Positions 1 through 63,324 are shown, numbered from the whole stretch's first letter. The stretch is DNA of 63,324 nt, filler included, from Octopus bimaculoides (GCF_001194135.2; 8 parts of 7 records of this genome joined end to end with filler, not necessarily neighbours in it), one strand, 5' to 3'. A program made the numbers and translations. Notes: a model not told the origin generated them from the letters alone.

Positions 1-32
<32 letters not shown>

Positions 33-74
33 GTAACTATGGAATATAACAGTATTCCAAAGCAGCTGTTCTAA

Positions 75-490
75 GGTGAGTTGTGCACTGGAAAGCGTCC
101 TCAGCATAAAAACCTTACAAAATGTTTAAAGACTGCATAAAAGGCAACCTGAAGGAAGTGCAGACCAATGTAAAGAATTGAGAAGAACTAGCTTTGGAAA
201 GAGCTGAGTAGAAGTAGCGTATAAGGAAAGGTTGCAAAACTTTTGAAGAGGGTAGCCATGACCACAAAAGTGTAAAGCGCTGATTTGAGAGGGGGCTGTC
301 ATCAGAAACTGAATGAAAAGACAGTGTTGGAGGTTTGAAACGTATAGCCGTATACTCCTTTTCAAAGCTGAGTCTGCCAACAGTCTGAAGTCCGAGTGAT
401 TCGATGTGTGTAGTGAGTGAAAGGGATTGCAAATCGATTTCGGGTCTGAAGAGACATATGGCGGTTCACGAGGATCATATCTCAATTAAT
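75..490 (+). mobile_element. RTE-clade LINE 3' fragment with degenerate C2H2 finger
   Basis: Decayed frame reads GKRPQH...KDCIKGNLK...EELALER...KGCKTFEE, matching the RTE C-terminal pattern G.R..GRP...KD.LK...WE..A.DR..WR...FE. It is followed by CKSISGLKRHMAVH. Multiple stops. Confidence 0.65.
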
Positions 491-1714
491 CCCAAATAAT
501 AAAGTAGAAGTTACAACTTTCATATGTCACTTGTGATTCAAACCATGCAGATCTGCTGCAGGACTGAATGGTTATCTGAGTGGTCATAGATGGATTGTCA
601 TAGACAATGAGGAAGCTATCAAAGGGGAAATAAACTCAGCAGAGTCAATGACCATCCAACGGCTGGTATTAAGAGACTCCTTGTCATGGTATAGCCATAT
701 CTCTAGGAAAAGAAAAACTCTGATGTGACACCTGCGACTTCTAGTTCTTTTTAGGCAAATTCATTTGTTATTTAGAGAATGAAATGGTCAAGTGCAGGGC
801 TTTTCCTAACTTTAAAAATCGTCAGGCACAGGCGTAACTTTATTTTAATATCTCTTTCATGTGTTGCATATCATAGCTGGCAGTAGCTGAAAAAGAAAAA
901 ACACTCGATGAAAATTCCATAATGGGATGAAAGCATGTGTCAGCGTAAGTGATAACTCTCTGAAAATCTGCTGCAAGAGATACCCATCGTTACCACACCT
1001 GGGCAAAAAAGAGCTGAAAAGCCACAACCGTGCTGCTTTAAGAGAACAATTAAGAGACGGGATTGATCGAAATCGAGTTGCAGCTATCATGTGTCTGTCT
1101 AAGTATGCATGTGTTTAATGTGTTTATGTATGTAGGTATGTATGTTATATATGCATGCATGCATGTATACTGCATAATAATGGAAGGATAGGCAACACCC
1201 ACAACTCTTTATTTTTTTCAGGGTTTTCGGTAACGGTGTAAGGAAGGTAGACCAAACATATTCACAAAACAGTGTCCTAACCCGAATGCTTGTAACAGTA
1301 AAGATTTGTAGGTACGTGGTAATTCGTTATGCAAACACTATCCTATAAGGTATACTAAATGTTCTCATATGTCAGTACCACGTTCTATTGCGTCAGCAGT
1401 GCTCTTTACATTATTTTATTAAGGTTATTTCTACAGATATTCTATAGAATTTATAACCAGCACTGGTTTTTGCTACAATGTTTCGTATCGAGACGTCAGA
1501 TGTACATAGACAATGTGATCAAAGGCAAAAGTAGGTAATGAGTGTANNNNNNNNNNNNNNNNNNNNNNNNNNNNNNNNNNNNNNNNNNNNNNNNNNNNNN
1601 NNNNNNNNNNNNNNNNNNNNNNNNNNNNNNNNNNNNNNNNNNNNNNNNNNNNNNNNNNNNNNNNNNNNNNNNNNNNNNNNNNNNNNNNNNNNNNNNNNNN
1701 NNNNNNNNNNNNNN

Positions 1715-1750
<36 letters not shown>

Positions 1751-1937
1751 TGTATGTATGTATATATGCATGTATATGTATATATATATAAAAGTTCAGG
1801 ATTCAAGTGAATCAGGTCCTTAAATAGTAAAGAACCAAGGTCGGATCAGTGAAATTGCTATCGCGTACAAAGAGTTTGAGGAACGAATACATACTGAAAT
1901 TAAGTTAGTAAACTGTTGCTATTTCTTTACATATACA

Positions 1938-1974
<37 letters not shown>

Positions 1975-2339
1975 AGGGAGGGAGGGAAGGAGAGAGGGAG
2001 GGAGAGAGAGTGGAGGAGAGGGAGAAACAGACAGAAGGACAGACAGACAGAGGAAGATTAACACGTAACTATTGGTACATGCGTACGTTTAAAAATCACA
2101 TTTATCTCTCTGTGCAAATGCGCGTACGCGTGCATATGCGCGTGTTTTGTACATGTCCCTCACCGTTGGTTTGTTTACGTCCTCGTGTCACGGTGGTTCG
2201 AGAAAAAAGAGACAGATATAACAGATGCCAAATTTTAAAATAAATATTGGGACTGATTTGATTTAAATATTTCAAGGTGATGCTGTAGTATGGTCGCAGT
2301 CCAGTGACTGAAATAAATAAAAGTATAAAGAATATATCC

Positions 2340-2760
2340 CTTGTTTTCTTGAGCCATTGTTAGTACGGTAATTGCAAGAATTTCTGGTCTTGATCTTTTA
2401 TCATTAATTAATGCCTCCAGGTTTTTAAACTGCTGTTCAACCTCTAGTATCTATTGTTGTGCAGAGGTGTCTGTTGTGAAAGTGATTGGCATTTGTCACG
2501 AGTTTGATTCTTTTTTTCGGCATTGATTTCCATTCTGAATTAGGTGAAGTTTTTATCAATACATCCTCACTTCCTAATAGTCCGTCAATGTCGTCATCAA
2601 TCTTATGTTTATGATGTTTCTCCCTTTCATGTTGACCGTACCCTCCCCTCCGTGATCTTCAAGGGCATCGCTTATGATCCGCTCCAAAAAAATACTGGAG
2701 AGTATATGACACAAGTGAGTGTGTATACGATATTTCATCGCATATGAGACATGTGGGCAT
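2340..2760 (-). mobile_element. RTE-clade reverse transcriptase fragment
   Basis: SSIFLERIISDALEDHGGEGTVNMKGRNIINIRL resembles the RTE RT region LFNIFLERIM.DALEDHEGTVSIGGR.ITNLRFADD. Frameshifted. Confidence 0.7.
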
Positions 2761-3269
2761 GTAAGACTCCCTCCTCCTAATTTCAAGAGGAACAATTAAA
2801 ATTTTTTTGTTTAGAGTATTTAAGCCTTTAATGTTTATTGAAATATGTAACTTTAGTATAGCAAAATTGATGCCAGACCAGAAGTAAAGGGTTCTTTCTC
2901 CAATTTTCGTGTAACGATGAATTCTTTCCAACTTCAACCATTCTGCCTTAGTTCTGATGATAAAAATGTTTCACTGTTACCAGCATGTATTTGTATTTCC
3001 GTTATTAGGAAATAATACTCATACAGTAACACACATATAAGCTCTATACCAGTTTCTGTGTAACTTTTAAGACTTAGGCACTGAATGAAGCTCTTTGTCT
3101 CAGGACATCTAGCTTTAATTTTGACAGCTTTTTTAGAATTAAACTAGCACTACTACTACTATTACTACTAAAAGAACAGGCAGCAAACCCGCTACGCATG
3201 CGTGACTCCAGGATTTCCAACAAAACCTGAGATAAAAAGAAGAATAGTAAGAGCAACAACAACAATAAT

Positions 3270-3329
3270 AACTTTACTTGCCCTAGGGCGATGGGTGTGT
3301 CCCAACAAGTGATTGCATCAAGCATGCAG

Positions 3330-3331
<2 letters not shown>
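3270..3331 (+). mobile_element. R4/Dong-like 3' UTR remnant ending in (TAA)n
   Basis: gccctagggcgatgggtgtgtcccaacaagtgattgcatcaagcatgcagat matches the 3' UTRs at 8710-8771 and 12470-12540. Confidence 0.65.
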
Positions 3332-3391
<60 letters not shown>

Positions 3392-3951
3392 NNNNNNNNN
3401 NNNNNNNNNNNNNNNNNNNNNNNNNNNNNNNNNNNNNNNNNNNNNNNNNNNNNNNNNNNNNNNNNNNNNNNNNNNNNNNNNNNNNNNNNNNNNNNNNNNN
3501 NNNNNNNNNNNNNNNNNNNNNNNNNNNNNNNNNNNNNNNNNNNNNNNNNNNNNNNNNNNNNNNNNNNNNNNNNNNNNNNNNNNNNNNNNNNNNNNNNNNN
3601 NNNNNNNNNNNNNNNNNNNNNNNNNNNNNNNNNNNNNNNNNNNNNNNNNNNNNNNNNNNNNNNNNNNNNNNNNNNNNNNNNNNNNNNNNNNNNNNNNNNN
3701 NNNNNNNNNNNNNNNNNNNNNNNNNNNNNNNNNNNNNNNNNNNNNNNNNNNNNNNNNNNNNNNNNNNNNNNNNNNNNNNNNNNNNNNNNNNNNNNNNNNN
3801 NNNNNNNNNNNNNNNNNNNNNNNNNNNNNNNNNNNNNNNNNNNNNNNNNNNNGCCTGGTGTACCCTTATCAGACGGGTAGTCATGATGGGTATAATGGGC
3901 TTCGTATATTTTACCCCAGTGTCACTTTGATGGCATGCACTGCTCATTCAC

Positions 3952-4006
<55 letters not shown>

Positions 4007-4008
<2 letters not shown>

Positions 4009-6289
4009 TCCGAAAATTAAAGAAAAAGTATAGAAACTATCAAGTAAAAGGTATGTGCTAAAGCTGCCCACATAGTACGGTTTGAAAAGCGCGTTAGATT
4101 CTTCGAGGACAACAACATGTTCAAAAATAACCCAAAACATTTTACAGGAAGGGAAAGAAAATACGAGTTACAGTAAAGTCTGTGCCATCGAAAGAAGAGG
4201 TGCAAGAATTTTGGAATAAAATTTGGGCAGAAGAAAAAACACACAATAAAAAGGTCCCTTGGATTGATAGAATATCTACTGACTTAGACTCCTTAGAAGA
4301 GCAAAAGTGGGAGGGTATCAAGGTAGAGGATGTAAAATCTGCTCTCAGGAAGTCAAGCAAATAGATGTCTCCAGGAAAGGATAAAATTCTTAACTTCTGT
4401 TTAAATGCCTTCCCAGAGAGCCATGAACTGCCAACAAAATTTACAACAATGTTTTGCAACAACCTAATATGATTCCCTCTTGGCTAGTTAAGAAATTTGT
4501 CAATAGCCTGGATAGACTATTAAAAAAGCTTTTGATAGTCTACTACATAACTGGATTAAGAAATGTCTGGAAATGTATAAAATAGCACCTAATCTGCGAA
4601 ACTTGGAGAACCACACTGACTTTGAACAGTAACAATGAATTTCTTAATGCTGGAGATATAAGAATTTCATGTGGCATTTTCCAGGGAGGCTCTCTATCAC
4701 CACTCCTCTTTTGTCTACCCTTAATACCTTTCTCGAAATTGCTCAATGATGTACAGTACGGTTGTAAAATGTTTGATAAAAATACAAACCATCTCATTTA
4801 CATGGATGATTTAAAGGTATTTGCAAAAAATGACCAACAACTCAAGGGCTTACTAGCGATTGTTAAACAATTCAGTGATGATACCAGGATGCAATTTGAC
4901 CTCGCTAAATGTTCAAAGCTACTTTTATCAAAGGAAAATTGACAGAAATATCCAACGTTAATCTTCACCGGCAGAATGTCATAAAAGAATTAGAACCAGC
5001 GAAGAGCTACAAATACCTAGGGGTGTTTGAAGGGGTCGGAATCAAACATTCAGTGATAAAGAAAAGGCTCAGAAGAGAATGTTATCGCAGGGTAAGGGCA
5101 ATACTCAAGACAGAGTTAAATGCAAGAAACAGGACCGAAGCGATCAAGACTTTAGCCATGCCAGTCGTGACTTACAGTTTCAAAGCATGAAAGCAAGAAA
5201 GCAACAATCTCAGTAACAAAACAGGCAAAGGAATATCTAAGTGAATTCCGAATACAACAAACTCCAGAATTAGACGTACTAGAGACAAGCACAGAAAAAG
5301 CTAAGCACATGAAAATCCGTGCTAAAACTGCTGCCTTACATATTCAGACTGATAAATGGCAAGAAAACTTCTCAATGGCAAATATCCAAAGAGAGCGAAT
5401 AATGCCGATGCTGACAAAGCCCTTAGCCATTAGTGGCTAATGGCTTCTGGCTTAAAATCAGAAACAGAAGGGTGTATCATAGCAGCCCAAAATCAATGCC
5501 TACCTACAAGGAACTAAGAGGCCAACATATTAAAGAACGGCAGTTCCCTAATATGTCGCGTATATAAACAACAAAATGAGACCATTGATCATGTTGTCTC
5601 CATGTGCAGTTTTCTTGCGCCTACAGAGTATCTCAACAGGCATCATAGAGCTGCACAATATATTCACTGGGTAATTTGCAAAAGCCTGGACTTGCCCCAT
5701 GATAAAAACTGGTGGAAACACAAACCACCCCCAATGCTTGAAAATGATCACATCTCACTCCTCTGGAACTTCACCGTTCAAACTGACAGAAAGATAGATG
5801 CAAATAGGCCAGACATCATATTGAAAGACTTCAGACAAAAGTCATGCCTCCTCATTGATATGACTGTCCTAATCGATATAAACGGATCTGTCAAGACCAC
5901 CCAAAAACTGAGAAAGTATAAAGATCTTGAAATAGAAATTGGCAAAATGTGGAACCTCAAGACTAAAATAATACATGTTGTCATAGGTGCCCTAGGAATG
6001 ATAGCAAAGGGGGCTGATGGCTACCTAGCTCAGATACACGGAAACCCCAAATTGGCAGAAATTCAAAAGATAGTGCTCATGGGAACCGCCCATATCCTAC
6101 GTAAAATACTGTCTATGTAATTTCAAGTTTTAAAACAAACACATAATTTTCTTATGGTTTCTTAAACATTCTCTAGAACAACACTATGTACAAAACCAGA
6201 TATATGGCACCCGACGTATAACACCAACATGAACTTCTAGCTTGTTGTCTCCTGAGGCAGCTTGTACAAATGCAAAGCAAAAGTCAAAC

Positions 6290-6291
<2 letters not shown>
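4007..6291 (+). mobile_element. 5'-truncated R4/Dong-like non-LTR retrotransposon (RT + restriction-like endonuclease), decayed
   Basis: RT motifs (W)IDY.KAFDS, GIFQGGSLSPLLF, HLIYMDDLKVF and YKYLG. Zinc knuckle region (IDHVVSMC...RHHRAA) and REL motifs NRPDI..D / LIDM / KLRKYKDL. (TAA)n on both sides. Stops, frameshifts and internal deletions. Confidence 0.9.
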
Positions 6292-6383
<92 letters not shown>

Positions 6384-6426
6384 NNNNNNNNNNNNNNNNN
6401 NNNNNNNNNNNNNNNNNNNNNNNNNN

Positions 6427-7078
6427 CGATGGACAAGAAATAATAAATCATATTATCTCTGGCTGCCCAGTCCTGGCTAAGAAGGAATATATTCACAGAC
6501 ACGACAGAGGTGGGACCTACATACACTGGAAGCTATGCCAACACTATGGAATAACAACAGAAAAAGATGGTATAAACACACGCCAGAAAAGGTCACAGAA
6601 AACGAGAAAGCAACCATATTCTGGGATATGCCAATACACACAGATAGAGAAATTAAGGCCAATAGGCTAGATATAGTTGTCAGAGATCATAAAGAAAAAA
6701 AATGCTTTCTAATTGATGTATCAATACCAGCAGATGACAACGTTTCGCTAAAAGAAATGGAGAAACTTTCAAAATACAACGACCTGGAAATAGTGGTAAC
6801 TCGAATATGGAATCTAAGGATAGAAACAATTATTTTCATAGTGGGCGCATTAGGCATGATAAAAAAATATTCAGACAAATACATAACAAAAACAGAAGGA
6901 CTTACAAATATATATAACATACAGAAAACTGCATTACTGGGCACTGCACACATCCTACGCAAAACACTTTCAATACAATAACCATAAGAGCATCACAGCA
7001 AACCACAGCACATACCCAAGGTACACAGAGCTGCGCTCGGTAGTGAAGTGAAAGCACGTTATAAAAATGAAACTACTG

Positions 7079-7080
<2 letters not shown>
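6427..7080 (+). mobile_element. R4/Dong-like 3' fragment (REL domain + 3' UTR), second subfamily
   Basis: ORF 6535-6981 IFWDMPIHTDREIKANRLDIVV...LIDVSIPADDN...EKLSKYNDL; distinct 3' UTR, then (TAA)n. Confidence 0.88.
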
Positions 7081-7151
<71 letters not shown>

Positions 7152-7162
7152 GTAATAATAAT

Positions 7163-8771
7163 AGATTTTAGGAAAGCCTATGACATGATCCCACACTCCT
7201 GGATAAGTAAATGTTTGAGTATATTCAGTATAGCAGACAACATAAGAGAATTAATCAGCTTTAGTATGAGGAAATGGAAAGTAGATCTCTACTCAGATGA
7301 CACACTCTTAGGAAAGTTAATATCAAAAGAGAAATTATGTTTGATCCCCTCAGTTTAGTATTAAGGAAGGCAAAGTCGGGTGTCAGTTCAGAAATGATAA
7401 GAGAAAAATTGCCCATTTGCTCTACATGGATGATCAGAAGCTTTTTATTAAGAATGAAAAAGAGATGGATTCCTTAATACAGACTGTAAGACTCTTCAGC
7501 AAAGATATACGCATGGAATTTAGCATAGATAAGTGTGCAATACTAGTCTTGAGAAGTGGACAGGTAGTCAATAGGGAAGGCATCCAATTATCAGATGGCC
7601 AGACATTAAAATCATTGAAAGGAGGAGAGGGTTATAAGTATCTAGGAGTATTAGAATCTGATTATAGAAATGAAAACAAAAATTGAGGTGTACATCAGAA
7701 GGGTGAGGAAGTTAATGAATCCAAAGCTAAATGTTCCGAATCTAGTGAAGGCTGTAAATACTGGGGCAGTATCATTACTCTGATACTCAGCAACTTTTGT
7801 AGATTGGACAAAGAGTAAATTAGCAAAGCTTGACAGAACTCGAAAGGAATTCAATAGAAATGGAGGACTACACTCAAGAGCAGGAGTAGCAAGGTTATAC
7901 CTACCTAGAAAGAAAGGTGGAAGAGGGTTAATATCATTAAAAGACTGCGTGGAGTTAGCTAGAGTAAGCTGCTAGAGTCACAGCAAGACATAGGGAAACC
8001 AAAAACCCAAACGAAGTTAAAAACCAGAAAAAGGAACAGAAATTATCTTGACTGGCAGGAGAAGGTGTTGTATAGTAGATTCCCAAAGATAGTTGCAGCA
8101 AATAGTAGTAGTGAAGCATGGCCATGGTTGCAGAAAGGAAAGCTGAAAAGGGAGACAGAAAGTTTATTTGGTGGTGCTAATAGAAGCTCTCATGGCTTCT
8201 GATTTTAACTGATTGTAAGTGTTATCATGTACATTGTTTTGTCTTGGTATAAAAGATGGGCAACGGCAAATATTCTGCTCAATACTACAGATTTGCTTGT
8301 CAGTTGCTTGAACATAACCAGATGAGCATGTCCCTTAGTGGCTGACGATATGCGTATCACTGATCACAAGCAGAAGTAGTGAGGGAGCATCATATCCATG
8401 TATTGAGAGGAATTCTTTGGGGTTTGAATAATACAAAAGATGTGGCATCTTAAAGCGAGAACTGTACCTGTTATTGTGGGTGCCCTAGGCATGATAGGAA
8501 AGGGATGTCAGAAACATCTTCATAATATCCTAGGAGACCCATTTCTCAGAGAAATTCAACAGATTGTACTGACAAGTACTTCCCACATCCTTATAAAAAC
8601 CCTATCGATTTAAATGTCTGTGTTGTATTACATGAAGTTTTTCGCTATTGCCCCTGCCACTTCCCCTCCCCAAGCTTTCAGTCACACTGTAACATCTCTT
8701 ATCCTTCACTCGCCCTAGGACGCTGGGTGTGTCTCGGCAAGTGATTGTAACAAACATGCAGATTAAAAGTA
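7163..8771 (+). mobile_element. R4/Dong-like element, third subfamily, internally deleted
   Basis: DFRKAYDMIPHSWI, LLYMDDQKLF, GYKYLGVLE, RLYLPRKKGGRGL, WLQKGKLKRETES; 3' UTR followed by (TAA)n. Confidence 0.85.
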
Positions 8772-8837
<66 letters not shown>

Positions 8838-8838
<1 letters not shown>

Positions 8839-8990
8839 TTTCCTTTATTGGCCACAAGGGCCCAAGACATGGAGAACAATATCAAAGGATGGGATACACC
8901 ACACAAAACAGACAAAAGAGGTGGGGTTTGCATTCATCAAAGGGAGACACTACAACATTAAAGGATATAACAAAAAATATATAAATAGAA
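8838..8990 (-). mobile_element. LINE 3' tail (possibly L1/Tx1-like)
   Basis: Reverse strand ends ...gggcccttgtggccaataaaggaaac(att)n; T-rich 3' UTR with AATAAA. Confidence 0.4.
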
Positions 8991-9014
8991 GTTAGATTAA
9001 TAAACACTAAATAA

Positions 9015-9200
9015 ATAAACAAATGTCGCTTTTGTGGCGCAACCAGAGAAACAATTGACCATCTCAACCCCTCTTGCTTTATGTTAACCTCAACTAAGTA
9101 TAGTAATCACCATGATAGACTTGGCCAGTATTTACACAAGATTATGTACCATCAATTTGCACTCCCATATGAGAAGAACTGGTGGAAACATAAGCCGGTC
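9015..9200 (+). mobile_element. R4/Dong-like zinc-knuckle fragment
   Basis: KCRFCGATRETIDHLNPSCFMLTSTKYSNHHDRLGQYLH...NWWKHKP (CCHC region upstream of REL), followed by (TAG)n. Confidence 0.75.
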
Positions 9201-9204
9201 AGAA

Positions 9205-9264
<60 letters not shown>

Positions 9265-9505
9265 CTGTAACAGCGTGTCGCTGCCTCCACCATTTATTGG
9301 TGATTCCCTACTCCTGGCGGATGACACCTTTGCAACACTCGGGCGACAGCTCTCCAGCCCATCAGTCTGTTCGGATAGTCGTTGCTGGTGAGGCTTTTAC
9401 GAGGTTGGAGTGCATATCCTACCTCAACCACTTTTAGTCGCTTTTTAGAACACGCAGAGGAAACGATGGGTCTATTCTTTGACATGCCGATTCCCACATA
9501 GCACA
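9265..9505 (-). repeat. Interspersed repeat resembling an RTE 5' UTR; inverted homolog of 29865-30110
   Basis: Reverse complement shares aaagaatagaccca.c.tttcctctgcgtgt...c.actaaaag.ggttgaggtagga and the downstream gtcatccg...gtagggaatcacc with 29865-30110. Confidence 0.6.
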
Positions 9506-10208
9506 GAGCAACAGGAATTAAATAAATAACCGTTCTTTGAGACTTTGGTATTCAAACCAATCGAGCTATGAAGTATCTAAGAACGATATCTGTATCTGTG
9601 ATTATCGGATCTTTAAGAAAAATTACGCTTAAAGTATGAGAACTTCACGACAACAAAAATTGTTCTCATGGGGTACAGCTACATCCTAATATAGAAAAAA
9701 AAACTTTGTCAAGCTGAAAATATTTGATTCTTTTAAAATCTTTTAGACTTGCGAATATGACAGCAAATTTTTACCAGGATCTTAATTTCCAGTATTTGGT
9801 CTTGTTTCCCTGAAATATGTCATTGATATTCATAAACAATACCAACAGTCAAATGCCTAACTTGCTGTTACTTGAGATCTCTGGATGAGACTTAAAACAG
9901 TTCGTATAAAACAAAGAAATCAACGAAAATCCAATAACAATAACAATAATAATGATTATAAGAGCTTTGTCGTTGTGAATTTTCTTTGCTTCCCACCCCC
10001 ATTATTTTTTTGTTTTCTTTTTCATTTTTCCTTATTCTTTTTCTTCTTTCCTTTTCTTCCTTTCTTTCTTCCCCTTTTTTTCTATCACATGAATTTGTAA
10101 ATTAACAATCTGGTGTGTTTGTTTTAATGGTCTACCAATATGAGTTTCTTTGCCCTAGGTGTCGGGAAGACATACGGCAAGAAACAGAAACAAAATTGAG
10201 AGAAAAGG

Positions 10209-10243
<35 letters not shown>

Positions 10244-10343
10244 NNNNNNNNNNNNNNNNNNNNNNNNNNNNNNNNNNNNNNNNNNNNTTAATTAATTAAN
10301 NNNNNNNNNNNNNNNNNNNNNNNNNNNNNNNNNNNNNNNNNNN

Positions 10344-10377
<34 letters not shown>

Positions 10378-11139
10378 TGCCTGAATCGGTACGAGTGGCT
10401 ACTCTTGAGTTTGTTAGTTTTTGAGTTGATTTACTTACGTGAAAAGTTACACATAAATCTACTATTTTGAATGTTTGAAGAAGATTTTTGAACAAGATAG
10501 CGGTTACTGGTTGATTGATATAACGTAAGACAGAGATATTATTTGTTGGTCGGATATTACGGAGAGATATTGCTAGAAAGATCTATAATATCCTAGTTTT
10601 ATTCAGCGATATTGTAAAAGTAGCTTGTAGAAAAACGTAATATAACGTCAAACAAAATTAAATGAAATTATATAAAAATTCGACAATGAAAAATATATTA
10701 AGACCTACGATATTGACAATATATATGCATGTGTGTATGTGTATGAGTGCATGAAATATAGTGACATAGAAACAGAATAATGGCTGCCTTTCGCTATAAA
10801 ATGAAAAGTGTGAGTGTGGGAAAGTGGACATAAGCAATCGATAGTCTGGAAAATACTTTCGCTGTTAAACACCTTTGTCCTTCGGTACTCTTAGTATTGG
10901 ATACTTTCGTTCTCCAATACTTCAGACATATCGATTATTTATGTCTATCACTTACACAGTTTTCCTCTGGTGATTGAGGTAAAATTCAAAGACATATTTC
11001 ATTTCAAAATGTAACTGAGTTCAAATAGTAAAAGCGAGTCACTTAAGAATTTTTTTCTTAGCTGTCTTTGGTAGAATATATATACGTATACAGAAAAAAA
11101 AAATAATAATGATAATAATAATAATAATAATATATGGTA

Positions 11140-11270
11140 TGTACAAATCCAAATATATGGTACCCTAGGCATAACACCTACATGAACGTCTAACTTATTG
11201 TCTCTTGAGGTCTCTGGGTGAGACTTGGATCCAACTTGTACAAATGCAAAACAAAAGTCAAACAAAATAA
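11140..11270 (+). mobile_element. R4/Dong-like 3' UTR only (same subfamily as 4007-6291)
   Basis: atatggtaccctaggcataacacc...cttgtacaaatgcaaaacaaaagtcaaaca matches 6200-6290; TAA repeats follow. Confidence 0.75.
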
Positions 11271-11514
11271 TAATAATAATAAGAGTCGTACACGATTAAA
11301 ATGGCAAACCAGCTCCTGAAAAGAAACAGCTGCTCCCGGAGTGAAAGTATGTAAATAATTAGAACATTTCAAAGTGCGTCGTACAATGAGAAAATGTGGT
11401 TATGTGGTTCCATTAAAAAACAGAAAAAAAAAGAAAAAGTAAAGAAATGTAAAAAAAAAAATACAAATCAATGTTTGAAAGATGTTAAAAATAAAGAATA
11501 AATATCCATGTAAT

Positions 11515-11646
11515 TGTTCAGAGTTCGGTCCCACTGAGTGACACCTTGAGCAAATATCTCCTTGAGCAAGTATCTCCTACTATAATGTCGGGCCGATCAG
11601 AGTCTTGTGAGTGGATTTGGTTAACGGAAACTGAAAGAAACCGCGG
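11515..11646 (+). mobile_element. SINE family A, partial
   Basis: gttcggtcccactgagtgacaccttgagcaa...gagtggatttggttaacggaaactgaaagaa matches the family A body. Confidence 0.7.
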
Positions 11647-11769
11647 NNNNNNNNNNNNNNNNNNNNNNNNNNNNNNNNNNNNNNNNNNNNNNNNNNNNNN
11701 NNNNNNNNNNNNNNNNNNNNNNNNNNNNNNNNNNNNNNNNNNNNNNNNNNNNTGGTGGTGGTGGTGGTA

Positions 11770-12540
11770 GTGGTGATATTAAAACTGGATTGGACTACTG
11801 GAAGTGCCAGGATGTTAATGGCTTCGATGCAATTTTTCGGTTTGAGTTCAGTCTTGAATAGAAGTCTTATTCTCCTATTGTACTCCTTTCTTACATGCGC
11901 CACAATAGGGTAGGACAATGTTTACATTGGAAAATATGTACACGCTACAAAATCGGCATTCCTTCTAACTGGTATGAACATCATCCTGAGCAAGTCGTTG
12001 AAGGTAAAAATGTCACCATCCTCTGAGATTTTCCAATCCACACCGACAGAACGATCCAAGCTAATCGACCAGACATAATTATTAAAGAGCAGGATGAAAA
12101 TACGCGTAGGCTAATACTTGGAAGTGTTTCCACTGATAAAAATATCTCTGTAAAGGAATTTGACAATCTTAGTATATATAAGAACCTAGAAATTGAAACA
12201 CAAAAGATGTGGCGTCTTAAAGCAAAACTGTTCCTGCAAGTACCCTTGGTATGGTAAAAATAGGAATGTCAGAAACATTTAGACATCATCCCAGGAGAAG
12301 CATGTCTCAAAGAAATCCAAAAGTTTGTGTTGACAAGTACGGCCCACTTCCTTAGAGAAAAGCCTATCAATTTAAATGTTTGTGTTGTATTATAAGGAAG
12401 TATTTTGCTACTGCCCTAGCCACTTCCCCTCCCCAAGCTTTCAGTTATACAGCAACATCTCTTACTCTTCACTTGCCCCAGGACGCTGGGAGTGTCTCGG
12501 CAAGTGATTGCAACAAACATGCAGATTAAAAGAAAATGAC
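11770..12540 (+). mobile_element. R4/Dong-like 3' fragment with an inverted 5' piece
   Basis: About 11895-12540 on + reads RHNRVG..LHWKIC, DFPIHTDRTIQANRPDII and a 3' UTR. 11770-11893 on - reads KEYNRRIRLLFKTELKPKNCIEAINILALPV. Confidence 0.8.
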
Positions 12541-12598
<58 letters not shown>

Positions 12599-12798
12599 GT
12601 GGCACACTTATTGTTTCTTTACTTTCTGGAGGAGTAACATCAATCCTTAAATATTACCAAAATGAAGTAGATTGAGATGATCATTTTCAACCTATGGTAG
12701 ACACACGAAGTGTCCAAATATTGTTCGTTCGATAACAGTCGCACTCTTCTTATTGTTTCTTTAGTAATAATAANNNNNNNNNNNNNNNNNNNNNNNNN

Positions 12799-12851
<53 letters not shown>

Positions 12852-13160
12852 GTTTCGAATTTTGGCACAAGGCCAGTAATTTTGGGGAGGGGGCTAAATC
12901 GATGAAATCGACTCCACTGCTCAAATGGAACTTATTTTATCGACCCAAAAGAATGAAAGGCAAAGTCGAGCTCGGTAGAATTCGAACACAGAACGTGAAG
13001 ACGGGCGAAATGGCGCTAAGCATTTTACCAGGCGTTCTGACGATTCTGCCAGCCGGGGGTACTTATTTCATCGACCATGCAAGGATGAAAGGCAAAGTCT
13101 AGCTTAGCGGGATTTGAACTCAGAACGCAAAGAATCAGAAGAAATGCAGTTATGAGGTCT
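12852..13160 (-). mobile_element. SINE family B, two merged degenerate copies
   Basis: Reverse complement of gtcgactttgcctttcatcc...gtcgataaa core, present twice. Confidence 0.7.
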
Positions 13161-13329
13161 CACTGTTTGGCAGACGACTTCGTTGCCAGGGATTAAGGAA
13201 GTTTTCGTTGGATTACGAAGTGTTATATACTCATTGGGCTTTCTTTCATATTTTAGCTCCCCTCCTCCTTTTTATTACTTTGGTAGGAGGGTGTCATGTG
13301 AAGCGCTTTTGTTAACGAAATATTTCTAC

Positions 13330-13362
<33 letters not shown>

Positions 13363-13644
13363 GTAAGATATGTACGTTCGCGTGTACCTGCGTACGCATG
13401 TGTGCGTACGTGGTTCTGCGTATGTGCATATGTGCGTGCGTGTGTGTGTAGATGTGTGTGTACGTTTGATTGTTTGCTTACTTGCGTACGTGTTTGTGTG
13501 TGTATATGTCTGTATGCGTGTGCGTTTGTGTAAGCATGTAAACGTGTTTGTACATGTGTGTGTGAGCGTGTGTATGTATGTATATATGTGTGTGTGTGTG
13601 TATGTATATGTATGTAAGTATATTTGTATGTATATATGTAACTT

Positions 13645-13918
13645 TGATAACTTTAATAGGTTTCGGCCAGTGTAGGCCCAGTCCATGTCTAACTCAATAG
13701 CGCCACCTGGTGATGTCTTTTAGTCCTATATGGGGCACCATGGTCCACTCTAACAAAGAGTTATTAGTGTTGGAGACATATCCGGGTGTAGGAGGTTGGT
13801 CCGGGATTTTTTGAAGAAATTTGTCCAGTGAACTTTTGAATTTTATGGGATCCGTTTCCGTTTTGACGTGTTTTGGTATGGTATTAAAGAGAGCTGGACC
13901 GGTTGAGGTAAAGTAATT
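13645..13918 (-). mobile_element. CR1/L2-group LINE 3' end
   Basis: GPALFNTIPKHVKTETDPIKFKSSLDKFLQKIPDQPPTPGY...NSLLEW, typical of the C-terminus of CR1/L2-related LINEs; short 3' UTR follows. Confidence 0.7.
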
Positions 13919-14018
13919 NNNNNNNNNNNNNNNNNNNNNNNNNNNNNNNNNNNNNNNNNNNNTTAATTAATTAANNNNNNNNNNNNNNNNNNNNNNNNNN
14001 NNNNNNNNNNNNNNNNNN

Positions 14019-14184
14019 TGGAGCACCGCCTTTTAGTCGAGCAAATCGACCCCAGGACGTATTCTTTGTAAGCCTAGTACCTATTCTATCGTCTCTTTTT
14101 GCCGAACCGCTAAGTTACGGGGACGTAAACACACCAGCCTCGGTTGTCAAACGAAGTTGGGGTGACAAACACAGACACACAAAC

Positions 14185-14216
<32 letters not shown>

Positions 14217-14387
14217 CTATATATACATGTATACGACGGGCTTCTTTCAGTTTCCATCTACCAAATCCACTCACAAGGCTTTGGTCGGCCCGAGGCTATA
14301 GTAGAAGACACTTGCCCAAGGTGCCACGCAGTGGGAGTCTACCCAGAACCATGTGGTTGGTAAGCAAGCTACTTACCACACAGCCAC
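14019..14387 (-). mobile_element. SINE family A (tRNA-like head, internal microsatellite)
   Basis: Reverse complement of gtggctgtgtggtaagtagcttgcttaccaaccacatggtt...ccttgggcaagtgtcttctactatagcctcgggccgacc...gcggtgctcca. Confidence 0.9.
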
Positions 14388-14504
14388 ACATATATACATG
14401 CATACATATATTTATAAATATATATACATACATATACACACATATATACATACACATAGACATATACATACATATATACATATACATACATACATATATA
14501 TATA

Positions 14505-16278
14505 CAATTAAACCTTGGGAGAGGCATTATGCCGGTAATAAACACACGCACTGGTTCAGTCTGTGTTCGTGTGTTACTTATTGATTAGAAAACTACTGCA
14601 CCGATCCTAATGAAATTTGGAACACAAAATCCAAGCCTAGGGAGAAGGGCAATGCTGTATATTTCATACAATTTCATGAACCAAAATTACTGAATGGATC
14701 TGTATGATATTTGGAACTTAGATTCAATGCATAAGGGCAGGTAAAATGCAGTATGATTGGTTTGAATTTGAGGTGGCTTACAGAGGGCAGAATCCTCCAT
14801 GAAAATTCGTAAATTTCTGATGTTGATGAAATTTCAACCATGGGTAATTGACACACATCAAGAAGTATTCCCAAAGTTTCCGCTTTTCATGAGGATTCTA
14901 AGACCCCTAATGGGGGCCTTAACTCCCAAATTTTAGTCTTTTTTATGATCCAAAACTAGGTCAAAAGTACTGAATGGATCTTAATGAAATTTGGAAAGTA
15001 TATCTATGCATAAGGACAGATGTAATGCAGCATAGCTTTGAAAGTGAGGGGGCATAAATGAGGCCATAAACTCCATGAAAATTCATATATATATTTGCTG
15101 TTGATGAAATTTTAACCATAGATATTAGACACAAATGAAGTAATATTTCTAAAATTTCAACTTCTTAGGAGCTAGTAAGGGCTTAACCGCTACAATTTAG
15201 TCATTTTTCCTAAGCCGAGACGAATACAATCGTATTCTTGGAAGCTGTAGAGTCACCTGAACATACAAGATGAGCGTTATTTGTAATTCAATGGCACAAC
15301 ACTGTAAGAGTTTGCTTTCACATACACTTAGATTGTGATTTCGGCAATGTGGTGCATAAATTGTCAAGTAAAGGAGAGACATTTTTGCCTCCACTGATTC
15401 AGTTGCAAAATGTTATTTTGAGTAAAGTTACTTGGTTGCAGACTTCCTTTGAGTCTTTTTATTATCACTGGGTCACAGATAGTCCTCAGATGGTAACATT
15501 GATTTCAAGGCCTTCCCAGATAAGTGACTAGTCATTCAAAGAGATTTATAGATTGTAAATTTATTCTGTCCAGTTACCTATCAGCATAGTGATCATTGGT
15601 AAACAACAGAGGTGACACTTTCATTTCCCCTTAGCTCTCACGTCACACAGTTGTTAATGTTTATTTGACTTGGGTTACGCCCTTCCAATTGCTATATATC
15701 CGTAATGCATCTTACAGCTGTGCCTGTCACCTGTATGGTGAGGAATCCAGTACTGGGGAGTGGTAACGACTAGAGTAGGGTAGCTGACTGCTTATTGTGA
15801 TCATTCGCCTCTTGGTTTCCTGTAGCTTCGCTCTTTTTTACAAACCCAGTGAACATACATATATTTCCGATTTCAAAGAAATTTGAACAATAGATATCAG
15901 ACCCAAGTTAAAAAGATTCCCAACAATTCAATTTCTCTGGTTGGCTTTAAGAACCCCATCTCCCACAATAGGGGCCTCAACTCCCACATTTTAGAGCTCC
16001 ATCTGCTCCATTTTTCAGGAGCAAAAACCTTTGAATAGGTTTCATAAGATTTGAATTTTGGAATCTAGGCATAAAAATGCGTAGTAAGGGATAAATATGT
16101 CATGATTGGAATTTTTGTTAGGGTGTGTAAAGAGGGAAAGAACCTTCACTAAAATTCTTAATCTACAATTTTGATGAAATTCGAATCACAGCTATTTCAG
16201 TTCAGTAGAGAAAATAAAAAAGAAAAGTCTAATTCTTCAATTCCATGTAACACGGGCAAAACCGGGTATCTCTGCTAG
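14505..16278 (+). mobile_element. Non-autonomous Helitron-like element, copy 1
   Basis: 3' end cacgggcaaaccgggtatctctgCTAG (GC hairpin + CTAG). Internal sub-repeats (atgaaatttgg, tactgaatggatct). Highly similar to 36570-37725. 5' boundary approximate. Confidence 0.75.
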
Positions 16279-16380
16279 NNNNNNNNNNNNNNNNNNNNNN
16301 NNNNNNNNNNNNNNNNNNNNNNNNNNNNNNNNNNNNNNNNNNNNNNNNNNNNNNNNNNNNNNNNNNNNNNNNNNNNNNNN

Positions 16381-16424
<44 letters not shown>

Positions 16425-16425
<1 letters not shown>

Positions 16426-16570
16426 TACGACGGGCTTCTTTTCAGTTTCTGTCAACCAAATCCACTCGCAAGACTTTGGTCGGCCCAAAGGTATAGTAGA
16501 AGAGATTTGCCTAAGGTGCCATGGGATAGAACACGGAAGCATGTGGTTGGTAAGCAAGCTTCTTATCATG
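16425..16570 (-). mobile_element. SINE family A, 5' half
   Basis: cgacgggcttcttttcagtttc...catgtggttggtaagcaagct. Confidence 0.75.
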
Positions 16571-16874
16571 TATGTAGTTTGGGTCAGACAAAATAATGTA
16601 TGCAGAATACTGGCGAAACAGTTGTCTAGAAGAGGTTAAGATAACCTAGCAAAGATTAAGACAACCATAAAAACTAAATACGTCGAATGAATGAGAACAT
16701 TTTAGAAACAGTTACACCTGTCATTATTGGTTAACTTGCTTAGATAACTAACTGCCTCAACGCCAATCTCGAAAAACAGCTTCCCAAAACCCGAAAGGGT
16801 ACAGTTAATTAGATAATTCTCGTTACATATTATTGATTGAAGTATACAAATATCTGTAAAATATTCCAGTTTAA

Positions 16875-17177
16875 CCCATTACCTCCCATAATTCTATTAA
16901 CTGGAATTTTTTTTTTTTTTTTTTTTTTGAAACTTTGATTTCTAGCATAAAACAGCCTTAGAAACACGCTGGAATGATCAAAATAACATTTCAAAATAAC
17001 ATTTTAAATAGAAATAAGCGAGATATTGGGTGAAAAATTAGCAAACCTCATTTGAATATCAGAGAAATATACCTAGTAGATATAGCAAAAAGGTTAGATA
17101 TGTATAAATATTGGCAGATAATTACGAAATTTGTAATTTTTAAGTGATCTCATATGAGATCACTGGTAGGTAATGGG
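16875..17177. mobile_element. piggyBac-like MITE
   Basis: TTAA-CCCATTACCT ... AGGTAATGGG-TTAA: TTAA target duplication, CCC/GGG termini and short TIR. Confidence 0.8.
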
Positions 17178-17312
17178 TTAATTTGTGATACATCTTAATC
17201 AGTTTCGACGATNNNNNNNNNNNNNNNNNNNNNNNNNNNNNNNNNNNNNNNNNNNNTTAATTAATTAANNNNNNNNNNNNNNNNNNNNNNNNNNNNNNNN
17301 NNNNNNNNNNNN

Positions 17313-17645
17313 CCTTGGCTGGCCTCAAATCTCACCTGCGAACCCATGGAAAACAAACCTCATCCAGCTATTCTGATTATATGTCTGTGCACACGTTTGA
17401 ATGTGGTGTGTGCCAGAGGGTTTGCAAATCCAATGGGGGTCTTAAAAGACATGTTAGGATCCACAATGAGCAGAACTTACTTGTAGGTATTGGTAGTGCA
17501 AATCAGAGGTGCAATCTGTGTGGGTGTTTTTTCAAAACACTGTCTGGTTTAAAAAGCCACATCAGACGCCATGAAAGGGCTAAGGTGTAGGTGCAGGAGG
17601 TGGTCAAACTCTGTTTAAGGAGTAGACAACCACCATGTATGTATG
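17313..17645 (+). mobile_element. RTE-like LINE 3' end with at least 2 complete and 1 partial C2H2 fingers
   Basis: ...GLKSHLRTH; CGVC-x12-HVRIH; CNLC-x12-HIRRH; stop, about 45 nt UTR, then (ATGT)n tail. No TGEKP linkers. Similar to the finger motifs at 400-470 and 44440-44500. Confidence 0.6.
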
Positions 17646-18774
17646 CATTGGTTTCCTCTGCAATATGTAGCACTATCCATTGTTTTACAAGTTCTTCATA
17701 ACCAGTAAGATTCATACTGCAAGAGATTAAAAATATTAGCAGAGATGGAAAATCGGAATTTCAGATGGTTGAACTTCTGAAAAAAAAGCTCTAGCAATAA
17801 AGGCCAGTGAGATTGCGAAACTTTAGATATTAAAATTTTGTAAAGTTTAGTCATTCTCTGGGACATCCTCTTTTATTATTATTATTTTTTTTTTTTTTCG
17901 ATACACGTGTAAGGAAAGTGAGAACTTATTAATGTTTGAAAAGTTAATAGATGGAAATATTTAACAAAGAAAAGAAAGAAAACGAATTTACGTTGGCAAT
18001 AAAATTTTACAATGCATGACAAACCCTAACATTACGCAGTGCCCTAATCCTAAACTCTAACCTCAGCCCTAAACTCTAGACCTTAAACTTAAACCAATGT
18101 CTTCCTTCTTATCATTATATAACTCTTCACGTAAACAGCTTCCCAACTTCGACAAGAAACACATTGATTAATCACAAAGAAAATTAAAACAAAATCGCGC
18201 TGGCTACAGTGACGTAGTAATTCTGTCCATGGTGATTGGTGGCAGTGGTAGTGGCGGGGGCGATGGTAGTGGTAGATCCGTATGTTGATGCTGCATATAA
18301 CCAAGTAAATCTGTTATCTGGTAAAATTTGTAATGTTTGTTGAAAATCTTATCACCACCACTTGACCTTCACGTTTTCCTCTCGACGTCACACAAATTCA
18401 TCGGCAGTCGCCCTATCGACTCTCAAATTTCATGTTTTTACATTAAAGACATTTTTTTTTGTATGTATGTATGTATGTATTTGTTTCCGCTGCAATATGT
18501 AGCACTATCTATTATTTTACAAGTTCTCCAAGACCAGTAAAATTTATAGGCAGAGATGGAAAATCGGAATTTCAGATGGTCGAACTTACGAAAAGAAAGC
18601 TTTACAATGAAGCTCAGGGAGATTACGAACCTTTAAATATTGAAATTTTGTATACTTTAGTCAATGAAATCTATCCTCTGCAACATCCTCTTTTATTAAA
18701 AAAAAAATTTTTTTTTTCGATACCAGAGAAAGGAAAGTGAAATCGTATTTATTTTTGAAAAGTTAACAGATATA

Positions 18775-19140
18775 GGCGTAGGAGTGGCTGTGTGGTAAGT
18801 AGCTAGCTTACCAACCACATGGTCCCGGGTTCAGTCCCACTGCGCGGCATCTTGGGCAAGTGTCTTCTACTATAGCCTCGGGCCGACCAAAGCCTTGTGA
18901 GTGGATTTGGTAGACGGAAACTGAAAGAAGCTCGTCGTATATATGTATATATATGTGTGTTTGTATGTGTGTGTTTGTCCCCCCAACATCGCTTGACAAC
19001 CGATGCTGGTGTGTTTATGTCCCCGTAACTTAGCGGTTCGGCAAAAGAGACCGATAGAATAAGTACTCGACTAAAAGGCGGTGCTCCAGCATGGCCACAG
19101 TCAAAGGACTGAAACAAGTAAAAGAGTAAAAGAGTAAAAG
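18775..19140 (+). mobile_element. SINE family A inserted into one cassette copy
   Basis: Near-full body from ggcgtaggagtggctgtgtgg to (aaagagt)n tail. Interrupts ttaa.agat|ggaaatatt, which is contiguous in the copy at 17945. Confidence 0.92.
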
Positions 19141-20116
19141 ATGGAAATATTTAATAAAGAAATGAAAGAAAAACTTACGTTATCAGTAAAATTATTTTAC
19201 AAGGCATGACAAAACCTAACCTTATCAATGCATGACAATCCCTAACATACGCAGCACCCTAACTCTAAACCTTAACACGAACCTCAGCCCTAGACTCTAG
19301 ACCTTAAACATAAACCAATGTTTTCATTCTTATCATTATATCTCTTCACATAAACAGCTTCCCAGCCTCGACAAGAAACATTGTTTAATCACAACGACAA
19401 TTAAAACAAAATCGCGCTAGCTACGGAGATGTAGTAATTCTATGTCTATGGTGATTGGTGGCAGTGGTAGTGATAGAGCAGTTGTAATGTTAGATCCGTA
19501 TGTTGGTGCTGCATATTACAAAGTAAATCTGTGACGCAGAAAAAATTTGAAATGTTTCACACAAAATTGTGTCACCACCACTCGGCCTTCGTGTTCTCCT
19601 CTCCACGTCACCCAAGTTCACCGGTAGTCGCTTCATCGACTGTCAAACTTCATATATTTTGGAATTACGGAAATTTTTTTTTTTTTTTCTGAAAGTTGAT
19701 CAGAACTCGTTTGACACACTGACAACCAAATATTTGTGACCTTGTCCAGCAATTGGAAAACATTTTTCAAGGCAGACCGGGTAAGATTTGTGTCTCTTTG
19801 CCAAGACAAATAACCATGATCATGCAAGACTATGGAATTAACTTGCTTTTTGTTTTGATTCTCCTTCCATTAATAGCTTTTAACGAATAATTAAGTAAAA
19901 TGTGATATAAAGAATACCTACGTTAGAGACAAATTTTAGTTTTTTGTGACCCGCATTCTTCCTAGGTGAACTAGTTGACGGTCTGCAGTAGAGATCGGTA
20001 AAATCTTCCGTTTGACCCGGTTCGCACATATTCCACTGAATATGAAATATTAACCTCCGGATACACGTAGTTTAAAAGTTAATTTCAAGACAAAATGTTC
20101 GCAGATACCCGTAAAA

Positions 20117-20180
20117 GGTTCTATAGTGTAATGGTTAGCACTTTGAATCCAGCGATCCGTTTTCAAATCTCGGTAAACCT
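20117..20180 (+). pseudogene. tRNA-Gln(TTG) pseudogene with 7-nt anticodon-arm deletion
   Basis: ggttctatagtgtaatggttagcactttgaatccagcgatccgttttcaaatctcggtaaacct lacks actctgg and has an altered B box. Confidence 0.85.
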
Positions 20181-21415
20181 TACAAACTGCGTATTGTATT
20201 TTTTTTTCCGGTTATATGACTGTTGAAATGTCAAATTGATTTTCAGTTGACTCACGAATCAATTATTTCTGCGCTTTCCGAGTATGTGAATTCATAAGAC
20301 CATAATGACTTTCTCTTTATCCGAAGGACATCTGTCTGAAACGTTGCATTTCTATTCTTCCTCGGATCATAAATCATATTCCCTTGTCTGAGCACACCGT
20401 ATTATTTCACACCAAAACACATTCATAAAATTAGTGAATCAGTTTAATATTCTTATAGATATCATAGATATGAAGATAATTTTAACTGTATGTATGTATG
20501 TATGTATGTATGTATGTATGTATGTATGTATGTATGTATGTAGGTATGTATTGCTTTTCTCTGGAATGTGTAGCACTATCCATTATTTTACCGGTTTTCC
20601 AAGACCAGTCAGACTCTTCACATAAATAGCTTTCCTACCACAACAACAAATATATTGTTTAATTGCTACATCAATTAAAACAAAATCGTGCTGACTACGG
20701 TGACATAGTGATTGTATTTCCATGATGATTGGTAGCTATGGTGGCGGCGGTAGATGCGTATGTTGGTGGTGGTAGATGCATATGTTGGTGCTGCATATTA
20801 CAAAGTAAATCTGTCATCTGGTAAAATTTGAAATGTTTCACACAAAATGATGTCACCACCACTCGCCCTTCACATTCTCCTTACCACGTCACCCAAATTC
20901 ACCGGAAGTCGCCTCATCAACCCTCTAACTTTATGTTTTTGTATAAATTTTTTTTTTTTCAAAACCTGATCAGAACTCGTTTGACACACTGACACAGACA
21001 AATTTCAGTGACCTTGTCCAGGAATCAGAAAACACTTTTCAAGGTACACTGGGTAGGATTTATGTCTCCCTGGTCAAGAGAAATAAATTATGCACTTATG
21101 ATCATACAAGACTAGGAAAAGCCTGTTTTTGTTTTTTTTTTCCTTTTGATTCTCCTTTCCATTATAACCATTTAACGAACAAAATGTTTTCCAAAGTTGA
21201 TATAAAGAATAACCGCATACCTACGTTAGAGACACGTTTTAGTTACGTGAGATTAGGCGAACTAGTTGACGGTCTGCTGTAGGAATCGGTAAAAACCAGC
21301 CCGATGCTCAGTTTGATCTGGTTCGCACATTTTACTGAATATGAAATAATAACTTTTGGATACAAATAGTTAGAAAGTTAATTTCAAAACAAAATATTCC
21401 AAGGGAGCTGTAATA

Positions 21416-21487
21416 GGTTCTACGGTGTAATGGACAGCACTCTGAGCTTTGAATACAGCGATTCGAGTTCAAGTCTCGGTATAATCT
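21416..21487 (+). pseudogene. Degenerate tRNA-Gln(TTG)
   Basis: 72 nt, colinear with 40371-40442 but with mismatches in the anticodon and acceptor stems. Confidence 0.8.
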
Positions 21488-22476
21488 TGAAAGCTAAATG
21501 TTATACATTTTTCTTTCGGTCATATGAAATCAAAATGTCACATTTATTTTCAACTAACTCACCAATTAATAATTTCTTTGCGTTCCAATTATGTGAAGTC
21601 ATAAGACCTTGATGACTTTCTCTTTCTCCAAAGGACAACTGCCTGAAACGTTACATTTTTATTCTTCCTCGAATCATTAATCATATTACCTTGTTTGATA
21701 ACACTGTATTACTTTACGCCAAAACACAACACCATTCATCTGTTGGTTCTTTACAAATTGCTGTACATTCGTTTATTTATCAATGAAATCAAGCTATGAC
21801 TACCATAAGAGATATGCTACCATATTCCTTTCTTTATGACTGATTAAATGGAAAAAGTTTGAAAACTTTAGTGATGTAAAATAGAATTAGTAATTGAAAC
21901 TGCGTTCCTAACGGAACTCTAGATATGTTCGTCCATTATTATGGCTTTATTCGTCTTCCAGATGACAATGAAATAAAACTGATGAATCTGTTTAATATTA
22001 CTATGAATATCATAGATATGAAGAAAACTCTAAATGTATGTATGTATGTATGTATGTATGTATGTATGTATGTATGTATGTATGTACGTATGTATGTATG
22101 TATTGGTTTCCTCTGAAATGTGTAGCATTATCCATTATTTAACTAGTTTTCCAAGACCAGTCACATTGATACTGCAGGAGATTAAAAACATAGATGGAAA
22201 ATCAGAATTTCAGATAGCTGAACTTCTGAAAAGAAAGGATCAGCAATAATGACCAGTGAGATTACGAACCTTTAAACATTGAAATTTTCGATACATTTGG
22301 CAATGAAAGCTATTCATTCCGTGTATCTACTTATTCATTTTTCTATACATGCCTAAGAGAAGCCGCAAATTATTATTTTAAAAAGATTAATAGAAAACAT
22401 TTAAAGATGGAAATATGTAACAAAGAAAAGAAAGAGAACAAATTGACGTTTGCAATAAACTTTTACAATGCATGAC

Positions 22477-22558
22477 TAACCCTACCCTAACCCTAACCCT
22501 AACCCTAAACCCTAACTCCAGCCTAAGCCCTAAGCTCTAAACCTTAAACCTAACCTAA
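22477..22558 (+). repeat. Interstitial telomere-like (CCCTAA)n tract
   Basis: Four perfect CCCTAA at 22485-22508 plus degenerate units. Homologous decayed tracts at about 18023-18093, 19213-19315 and 25060-25135. Confidence 0.75.
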
Positions 22559-24946
22559 TGTTTTCATTATATAACTCTTCACGTAAACAGCTTCCCTACC
22601 ACGACAACAAATATTTTGTTTAATCACAGCGACTATTAAAACAAAATCGCGCTGGCTACGGTGACGTCGTAATTGTATGTCCATGGTGATTGGTGGAAGT
22701 GGTAATTGTGGCGATGGTGGAGGTAGATCCGTATGTTGGTGTTGCATATTACAAAGTAAATCTGTCATCTGGTAAAATTTTAAATGTTTCACGCAAAATC
22801 GTCACCAAAGTTCCCTGGTGGTCGCTTCATCGACTCCCAAACTTCGTATGTTTTAGAATTAAGAAATTTGTTTTGAAAATTGATTAGAACTTGTTTGACA
22901 CACTGACACAAGCAAATTTTAGTGACCCTTGTCCAGGAATCGGAAAACATTTTGATAAGCTTTTAACGAAGAATTAAGTAAAATGTTTCCCTACGTTGAT
23001 ACAAAGAATGACCACATACCTACGTCAGAGATAAGTTTTAGTTACAGGAGACTAGCTTTCTCACAAGGCGAACCAGTTCACCGTCTGCGGTAGAAATCGG
23101 TAAAATACAGTCCACTCCTCCATTTGACCCAGTTCGCACATATTCACTGAATAAGAAATATTAACTTCCGGGCACACGTAGTTTGGAAGTTAATTTCAAG
23201 ATAAAATGTCTCACGAATCAATAATTCCTTTGCTTTCCAAGTATGTGAAGTCATAAGACCTTAATGACTTANNNNNNNNNNNNNNNNNNNNNNNNNNNNN
23301 NNNNNNNNNNNNNNNNNNNNNNNNNNNNNNNNNNNNNNNNNNNNNNNNNNNNNNNNNNNNNNNNNNNNNNNNNNNNNNNNNNNNNNNNNNNNNNNNNNNN
23401 NNNNNNNNNNNNNNNNNNNNNNNNNNNNNNNNNNNNNNNNNNNNNNNNNNNNNNNNNNNNNNNNNNNNNNNNNNNNNNNNNNNNNNNNNNNNNNNNNNNN
23501 NNNNNNNNNNNNNNNNNNNNNNNNNNNNNNNNNNNNNNNNNNNNNNNNNNNNNNNNNNNNNNNNNNNNNNNNNNNNNNNNNNNNNNNNNNNNNNNNNNNN
23601 NNNNNNNNNNNNNNNNNNNNNNNNNNNNNNNNNNNNNNNNNNNNNNNNNNNNNNNNNNNNNNNNNNNNNNNNNNNNNNNNNNNNNNNNNNNNNNNNNNNN
23701 NNNNNNNNNNNNNNNNNNNNNNNNNNNNNNNNNNNNNNNNNNNNNNNNNNNNNNNNNNNNNNNNNNNNNNNNNNNNNNNNNNNNNNNNNNNNNNNNNNNN
23801 NNNNNNNNNNNNNNNNNNNNNNNNNNNNNNNNNNNNNNNNNNNNNNNNNNNNNNNNNNNNNNNNNNNNNNNNNNNNNNNNNNNNNNNNNNNNNNNNNNNN
23901 NCCTACGTCAGAGATAAGTTTTAGTTACAGGAGACTAGCTTTCTCACAAGGCGAACCAGTTCACCGTCTGCGGTAGAAATCGGTAAAATACAGTCCACTC
24001 CTCCATTTGACCCAGTTCGCACATATTCACTGAATAAGAAATATTAACTTCCGGGCACACGTAGTTTGGAAGTTAATTTCAAGATAAAATGTCTCACGAA
24101 TCAATAATTCCTTTGCTTTCCAAGTATGTGAAGTCATAAGACCTTAATGACTTATTCTTTTCTCCGAAAGACAATTCTCTGAGACGTTACATTTCTATTC
24201 TTCTTCGCATCATAAATCATATTACCTCGTCCGAACACACTGTATTCCTTCACGCCAAAATACAACATTGTTCATTTTTTTATTTCTTACAGTTTTCCTG
24301 TTTTAAGTAAAGCCAATTGTTGGATATTTGTTTATTTATCAATGACATCAAACTATAACTGCCATAAGAAATGTGCTATAATATTCCTTCTTTTATGACT
24401 GATTAAATGGAAAAAAGTTTGAAAATTTTAGTGGGATAAAACAGAATTAGTAATCGAAACCGCGTTACTAACAGATCATCAAAGATGTTCGTCACTTACT
24501 ATGGCTTTATTCGTCTTCCAGGTGTCAATGAAATAAAATTAGTGAATCAGTTTAATATTCTTATAGATATCATAGATATGAAGAGAATTTTAACTGTATG
24601 TATGTATGTATGTATTAGTTTACTCTGGAACGTGTAGCACCATCCATTGTTTTACAAGTTCTCAAAGACCAGTAAGATTGGTGCTGCAATAAATCAAAAA
24701 TATAAGCAGAGATGAAAATTCAGAGTTTTAGATGGTCGAACTTCTGAAAAGAAATGTCCAGCAACAAAGGCCAGTGAGGTTACGAACCTTTAAACATTGA
24801 AATTTTTATACTTTAGCCAATCAAATCTGTCCATTCACATACTTGGAAAGCAAAGAAATTATTGATTAGTGAGTTAATTGAAAATCAAGGCGACATTTCA
24901 ATAGTCATATAACCGAAAGAAAAAGAAATATGATATACAGTTTTTA

Positions 24947-25019
24947 AGGTTGCGCCGAGATTTGAACTCGTATCGCTGGATTCAAAGTCCCGAGTGCTAA
25001 CAAATTACACCATAGAACC
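24947..25019 (-). pseudogene. Degenerate tRNA-Gln(TTG), inverted relative to the cassette
   Basis: Reverse complement ggttctatggtgtaatttgttagcactcgggactttgaatccagcgatacgagttcaaatctcggcgcaacct. D-loop insertion and several stem mismatches. Confidence 0.8.
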
Positions 25020-26180
25020 TATCGCAGATACCGTCGAACATGTTGTCTTGAAATTAACTTCTTTTCGATATATGCGTATCCTTATCCTCATCCTAATTCA
25101 ACCTGAGCCCTATGCCCTGACTCATAACTAACTCCAATGTTTCCATTCTTATCATTATAAAACTCCTCGCGGAAACAGCTTTATTACCATGACAACAAAT
25201 ATATTGTTTATTTACAACAGCAATTAAAATAAAATCGCGCTGGCTACGGTGACGTGGTGATTGTATGTCCATGATGATTGGTGGCAGTGGTGGTGGCGGC
25301 GGCGGCTATGGTGGTAGATCCGTATGTTTTTGCCGCATATGACAAAGTAAATCCGTTATCTGGTAAAATTTGAAATGTTTCACGCAAAATCAAATCACCA
25401 CCACGAGACCTTCACATTCTCCTCTCCACGTCACCTAAGCTCCCCAGAAGTTGCCTTATCGACTCTGAAACTTCATATATTTTGGAATGAAGAACATTCT
25501 TTTGTAGAAAGTTGATGAATTGATAATAATTGAAAATTGATTAAATAAAATTAAAATTTACCTTAGTCACGTAAAATAGAACTAGTAATGGGAACTGCGT
25601 CTCCAACTGAATTCCAAAGATGCTCGTCGGTTTGAATGGTTCTTTATGTTTTGTGATCAAGTCTCGCGAAATGTGATTTTGTTCTTCATCTTTCAGAGAT
25701 TGATGAAGTGAAATATAGCTACTAAATGAGTTTAATATTTCCATGAAATATAGATATGATTGTAATTTTTAATTGATGACTACGACTACTTCGTTTTTTT
25801 TAAAATTTTTTTATAAGTTTCGTCTTCAGTAAGCNNNNNNNNNNNNNNNNNNNNNNNNNNNNNNNNNNNNNNNNNNNNNNNNNNNNNNNNNNNNNNNNNN
25901 NNNNNNNNNNNNNNNNNNNNNNNNNNNNNNNNNNNNNNNNNNNNNNNNNNNNNNNNNNNNNNNNNNNNNNNNNNNNNNNNNNNNNNNNNNNNNNNNNNNN
26001 NNNNNNNNNNNNNNNNNNNNNNNNNAGAATAAAAATAGGTTAAAAATAGGGCAGGGGTGGAACTTCAAAATTCCATGTGGTTGAACTTTTGAGGAGAAAG
26101 ATCAAAAAATAATGGCCAATGAAGTTACGAACGTTTAAACATTGAAACGTTTGATAATTCGTTCTCTCTAGCGCTGTTTT

Positions 26181-26224
<44 letters not shown>

Positions 26225-27003
26225 TTTCCTGATATGCCCGCAAGGAAAATCGGATCATTTCGGTTTGGCTGCATCTGTAGAAACTTTTAGGCTTTGTGAA
26301 AATTTTAAAATTTGGTGTATTGATGTAATTTTCCACGCTAAATCTCAGGAGATACTTCACTTTTCTCGGAAGAGGTTTAAAGTTTAATCGTTTTTACCCA
26401 GTTAGAAAACAGGATTTGGAAGCTGTCATTGTGTGCGTGACAGCACGTGTTGTCAACTGTAAACAAATGAAATATTGGCGGAATTCTACTTTTCGCACGT
26501 CATATAACCCCTCATAACAATTTTATTGTTTTGAAATTTCTAGAAAATTTTTGCGAATTTGTATTCTACACACAAGAATTCATACGATTATGCAAAAGCA
26601 AAAAAAAAATTTTTTGTGCGTGACTTAAGGCCTATTTAGCTGTTATTTTTTGCACATCTCATAACCACCTCATACCGCATGTGTTTTAAGCATTTAGTAA
26701 GCGACAAAAAGAAAACGTAGTAAGCAGCTTGGTAACAGCTTGGCTTGTTACTATGGCAACAGGTACCTATGTGTCTGTGGCTTTCGATTGGTTAAAATTA
26801 CCCAAAATGTGCAAACTTTAAAAGCTGTTAACTCTCTGTTTATTGATTTATGGCGAAAATGAATTTCATGTCAAGGATTACTTTACAAAACTCCGCCAGT
26901 ACATCAAATATGAAATCAATTGGAACAAAAATTGAAGAAATTGAAAAGTGGCAGCTAAACAGAAAAGATCTTACAGTATGTTATTTAAAATACTTAAGTC
27001 AAT

Positions 27004-27734
27004 GCTGAAGACACCTCCGAAAGGGAGTGGCCCCGCCACGTCAAAACGGTAGAGGAGTAGGGGCCGAAACCGGACGTGGTTCCTCCTGATGATGTCTTGA
27101 GATAACTGGATCCTATAAAGGAGCTGTTGTGGTAGCAGACCACGAAACATGGTTGAAATTCCTTCCTCAGNNNNNNNNNNNNNNNNNNNNNNNNNNNNNN
27201 NNNNNNNNNNNNNNNNNNNNNNNNNNNNNNNNNNNNNNNNNNNNNNNNNNNNNNNNNNNNNNNNNNNNNNNNNNNNNNNNNNNNNNNNNNNNNNNNNNNN
27301 NNNNNNNNNNNNNNNNNNNNNNNNNNNNNNNNNNNNNNNNNNNNNNNNNNNNNGCCGAAACCGGACGTGGTTCCTCCTGATGATGTCTTGAGCTAACTGG
27401 ATCCACCAAGGGAAGGTATGTCGGAAGAAAGTAATTCAACAACGCGGGTTGATGAACCGTAAGACGTGTGGCCAGAACCTCCTGGAAAATAACCATAGCG
27501 AGGGACATTCCACAGTTGAATTAGAACCGTCACAAACAGTGAAAGAAGGCATGCACCCAACACCAGAGCTGAAGACACCTCCGAAAGGGAGTGGCCCCGC
27601 CACGTCAAAACGGTAGAGGAGTAGGGGCCGAAACCGGACGTGGTTCCTCCTGATGATGTCTTGAGATAACTGGATCCTATAAAGGAGCTGTTGTGGTAGC
27701 AGACCACGAAACATGGTTGAAATTCCTTCCTCAG
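27004..27734. mobile_element. GC-rich element with identical 167-bp terminal direct repeats
   Basis: 27004-27170 equals 27568-27734. A partial third copy lies at 27354-27404. An N gap lies inside. Confidence 0.55.
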
Positions 27735-27924
27735 TTTAAAATCACAAACTAAATATACATGATTTGATTTTTAAGTCAGCAGTTTATCAATACTTGATTT
27801 AATTTCCACACTTTTAAAGACCATATTGCGTCGTAGCAGTATGACCCTTTGTATCAAATCACTGATATTAAATTGAGAAATGCTACAATAAAATAATAGA
27901 GAAACGAAAAAACTCTATGCACTT

Positions 27925-27989
27925 AGAATCTACCGAGACTTGAACACGGATCGGTGGATTCAGAGTGCTAACCATTATACCATAGAACA
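27925..27989 (-). pseudogene. tRNA-Gln(CTG) pseudogene with 7-nt anticodon-arm deletion
   Basis: Reverse complement tgttctatggtataatggttagcactctgaatccaccgatccgtgttcaagtctcggtagattct. Confidence 0.8.
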
Positions 27990-29864
27990 TTGAAGGTTCA
28001 GTCCTGAACATTTTACCTTGAAGTAAAATTCCGCACCGTGCTTTTGTCGTTCATATTATCAGTATGCACTGGAACAGAGAATTAGCAGAATCATTAGAGC
28101 GTTATAAAAATGCCATGCTGTATATTCTTCACCTATTTACGTTCATAGTTCAAATCCCATCGGAGTCAACTTTGCTTTTCATCCTTCCAACGTCGATAAA
28201 ATGAATACGAAGTCGGTTTAACCGACTGTTTCCTTTCCATAAAATTCCTGGCATTTTGTTTTTAATGATTGCGGTATGTTCTATCCATCCAGGTACTCTT
28301 TCGATGCCTTCTCTTTGGGTTGACATATCTTGGTACGGTACTCTCCAATTATCGTCGGCCAATTTTTTTTTTTTTACTAAAGGCTTAGCCAATAAACAAT
28401 TACACTCGAGAGACGGGTGTAAGTTGAACGGCAGACTTACAAAAAATTTTTAAAAACTCTACCTCATGGGGAAGGAAAGGGACAGGCGATTGAATGATTG
28501 TTTCCTTTTGTAAAAGAAGTATTTGTCAAAAACATTAATTCTTTACATTTTTGCACTCCAATTCCTTGCTTTTTTTCTGATAATTTTTTACTCGTAAAGA
28601 GCTAAGGGCAAAGACCGTATTCTTCCAATATTCTCTCAGTTCTGGAACAAAATTTTCCATTTTACCAATACTATCCAATTCCAGAACTGGGATGATATTG
28701 AAATTTAATTACATTTATAGGGATATGATCTCGTTAGAGACAAATACTAAATGTGTTTCCTTATTGAGTAAACCTTTAATGAAAGTATTCATCCTTAAAC
28801 ATGTAGTCCTATCATGGGTAAACAGCAGCTCGCGGGACTTTCTGTGTGTCTGCGCATGCCTAACGAAAAATTATCTTGAATCCTTTTAGTAGTGCGGCCC
28901 ACCTGATGATCAGCCATGTCTCCTGCAGTTCGCTTCACGAGAAAGGTTGATCATGTCTGCTCTAGTCTTTATTTCTAAGGTAACATACAGTTAATACAGT
29001 GGAACCCGTTTATTATAATCAAGGAAAATGTTATTTACCGGTTACTGGCTTTAAAATTGACGGTTCCCAAACTTTACATTTAAAATTAATTGCAATTTAT
29101 CCGCTTACTGGACTCAAAGCTTGCGATATTGTTATACAACTAACTCTTCATATGAACCGCTTCGCGATCACTACGACAAATATATTGCTTCCAATCAGTA
29201 CGGGGATCAAAACAAAATTGCGCTACCTACGGAGACATAGTAATCGTATCTCGGTGGTGATGGTGGTTGATAGCAGAAGTGGTGGTAGTGGTGATATAGT
29301 CGTATGTTGGTATTGCATATTACCAAATAAATCTGTTATCAGGTAAAAATTGAAATGTTTCATGCAAAATCGTGCCACCCGACTTGACCTTCACGTTCTC
29401 ATCTCCACCTTACCCAAGTTCCCATAAAAATGACATCCGCTCTCAAATTTCCTGTGTTTTGCATTAAGAAATTTCGTCAGAATTCATTAGAAGTCATGTG
29501 ACACACCCAGAATTTAATGCACGTGTCAAGAGGTTGGCAATCTTTTATGAAGGCGGACCGAATAGGAAATACTTTTAATGCCTTGCTAGCCAAGACGAGT
29601 AAATTTGAAATCGTGACCCTACTAGGTAATGGATTGTTTGTTTGTTCGCTTGTGTGTGTGTGCGTGCGTGTGTGCGCGTGTATGTATGCGTGCGCGTGTG
29701 TGTACGCGTGAGTGTGTGCGTGTGTGCGCGTGTGTGTATGCGTGAGTGTGTGTGTGTGCGTCTGTGCGCACGTGCATGTATGTGTGTCAGTGTGTGCGTC
29801 TGTATAATTTGAAATGTTTTTCATCATAAGCGTTTAACGTACAATAAAAATTCTTTTCCACAGT

Positions 29865-30110
29865 GCTGTGTGGAAACCGGCACGCCAAAGAATAGACCCA
29901 GCATTTCCTCTGCGTGTCATAAAGGGCAACTAAAAGGGGTTGAGGTAGGATTTGCACTCCACCGTCATAAAACTTTCACCAGCAACGACTACCTAAACAA
30001 ACCCATGAATTGGAGAGTTGTCGCCTGAGTGGTGCAACGGTGTCATCCGTCCGAAGTAGGGAATCACCAACGAATGGTGAATGCTGTTACAGCGCACAGC
30101 GCACACCTCC
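29865..30110 (+). repeat. Interspersed repeat resembling an RTE 5' UTR
   Basis: Homolog of 9265-9505 in the opposite orientation. Confidence 0.6.
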
Positions 30111-30532
30111 ATACACCTAACAATACCACAGTGAAGGATAACCCAAAGAACAAGCTTTTTCTTAACAACATAATATTTAAAAGATATTTCTTTCGCTAAG
30201 CCACAAAGGATCCAAAGATTCAACACAAAATTATTAACATGTAACAAACACGGTAGTGAAAATAGCACAATTCTAGTATGATAATATCTTGAGGGGAGCA
30301 TGTATTTTGTTATTTGTTTTAATTTCAATATATAATGTCATAAATTTTTTTTTTTAAAAACACTATTAATATCTGGTTTCACTTTTCAGTTCAGATAACT
30401 TTGTGGTGCAATGTAAATATATATATATATATATCTTTCATTTCCCGAGAGTCCAGTAACACAATCTGTATCACGTCATCGCGTTGTTGTTTTTTGTTGT
30501 TGTTTTTTGTTGTTGTTTTTCTTTTTTGAACC

Positions 30533-30570
<38 letters not shown>

Positions 30571-30973
30571 TGGACAAACGATGCAGCGGGTTTGATCTGG
30601 ACCGCAAGCCATTGTTTACCGATCTCTGCTATGGACAATAACGTAATTTGCTTAGTACCCAGCGCCAGTCCTTCATTTTAATAACTATGCTTCTAACAAT
30701 AAGCATAAGGGCAGAAATTTGGTTAGGGGAAGGTTTAGTCGATTGACTCAACCTCAATAGTTCACTAATACTTGATTTTATCGAACCAGAATAGATGAAA
30801 GGCTATGCCAAGGTCAGTCTTTTTTTTTTCTCCCTTTCCTGCTTCAGGGTTTGATAAAATAAAGTACTAATGAAGTACTGTAGTCTAATTTCTTCCCCCG
30901 CAAATTTTTGGTCTTATGTCTACGTTAGAAGCAAATGACAACTCCACGAAGCAGTGGTTTCAAGCAAGCAAAA

Positions 30974-31045
30974 AGTTCTATGGTGAAATGGCTAGAACTT
31001 TGGACTCTGAATCCAATGTTCTGGTCTCAAATATCGGTAGGACCT
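30974..31045 (+). pseudogene. Degenerate tRNA-Gln(CTG)
   Basis: agttctatggtgaaatggctagaactttggactctgaatccaatgttctggtctcaaatatcggtaggacct; B box destroyed. Confidence 0.75.
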
Positions 31046-31786
31046 ACGGAGTTAACTTGCTTTCTCTTTAAGTATCTGTCGTTTATATAATTACTAATGC
31101 ATGACGTTGTTCTGCGCCTGAAATAGTTAATACTTTGTTTCATTGAAATATAAGTATAAATGCAAGACAGAATTAATAAAAAGGAGGTAAATCAATATTA
31201 AAATAAAGAAACATTTAATTAATCAAAATACTTTGCTGGTCATTTTGCTTGTCACGCTGAGCTAAGCTTAATCATTAAGCGGGCCCTGCTGAGTATGAAG
31301 TTTATAAAATTGTGCATAAAGTATATAAAGTGTACATATAAAGTACATTAAGTAAACATCGTGTTTCAATTTCCTTCACTTTTCACTGATTAGCAGATGA
31401 GCAGCTATCTTTTTATACAGGCACAGCACAAACTACGCTTTCAGGTTTTTTGGATAAAGTTTTCAGAAATAACCCAACAACTTTACCATTAATTCCGTGA
31501 AATATTCACAGATCTCGTTAGTTCTTATGAATATGACAATACTGTCTGGCTTTCAGCATGTATTTACAAACATAAACACACAAATTTCTTAACGCGATCG
31601 TTAAAAACATTTAGTCCAATAATAAAGCTACCTCTTTCGAAAATAAGAAATTCCTTATTTTCAATGTGTGTATCTTAATAAGTTGTCATAACTGCAGAAG
31701 TTTGTCTCACTCACCCGACTCTGTTACTGCATAACTTACTGGAAAATGTTTTTTTTTAAATTTTCATATGAAATTTTCTACAATTA

Positions 31787-32300
<514 letters not shown>

Positions 32301-32319
32301 TACGGGTGTGTGGGGGGGA

Positions 32320-32870
32320 GTGTGTCTTTATGTCTGTTTGTTCCCCATCACCGCTTTGACAACCGGTGTTGGTGTGTTTACGTCACCGTAACCTAGCAGT
32401 TCACCAAAAGAGGCCGATAGAATAAGTACCAGACTTTAAAGGAAAAAGGCTTACAGTTTGGCTCACAGATGTTTTAATTATTTTTTTTAACTAAACAGAT
32501 TGAAACTTCATACACTGGTGAAATGTCTCACGCAAAACACGGATTACTTTGAACATTTTTGACAAAATTTAGTATTTTAGAAGTTATTTCATGTTAAAGT
32601 TGTCGTATCTGGGTAATTTCAACCAATCAACGACGTGTATTCAGTTGAAGAAAGCTATTGCTGTTTGCGATAGTAAGATAGTGAGACATTCCACCAGTAT
32701 ACGAAATTTCAAACTGTTTAGTTTTAAAAAAATGTAATTAAAAAATCTGTGAGCCAAACTGAACAAATTCGGGAAAAGGGACTGGGGTCGATTCGTTCGA
32801 CTAAGATCCTTCAAGGTGCCCCAGCATGGCTGCAGTCTAATGACTGAAACAAGCAAAAGATAAACGATAA
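32320..32870 (+). mobile_element. SINE family A 3' half, interrupted by a MITE
   Basis: ccgctttgacaaccggtgttggtg...gatagaataagtacc [MITE] ggggtcgattcgttcgactaa...cagcatggctgcagtctaatgactgaaacaag. Confidence 0.75.
32454..32761. mobile_element. Tc1/mariner-like MITE
   Basis: 27-bp TIR cagtttggctcacagat(g/t)ttttaatta at both ends with one mismatch. TA on the left, AA on the right. Confidence 0.8.
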
Positions 32871-33458
32871 AAGACAACTAATTCCTGAAGGGTAAGTGTG
32901 GAGAATAGACCTTTTTTTTTTTTTTGAACACCATTGTAATCTACATCATCAAATTGTATGAAGAAACAAAGTCCAGATGCACGAAATAACCCCACCAGCA
33001 TTTTTTCACATTAAATTCAGATATAATCTTAATTTTAATCTACATCATATGAAAGGTATTTGTGTGAAAATTTCATTAAAATATACCCATTTTACTCTAA
33101 GTTGTGTGAAAACAAAATCGCAGTTTGTGAATAATTCGAAACTCCTTTCATCCATCCTGAAAAAGTTTTACTTTCCATTGACACAGTCTGAAACGTATAT
33201 GTAGAAAATTTCATTAAAAAATATCGATTTTTCAGACGGTTATGAGAAAGCAAAGTCAGCGGGGGCACGTTTCTATAGTTATGTCAATAAATTAGCTAAA
33301 TGTCTGATGAACCTGTTGAGAAATGAATATTTCTGTACATACATACACGCATAAATACGTGCATACATACATACATACAGACAGACAGACAGACAGTACA
33401 ACTGTCATATTCGTATACATATGCACTTGTGGGCACATACATATATGCATACATAAGG

Positions 33459-33511
<53 letters not shown>

Positions 33512-33664
33512 GAAAGAGACAGAGAGAGTGGAAAGATTTGCGAACCAAGCCTGAAGTTAAGTGGAAGACGGACAGATTTCACGAATCAAAATTTTCTTTG
33601 CTTTATAAAACACCGTGGCTCAAAGTTTAATTTCAAGATAAAATGTTGCCAACTGATAATGTGA

Positions 33665-33736
33665 GGTTCTATGGTGTAATGGTTAGCACTCTGGACTTTG
33701 AATCCAGCGATCCGAGTTCAAGTCTCGGCAGAACCT
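33665..33736 (+). tRNA. tRNA-Gln-TTG: tRNA-Gln(TTG), near-intact
   Basis: Full cloverleaf with intact A and B boxes; one acceptor mismatch (A7:C66); T-run terminator at about 33748. Confidence 0.88.
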
Positions 33737-34257
33737 TGTAAACTAAATTTTTTTTATTTTTACGCATCTGTCATTATTATCAAAACGTGTTACACTGATT
33801 TTCAACTAACAATAATTTCTTTGATGTTTTAGTATGTCAAATATTGTCATAATCATAAAGTCTCTATATCTATCTCTTCCTCCGAAGGAGAGCAAGTATC
33901 CGAAATGTTACACTTCTTTCTTCCTCGTATCATAAATTAAATTCCCTTGTTTGAACACTCTTTATTACTTTATGCCAACACACAACATCATTAATTTCTC
34001 GATGTTTACTGTTTCCCAGTTGTGAGTAAAGCAAATTGCTAGACATATGATTATTTGTCAATGACATCACGCTATGACTTGCATAAGAATTGTTCTGCTA
34101 ATGTTTTTTTTTTGCGTGAGATTGATTAAACGAAAAAGATTAGTGATATGAAATAGAACTAGCAATTGAAACTGCATCACAAACTAAAGTCCACTTTAAG
34201 CTGGCTCTTGATGTTCTGTGCTCAAATCTCTCCAAAATTAACTTTGTTTCTCGTTTA

Positions 34258-34460
34258 GTAGGAGTCGGCAGAATCGTTAGCACACCGAGCTTAGCAGCAT
34301 TTTGTCCGTCTTCATGTTCTGAGCTCAAATACCGCCGAGATCAACTTTGCCTTTCATCCCTTCGGGATCGATAAAATAACTACCAGTTGAGTTCTGGGTT
34401 CATTATAATCAATTTACTCCCTCTCTCGAAATTGCTGACCTTGTGTCAAAATTTGAAACC
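34258..34460 (+). mobile_element. SINE family B
   Basis: gcagaatcgttagcacaccg...actttgcctttcatcccttcgggatcgataaa. Confidence 0.75.
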
Positions 34461-35010
34461 AGTATTCCTGTGAAATATCATAGATATGATTGGAACTTTA
34501 ATTGAAAACTATGACTACGTCTTGTTTTATATTGGTTTCCTCTGGAGGAAGGGATATTGTCCATAGTTTTACAAGTTTCTCCAGACTAATGAAAATTGCT
34601 GATCAAAAAGAATAAAAATATGGGCAAAGATGGAACTTCAGAATTCCAGATGGTTGAACTTCTAAGAAGAAAGGTCTAGGAATAAATGCTTGTGATGTTA
34701 CAAGCCTTTAACCATTGAAATTTTTGATACTTTCACACAATTAAATCTATCCACTCTCTACAACACCGTCATGTTTTTTTATGGTGAGGAATAATTAAAA
34801 AGAAAAGAATTTAATGAAAGAAAACAATGATGAAATTATGAATATTTGCTGGGGTTTTTTTTTTCTTTTTTCGTTGGACCGTAATGGAAAAAAATAAAAT
34901 GAACATTTCTCCCAGTCGTTTGAAGATTTATATTTATATACAATTAGAATAATAATGTTATTGCCATAATCATAGGTCTTGTTTTCGATCGCTAGAAATA
35001 ACAGCTGAAA

Positions 35011-35241
35011 GGCGGCGAGCTGGCAGACACGTTAGCACGCCGGGCGAAATACTTAGCGGTATTTCGTCTGTCTTTACGATCTGAGTTCGAATTCCGCCGA
35101 GGTCGACTTTGCCCTTCATCATTTCGGGGTCGATAAATTAAGTACCAGTTACGCACTGGGGTCGATGTAATCGACTTAATCCCTTTGTCTGTCCTTGTTT
35201 GTCCCCTCTATGTTTAGCCCCTTGTGGGCAGTACAGAAATA
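35011..35241 (+). mobile_element. SINE family B, full length with 17-bp TSD
   Basis: Flanked by agaaataacagctgaaa at 34994-35010 and 35242-35258; tRNA-like head with A/B boxes. Confidence 0.93.
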
Positions 35242-36224
35242 AGAAATAACAGCTGAAATGAAGCGAAAACACATGAATTGTCAATAAAAGAAAACAATGA
35301 TGAAATAAAACAATGTAAGAAAATGAATTTTTTCAACTTTTTTTTTTACACAGAATGTAATGACAGATTTTTTTTTCCTGATTTTTAAAATGAGATGCAA
35401 TAAAAGAAATGGGACTGAGCTATACACTCCGGTATCTTTTCATATAGATCACATCTTTTGTACTTGCGGCGTCAAAAACTCGCAGAGATACGAGTCCACT
35501 GTAGAACGGTGAGTATCACAGCATCGCCGTTTATTCCCTCGCTTAAGTGCTTTCTCCTTTTTGAGTATGGATCCCGTCTTGCGAGTTTACAAACTCAGTA
35601 TAGTAGCTCACCATTCTATGGCAAAATTGGTACCCTGTGTAGTGGATATGTATCCTGTCGTAGTGAGTTGGTCTGTTGGGTTTGAATAAACTGCAGAGAC
35701 TCGGTAATCGAAGTATAATTTCATTTATTTAGCATAAATGATACAGCGTTGATCGGACATCGAAACATATCACTACATTACAAACGTGTATAACTAGCTA
35801 CGAGTTATATGCGGAGAAAGCATGTATTTGGTTCAGCTTGATTGATTGCAGTGAAAACCGCTGTTAGTACATGCGAGTATCTTGGCTGAGTTGATAGCAG
35901 TTAAAACCGCTTTTCGTACGTTCGAGTCAGAAACTAGATTCAGACTGCCCATCTATTGTTCCCGGTGTTGTATTTATAGTTAGCAGCATGGTAGACGATT
36001 TATTTTTAGCTACGGTGAAATTCTGCTGCTGATTTACAAAAAGGGCGTCAATTTGAGGTTTTCACTAAGGGAGCTGTCAATCTATTTTTAGCTATGATGA
36101 AATCTNNNNNNNNNNNNNNNNNNNNNNNNNNNNNNNNNNNNNNNNNNNNNNNNNNNNNNNNNNNNNNNNNNNNNNNNNNNNNNNNNNNNNNNNNNNNNNN
36201 NNNNNTCGAATCTACCTTTTGATG

Positions 36225-36500
36225 CCTATCTACTTGACAGAGATAGGCAACAAGACTGTCTCTCACCGATCCTACCGTCCAGACCTTGCACCCTTTGATT
36301 TTGGTTGTTTTCCAAGTTGAAGGAAAAGTGGAAGGAGGCTGTGACGAGAGTCCTGGACACCTTCACTTTGAAGACCTTCCAGGGGTCCTCATGAAGTGGC
36401 AGGAGCGCAACAGTAAGTGCACTGAAGTCAGCGAATCCTACTTCCAAGAAGATTAGAGTTTTGTACTTTGAAATTCATTAAAAGTCTTGAAAAAGTCTCT
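36225..36500 (+). mobile_element. Mariner transposase C-terminal fragment
   Basis: SYRPDLAPFDFWLFSKLKEK...KEAVTRVLDTFT matches the mariner YSPDLAP.DF.LF motif. Confidence 0.8.
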
Positions 36501-36569
36501 AACCAAGAGTAGGCGAAATTGCCCCAGAGCTAGGCAGAATTTACTGATAAAAATTAAAACGACCAATAA

Positions 36570-37725
36570 ATCCCACCCAGCTTCAAATATTCCTAAAATT
36601 TCAACTTCTTAAGAGTTAGTAAGACCCCTTAGTGGGGGCTTAATCCCCACAATTTAGTCAATTTTTCTAAGCCAAGACGGATACAATTGTAGTCTTGGAA
36701 GCTGTAGCGTCACTCGAGGATACAAGATGAGCGTTATTTGTAATTCAATGGTACAACAGTGTAAAAGTTTGCTTTGAGATATACTTAGATTGTGATTTCT
36801 GCAATGTGGTGCATAAATTGTCAAGTAAAAGAGACGCATCTTTGCCTCCATCGATTCAGTTGCAAAGTGTTATTTTGAGAAAAGTTATTTTGCTTGCAGA
36901 CCTCCTTTGTGTCCTTTTATTATCACTGGGTCAGAGATAGTCCCCAGATGGTAACACTGATTTCAAGTCCTTTACAGGTAAGTGATTGGTCATTCAGAGA
37001 GATTTATAGATTGCAAATTTATTCTGTTCAGTTACCTATCGGTGTAGTGATCATTGGAAAAATCCAGAGGTGACACTTTCATTTCTCCTTAGCCCTCACG
37101 TCACACAGTTGTTAATGTTTATTTGAGTTGGGTCATACCCTTCCAATTGCTATAGATCCGTAATGCATCTTACTGCTGTGCCGGTCACCTCTATGGTCAA
37201 GGATCCTACATTGGGGAGTGGTGACGATTAGGGTAGGGTAGCTGACTGCTTATTGTGATCATTCGTTTTATGGTTTCCTCTAGCTTCGCTCGCTTTTACA
37301 AATCCAGTGAACATTCATATATTTCCGATTTCAAAGAAATTTGAACAATGGATATAAGACACAAGTTAAAAAAGATTCTCAACAATTCAACCTCTCTGGT
37401 TGTCTTTAGGACCCCCTCCTCTAATAGGGGTCTTAACTCCCACATTTTAGAGCTCCATTTTTCAGGAGCAAAAAGTTTTTAAAAGGTTTTCTAAGATTTG
37501 GATTTTGGAATCTGGGCATAAAGATGAGTAGTATGGGATAAATATGTCGTGATGAGAATTTTTGCTAGGGTGTGTAAAGAGGGAAGGAACCCTCTTAAAA
37601 ATTCTTAATCTCCAATTTTGATGAAATTAAAATCATAGGTATTCCAGTTCATTAGAGAAAATATAAAAGAAAAGTCTAATTCTTCAATGCCACGTGACAC
37701 GGGCAACGCCGGGTATCTCTGCTAG
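36570..37725 (+). mobile_element. Non-autonomous Helitron-like element, copy 2
   Basis: Colinear with 15130-16278; ends cacgggcaacgccgggtatctctgCTAG|t. Confidence 0.8.
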
Positions 37726-38029
37726 TATGTCATAAAATGTAAGTGTAGATACGATACATCTGATAAATAAGACGAGATGGTCAAAAATTGAAAACATTTG
37801 ATCATAAGCCTATTCAGTTCAGATACGTGACCTGTGGCTAAGCAATATCAATTATTAAATGTTATTTTCTAATGGAGTCAGTCATGTGTGTCGTCAAACA
37901 TTTTTAACACGTCATTCTTTACAACCGGATTAAAATGTACTACTCCCACTGCACTCTTTACTCTGTAGTACAGGTTTCTTTTAACCTCATACAAAGCCTC
38001 TGTATTTTTAATATAATAACAATATTTAT

Positions 38030-38200
38030 AATAGGCAAAACGACAGGAATTTAATGGAAAAGAAACTGTCGGTTATATCGACTTTGGTACTTGACTGGTA
38101 CTCTGTTTTATCATCGTCGGAAGGATGAAGGCAAATTTTACCACAGCAGGATTTGAACTCAGAGCATAAAGATGTAGAACAGATAAAAAAACCACGTAGC
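38030..38200 (-). mobile_element. SINE family B, degenerate
   Basis: atcgactttggtacttgactggtac...ggatgaaggcaaa...ggatttgaactcagagc. Confidence 0.6.
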
Positions 38201-38328
38201 GTTTTTCTAATTTTCTAGTGATTCGGCCAATCTACAACTCTCTTACATACTGATACAATGAAAAAAATAACAAAAGCACGTGACATGATATTTATTTTAA
38301 GATTAAGTGTTCACTTGCGAGCAAGTGA

Positions 38329-38400
38329 GGTTCTATGGTGTAATGGTTAGCACTCTGGACTCTGAATCCAGCGATCCGAGTTCAAGTCTCGGTAGTACCT
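38329..38400 (+). tRNA. tRNA-Gln-CTG: tRNA-Gln(CTG), near-intact
   Basis: Canonical tRNA-Gln sequence with one acceptor mismatch (T4:T69); T-runs downstream. Confidence 0.88.
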
Positions 38401-38471
38401 AAGTATCTGTTTTCTTTTGATTTCAACATATCAGTTTAAAATCAATGATTTGGTATGATGAAATATGATAT

Positions 38472-38900
38472 TTAAAATACTTGCGGAAAGCAAAGCGAAT
38501 ATTGATTAAAACCTTCCTCCGTTTCCAAGGATTTTACCGAGTGCAGTTGTGCAGTTTCAATGTTTTTTAGGTGTACTTCGATGGTACCGAACTTTTTCCC
38601 TCTGGCTAGATGTGATATCTTGGGCTTTAGACATTTCTCTACCTTCTCCTCACTTACTCGCTCGATTTTTTTCCCTTTTTGGCTGTATGTTTTAGATATA
38701 ATTGTTTCTTTTTTCTCTGTCAATAAAATCTCTTCTGGGGGTTGAACCTTGACAACGCCGTCTTTAATTATTACCATGTCCCTATACATTAATAAGTCAC
38801 TTTTATTCGTCGACAGTTGGCGAGTTCCATCTCCAACTGCACCAATATGTCCAAGTCTTCTAAAGACTCCTAACTCGTAATTAAAGCTGGTGTGGATCAC
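38472..38900 (-). mobile_element. Putative L1/Tx1-type ORF1 fragment
   Basis: Open 142-aa frame with KIERVSEEKVEKCLKPKISHLARGKKFGTIEVHLKN. A degenerate homolog (EFGTIEF) lies near 51190-51290. Assignment is by recollection of ORF1-like motifs only. Confidence 0.4.
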
Positions 38901-38949
38901 AATTACGAGATAAGTGAAGCAGTCAATAACGTTGACATTTCCACCGACA

Positions 38950-39150
38950 ACAGATTTGAGATTGGTTCTTTGTCTTTACCAAAGAAACTCCACGATCAAG
39001 TGGTTCTGCTTCTTCGTTCAGTGACAGGAGCACACTCCTTAGGACCCCAAGAGACTCAGCAAGAATAACCACATCATCAGAAAAATACAGGTTAGTAATC
39101 CTAGTTTCACCAGTGAGTGCTCCACAACTCGATAGTACCACCATGTCTAC
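38950..39150 (-). mobile_element. RTE-type RT fragment
   Basis: ITNLYFSDDVVILAESLGVLRSVLLSLNEEAEPL...VSLVKTK (degenerate FADD motif). Confidence 0.7.
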
Positions 39151-39869
39151 ATGCACTTGGGAGTGGATTGATGAGAAACAGAAGCACGAGTGAGTCGCGA
39201 GTGTTTAAGTGAAAGTGAAGCGAAACCAGTCAACTTCGAGGAGCAGAGACAATTGTTGTAGTTTTAGAGAAGATAGAATGAAGAGATCCCACGGCGGCTG
39301 GAGTACCTTGGCGAGCGAATTCATGCTAATCAACAGGCTTACCATTTAGGTGGAAAATATCCGAGTGATTGAGCGTGTGTTTGCGTGATTAGGGCACAAC
39401 AAAAGGGAGTACTTGCCAAGTCCTGAGGCGAATAAAATATTCCTACAGAGCGTCATCGACGTGAATGAAATTTTAATAGAATTTTAAACACTTCGGTCTG
39501 GAGGTAGGCATTTTATTCGACATCTTCGATTATGAGGAAATACCAAAGAATTTTCGATAATACTATCACGGGACAATTTTCATTTATATATTCACGGGAG
39601 TGTCTAAGTCTTTGTAGTATCTTGACTTGCAAGAAATAGCAGTCAAATCTCCCACTTATAACTAGATGATGTAGCCTTAGATACCCTTAAACCAAAGCAA
39701 TGGTTGCAGTTTAAACGCCTTCGATCGGATATATGCTTAATCACAATCGGTCAGGAGATAGCAAGAACATCAAATCTACATGTATACATGAAAGCATAAT
39801 AAAAATAACGTTGAAAACGCATGCAACAAGATTCTATTTGAAGATAAAACTTCGCATCGACTTTTAACT

Positions 39870-39941
39870 GGTTCTATGGTGTTATGGTTAGCACACTGGA
39901 CTCTGAATCCAGTGATCCGAGTTCAAGTCTCGGTAGAACCT
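39870..39941 (+). tRNA. tRNA-Gln-CTG: tRNA-Gln(CTG) variant
   Basis: Stems intact; substitutions include A14>T in the A box; followed directly by a T-run. May be weak or non-functional. Confidence 0.8.
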
Positions 39942-40370
39942 TTTTTTGTTTCGGTACTTATTTGTTAGAATGGGTATGTAAAAAAAAATCAGTATTTTTT
40001 AAAATAAATAAATAAATGACGTCACACAATGGCAGAAATAGAACTCGTACTGTTCTACTGTTCCTGTTCCTTCCTCAAGATTGATGAACATATCAGTGAC
40101 GTGAAATACTTACAACAAACCATGGAAACTGCATTACAAGCTGTACTCAATGGGAGTTTATCTCTGAGTCACCGGTCACTTTAAGCTACGTCTTTACGTT
40201 CTGTGTTCCAATCTTACCGAAATCAACTTTACATTTAATTTTTCTGGGTTGTTGATGAAATAAGAGCCAAAGTACTGAGTTGATTTAATATTCCTTATAA
40301 TGCATGAGATGAGAATGGATTCTATTTCAAGATTCTATTTGAAGATAAAACTTTGGCTCGATTGCGGAGT

Positions 40371-40442
40371 GGTTCTATGGTGTAATGGTTAGCACTCTGG
40401 ACTTTGAATCCAGCGATCCGAGTTCAAGTCTCGGTAGAACCT
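40371..40442 (+). tRNA. tRNA-Gln-TTG: tRNA-Gln(TTG), intact
   Basis: ggttctatggtgtaatggttagcactctggactttgaatccagcgatccgagttcaagtctcggtagaacct; perfect stems; TTTTT about 14 nt downstream. Confidence 0.96.
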
Positions 40443-40504
40443 ATTAATTACAGGCTTTTTAAAAAATAAATATTGATTCTCATTGATTTTGGAGTGAGTC
40501 ATTA

Positions 40505-40538
<34 letters not shown>

Positions 40539-40541
40539 TTA

Positions 40542-40756
40542 GGCGGCGAGCTGGCAGGAACGTTAGCATGCCGGTTGAAATGCTTAGCGGTATTTCGTCT
40601 GTCTTTACGTTCTGAGTTCAAATTCCGCCGAGGTCGACTTTGCCTTTCATCCTTTCAGGGTCGATAAATTAAGTACCAGTTGCGTACTTGAATCGATCTA
40701 ATCGACTGGCCCCCTCCCCCAAAATTTCGGGCCTTGTGCCTAGAGTAGAAAAGATT
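40542..40756 (+). mobile_element. SINE family B (alternative tail)
   Basis: ggcggcgagctggcagg...gtcgactttgcctttcatcctttcagggtcgataaa...gggccttgtgcctagagtagaaaag. Confidence 0.9.
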
Positions 40757-41307
40757 ATTTTTTTTATTGTTTCAGTCACTGGATTGCGGCCATATTGCAG
40801 CACAACGATGAGGTTTTTTAGTCGAACAAATCGACTTCTGTACATATTCCATCGATCATTTTTATCCAACCGCTAAGATATTGGATCGTAAACAAACAAC
40901 ACCGGTTGTCAAGTGTTATAGGGCACAAAACACACACACACATACACACACGCACACACACACACACGCACATACACACACAGACACACACGCACACGCG
41001 CACACACACAAAGACACACACATATACATATATATGAATATATATACACATACAAACTTACATACGTCCGTGTATATATAAAGGAAGTGTCCAGAGACTT
41101 AAGACGAAAATGGCGGCCTGCTGGATTAATAAGTCAATGACAATCGTTGGTCGTTTTGTCAGCTAATGGCATGGATAAAGTCAAATAATCGAAGTTTTTC
41201 AACTTACCACAATAACATATGTGAGATCCTAGAATGGGGGTATTTTTAGTACCCTGAACCCTACACTAAAGTACTTTCCCTCGGCCTTATTAAGTGTTAA
41301 AACGTAG

Positions 41308-41465
41308 GGCGGCGGGCTGGCAGAATCGTTAGCACGCTGGACGAAATGCTTGGCGGTATTTCGCACGTCACTACGTTCTGAGTTCAAATTCCGCCGGGGT
41401 CGATGTAATCGACTAGTCCCCTCCCCACAAATTTCAAGACTTGTGCCTATAGTAGAAAGGATTAC
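41308..41465 (+). mobile_element. SINE family B, internally deleted
   Basis: Head and tail joined at ggggtcgat. Confidence 0.8.
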
Positions 41466-42782
41466 GTTAAAACTTACCGTCTCTCTGGGCATTAAAACTA
41501 ATAGCTAACATGCAGACGACAGTTAATCAACACGATCTAGATGTCGCTTAGCTTTAAATAAAACATCGTAGTGGAGTGTGTGAAATCTTTTTTCCATTTT
41601 TATTATCTTGCAATGCTACTGAAATCTTTTTTCCTTTTTTTTTTTTATCATCTTGCAATGCTACTGAAATCTTTTATCTTTTATTTTTGATTTATCGTGT
41701 TTTCTGAATTGGGAATAAATTTTCGCGTTTGAAGAATAGAAAGACAAGTTTTAGAGAATTGTCCCTCTTTGAAAAAGGGAAGATACAAAGGAATATAACT
41801 AGGATACAATACAGATCGTGTCGATAACTGTCGTCTGCATTTTTTTTCTATCAGTTTTACTGTTCAGAGTTACGGTTTTTGCTCAATAAAACAGTCTCTG
41901 TCCTTGTTGATAACGCATCAAACGTTGATTGCGCCTTATCTATGTTNNNNNNNNNNNNNNNNNNNNNNNNNNNNNNNNNNNNNNNNNNNNNNNNNNNNNN
42001 NNNNNNNNNNNNNNNNNNNNNNNNNNNNNNNNNNNNNNNNNNNNNNTTAGCACCCTCTCCATCAAGTCAGCCCACGCCATACAAAAATGTCCTATTGTTT
42101 TTAAAAAAACCTGGGCGTGGTTTGAGAGACATTGTTGCTATTTATAGAAACCACGTACAGCTTGGCCTGTGTATATAGTAAACCACATACAAGTAGCAAC
42201 TCAATTGCCCATTGTCATCATCACTTTACGTTCGCTTTCCATTGTAGTAAAAGTTAAGCAGGTCGCCATTGTTCGAATTTGTTCATATTCGTAGTTACTG
42301 CCTTCCTGGATTTGTTGGAGGACCGCATCTCGCACTTTTCTTTTTGTCTTGATTTATACGACCGGATGTCTTTTCTAACACCAACTACATTACTGGTGCA
42401 TTTTATCGTGACACCAATATTAGTGAGGTATCCATGTCCTCGGCCAGTCTAAAGAGATTTCTTGACCTTGCTTTGTCTCCTCTCGTTCACCAATCACTTT
42501 ACAGAGTGTAGTAGAAGTATTTGATCATGGTATCAGCAAAGGCATAAGTAGCCTCACTATTGTATTGTATCTCTAAACTTTCAATGCAGTGTAATGAAGA
42601 AGGTGAATGGAAGAGTGAGTGACAGAGAGGGAGCGAGCTGTGACAGAAGGGCGTAGATGAATGCATGAAGAGAACAAGTGTATGAAAAAGAAACTGAGGA
42701 AGACACTTGTCCAAGGGGCCACGCTGTAGGATTGAACCCGAACAAATGTGGTTGGGAAGCAAGCGTCTTCAATAAAAGATAC

Positions 42783-43155
42783 TTTCATTTGTTTCCGTCA
42801 CTAGGCTGCAGCTGTGCTGGAACACAAACCTGAAGTTTAGTCGAACAAAACAACAAATTTTAGTACTTATCTTATCGGTGACTTTAACTAAACAGTTAAG
42901 CTACGGGGACATAAATAAACCAACAACGATCGTCAAACGGAGTGGGAGGAAAAACACATATATGTATACATATACACGACGAGCTTTCACATAGTTTCCG
43001 TTCACCAAATTCACTTACAAGGCACTGGGTGATCCGGAGCTATAGTCAAATTCCCTTACCCACGGCTCCCACTGTGCCTACGATGCCGCGCAGTGGACTG
43101 AACCCAAAACCATGCGGTTGCAGAACGAACTTCTGAACCACACAGCCATTCCTGT
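42783..43155 (-). mobile_element. SINE family A, degenerate
   Basis: Reverse complement of head (aggaatggctgtgtggttcag) and tail recognisable. Confidence 0.75.
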
Positions 43156-43170
43156 GCAAATATAAAATAT

Positions 43171-43700
43171 GTGCAGGCGTGGCTGTGTGGTAAGAAGCTT
43201 GTTTCTCAGCTATATGGTTCTGGGTTCAGACCTACTGCGTGGCATCTTGGTAAAGTGTCTCCTACTATGGCCTCGGGCTGACCAAAGCCTTGTGAGTCGA
43301 TTTGGTAGATGGAAACTGAAAGAAGCTTGTTATATATATNNNNNNNNNNNNNNNNNNNNNNNNNNNNNNNNNNNNNNNNNNNNNNNNNNNNNNNNNNNNN
43401 NNNNNNNNNNNNNNNNNNNNNNNNNNNNNNNNNNNNNNNNNNNATATATATATATGTGTGTGTGTGTGTATGTATGTATGTATCTGTACGTATGTGTGTG
43501 TGTCTTTGTGTCTGTGTTTGACCCCCATAACCGCTAAACAACCGGTTTTGGTGTGTTTACGTCCCCGCAATCTAGCAGTTCAGTAATAGAGTACTAGGCT
43601 TAAGAAATAAGTCCTAGATTCGATTTGTTCCATTAAAACCCTTCAGAGTGGTGCTCCAGCATGGCCGCAGTTAAATGACTGAGACACGTAAAAAAAGAAG
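43171..43700 (+). mobile_element. SINE family A
   Basis: gtgcaggcgtggctgtgtggtaag...ggtgctccagcatggccgcagttaaatgactga; gap inside. Confidence 0.85.
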
Positions 43701-44419
43701 AATATTTTCTACATCTTTTTGTACTAGAACGAAAACTTGGCCTGTTGACTTTCTAATTCCTATAATATCGGAATTTGTTTTAAAAAATACAAGTAATAAT
43801 CGATTATAAGTAATAATCGAAATAATTGCTAAATGTCGTTCAACCGTGACTATTTCATCTATTTTTTTTATCCCTGGTGTATACATTCAACTTCTAAATG
43901 TTTCTCGCCTTTTAAGACGATAATAGTTTCCCCACATTATTTCGAATATGCGTCAGTAGTTGTTGAAACTTAGGTCATCCAAGTATTAGCAACTCATCAT
44001 GGGAGGAACTATTTTATATACACTACATTTTTTTACTCAGTGTCATTTATAACACTGCACATTCCTTTCCAGTGATAAGGAACTCCCATCCCAACCCCAC
44101 TTGTAATACACCTTCAATGCACAAGTATCAACCATAGGCAGCCTATTTATCTCATAACCGGACCTACATGGCTGCCATAAACAAAAACCAATGGAGCATC
44201 CTAGTTTTTTTTTTGTCTGTGCAGTATCACAACACTTATCAAAGAGATAGTCCTATATATTACGTCCTTTAGTCATGAATAATAGACAATCTAAACGCTT
44301 AAATTCACTAAAATCTATGATTCGCGCAGAGACCCACATACATAACATTACTTAAACAGTATTGATAAAAGAACAATATTGAGATTATTCTTTAGAGCTA
44401 GAAAAATTTTCAGCTTTAA

Positions 44420-44660
44420 TTAGTTTCTGGCCTGCTTCCGTTGGTGGCTAATGAGCCCTGCTCTTGACAAGCATACACGACTGCAAACATTGCAGACCAA
44501 GCTTTCCCCATTCACTATACGAGCCGTGCGCTTTCGCGCAGCTCGCTTAAGTTCTTCATGCTGGATACGTGCTCTCTCAAAAGTGTCGATCTCCTCCTTA
44601 ACCTGCTTCCTCCATCCGTGGCGATGACAGGCATTGTTCTCCCAGTCCCGGCCTATAACA
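44420..44660 (-). mobile_element. RTE LINE 3' end with terminal zinc-finger-like motif
   Basis: DWENNACHRHGWRKQVKEEIDTFERARIQHEELKRAARK...CNVCSRVCLSRAGLISHQR. Confidence 0.85.
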
Positions 44661-44703
44661 TGCATATATATATACATACAAACATACATACATACACACA
44701 TAC

Positions 44704-44740
<37 letters not shown>

Positions 44741-44973
44741 NNNNNNNNNNNNNNNNNNNNNNNNNNNNNNNNNNNNNNNNNNNNTTAATTAATTAANNNN
44801 NNNNNNNNNNNNNNNNNNNNNNNNNNNNNNNNNNNNNNNNTACGCAAAACAGCCTTCAGACTTTCCCTATTAATTTTATCGTCTTTTGAATTATGAACAT
44901 ATTTACATCATAAGGGTTTTTTCTTTTTAGTTGATTTTCACCTAGCAAGACTTATCGTAGATGGCGTAATAAG

Positions 44974-45006
44974 CCACACCCGGACAAGGTCGGGTTATAC
45001 TGCTAG
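44974..45006 (+). mobile_element. Helitron-like 3' terminus
   Basis: cccggacaaggtcgggttatactgCTAG|t: hairpin + CTAG. Confidence 0.5.
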
Positions 45007-45960
45007 TAGATAATAAAATTAAACAATATTTTAGCAAATTAATTTTTCGGAAATTATTTTTCTCTTGAATTGTTCTCTTGTATTGCGATTATATGTATAT
45101 AAATATATATGTATAGATGTGTGTGTGTGTTTGTGTGTATGTATATATGTGTATGTATGTATGTATGTATATGAGTATATACGTATATGCATATATATAT
45201 ATAAATATGTAAACACACATATATACATATACATGTGGACGTGTATGTATGTGTGTGTGCGTGTATGTGTGTATGTGTGCATGTGTGTATAAAAAATTCC
45301 TGGTATTATTAAATAGACTTTCACATTCACACATATATGCATAAATACAGACACACCCTTGTACACACACGCACTCATGCACACACAAACGCGCGCACGT
45401 ACACTCACACACATCCATACATATACACGCACGTATGCGCGTATACATACGTATATATATACAGATATTGGTATAGATATAAACATAGGCAGATAGACAA
45501 ACAGACGGACGGACGGACAGGCAGATAAAATATAACAGAATTGAGAGACACTTGTGTTTTTGCATCGGCAAACTCCTCACGGCAATTACGCTGCAGTCTT
45601 TCTGTGAAATTCTTTGGCAGTAATGAAGTCAATAAAATAAATAGCAAGTAAGATTCAAATAATAGGCAAGGCATTTATATTATGTCTTCTAAATTCATTT
45701 ATTTCTATATAGCTCATAATAATTTTAAATTCCTCTATGCGTTGTTAGGCAGCGCTCCGTCGATTTGATTTCTAACGTAGTTGATAGAAGGGAGGTAACT
45801 GTAATTGCTAAACCGCTTATTTCAAGGGGCGTAACTCCAACGTCATTGCAGCTCGGAAATTCGAGTTTTCATTCAGTCGTCTGTGTGTGCGCGTGTGTGT
45901 GTGTGTGTGTGTGCGTGTGTGCGTGTGCTTGCGTCTGTGTGTCTGTATGTATGTATGAAT

Positions 45961-46330
45961 TCTTTTACTTGTTTCAATCTTTTGGCTGCGGCCATGCTGG
46001 GACACCGTCTTTAGTCGAGCAAATCGACCCTAAGACTTATTCTTTGTAAGCCTAGTATTTATTCTATCATTCTCTTTTTGCTGAACCGCTAAGTTACGGG
46101 GACGTAAACACACCAGCATCGGTTGTCAAGCGATGTTGGGGGGGGGGGACAAACACAGACATACACACATACATACACACTCAGTTTTCGTCAACCAAAT
46201 CTACCCACAAAGCTTTATTCGGTCCGAGGCTATAGTAGAAGACACTTGCCCAAGTTGCCACCTAATGGGACTGAACCCGGAACCATGTGGTTGGTAAGCA
46301 AGCTACTTACCACACACCACTCTTGCGCCT
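45961..46330 (-). mobile_element. SINE family A
   Basis: Near-full reverse complement copy. Confidence 0.88.
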
Positions 46331-46413
46331 ATTATATTATTTATATATATATTCAAAAAAAAAGTACTCCAGCCAGTGAGAGATAAATATCATTTAATAT
46401 ACAGTTACAAAAG

Positions 46414-46842
46414 TGGCGAGCTGGTAGAAACGTTAGCACACCGGGCGAAATGCTTAGCGGTATTTCGCCTGCCGTTAGATTCTGAGTTCAAATTCCGCTG
46501 AGGTCAGCTTTGCCTTTCATCCTTTAAGGGTCGATAAATTAAGTACCAGTTACGCACTGAGGTCGATGTAATCGACTTAATCTATTTGTCTGTCCTTGTT
46601 TGTCCCCTCTGTGTACAGCCCCTTGTGGGGAGTAAAGAAATAAGAAACGTTAGCACGCCGGGCAAAATGCTTAGCACTATATCGCGTCTTTACGTTCTGA
46701 GATCAAATTCCGCCGAGGTCGACTTTGCTTTTCATCCTTTCGGGGTCGATAGATTAAAAGTCAGTAACGTACTGTGGTCGATCTAATCGACTGGCTCCTT
46801 CCCCCAAAATTTTGGGCCTTGTGCCTAGAGTAGAAAAGAATA
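46414..46842 (+). mobile_element. Two tandem SINE family B copies with different tails
   Basis: First copy ends ccttgtggggagtaaagaaata; second starts at gaaacgttagcacgcc and ends gccttgtgcctagagtagaaaag. Confidence 0.88.
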
Positions 46843-47329
46843 TACACAATTACAAAAGAGTTACTAATAGTTTCATGCTTTAAGATACATTAAATTGCCA
46901 GATTTATATAACATGCCACGTATCTCCCAGCAATCTTTCAGGCTCAGAAACAAGAAGAAAGCTTGCCAAGATGATTGATGCAAAATGTGGAACGAGAAGA
47001 CAGAAAAGAACAGTAAGAAAACCAAGATCGTCATACTTTTTTACTGTAGAAACCATAATTAATCTTAACAGGTGTGGATCAATATAACAGAAAAGAGGCA
47101 AAAGCCTATGAGATAGCTATTCAATCTGGGGAGGGTGGTGTCTTCAATTTCAATAAAACAACCCTGTCCAGGTGTTTGAATTTGCTAAAAATTCCGGATC
47201 TGGAATTAAGTATTATGGTGGAATTCTTGAACCTAAAAAAAAAATATGATCTTTCAGCAACGCATAACTGTTGTAAATTACAGATTTATTTATACTTAAA
47301 TATATATACATAAGAGTTAGAAGAAGAAA

Positions 47330-48650
47330 ACAAAACAAAACAATTCACCACCTTAGGTTGAAAATTTTGGGGCGCTGGGAAACCTCCCTAATGACTGTTG
47401 AGGCACGCCAGCACGCTTGCAGCGTTGCCGCGAGTGATGGCGAGATTGATGTGCTAGAACAAGCGAGTGCCTCCATGAACTTCCCCAGTTACCTCTGCTA
47501 GCTGAGCTGCGAGTGAAGATAGGAATCTCGTGGTCAGTGGTCCGACCCCAAACGTCTCGAACGTCACAGGATGGAAAATGTAGTTGGCCGACAGATCGCG
47601 GTATTTCAGGATTTTGTTCCGCTTGGTCGCAGGAGCTGCGGATCTCGCCCTGGCCGCAGCATCCAGGATGTGAGAAGAAGCAAAAGAGTCGCTAACTGTG
47701 ATGCCCCAGACAAGGCATCTGCCTCTCGACGAGGGTCACAGGGCGAGCCCGTCAGCCCCTTTAATGTCAAATTCGCTGGATTTGNNNNNNNNNNNNNNNN
47801 NNNNNNNNNNNNNNNNNNNNNNNNNNNNNNNNNNNNNNNNNNNNNNNNNNNNNNNNNNNNNNNNNNNNNNNNNNNNNNNNNNNNNNNNNNNNNNNNNNNN
47901 NNNNNNNNNNNNNNNNNNNNNNNNNNNNNNNNNNNNNNNNNNNNNNNNNNNNNNNNNNNNNNNNNNNNNNNNNNNNNNNNNNNNNNNNNNNNNNNNNNNN
48001 NNNNNNNNNNNNNNNNNNNNNNNNNNNNNNNNNNNNNNNNNNNNNTGTAGCAAAGTCCTCAGTAGAGAGCTGGTTGTCGGAGTATGGGGCGTCTCCACGG
48101 AGCTGAAGTGACACTGACTGCAGGTCTAGTATGGAAGCCTTTTGGCTCAAGCCTTGGTGATGCGGACACAGCTTCTGTGGTAATTTTGGTGGCACAAGTG
48201 ACAATTAATTGTTTTTAGGTATCGGCTACTGCGAGCACAGAGAGCACTGCCAGATCGTGGGCTGGCATCGACCGAACGTAGAGGGCCAGCATTGGAACTC
48301 AACTGAGGAAATGAATTAACAGAGGAGGCAAGGCAAGCAGCATTGGTTCCAACGGTGGGACTAGAACGGAGGTTGGGTGGTGCCGGGGGAGGTTCAATAG
48401 TTGTAGGAGTGGTGGGGTTGGCAGAGATAATTCCGTTCGGAACCCGTGGTGGAGAGAGAGTACCGAAGTTGGTGGAGAATGAGAGGTCAAAGGTTGATCT
48501 GTTGTCACATAGTCGCTCCACCAAGCAGGTCTCTTGGTCGTTCGACGCATGCCTCCATCACCAAGAATGGATAAGGTTAAAGTAGTGGAAACCCCACCAA
48601 TCGGCAGTCGCTGGTCATTGGAAGAAAAAGAGCAACGATACACAAAAATA
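47330..48650 (-). mobile_element. CRE-clade non-LTR retrotransposon, both ends with a gap in the middle
   Basis: C-terminal REL: ADGLAL.PSSRGRCLVWGITVSDSFASSH...KILKYRDLSANYIFHPVTFETFG...LAITRGNAASVLA. N-terminal part is Pro/Ser-rich with CHLC-x4-H-x2-C. (GTTTT)n tail. Confidence 0.75.
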
Positions 48651-49784
48651 AGTGGTGGGGTGGGAAGAAAAGTGACAAAACGTTACAAAGCGCTATGAAA
48701 ATGTTAAAGAGTCACACACATGCGACAGCCTCCAAAGTGGCAAAAGGGAATAGAGAAAAAGAAGATAAACTGTTAAATAGTTCAACTCAAGATCAAAGCG
48801 CTGAAAGACAAACAAAGAACAGTTATTTCGAGTCCACGGAGCAGCTCTCACTCACTCCGCCATTTGATACGACACTTGACAATTTCATCGGCACTAAATT
48901 GAGTCTGCGTTCCGTTTTCTTCCTTGAAGAATTTAATGTACGGAATTGGGATACACAGGAAGGTGTATGCCCACTTCCCTACAAAGTGAATCATATATAT
49001 AAAACAATATTATTTATTAAAAAAAAAAATCAAATGAAGAGCCTAACATTTATTCGAGGTCAAATTATTCCTGCATCACAAGTATGGAAGCAATTGGTGA
49101 AGCCGTTTTCACGTGAAAAGCGAATACACACACAAATCTCTATTCGCTTAAGCCGAAAACAAGACCGTTTGTCAGTTTTCTTTTGAGCAGATAACGATTA
49201 AACAAAGAACGCTTGTAAAGAAGAAGAGAAGAAAAATACAAGGGAGATAAACGTATTTCCGTATTACAACAAAGAGGTTCCTTATGATCTGTGTTTCATT
49301 AGTGTTGTTCTATGGTTTGTGTGCGTCAAAGCTGAAGAAACGATAAACTTTTGTTTCAAAATACTCTGACGTATCCAATGGCAACAACAAAACAAATGGT
49401 GGGAGAGTAATATATAATGTCTTGAATAATTTCAAATGATCGGAGTATTTCTCCTCATTCTATTCATACATATGGTGAGACTAACTGGTTTTAACAAAGA
49501 GAATACAATAAAATGATTTCAAATTCTGGCACAAAGACAACAAATTTAGGGAGAGTGGGTAAGTGGATTACATCGACCCTAGTTCTTGACTGGTATTTAT
49601 TTTATGGACATGTTCTGAGAATCCACAGACCAATTAGTAATCAATATACTCGTTTGAAAGGGACGTAGATTCAAGTCTGATCTTAGGAACTTTCCTCTGA
49701 TACGAAAATAAAGCTGTCAAATTATGTATTTAGATGTGTAAAAGCTTTACCAAAAATCTCGTATACTAGCAGAATGATATTGGT

Positions 49785-50230
49785 TTCAAATTTTATCACA
49801 AAGCCAGTAATTTTAGGCATTCGATGGAGGGGTGGGGTAAGTTTATTACATCGACCGCAGTGCTCAAATGGAACTTATTTTATTGACACCGATAGGATGA
49901 AAGGCAAAGTCGACCTCGGCGGAATTTGAACCTAGAACGTAAAGTCCGACGACATACTGCTATGCGTGCGTTTTACCCGGCGTGCTAACGATTCTTATTT
50001 CTTTATTGCCTACAAGGGGCTAAACACAGTGGGGACAAACAAAGACAGACAAAGGGATTAAGTCAATTACATCGACCCTAGTGCGTAACTGGTACTTAAT
50101 TTATCGATCCCGAAAGGATGAAAGGCAAAGTCGACCTCGGCAGAATTTGAACTCAGAACGTAACGGCAGACGAAATACCGCTAAGCATTTCGCCCGGCGT
50201 GCTAACGTTTCTGCCAGCTCACCGCCTTTG
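49785..50230 (-). mobile_element. Two SINE family B copies
   Basis: Reverse complement of the family B core twice; the 49993-50230 copy is near full length. Confidence 0.85.
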
Positions 50231-51309
50231 AAAAATACAATAAAATAAAGAAGTGTACATAAGTTTGGGAACAAGGGAAGCACGGGGTGCAATTGAACCC
50301 TCNNNNNNNNNNNNNNNNNNNNNNNNNNNNNNNNNNNNNNNNNNNNNNNNNNNNNNNNNNNNNNNNNNNNNNNNNNNNNNNNNNNNNNNNNNNNNNNNNN
50401 NNNNNNNNNNNNNNNNNNNNNNNNNNNNNNNNNNNNNNNNNNNNNNNNNNNNNNNNNNNNNNNNNNNNNNNNNNNNNNNNNNNNNNNNNNNNNNNNNNNN
50501 NNNNNNNNNNNNNNNNNNNNNNNNNNNNNNNNNNNNNNNNNNNNNNNNNNNNNNNNNNNNNNNNNNNNNNNNNNNNNNNNNNNNNNNNNNNNNNNNNNNN
50601 NNNNNNNNNNNNNNNTCGACATCTGAAAAACGAATCTTTGTTGTCTTTATTTGGTATCAAATATGGAGCTAACCTCAATATCAGAACACAACCTAAGCAC
50701 GAATATTATGTTGAACTCTGCCTAAATATTTATATATTTTCTCTTCTTCAAAGCAAAGAAGTTTTTAAAAAGTCTTGTCAAGTCGGTCTCAGCGGGAAAA
50801 ATGGTAAATGCGTTGCCTGGGATGATGGTGTGAGAAGATGGCGCTGGGACAGCCATTCTGACTCGCGGGGACCGAAAACGCCCAAACGTCTCCACTTCCA
50901 CAAGTTCGACCACAAACCTGCTTAGAGAGCGGCTGATATTTTGCTATGTTAACTATCTGCGTGAGTCAAAGTTGCAGAAATGAGAAGTTTTGGTGCAAAA
51001 CGATTTGACGTCAATTAACAAAACATCTGTTGCAACAACGAAATAAATTACGGTATAGGAGAGGCTGGTAAAATGCCATATTTGTTACATTCGGTTGGGA
51101 TGAGTGCCTGATCTGCACCCACGGTAATAGGAAATATCATTTAACAGGATTTTAAGTAAAAAATTATAAATATTTTAACTTGTGTAGGGAAAGAAATATA
51201 AAATCGAGGATCTAACGGAAGAAAACAAAAGTTTTTGTTTTTCTACACACGTAGTTTAGAATTTGGTACCATCGAATTTGATAAATTTTACCTTTACACC
51301 CGTATAGAG

Positions 51310-51525
51310 CGGTGAGTCGACAGAATCGATGGCACGTCGAATAAAATGCTCGGTAGCATTTCTCTCGGCTCTTTTCGTTCAGAGTTCAAATGCAGCCAAG
51401 GTCAACTTCGCCCGTCATCTTTTCGGATTCGATAAAATAAATACCATTCTAGTTCTGGGGCCAATTTAATCGACTAAGTCTCTTTCCACTAAAATTGCTA
51501 ACTTTGGGCCCAAATTTGAAATAAC
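51310..51525 (+). mobile_element. SINE family B, degenerate
   Basis: ttcagagttcaaatgcagccaaggtcaacttcgcc...cggattcgataaaa. Confidence 0.6.
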
Positions 51526-51904
51526 TATTACGTTCGTCTCACTTTGAAGGTTTTGTCTACCTAAAGAATTACTGATTTTCCGATGGTTTCACCTTCGAAG
51601 AATAACGAGTGAAATAGTTAATTCATATCTTATAAGCTTGTAGTGGTTAAATGTGTTTCATGGTAAACAGATGCAAAAGGAATGTGTATGCCTTTGAAGT
51701 AAACAAATGAGTGAATCGATTCATAATTAAAATAATTTATTCACTGGACTTAATTTGTGGTTGGTACACATAATTCTTTATTACATGCAAAATGTTGACT
51801 ACTGCTATGAGTTGTTAGAAATAGAAACAGGATACATCTGTGGAAATGATATGCCAGAAATGAATATGTTTGTGTGTGTGTGTGCGTGCGTGTGCGTATG
51901 CGTA

Positions 51905-52740
51905 CGTAGTTCAACTGAGGCAGTAATCTACCGTGGAACTTCGAACATTGCTCTGGTCTCTGAGAAAAGCTGTCGTGTCGTAGAGTTTCCTCGTTTGCCT
52001 GCTGGGGCCTTTTTTCCTTCTGTCTTGTTGACCACTGAATTTATAAGAATCGTGACAGCTAGAAGGACAGACATACTGCAACAGGGTTTGTACCTAAATA
52101 GGTCAGCTCCTGTCCATTTGAACTTCGCCTGACATGGCTTAGGTCGTAGGTCAAAGGGAGATGATCAATCACGCGCCTGTTGATCGTGGTGGTTTGGACG
52201 ACCGAGAATTCTTAGATTCGGTTTCGAATCTTGGCGTGGAGAAGGAAGTGTTAATTTTTACAAGCCTGTTGTCTCTAGTGTTTATATCGATGTGTGACAT
52301 ACACTTAGTCTCTAGTCTGATACGGGTAACTTTCCGGTAAACATTTATTATTACAAGTGTCTCCTTTTGAGTGGGTGATCTGCTTAAAGAACGGTTGATT
52401 TCCGAAGGCTTTGACGGTCAGGTTTTTCGGATCCAATATAAACATTAGTTCGGTGCCTGCCTGGCGTGAGTAAATTCACAAATGGCTACATTGTGAAATG
52501 GGCTAAATTTTTTTTTTTTTTTAAATATGTCGCTTAAACATGGTGTGAATTAATAAATGATGTATTTGGACCTTAGGTAGAGACCGTTCGGAAAGTATAT
52601 TGTGGTCTCCACCCAGTGCCGGGACAACCAGCAATAAGCTTGATACTTGATGCTCATTCTGAGAGGTATAAGTTGGGAGCACTAAGAATGCGTGTCCTGG
52701 GACCCCGAAGTGGGTTCAGGAGGAAACAACCGTTTATGAG
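51905..52740 (-). mobile_element. Possible L1/Tx1 AP-endonuclease remnant
   Basis: Only weak motifs (LVIINVY, DINTRDNRL); heavily decayed. Confidence 0.3.
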
Positions 52741-53457
52741 TGGTATTCTCTGTCTATTATTTTAAATTCATCGCACAGGGGGGAGGTGGTCTCCGTTTTT
52801 TCCCATACATGATCAGCTATACCCGATTTATCAACATCTCCTCGTGTCATAGCTTTGCAATGTTTCCTCTATCCTTATTTTGAGGGGGCGACATGTTTCG
52901 TCTTTGTATGACCTACCACAGCTGCATGGGATGGGGTACATGCAGTTTTTTGTCATATTCTCTTCTATTGGTGGTTTTACTCGAAGGAAATATTTGCGAA
53001 GTGTTGTATTACTCTTGAATACTGTGCTGATGTCATATGGGCCGCATATCTTTTGTATCTTTTCGGAGAGGCCTTTCACATAGGGTAGACAGACTGTAGA
53101 CAGTTTATTGGTTTTATTCTCTCTTCTCTTCATAACTGGAGTGGATAGTATGTTTTGGGGATAGTTGTTGTTGATTAGATTGTTATTTAGCTTGATCATT
53201 TCTTCGTGGTAGGTATCACGATCACTACTTATATTCTTTGTTCGATGTTTTAGGCACTGAGCGATTCCTCTCTTTACACTGTATGGATGGTGGGAATTGA
53301 AGTTGAGGTATCGACCAGTGAAGATTGGCTTGCGGTATATTTGGTGCGTCTTATTAATACGTCCAGGAATGCTAGCTGATTGTCTTTTTCTTTTTCTCTG
53401 TATGGATGGCTTTTTTGAGTTCACATGATCTAACAGTACTTGAACATCTTCCTGGTA

Positions 53458-53460
<3 letters not shown>
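52740..53460 (-). mobile_element. Penelope-like element (RT thumb + GIY-YIG), decayed
   Basis: IYRKPIFTGRYLNFNSHHPYSVKRGI, LPYVKGLSEKIQKI, MYPIPCSCGRSYKDETCRPL, KSGIADHVWE. Confidence 0.9.
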
Positions 53461-53502
<42 letters not shown>

Positions 53503-53504
<2 letters not shown>

Positions 53505-53690
53505 GCATCGGCAAAATACCTTAGGAATGAGAACCCACGTTCGAAATTTCCCCAAGACACCTGATGAAGGCTGGAGGGTACATCAGCCGAAATGTTGTGT
53601 TAACAGCAAACAAGATGAGGACAAATATCCGTCAATTGTAAATAATGTAAATAATGTACACAATTCCTCATCTCTCAAATACAGAACTGT
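53503..53690 (+). mobile_element. Penelope-like terminal repeat (pLTR) fragment, opposite to the adjacent ORF
   Basis: Contains a hammerhead-type core; separated from the PLE ORF by (TAA)n. Confidence 0.6.
53556..53601 (+). ncRNA. Minimal type I hammerhead ribozyme (PLE-associated), one core substitution
   Basis: Stem I (g)acac/gtgt(t); CTGATGA; extra A; stem II ggctg/cagcc; GAAA; tGT-T where the canonical dimeric form has cGT-H. Confidence 0.65.
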
Positions 53691-53819
53691 AAATTTTATC
53701 GTGTTGTTATATCTACAAGGAAGAAATAAATTTCGTGATTCTTCTGTCTACGAAAGTTTTTTTTCATTGCAACATTCGTAACCGGTCGGTATCATTTGCA
53801 TTTCATATCCTTCTCCCTT

Positions 53820-54190
53820 ACACCAACGCGTATATCGGACGAAGATAGGACAAGGCTGGTTGACGCCTTCGAAGGGCATCAGCCCAATTACCTGAAACTG
53901 GCAAACACACTTGGCACTAAAAGAAGTACAGCCCGATCCATAGTAGCGACTTAACTACGGTCTGGGAGGCGCCACAAGTTGCCCAGAGGAGATGCCCACC
54001 ACGTTGAGGTTGATGAGGAAATGCGAGCCAAGCTTCAGGTGATTACTGATACCAACCCACTCGCAACTCTTCAACAGATGACGAGAGACTTAGAGGCAGC
54101 ATTGCCCGGAAAGCACCCCGTTTCCCTGTCTGCAATCTCACGGGCTCTAGATGGGATGTTGATTTAACTATGAAGTTGGACGAAGACATC
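53820..54190 (+). mobile_element. IS630/Tc1-like transposase N-terminal (HTH) fragment
   Basis: RISDEDRTRLVDAF...LANTLGTKRSTARSIV...PRG...VDEEMRAKL...NPLATLQQM...VSLSAISRAL. Confidence 0.7.
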
Positions 54191-54231
54191 GCAGATGCAA
54201 GGAACACCGCATGATATATATATATATTTAC

Positions 54232-54628
54232 TCTTTTACTTGTTTCAGTCATTTGACTGTGGCCATGCTGGAGCACCGCCTTTTAGTCGAGCAAATCGAC
54301 CCCGAGACTTATTCTTTGTAAGCCTAGTACTTATTCTATCGGTCTCTTTTGCCGAACCGCTAAGTTACGGGGACGTAAACACACCAGCATCGGTTGTCAA
54401 GCGATGTTGGGGAGAACAAGCACAGACACACAAACACACACACACATATATATATATACATATACACGACGGGCTTTCAGTTTCCGTCTACCAAATCCAT
54501 TCACAAGACTTTGGTCGGCCCGAGGCTATAATAGAAGACACTTACCCAAGGTACCACGCAGTGGGACTGCACCCGGAACCATGTAGTTGGTAAGCAAGCT
54601 ACTTACCACACAGCCACTCCTGCGCCTA
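54232..54628 (-). mobile_element. SINE family A, full length
   Basis: Near-consensus reverse complement from ataggcgcaggagtggctgtgtgg to the aaaagagt tail. Confidence 0.92.
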
Positions 54629-54781
54629 TTGTTTGGCAAATATATATATTTGTTTTGCGTGTGTTTTTATTGGCTAAACTGNNNNNNNNNNNNNNNNNNN
54701 NNNNNNNNNNNNNNNNNNNNNNNNNTTAATTAATTAANNNNNNNNNNNNNNNNNNNNNNNNNNNNNNNNNNNNNNNNNNNN

Positions 54782-54823
<42 letters not shown>

Positions 54824-55250
54824 ATAATAATAATAATAATTATTATTATTATTATTATCATCATCATCATCGTTACACTGTCATCATGATTATCTATTTT
54901 ACCATTATTATCAATGCCTTTAATAAAAAAAAACAAGCATATGAACAAATATATAAAAAATATTAAATTATTGTTGTTGAGATTGTTGTTATTGTTATTA
55001 TTTTGTGTCTATAATAGAAAGGATTATCATTATTATTATTATTACTACTACTACTACTACTACAACCACCACCACCATCATCATCATCATCATTATCATC
55101 ATCATCATTATCATCATCATCATCATCATCCTCTCCATCGTTGTCGTTATTAGTAGTATGGAGGGGGATCTTCTGGTTGTCTCCACAATCTTTCTTCTTC
55201 TTTTGAATGGGATGATAGTTGTGGTGGTGGTGGTGACGGTGGTGGGTAAG
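54782..55250. repeat. Compound trinucleotide microsatellite (ATT, CAT, TAC, CAC)
   Basis: Directly visible. Confidence 0.9.
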
Positions 55251-56989
55251 ATCTTATAATTGTGTTTCATTAGTGTTTGGGTATTTCCAATAATACCTCC
55301 ATTGATTAGTTTATTTGTTTGTTTATTTTTCTCTGAGTTTTTTTTTTTTTTGGTTTTTCACTGAAAACTACATTGTGTTTTTTCATTCATTTTTTAAAAA
55401 TATTTTTCAATATTTTTTGTTTACTTTTTTTGCGTTTTTTTTTTTCTTCTAAATGTTGAACTTAAGATATATGTTTTAAAATTATTTTGTTTAATCATTA
55501 ACTCCTTTAAAATATGACTGCCAGGGTGGCGCATGAGTATGTGAGAGAAAGAAAGCACAGGTGTGTGTGAATGCACATATATGTATGTGTGTGTGTGTGT
55601 GTGTGCATGCTTGTAAGTGTGCGTGTGTCTGGGTGGGCACTCTTGTTGCTCTGATTGAGGATCTTGTTGTTATTCTCAATGTTGTTGTTGTTGTTATACT
55701 TCTTATTCTCTTCTCTATTACAGGTTTCTTTTCTTATTCCACATCGTCTGCCAAACATTCTTTTCTTCTTTTTCTTCATTCTCACCTCCTCCTCTCCTTT
55801 TCCTCTTCTTCTCCTTTCTTCTTCCACATGCTTCTTCTCCTCCTCCTCCTCTTCCTATTTTCATTGGGGATTTTTCCTACTCTTATTGTTGTTGTTGTTG
55901 CTGCTATTGTTACAGCTATAATTGTTTCTTCTTCTTGCTGCAGTGATTGTCAGCTACCCAATAAGACCATCCCTACACTATCACTTAATCTGCTAGAAAT
56001 AGCAGTCAAACCTCCTTCAAACTTCGCATACCCTACCATCTTAAATAACAAAACATTCAGTGGTCTATGTCCCACCTGACATAAAAAAAGCTTAGATGGT
56101 CATGCCTGGAACACCTTTGATCAGAAGCTTGTTAATAAAGGTTAACCTGGACCTAAAGAATAATAACAAGGACAAACTACTGATAGCCTAAAATAATAAA
56201 ATTAATTGAGTTAGGTAAAGCTGAAACAAGCTTGACTGGATGATTATCTTGCCAACAACTTGCAGTAGTTTCTGAACAACATTTGCCACATGAGTCTTAC
56301 AGATATAAAAGGGCCTATGCTGCACAGGAACAGAATACCTTCAAACTGACCAAACTATTACATGAATAAAACAAGAATCCTAAAAATTAGTGTTGTTAAT
56401 ACTTTTAATACACATAATGTCTTTTGAAATGTTTCACTTATGTAATAACAAAGTATGAATAGGTAAGACTGTTCATTTCTACAGCAGAGTAAATTTCTAG
56501 CCTTACTGTTGCCCCTGGCGATTAATTTCACCTGATGCATAGTCTAACACAATTCAAGTATCTCAATACATCTGAGTCTGCATACCATTAATGTTGTTTC
56601 GGTATTTTTCTGTTTCTTTCACATTTTGGTTTGAAAGTGACATGCCAGCTTGTAGACATGTTCATGATGATGCAGCAATAATAAACTGGAAATGGGTTAT
56701 TGTTACCTTCTCTTTTAGATGGCAATTAGTAATCTGGTTGAGCTCGTTCAGATTTGCTGAACTTGATCACACTACCCACCATGATACCACATAGCAGAAT
56801 AACATCCAGTGTCCTCACAAAGTTGGTTGATAAAGATTTTTTTGTTTTCTTTTTTACCTGGACAGTTCACTCATATATATTTCCATGTCAAGATCTTCTT
56901 AGGAATGTATCACTAATGAGTTATTGCTTAGACCTCCAGCAATATTCTGCAAAATTCATGTATTTCTCTCTCATTTATACATATACATA

Positions 56990-57224
56990 TCATCATCATC
57001 ATCATCATCATCGTTTAACGTCCGCTTTCCATGCTAGCATGGGTTGGACGATTTGACTGAGGACTGGTGAAACTGGATGGCAACACCAGGCTCCAGTCTA
57101 ATTTGGCAGAGTTTCTACAGCTGGATGCCCTTCCTAACGCCAACCACTCAGAGAGTGTAGTGGGTGCTTTTACGTGTCACCCGCACGAAAACGGCCACGC
57201 TCGAAATGGTGTCTTTTATGTGCC
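56990..57224 (-). mobile_element. SINE/LINE 3' end with (GAT)n tail (RTE-type tail)
   Basis: (cat)n cgtttaacgtccgctttccatgctagcatgggttggacg...ggatgcccttcctaacgccaacc. Confidence 0.7.
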
Positions 57225-57324
57225 NNNNNNNNNNNNNNNNNNNNNNNNNNNNNNNNNNNNNNNNNNNNTTAATTAATTAANNNNNNNNNNNNNNNNNNNN
57301 NNNNNNNNNNNNNNNNNNNNNNNN

Positions 57325-57356
<32 letters not shown>

Positions 57357-57979
57357 AAAGGTGGTGTATTCATGTCTTTGAGTATTGGTCATCGCACTCT
57401 GCAACCGCAACGACGAGGGTGGCAGCAAATAAACCACCACCAACAACAACAGCAATAACAACAGCAGCAGCAAGTACTAACATGTCATTCTGTCGCTGAC
57501 ATAAGCGATTAGTAAAGAGAATCGTATTTAAAAAAAAAGAAAAGAATATGCGCAGAAAGAATAAAATACGAAGTAGAAATTGCTTAAAAAGAGGTGGAAT
57601 GGATTTTTAATTTGCATATCGATGAAGATGGAAGTAAGAAGATGGAGCAGTGATATAAGGAGTATGGGGATTGGGGGGGCGATGTGAGGATTATTTGGGA
57701 GTCGATTGTAGAGTGTGTGTTAGAGTGATGTTAAATCTAGAGTTAAAACCCAATGGCTGGTAAACAATTAGGGTAGTTAAAGAGAGGCGTGGTAGCGTGC
57801 AATGGAGGAAAATTTGTTGGAAAAAAATGGCGGGTGGAAGACGAACCGGAAACGGAAGTCTCGATGTATAATAGAAATAACGTTAAGGTAATTTAGAAGA
57901 AATACTACCGATCTTAAATTCCTACTTTTTCTCGTTTTTCTTCTTTCTTTGTTCGTTTCTCTTTCTTTTTGTCTGTTGC

Positions 57980-58001
57980 CCTCTTTCGCTTTCTCTCTCC
58001 C

Positions 58002-58048
<47 letters not shown>

Positions 58049-58154
58049 CTCTCTCTCTCTTGCTCTCTCTCTCACTCATTCTCTCTCTTTCTCTCTCTGA
58101 CCGTATATTTGAGTGTGCGTGCGCATCTACGTTTGTGTGTGTGTGTGTACGTGA

Positions 58155-58194
<40 letters not shown>

Positions 58195-58261
58195 CCATAT
58201 AAACAGATATATATGTGTGTGTATGTATGTGTATGCTTGTATGTGTATGCGTATATATGTG

Positions 58262-58292
<31 letters not shown>

Positions 58293-58623
58293 ATGTGTGC
58301 GTATAAATATATATATATGCAGACACACACGTATATACATAGATACATACGCATTCAGATAAATACACACACATACACACTCTACCACACACAAACACAT
58401 ACGCACGCATTCAGATACATGCGCACATACGTATACACATGTGTATGTATCATGTAATATATACACATATACAAACAAAAATGGATAAATGAACGAATAT
58501 ACTGTAGGGGGTTAAGTAGATCTATTAGTCCCCTACTGTTTTATCGTCTATCTATTCTAAGTGTGTGTATGTCTATGTATGATATATATACGAGTATATA
58601 TGTATGTATATATATATATATAT
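57980..58623. repeat. Compound (CT)n/(TA)n/(TG)n/(CA)n low-complexity block
   Basis: Directly visible. Similar blocks lie at 1-30, 13330-13640, 14390-14505, 29650-29800, 33330-33510, 45090-45520 and 55550-55920. Confidence 0.9.
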
Positions 58624-59629
58624 NNNNNNNNNNNNNNNNNNNNNNNNNNNNNNNNNNNNNNNNNNNNNNNNNNNNNNNNNNNNNNNNNNNNNNNNNNNNN
58701 NNNNNNNNNNNNNNNNNNNNNNNNNNNNNNNNNNNNNNNNNNNNNNNNNNNNNNNNNNNNNNNNNNNNNNNNNNNNNNNNNNNNNNNNNNNNNNNNNNNN
58801 NNNNNNNNNNNNNNNNNNNNNNNNNNNNNNNNNNNNNNNNNNNNNNNNNNNNNNNNNNNNNNNNNNNNNNNNNNNNNNNNNNNNNNNNNNNNNNNNNNNN
58901 NNNNNNNNNNNNNNNNNNNNNNNNNNNNNNNNNNNNNNNNNNNNNNNNNNNNNNNNNNNNNNNNNNNNNNNNNNNNNNNNNNNNNNNNNNNNNNNNNNNN
59001 NNNNNNNNNNNNNNNNNNNNNNNNNNNNNNNNNNNNNNNNNNNNNNNNNNNNNNNNNNNNNNNNNNNNNNNNNNNNNNNNNNNNNNNNNNNNNNNNNNNN
59101 NNNNNNNNNNNNNNNNNNNNNNNNNNNNNNNNNNNNNNNNNNNNNNNNNNNNNNNNNNNNNNNNNNNNNNNNNNNNNNNNNNNNNNNNNNNNNNNNNNNN
59201 NNNNNNNNNNNNNNNNNNNNNNNNNNNNNNNNNNNNNNNNNNNNNNNNNNNNNNNNNNNNNNNNNNNNNNNNNNNNNNNNNNNNNNNNNNNNNNNNNNNN
59301 NNNNNNNNNNNNNNNNNNNNNNNNNNNNNNNNNNNNNNNNNNNNNNNNNNNNNNNNNNNNNNNNNNNNNNNNNNNNNNNNNNNNNNNNNNNNNNNNNNNN
59401 NNNNNNNNNNNNNNNNNNNNNNNNNNNNNNNNNNNNNNNNNNNNNNNNNNNNNNNNNNNNNNNNNNNCTGTATACGCAAATTAAATCTAGCCATGGAGGA
59501 ATGTAGTGGCGGACAAAAAACAAGACAGGAAAACAAACAGAAAAGGCTTTACGGCCAGACGAGAAAAATTATGTGTGTATGAACGCGATGAGGCACGGAA
59601 CCGAGAGAGACAAAATATATATATATATA

Positions 59630-59910
59630 TATATGTCCTAACCTGCTCAGGTTGTGATCACAATTATGTGGGCCAAACGAGCCTCACTTTGAGACGCAGA
59701 GTCACGCTACATAAAGAACAAATTCGTTTCCCTCAATACAGGCAGATAGCACTGAGCGGGTATATCGACAAATGCGCAAGTAATAAAACGCCGAATTTTC
59801 CTATCTTCCCATTATACCAGTGCAAAGATTCAATCTCAGTACAAGAACGCCTAAACAAGGAAAACCTGTTCATACAAAAGTACAGACCACAGCTCAATAT
59901 ACAAATTTGA
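59630..59910 (+). mobile_element. Penelope-like GIY-YIG endonuclease C-terminal fragment
   Basis: IYVLTCSGCDHNYVGQTSLTLRRRVTLHKEQIR...RLNKENLFIQKYRPQLN. Confidence 0.8.
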
Positions 59911-60782
59911 CCATTTAAAAAATTATACTAAGGAGCAAATTGTCCCCCTTGCCACCTGTTGCTTCCCTTGGTTCAATCTCTAGACTCATTCTTCATATTC
60001 TTCGAACATCCAAAATGATGAAACCCCTCTGTCACGAGAATTGATTATTGTACAATATCCCTTAAATAGCGAAAACCGGTTGGATTTAACGACATCTATA
60101 TAATATGTATATATTTATAAAAAGATAGTAAACTATTTGAAACGAAGGCATTTCTCTTCGAATTTTTTTTTCCACATAATTCTGTGTGCCTGTGTGTCTG
60201 CGTGCCTACGAAGAGATGTACTGTGAATATGACAGCATCGTTTTTCTTACTTCTGAGAAGCAAAGCCAGCGTTACGCCCGGTCGTTATGTGACGATGCGT
60301 AACATTGTGGTTAGGACATGATGCTGATGACGGTAAGCTCACGCGGCTGATTCCCCGACTTGGTAGTTTTTTGTGTCCTTCACGTTGCTCCTGACTTCTT
60401 TCAGTCGAAAGACGGACAGAATGCCGCTACGTATTTTTCCCGAGGTGCCAACGATTCTGTTGTTGTTGTTGTTGTTATTGTCCTTGCTGCAGATTTCATT
60501 GAAGCTTGTTCTGAATAATGTCACTGAAGGATAGGATGTTGAAAGACGACATTCAGTATATGGAGAAAAATATCTTCATCTGTTCGTTGTCAGCGCTGAT
60601 AGAGATATCACGTGACAGGTTATAAAATAGCTCTTTGTGACTTGGAAATATTTTACACATTTCTCAAGTTGGTGCCTGGGGTCATTTACAAAACTTGGTA
60701 CTGTGAGAAAGAGAGTGAGTGGGTAAGTGAGTGAGTGAGAGAGAGAGAATGTGTTCGTTTGCACACACACATACATACACAA

Positions 60783-60813
<31 letters not shown>

Positions 60814-60934
60814 NNNNNNNNNNNNNNNNNNNNNNNNNNNNNNNNNNNNNNNNNNNNTTAATTAATTAANNNNNNNNNNNNNNNNNNNNNNNNNNNNNNN
60901 NNNNNNNNNNNNNATATATATATAATTAAATTAA

Positions 60935-61335
60935 ACAATAGGGTAAAGAATCTGGAATCTGGAAGTGGTACAAAGCTCTCATCAGTAATTCGTGTCGCAC
61001 TGATCCATATGCATTAGCTAGGTCAAGCCATACCACGTTCAAACTTCTCTTGTTCTGTTTGGCATCCTGGATCACTTTCCAAATCGAAAAACAGTACTCA
61101 ACACATCCAAGGATCCCAGGGATTCCGGCCTTTGAACAGATTCATCAACATATCCATTACTCTGTAAATATGTCACTATTTTCCTCGAAAGAATTCCCAT
61201 AAAGATCTTGCCTTCCATATTCAATAATGATATCGGCCTAAACTGGTTTATAGTCTCTGCATTGGCCTCATTCGGCAGGTATATGCCTTCTGCCTTACAC
61301 AAATCCTCTACTAGAGTCTCTTCGCACAACAGCTG
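60935..61335 (-). mobile_element. Hero/R2-superclade RT fragment
   Basis: AEGIYLPNEANAETINQFRPISLLNMEGKIF...YVDESVQ...VIQDAKQNKRSLNVVWLDLANAYGSVRHEL. Confidence 0.85.
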
Positions 61336-62831
61336 TTGCAGTAGGACAAAGAGATTCTTCGCAGGTTTTCAGTAGGACATTCCACCAATCCTTCTTTTTG
61401 TTATGAATGGCTATGGCTTCCACCATACTGTGGGTTCTTATTTCTTGGTCCTCAGGACTATCTTTCTGTACGTATGTATGTATGTATGTGTGTATGTACG
61501 TATGTATGTATGTATGTATGTATGTTTTAATCAATACTTAAAATTCGAAGAGGTTTTCGTCATGTACCTTCAAAGAGTGTTTGCTGGGACAAATTCTTTC
61601 GGGAAACTGTACACACGAGATGAAACCATCTAAGATAATTTTTATTTAAACAAATTTCGCTTAATTAGTTTTTTTTTTTTGTGGATTAACTAATTATCAT
61701 ATGGCATATTACATTGATTATTTTAATTACATATCGGAATATTAAAAATAGTTATTTAAAATTCTTCTACTAACATAAAACTTTCTATGGTAATATTGCT
61801 TATTGTAAGATAACATTGTCTACTGTCTCCAACGAAATATGTCAATATATTTTCATACTTGCGATTATTTGTCAGATAGACAAATAAAGTTGCATTACTC
61901 TAATTTTAATGGCCTTTAAATTAGCTTAATCAGATGTAAGCCGGAATATTTTTCTCTTCTTTCAATGACTTACAATAAATCAACAACAAGAGGATCAGAG
62001 CTCATTACAGGTTGCAGTTTATTAGAAGAAGAGCTTTCAGCTGTTAAATATTGCAATAACTTGTAAATTAATCAACATTGTTTAGCTTAAGAAAAATAAA
62101 ACAGTAATTTATCAAATTAATTTAAATGTCATTTACTTGGAGTGAAAGATGCAGGTCAGTTACATCTACAATGGAAAATAATGAAAAAAATATTAGTTTC
62201 CATTCAAGACTGTTTCAAGTCGTATTTCCACAGGAGACGGTATAATCTTAATTAGCAACTATAATAACACTATAAAACCAAGACGCCTCTAATTGGAGAA
62301 AGTAGTTTTTCGTAATTCCTGATTCGTATAGGCAATTGACATTAACACAGGTTTCTGTGAAAAATTACTCTATTAAGGAGACGTTGTTAGATGCGGGAAC
62401 AAATGAGAATTTAAGAAACAACTCAGGAAGCATTTGTTAAGTTGTATTGGAAAAGACGAATCCTATTTAATGTGATCGAACGTTTTCTTCACTCACGTGT
62501 TCTCTATAACCTCAAATTCTTTTGAAGACACGCGGTCACATATTCTACAGTGTAAAGTATTGTCGGTTCTTTGGAGGAAAATACAGTTTTAATGTCTTTA
62601 AAAAATCTCGGTAGTTCAAAGCAGCTTTGATAGTGATTGATTTCGTCAGATGTTCAATTTCCATTTGTTGATATAGGGTAGCCATAAATGAAAGCAATAG
62701 TCCCGATATTTGAACTCAACAACAAGAAAATATATTTTACAGTAACATTATGATAACTCAGACTGACTCTTTTGAATATTCCAATGCATATTTATTTCAT
62801 TTAGTGACATTAGTTTTGTTTTAAATGTGCT

Positions 62832-62885
<54 letters not shown>

Positions 62886-63324
62886 CATGGTTTCTGTACA
62901 TGTTACCTTAGTGTCGTGCACTAATACAGTATGATATATTGTACCATGGAACGGGGTAGACACCAACTGCCTCCACTTGATGTATTTTCAAATACTCTGC
63001 CAACAACTGTAACCAATCCAAAACAGCTCTCAACAAACCATAACAACTTCTCAACAATTACCACCAACTCCACGAACTCACGAACGACATCTTTCAACTT
63101 CCTGCGATCTCTCATCTTTCGCTCTCAGTCAAACACGATGCTACTTATACGAGTTCGGCTAGTCCATTTTTACAGGGGGTGTCGTTTTTCATTTTGTCCA
63201 CGTTTTTTGTGACGTCCTGTAACCAGATATGCATCTATATATACATGTAGATGTAGGTTTGTACATACATGTACGTATATATGCATATACTCACATATTA
63301 TTTGTATTATATATATATATATAT

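Follow-up and report, generated by a model that had tools for sequence, protein, structure and literature searches.

A conserved, position-locked block upstream of clustered Octopus bimaculoides tRNA-Gln genes, a probable extragenic Pol III promoter element

The window analysed here, a stretch of 63,324 nucleotides of Octopus bimaculoides DNA, contains tRNA genes of a single type, tRNA-Gln. Four of the nine copies are intact genes scoring 62-69 bits, and the other five are decayed. The intact genes lie on the plus strand and comprise a tRNA-Gln(UUG) at 33665-33736 (62.5 bits, with an acceptor-stem mismatch, A7-C66, and a T8 run from +12), a tRNA-Gln(CUG) at 38329-38400 (63.2 bits, T4 from +10), a tRNA-Gln(CUG) at 39870-39941 (66.6 bits, T6 from +1) and the best copy, a tRNA-Gln(UUG) at 40371-40442 (69.2 bits, T5 from +14). 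A short motif precedes each of them on the same strand. The exact consensus, ATTTCAAGATAAAATGTT, is found at 33630-33647 (spacer 33648-33664), and ATTTTAAGATTAAGTGTT, with three mismatches, at 38294-38311 (spacer 38312-38328). The last two genes carry the variant ATTTGAAGATAAAACTT, which has a 1-nt internal deletion, at 39836-39852 (spacer 39853-39869) and 40337-40353 (spacer 40354-40370). Ahead of the latter, a 13-nt tandem duplication (40318-40346) repeats the 5' half of the motif.

Four decayed copies also carry the motif. A tRNA-Gln(UUG)-like pseudogene at 20117-20180 (+) matches the best copy at 60/72 positions; its anticodon arm has lost 7 nt, its B box is mutated and a T9 run begins at +19. 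Its motif, ATTTCAAGACAAAATGTT, with one mismatch, lies at 20082-20099 (spacer 20100-20116). The same deletion is present in a tRNA-Gln(CUG)-like pseudogene on the minus strand at 27925-27989, behind the motif ACTTCAAGGTAAAATGTT (two mismatches, 28007-28024, spacer 27990-28006), and with this internal deletion the copies 20117 and 27989 were called by neither ARAGORN nor Rfam. The remaining three score 34-37 bits: a degenerate tRNA-Gln(UUG) at 21416-21487 (+; 36.5 bits, 63/72 identical) with the motif ATTTCAAAACAAAATATT (three mismatches, 21381-21398, spacer 21399-21415); a degenerate tRNA-Gln(UUG) at 24947-25019 (-; 36.9 bits), bearing an insertion in the D loop/A box, with the motif ATTTCAAGACAACATGTT (two mismatches, 25037-25054, spacer 25020-25036); and a tRNA-Gln-like copy at 30974-31045 (+; 34.3 bits, 58/72 identical). 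This last copy is the most decayed and also the one that lacks both motif and terminator, having no motif at -35 to -18 and no T-run within 60 nt. All eight motif-bearing copies have a run of at least four T within +1 to +23.

The motif additionally occurs on its own. At 23193-23210 (+) no tRNA follows it, and at 24076-24093 (+) the spacer, the tRNA and 68 nt of the 3' flank have been deleted, the deletion beginning directly after motif base 17 (junction 24092/24093). Both sites lie within a 253-bp sequence that is repeated with 100% identity directly on either side of an assembly gap (23272-23901), so that they are probably a single locus. At the gap 27171-27353 there is a perfect direct repeat, 27004-27170 recurring at 27568-27734, about 214 nt past the gap; the repeats at these two gaps are either overlapping contig ends or tandem duplicates of very recent origin. 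At a third gap (25835-26025), the sequences on both sides follow the repeat unit described below in colinear order, and a further gap lies at 36106-36205. No gap separates any motif from its tRNA.

All copies are paralogues within one 20-kb cluster and represent about three to four independent lineages. The decayed copies 20117, 21416 and 24947 and the motif-only copies belong to a degenerate array of ~1.27-kb units, 74-84% identical, which spans 17635-25503 and includes a deletion and an inversion; the motif at 25037-25054 sits in the inverted 228-bp segment (24833-25060). The original prediction had counted the motif before eight of nine tRNA-Gln copies. The count is correct, but it overstates the independence of the copies, given the small number of lineages and the five pseudogenes.

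Scanning the whole window for ATTTCAAGATAAAATGTT with up to three mismatches gave 10 matches against 0.17 expected from shuffles, a number reached in none of 100 shuffled sequences; with the 17-nt variant at 39836 included, there are 11 sites. At all eight sites listed in the original prediction the coordinates were as given, and the motif occupies -35 to -18, with 17 nt between its end and the first base of a tRNA-Gln-like sequence. The spacer is free of indels in every motif-bearing copy, unlike the indel-rich flanks, and the sole length change is the 1-nt deletion inside the motif in the lineage of the two 17-nt variants. In a gapless alignment anchored on the tRNA, TT at -33/-32, A at -29, A at -24 and TT at -19/-18 are invariant in all eight copies, as are TT at -38/-37 and A at -41 further upstream, so that the A/T-rich block extends over 18-24 nt, roughly 18-41 nt upstream of the tRNA-Gln copies. 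The consensus is A/T at 14 of 18 positions (63% A/T across the window) and includes a TATA-like core, GATAAAA (-28 to -22), which is exact in three of the four intact genes and reads GATTAAG at 38294. Several copies have a second, weaker block, AAAAGCACGTG, at about -57 to -45.

Conservation of the block was measured against its surroundings. Across the eight motif-bearing copies, mean pairwise identity was 0.78 for the motif and 0.84 for the tRNA, compared with values close to the shuffled baseline for the spacer (0.47 vs 0.44), the region -85 to -36 (0.55 vs 0.50) and the first 50 nt of the 3' flank (0.55 vs 0.53). The block is thus conserved about as well as the tRNA and better than its neighbouring flanks, a comparison that the original prediction had named as able to refute it. 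With four lineage representatives and no prior position, the best 18-nt window started at -35, with a sum-of-pairs score of 85/108 against a null of 48.9 +/- 2.8 that none of 1000 shuffles reached. The three lineages with intact genes gave, by themselves, 43/54 against 26.4 +/- 2.0, and a 3' flank control was not significant (32/54). We then counted minimum changes per site in a young family whose flanks can still be aligned (20117, 21416, 25019 and 33665), obtaining 0.22 for the motif, 0.23 for the tRNA, 0.71 for the 3' flank and 1.24 for the spacer. The motif has changed three times less than the flank (p = 0.002). This paralogue footprinting within one cluster suggests that the motif has been under purifying selection relative to the flank next to it.

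Since the copies are local paralogues, their similarity could in principle stem from simple duplication. The block would then be a functionless relic, kept similar by patchy gene conversion and standing out only through hypermutation of the spacer. All copies do share descent from a single local unit, with weak homology left in their flanks, the motif is retained in pseudogenes and in a copy without a tRNA, and the spacer is evolving more quickly than the flank. The genes at 39870 and 40371 are 26/26 identical upstream and 68/72 identical in their tRNAs, while the adjoining spacers agree at only 8/17 positions, as had been predicted; the upstream and tRNA identities hint at gene conversion besides selection. 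However, between lineages the block is 67-89% identical while the region -85 to -36, the spacer and the 3' flank are at random level, and conversion would have had to strike an 18-24-nt patch repeatedly while sparing the adjoining 17 nt. The threefold deficit of changes relative to alignable flank in the young family also speaks against a relic, which we regard as unlikely.

The spacer changes more than ordinary flank does (p = 0.002-0.007 in the young family), with 1 of 17 columns invariant compared with 68 of 177 in the 3' flank (Fisher p = 0.007; Mann-Whitney p = 0.002). The divergent spacer sequences quoted in the original prediction were correct, and its idea of an upstream element under spacing constraint agrees with conservation at a fixed 17 nt, but the divergence needs no special explanation: transcribed tRNA genes are known for hypermutation in this inner 5' flank. 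In active tRNA genes it affects the 20 nt ahead of the gene, and the inner flank is about four times more divergent than reference DNA (PMC6130373). The excess just upstream of the gene in Thornlow et al. 2018 (PMC6130373) resembles that seen here (1.24 in the spacer vs 0.71 in the flank); in their data, however, -21 to -40 is also about 1.5 times more divergent, whereas here the conserved block occupies that region.

The same pattern bears on whether the block might be transcribed, either in a long 5' leader or within the 5' end of a mobile, tRNA-derived (SINE-like) element. In the 25054 and 33630 copies, homology with the other family members sets in only about 6-30 nt upstream of the motif, and the homology between 39870 and 40371 forms a 115-bp unit from -43 to the 3' end of the tRNA. 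A transcribed block should nevertheless come with a conserved spacer, yet no part varies more than the spacer; leaders of Pol III transcripts usually measure a few nucleotides (PMC6130373). The 3' flanks are unrelated between lineages, T-run terminators follow directly after the tRNA, and we saw neither a common body or tail nor target-site duplications. This origin is highly improbable. As for a tRNA-derived SINE in particular, it was rejected on two counts: the conserved block lies upstream of 17 variable nucleotides instead of conservation starting at base 1 of the tRNA, and downstream there are unrelated 3' flanks with T-runs at +1 to +23 in place of a shared body and tail.

The copies thus display an island of conservation at a fixed distance from the gene, next to a spacer with excess change. 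We consider it probable, from sequence comparison, that the block at -35 to -18, with its A/T invariants reaching to about -41, is an extragenic upstream promoter element of the tRNA-Gln genes. We propose an element of the TFIIIB/TBP type because its position, its A/T richness and its fixed distance to the gene fit: in all eight motif-bearing copies it occupies -35 to -18, where such elements are expected at about 20-35 nt from the mature 5' end, and its distance to the gene, and hence to box A, is constant. TFIIIC bound to the internal A and B boxes would set TFIIIB (TBP, Brf1 and Bdp1) at a given upstream distance, and an A/T-rich, TATA-like sequence at that place would strengthen TFIIIB binding and DNA bending, which may raise transcription and fix the start site. 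With placement measured from box A, the element would work at one distance only, which would account for the invariant 17-nt spacing. The spacer itself would hold the start site, a short leader and the melted region; carrying little sequence information and being exposed to transcription-associated mutagenesis, it could outpace ordinary flank for these reasons. TFIIIB/TBP binding, an influence on transcription and the location of the start site are thus presumed from the arrangement of the block. Most likely, the block is a new form of an established type of signal.

Several observations run against the promoter reading, among them the paralogy of all copies within one cluster and the hint of gene conversion at 39870 and 40371. 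Five of the nine copies are pseudogenes, and the motif is kept in decayed copies and is intact in a motif-only copy; present-day selection does not explain its presence there, whereas recent gene death can. In addition, one of the four intact genes departs from the GATAAAA core, and the published window of -34 to -28 overlaps the less TATA-like half of the block, ATTTCAAG.

A different occupant of the block would be a sequence-specific regulator, for example of the GATA type (AGATAA), instead of TFIIIB itself, modulating Pol III loading, chromatin or insulation at the tRNA-Gln cluster. AGATAA is present inside the motif at 33630, 39836, 40337 and 24076, and the conserved block of 18-24 nt exceeds an 8-bp TATA box in both length and specificity. 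The second block at about -57 to -45 would also suit a regulator, as would the report that animal tRNA genes have isotype- or anticodon-dependent motifs and no common TATA (PMC3082873). The strict distance to the gene and the indel-free spacer nevertheless fit a factor positioned by TFIIIC better, and the GATA core is kept no better than adjoining positions, reading GATTAA at 38294 and GGTAAA at 28007. A regulator bound at the block therefore seems unlikely to us.

The motif precedes both UUG genes (33665 and 40371) and both CUG genes (38329 and 39870), which rules out an anticodon-specific motif; among the genes of the window, all of them tRNA-Gln, it is isotype-wide. Outside the octopus, 49 metagenomic tRNA-Gln loci that share the 5' half of the tRNA all differed from the motif by at least six mismatches, and one further tRNA-Gln locus from genome contigs also lacked it (50 loci from other eukaryotes altogether). 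Because it is missing at tRNA-Gln loci with the same 5' half, the motif is no by-product of the tRNA sequence. A block of its own, ATAAGCTSCTTTTAYC, occupies the same position in the tRNA-Gln genes of another eukaryote (L012 and L015). It is a long shot that the tRNA-Gln genes here depend on an isotype-specific extragenic promoter of about 24 nt, read by TFIIIB and/or a dedicated factor. If they did, tRNA-Gln supply could be switched independently of other tRNAs, and a strong, position-locked upstream code of a kind thought missing from animal tRNA genes would exist; the parallel ATAAGCTSCTTTTAYC block would then suggest that isotype-private upstream boxes are widespread but overlooked.

The activity of silkworm tRNA-Ala genes reportedly depends on an A/T-rich upstream element and on the TBP-TATA interaction (Ouyang et al. 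2000, cited in PMC3082873), and differences in this element are said to distinguish the tRNA-Ala gene copies. Function was reportedly shown by experiment there and is deduced from sequence here, and the two sequences are unrelated. Reported TATA or TA-rich elements of tRNA genes lie at -34 to -29 from the mature 5' end (PMC3082873), and those of S. pombe and A. thaliana at -34 to -28 (PMC11547032), in agreement with the position originally proposed for the block. The S. pombe and plant elements (PMC3082873, PMC11547032) resemble it in being extragenic, A/T-rich, fixed in place and taken as the TBP/TFIIIB site. They measure about 6-8 nt and occur on nearly all tRNA genes of the genome, whereas the block here spans 18-24 nt and is so far confined to tRNA-Gln copies of one cluster; its GATAAAA core also lies a few nucleotides nearer the gene. 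The mouse 4.5SH gene has a functional TATA-like box at -31/-24, TTCAAGTA, in which C at -29 is needed (PMC7279448). Like the genes studied here, 4.5SH and 4.5SI are type-2 Pol III genes with internal A and B boxes, to which a required upstream box is added (PMC7279448). TTCAAGTA resembles TTCAAGAT at -33 to -26 in the octopus, a likeness that may be due to chance, and the two registers would line up only with a leader of about 2 nt in the octopus genes; the gene class and the phylum differ as well. For animal tRNA genes in general, motifs that depend on isotype or anticodon have been reported, and no TATA common to all (PMC3082873). Zhang et al. 2011 described motifs on the 10-nt scale, within 100 nt upstream, shared by tRNA genes for the same amino acid, and the human tRNA-Gln CTG and TTG genes have a motif in common (PMC3082873). 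Those motifs vary in position, whereas the octopus motif is locked to one.

The analysed piece (17313-44740, from NC_068981.1) has a G+C content of 37% and carries nine tRNA-Gln-like sequences in 20 kb, with no other tRNA types or Pol III genes found within it. Four of the nine are intact by both ARAGORN and Rfam, two with a UUG anticodon (33665-33736, 62.5 bits; 40371-40442, 69.2 bits) and two with CUG (38329-38400, 63.2 bits; 39870-39941, 66.6 bits). Three degenerate copies (21416-21487, 24947-25019 on the minus strand and 30974-31045) barely exceed the Rfam threshold at 34-37 bits, and two pseudogenes (20117-20180 and 27925-27989 on the minus strand) were recognised by similarity only. Both of the latter have lost an identical 7-nt stretch from the anticodon arm, bracketed by direct repeats (CTCTG and CTYTG). 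Their flanks are otherwise unalignable, and the deletion could reflect either recurrent slippage or common descent. Rfam matches to 'mir-297' and to snoRNAs were discarded as microsatellite matches far under the gathering scores.

Allowing up to 3 mismatches, the consensus of the A/T-rich block at -35 to -18 gave 10 matches against 0.17 expected, plus a 17-nt variant at 39836. The original prediction had placed this motif ahead of eight copies (20117, 21416, 25019(-), 28024(-), 33665, 38329, 39870 and 40371, the fourth named by its motif start), and all eight sites are correct, each ending 17 nt ahead of the first base of the tRNA. In an ungapped, tRNA-anchored alignment, eight positions within -41 to -18, including the TT at -19/-18, are invariant in all eight copies. 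The motifs at 39836 and 40337 have a 1-nt deletion that lies within the motif and leaves the spacer length unaffected. No further copies were found by profile search. A 13-nt tandem duplication at 40318-40346 (GATTCTATTTCAA, 2.2 copies), shortly before the top-scoring tRNA-Gln gene (40371), gives a second version of the motif's 5' half; the consensus C is kept in the displaced copy, and the in-place copy has G.

The ninth tRNA-like sequence, at 30974, has no motif; it is the most decayed and the sole one without a T-run terminator. Directly abutting it, GTTTCAAGCAAGCAAAA at 30957-30973 may be a motif remnant left after loss of the spacer, or a chance match. The two motif copies without a tRNA, at 23193 and 24076, are one sequence, to be counted once. 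There, the block is intact and a deletion starts directly after motif base 17 (24092|24093).

Since all copies are paralogues, the proper comparison is with their own flanks. Across the eight copies, mean pairwise identity was 0.78 in the motif and 0.84 in the tRNA, compared with 0.47 in the spacer (shuffled baseline 0.44), 0.55 at -85 to -36 (baseline 0.50) and 0.55 in the first 50 nt downstream (baseline 0.53). Motif identity is thus above that of its spacer and flanks (0.47-0.55), contrary to the refuting outcome named with the original prediction. In an unbiased scan of four lineage representatives, over 104 nt of upstream sequence, the best 18-nt window starts exactly at -35. It scored 85/108, where the null was 48.9 +/- 2.8 and 0 of 1000 shuffles reached as much. 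With the three intact-gene lineages only, the score was 43/54 against 26.4 +/- 2.0, and the same scan of their downstream flanks yielded no significant window.

Changes were counted in a young family of copies (20117, 21416, 25019 and 33665) whose flanks are still alignable. The minimum number of changes per site was 0.22 in the motif, 0.23 in the tRNA, 0.71 in 200 nt of 3' flank and 1.24 in the spacer, so that, compared with the flank, the motif had fewer changes (p = 0.002) and the spacer more (p = 0.002-0.007). Identities, window scan and change rates together show that the block is kept as tightly as the tRNA, amid DNA evolving neutrally or worse, with independence limited to about 3-4 lineages of a single cluster. 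A SINE or other mobile unit was rejected, given that variation is highest in the spacer, that the copies share no 3' body and that terminators follow directly after the tRNA; an RNA element with a long leader was judged unlikely, since no part varies more than the stretch from block to tRNA and since the 3' flanks show no relation to each other.

Five of the nine copies are pseudogenes, and all of these except 30974 still have the block. Its presence there and in the tRNA-less copy fits recent gene death and is silent on present function. Between 39870 and 40371, upstream identity (26/26) is higher than that of the tRNAs, so that some gene conversion may add to selection at this pair. A link between motif and gene integrity was also considered: GATAAAA is exact in 3/4 intact genes and 0/4 pseudogenes. 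It was not used as evidence because it falls short of significance (Fisher p about 0.14) and because three of the pseudogenes have the T-to-C change in common by descent.

The spacers of the eight copies (-17 to -1) have a pattern in composition without sequence conservation: they are 49% G+C, compared with 35% at -135 to -36 (p = 0.004), with C or G at -17 in 7/8 copies and A or T at -1 in 8/8. Upstream of the motif, a weaker second block, AAAAGCACGTG, lies at about -57 to -45 in copies 28024(-), 38294, 33630 and 39836. It contains an E-box-like CACGTG in 38294, and one 11-mer in this region, ACAAAAGCACG, is the same in copies 28024 and 38294. Recognition of the main block by a sequence-specific factor is a less likely alternative, suggested by the AGATAA within it, which is a GATA-type core, and by the weaker block near -50.

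The block is found upstream of UUG and CUG genes alike and is thus not anticodon-specific. Querying metagenomes with only the tRNA 5' half returned 45 contigs with 50 tRNA-Gln genes of other eukaryotes, which serve as negative controls only. None of the 50 genes has the motif, and the closest match within -60 to -1 of 49 loci with the same 5' half had 6 mismatches; the block is no general companion of this tRNA sequence. With the 3' half of this lineage's tRNA, we recovered one contig, which is a eukaryotic contaminant of a bacterial MAG and lacks the motif; viral contigs gave no match. In one metagenome sample, two contigs of another eukaryote (L012, 5131-5148; L015, 2947-2964) have tRNA-Gln(UUG) genes of identical sequence in unrelated surroundings. 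Each has ATAAGCTSCTTTTAYC at about -33 to -18, followed by unrelated spacers, a position-locked upstream box of the same kind with another sequence. In several marine metagenome contigs (L007, L008, L013, L014, L029 and L034), the 3' end of another tRNA (…GGGTTCGAATCCCATCCTCGTCG) lies 10-17 nt ahead of tRNA-Gln, and these close pairs may be co-transcribed.

The decayed copies 20117, 21416 and 24947 lie in a degenerate array (17.6-25.5 kb) of units of about 1.27 kb that are 74-84% identical; within it, degenerate (CTAACC)n repeats, complementary to the telomere repeat TTAGGG, occupy 22476-22555. No assembly gap separates a motif from its tRNA. The gap at 23272-23901 is flanked by 253 bp of 100% identity (23019-23271 and 23902-24154), and that at 27171-27353 is spanned by a 167-bp perfect direct repeat (27004-27170 and 27568-27734). 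These repeats probably represent overlapping contig ends that were left unmerged, or tandem copies of very recent origin, and the lengths of both gaps are unreliable. Both sides of the gap at 25835-26025 are colinear with the repeat unit; another gap lies at 36106-36205. Three rearrangement junctions fall within about 30 nt of a motif, namely the deletion beginning right behind it at 24092|24093, the edge of a 228-bp inverted segment at 25060-25086 and the homology edge of the 33.6-kb copy at 33605-33622; breakage near the site of a Pol III complex may account for them, as may chance. Elsewhere, a reverse-transcriptase-like fragment (LYFSDDVVILAES; 38926-39204, minus strand) lies between two tRNA copies, and a dispersed repeat of about 200 bp (18766-18978, 31780-31989 and 43175-43339; 81-85% identical) adjoins (TG)n microsatellites. 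C2H2-like ORF ends (CxxC…GLxSHxR) occur at both edges of the piece (17315-17590, plus strand; 44423-44713, minus strand); for 17315-17587 and 44423-44713, no homologue sharing words was found in the protein database. Exact look-up of the 142-aa ORF at 38472-38900 returned no record.

By its position, composition and fixed distance, the block is most likely an upstream Pol III promoter element. In type-2 promoters, TFIIIC binds boxes A and B and from there positions TFIIIB at a set distance. TFIIIB, the putative binder, would be placed by TFIIIC and an upstream element would help at one position only, which would explain the invariant spacing. We infer TFIIIB/TBP binding, an effect on transcription and the start site; the spacer would contain this start site together with the leader and melted region. 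The inner 5' flank of tRNA genes is already known to be hypermutable, divergence in the 20 nt upstream of active genes being about 4x that of reference DNA (PMC6130373). Excess divergence of the spacer is what transcription-associated mutagenesis predicts, and implies transcription of the copies or of their recent ancestors. The locus provides a clean paralogue footprint, in which an 18-24-nt block is held at a fixed distance amid randomised surroundings and directly adjoins the fastest-mutating zone.

The block touches on the open question of what regulates individual tRNA genes or isotypes. The present basis of its significance is one cluster and one inference. Should it prove, genome-wide, to precede every active tRNA-Gln gene and no others, isotype-specific Pol III control could be tested directly through it in a non-model animal, and it would be a useful marker of live tRNA genes among the numerous dead ones.

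Animal tRNA genes are commonly described as having internal promoters and upstream flanks without any strong shared signal. Silkworm tRNA-Ala has a known upstream promoter element. Such elements are also established in S. pombe and plants (PMC3082873, PMC11547032), as are isotype- or anticodon-dependent upstream motifs in animals (PMC3082873); in the literature searched, we found no comparable element in the block's phylum-level setting. TATA or TA-rich elements of tRNA genes are reported at -34 to -29 from the mature 5' end (PMC3082873), and those of S. pombe and A. thaliana at -34 to -28 (PMC11547032). The mouse 4.5SH gene, which has internal A and B boxes, requires a TATA-like box at -31/-24, TTCAAGTA, whose C matters (PMC7279448); the block described here has TTCAAGAT followed by GATAAAAT. 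The block is most likely a new member of this known kind of element and stands out by its length, its strict position and its clean contrast to the surroundings.
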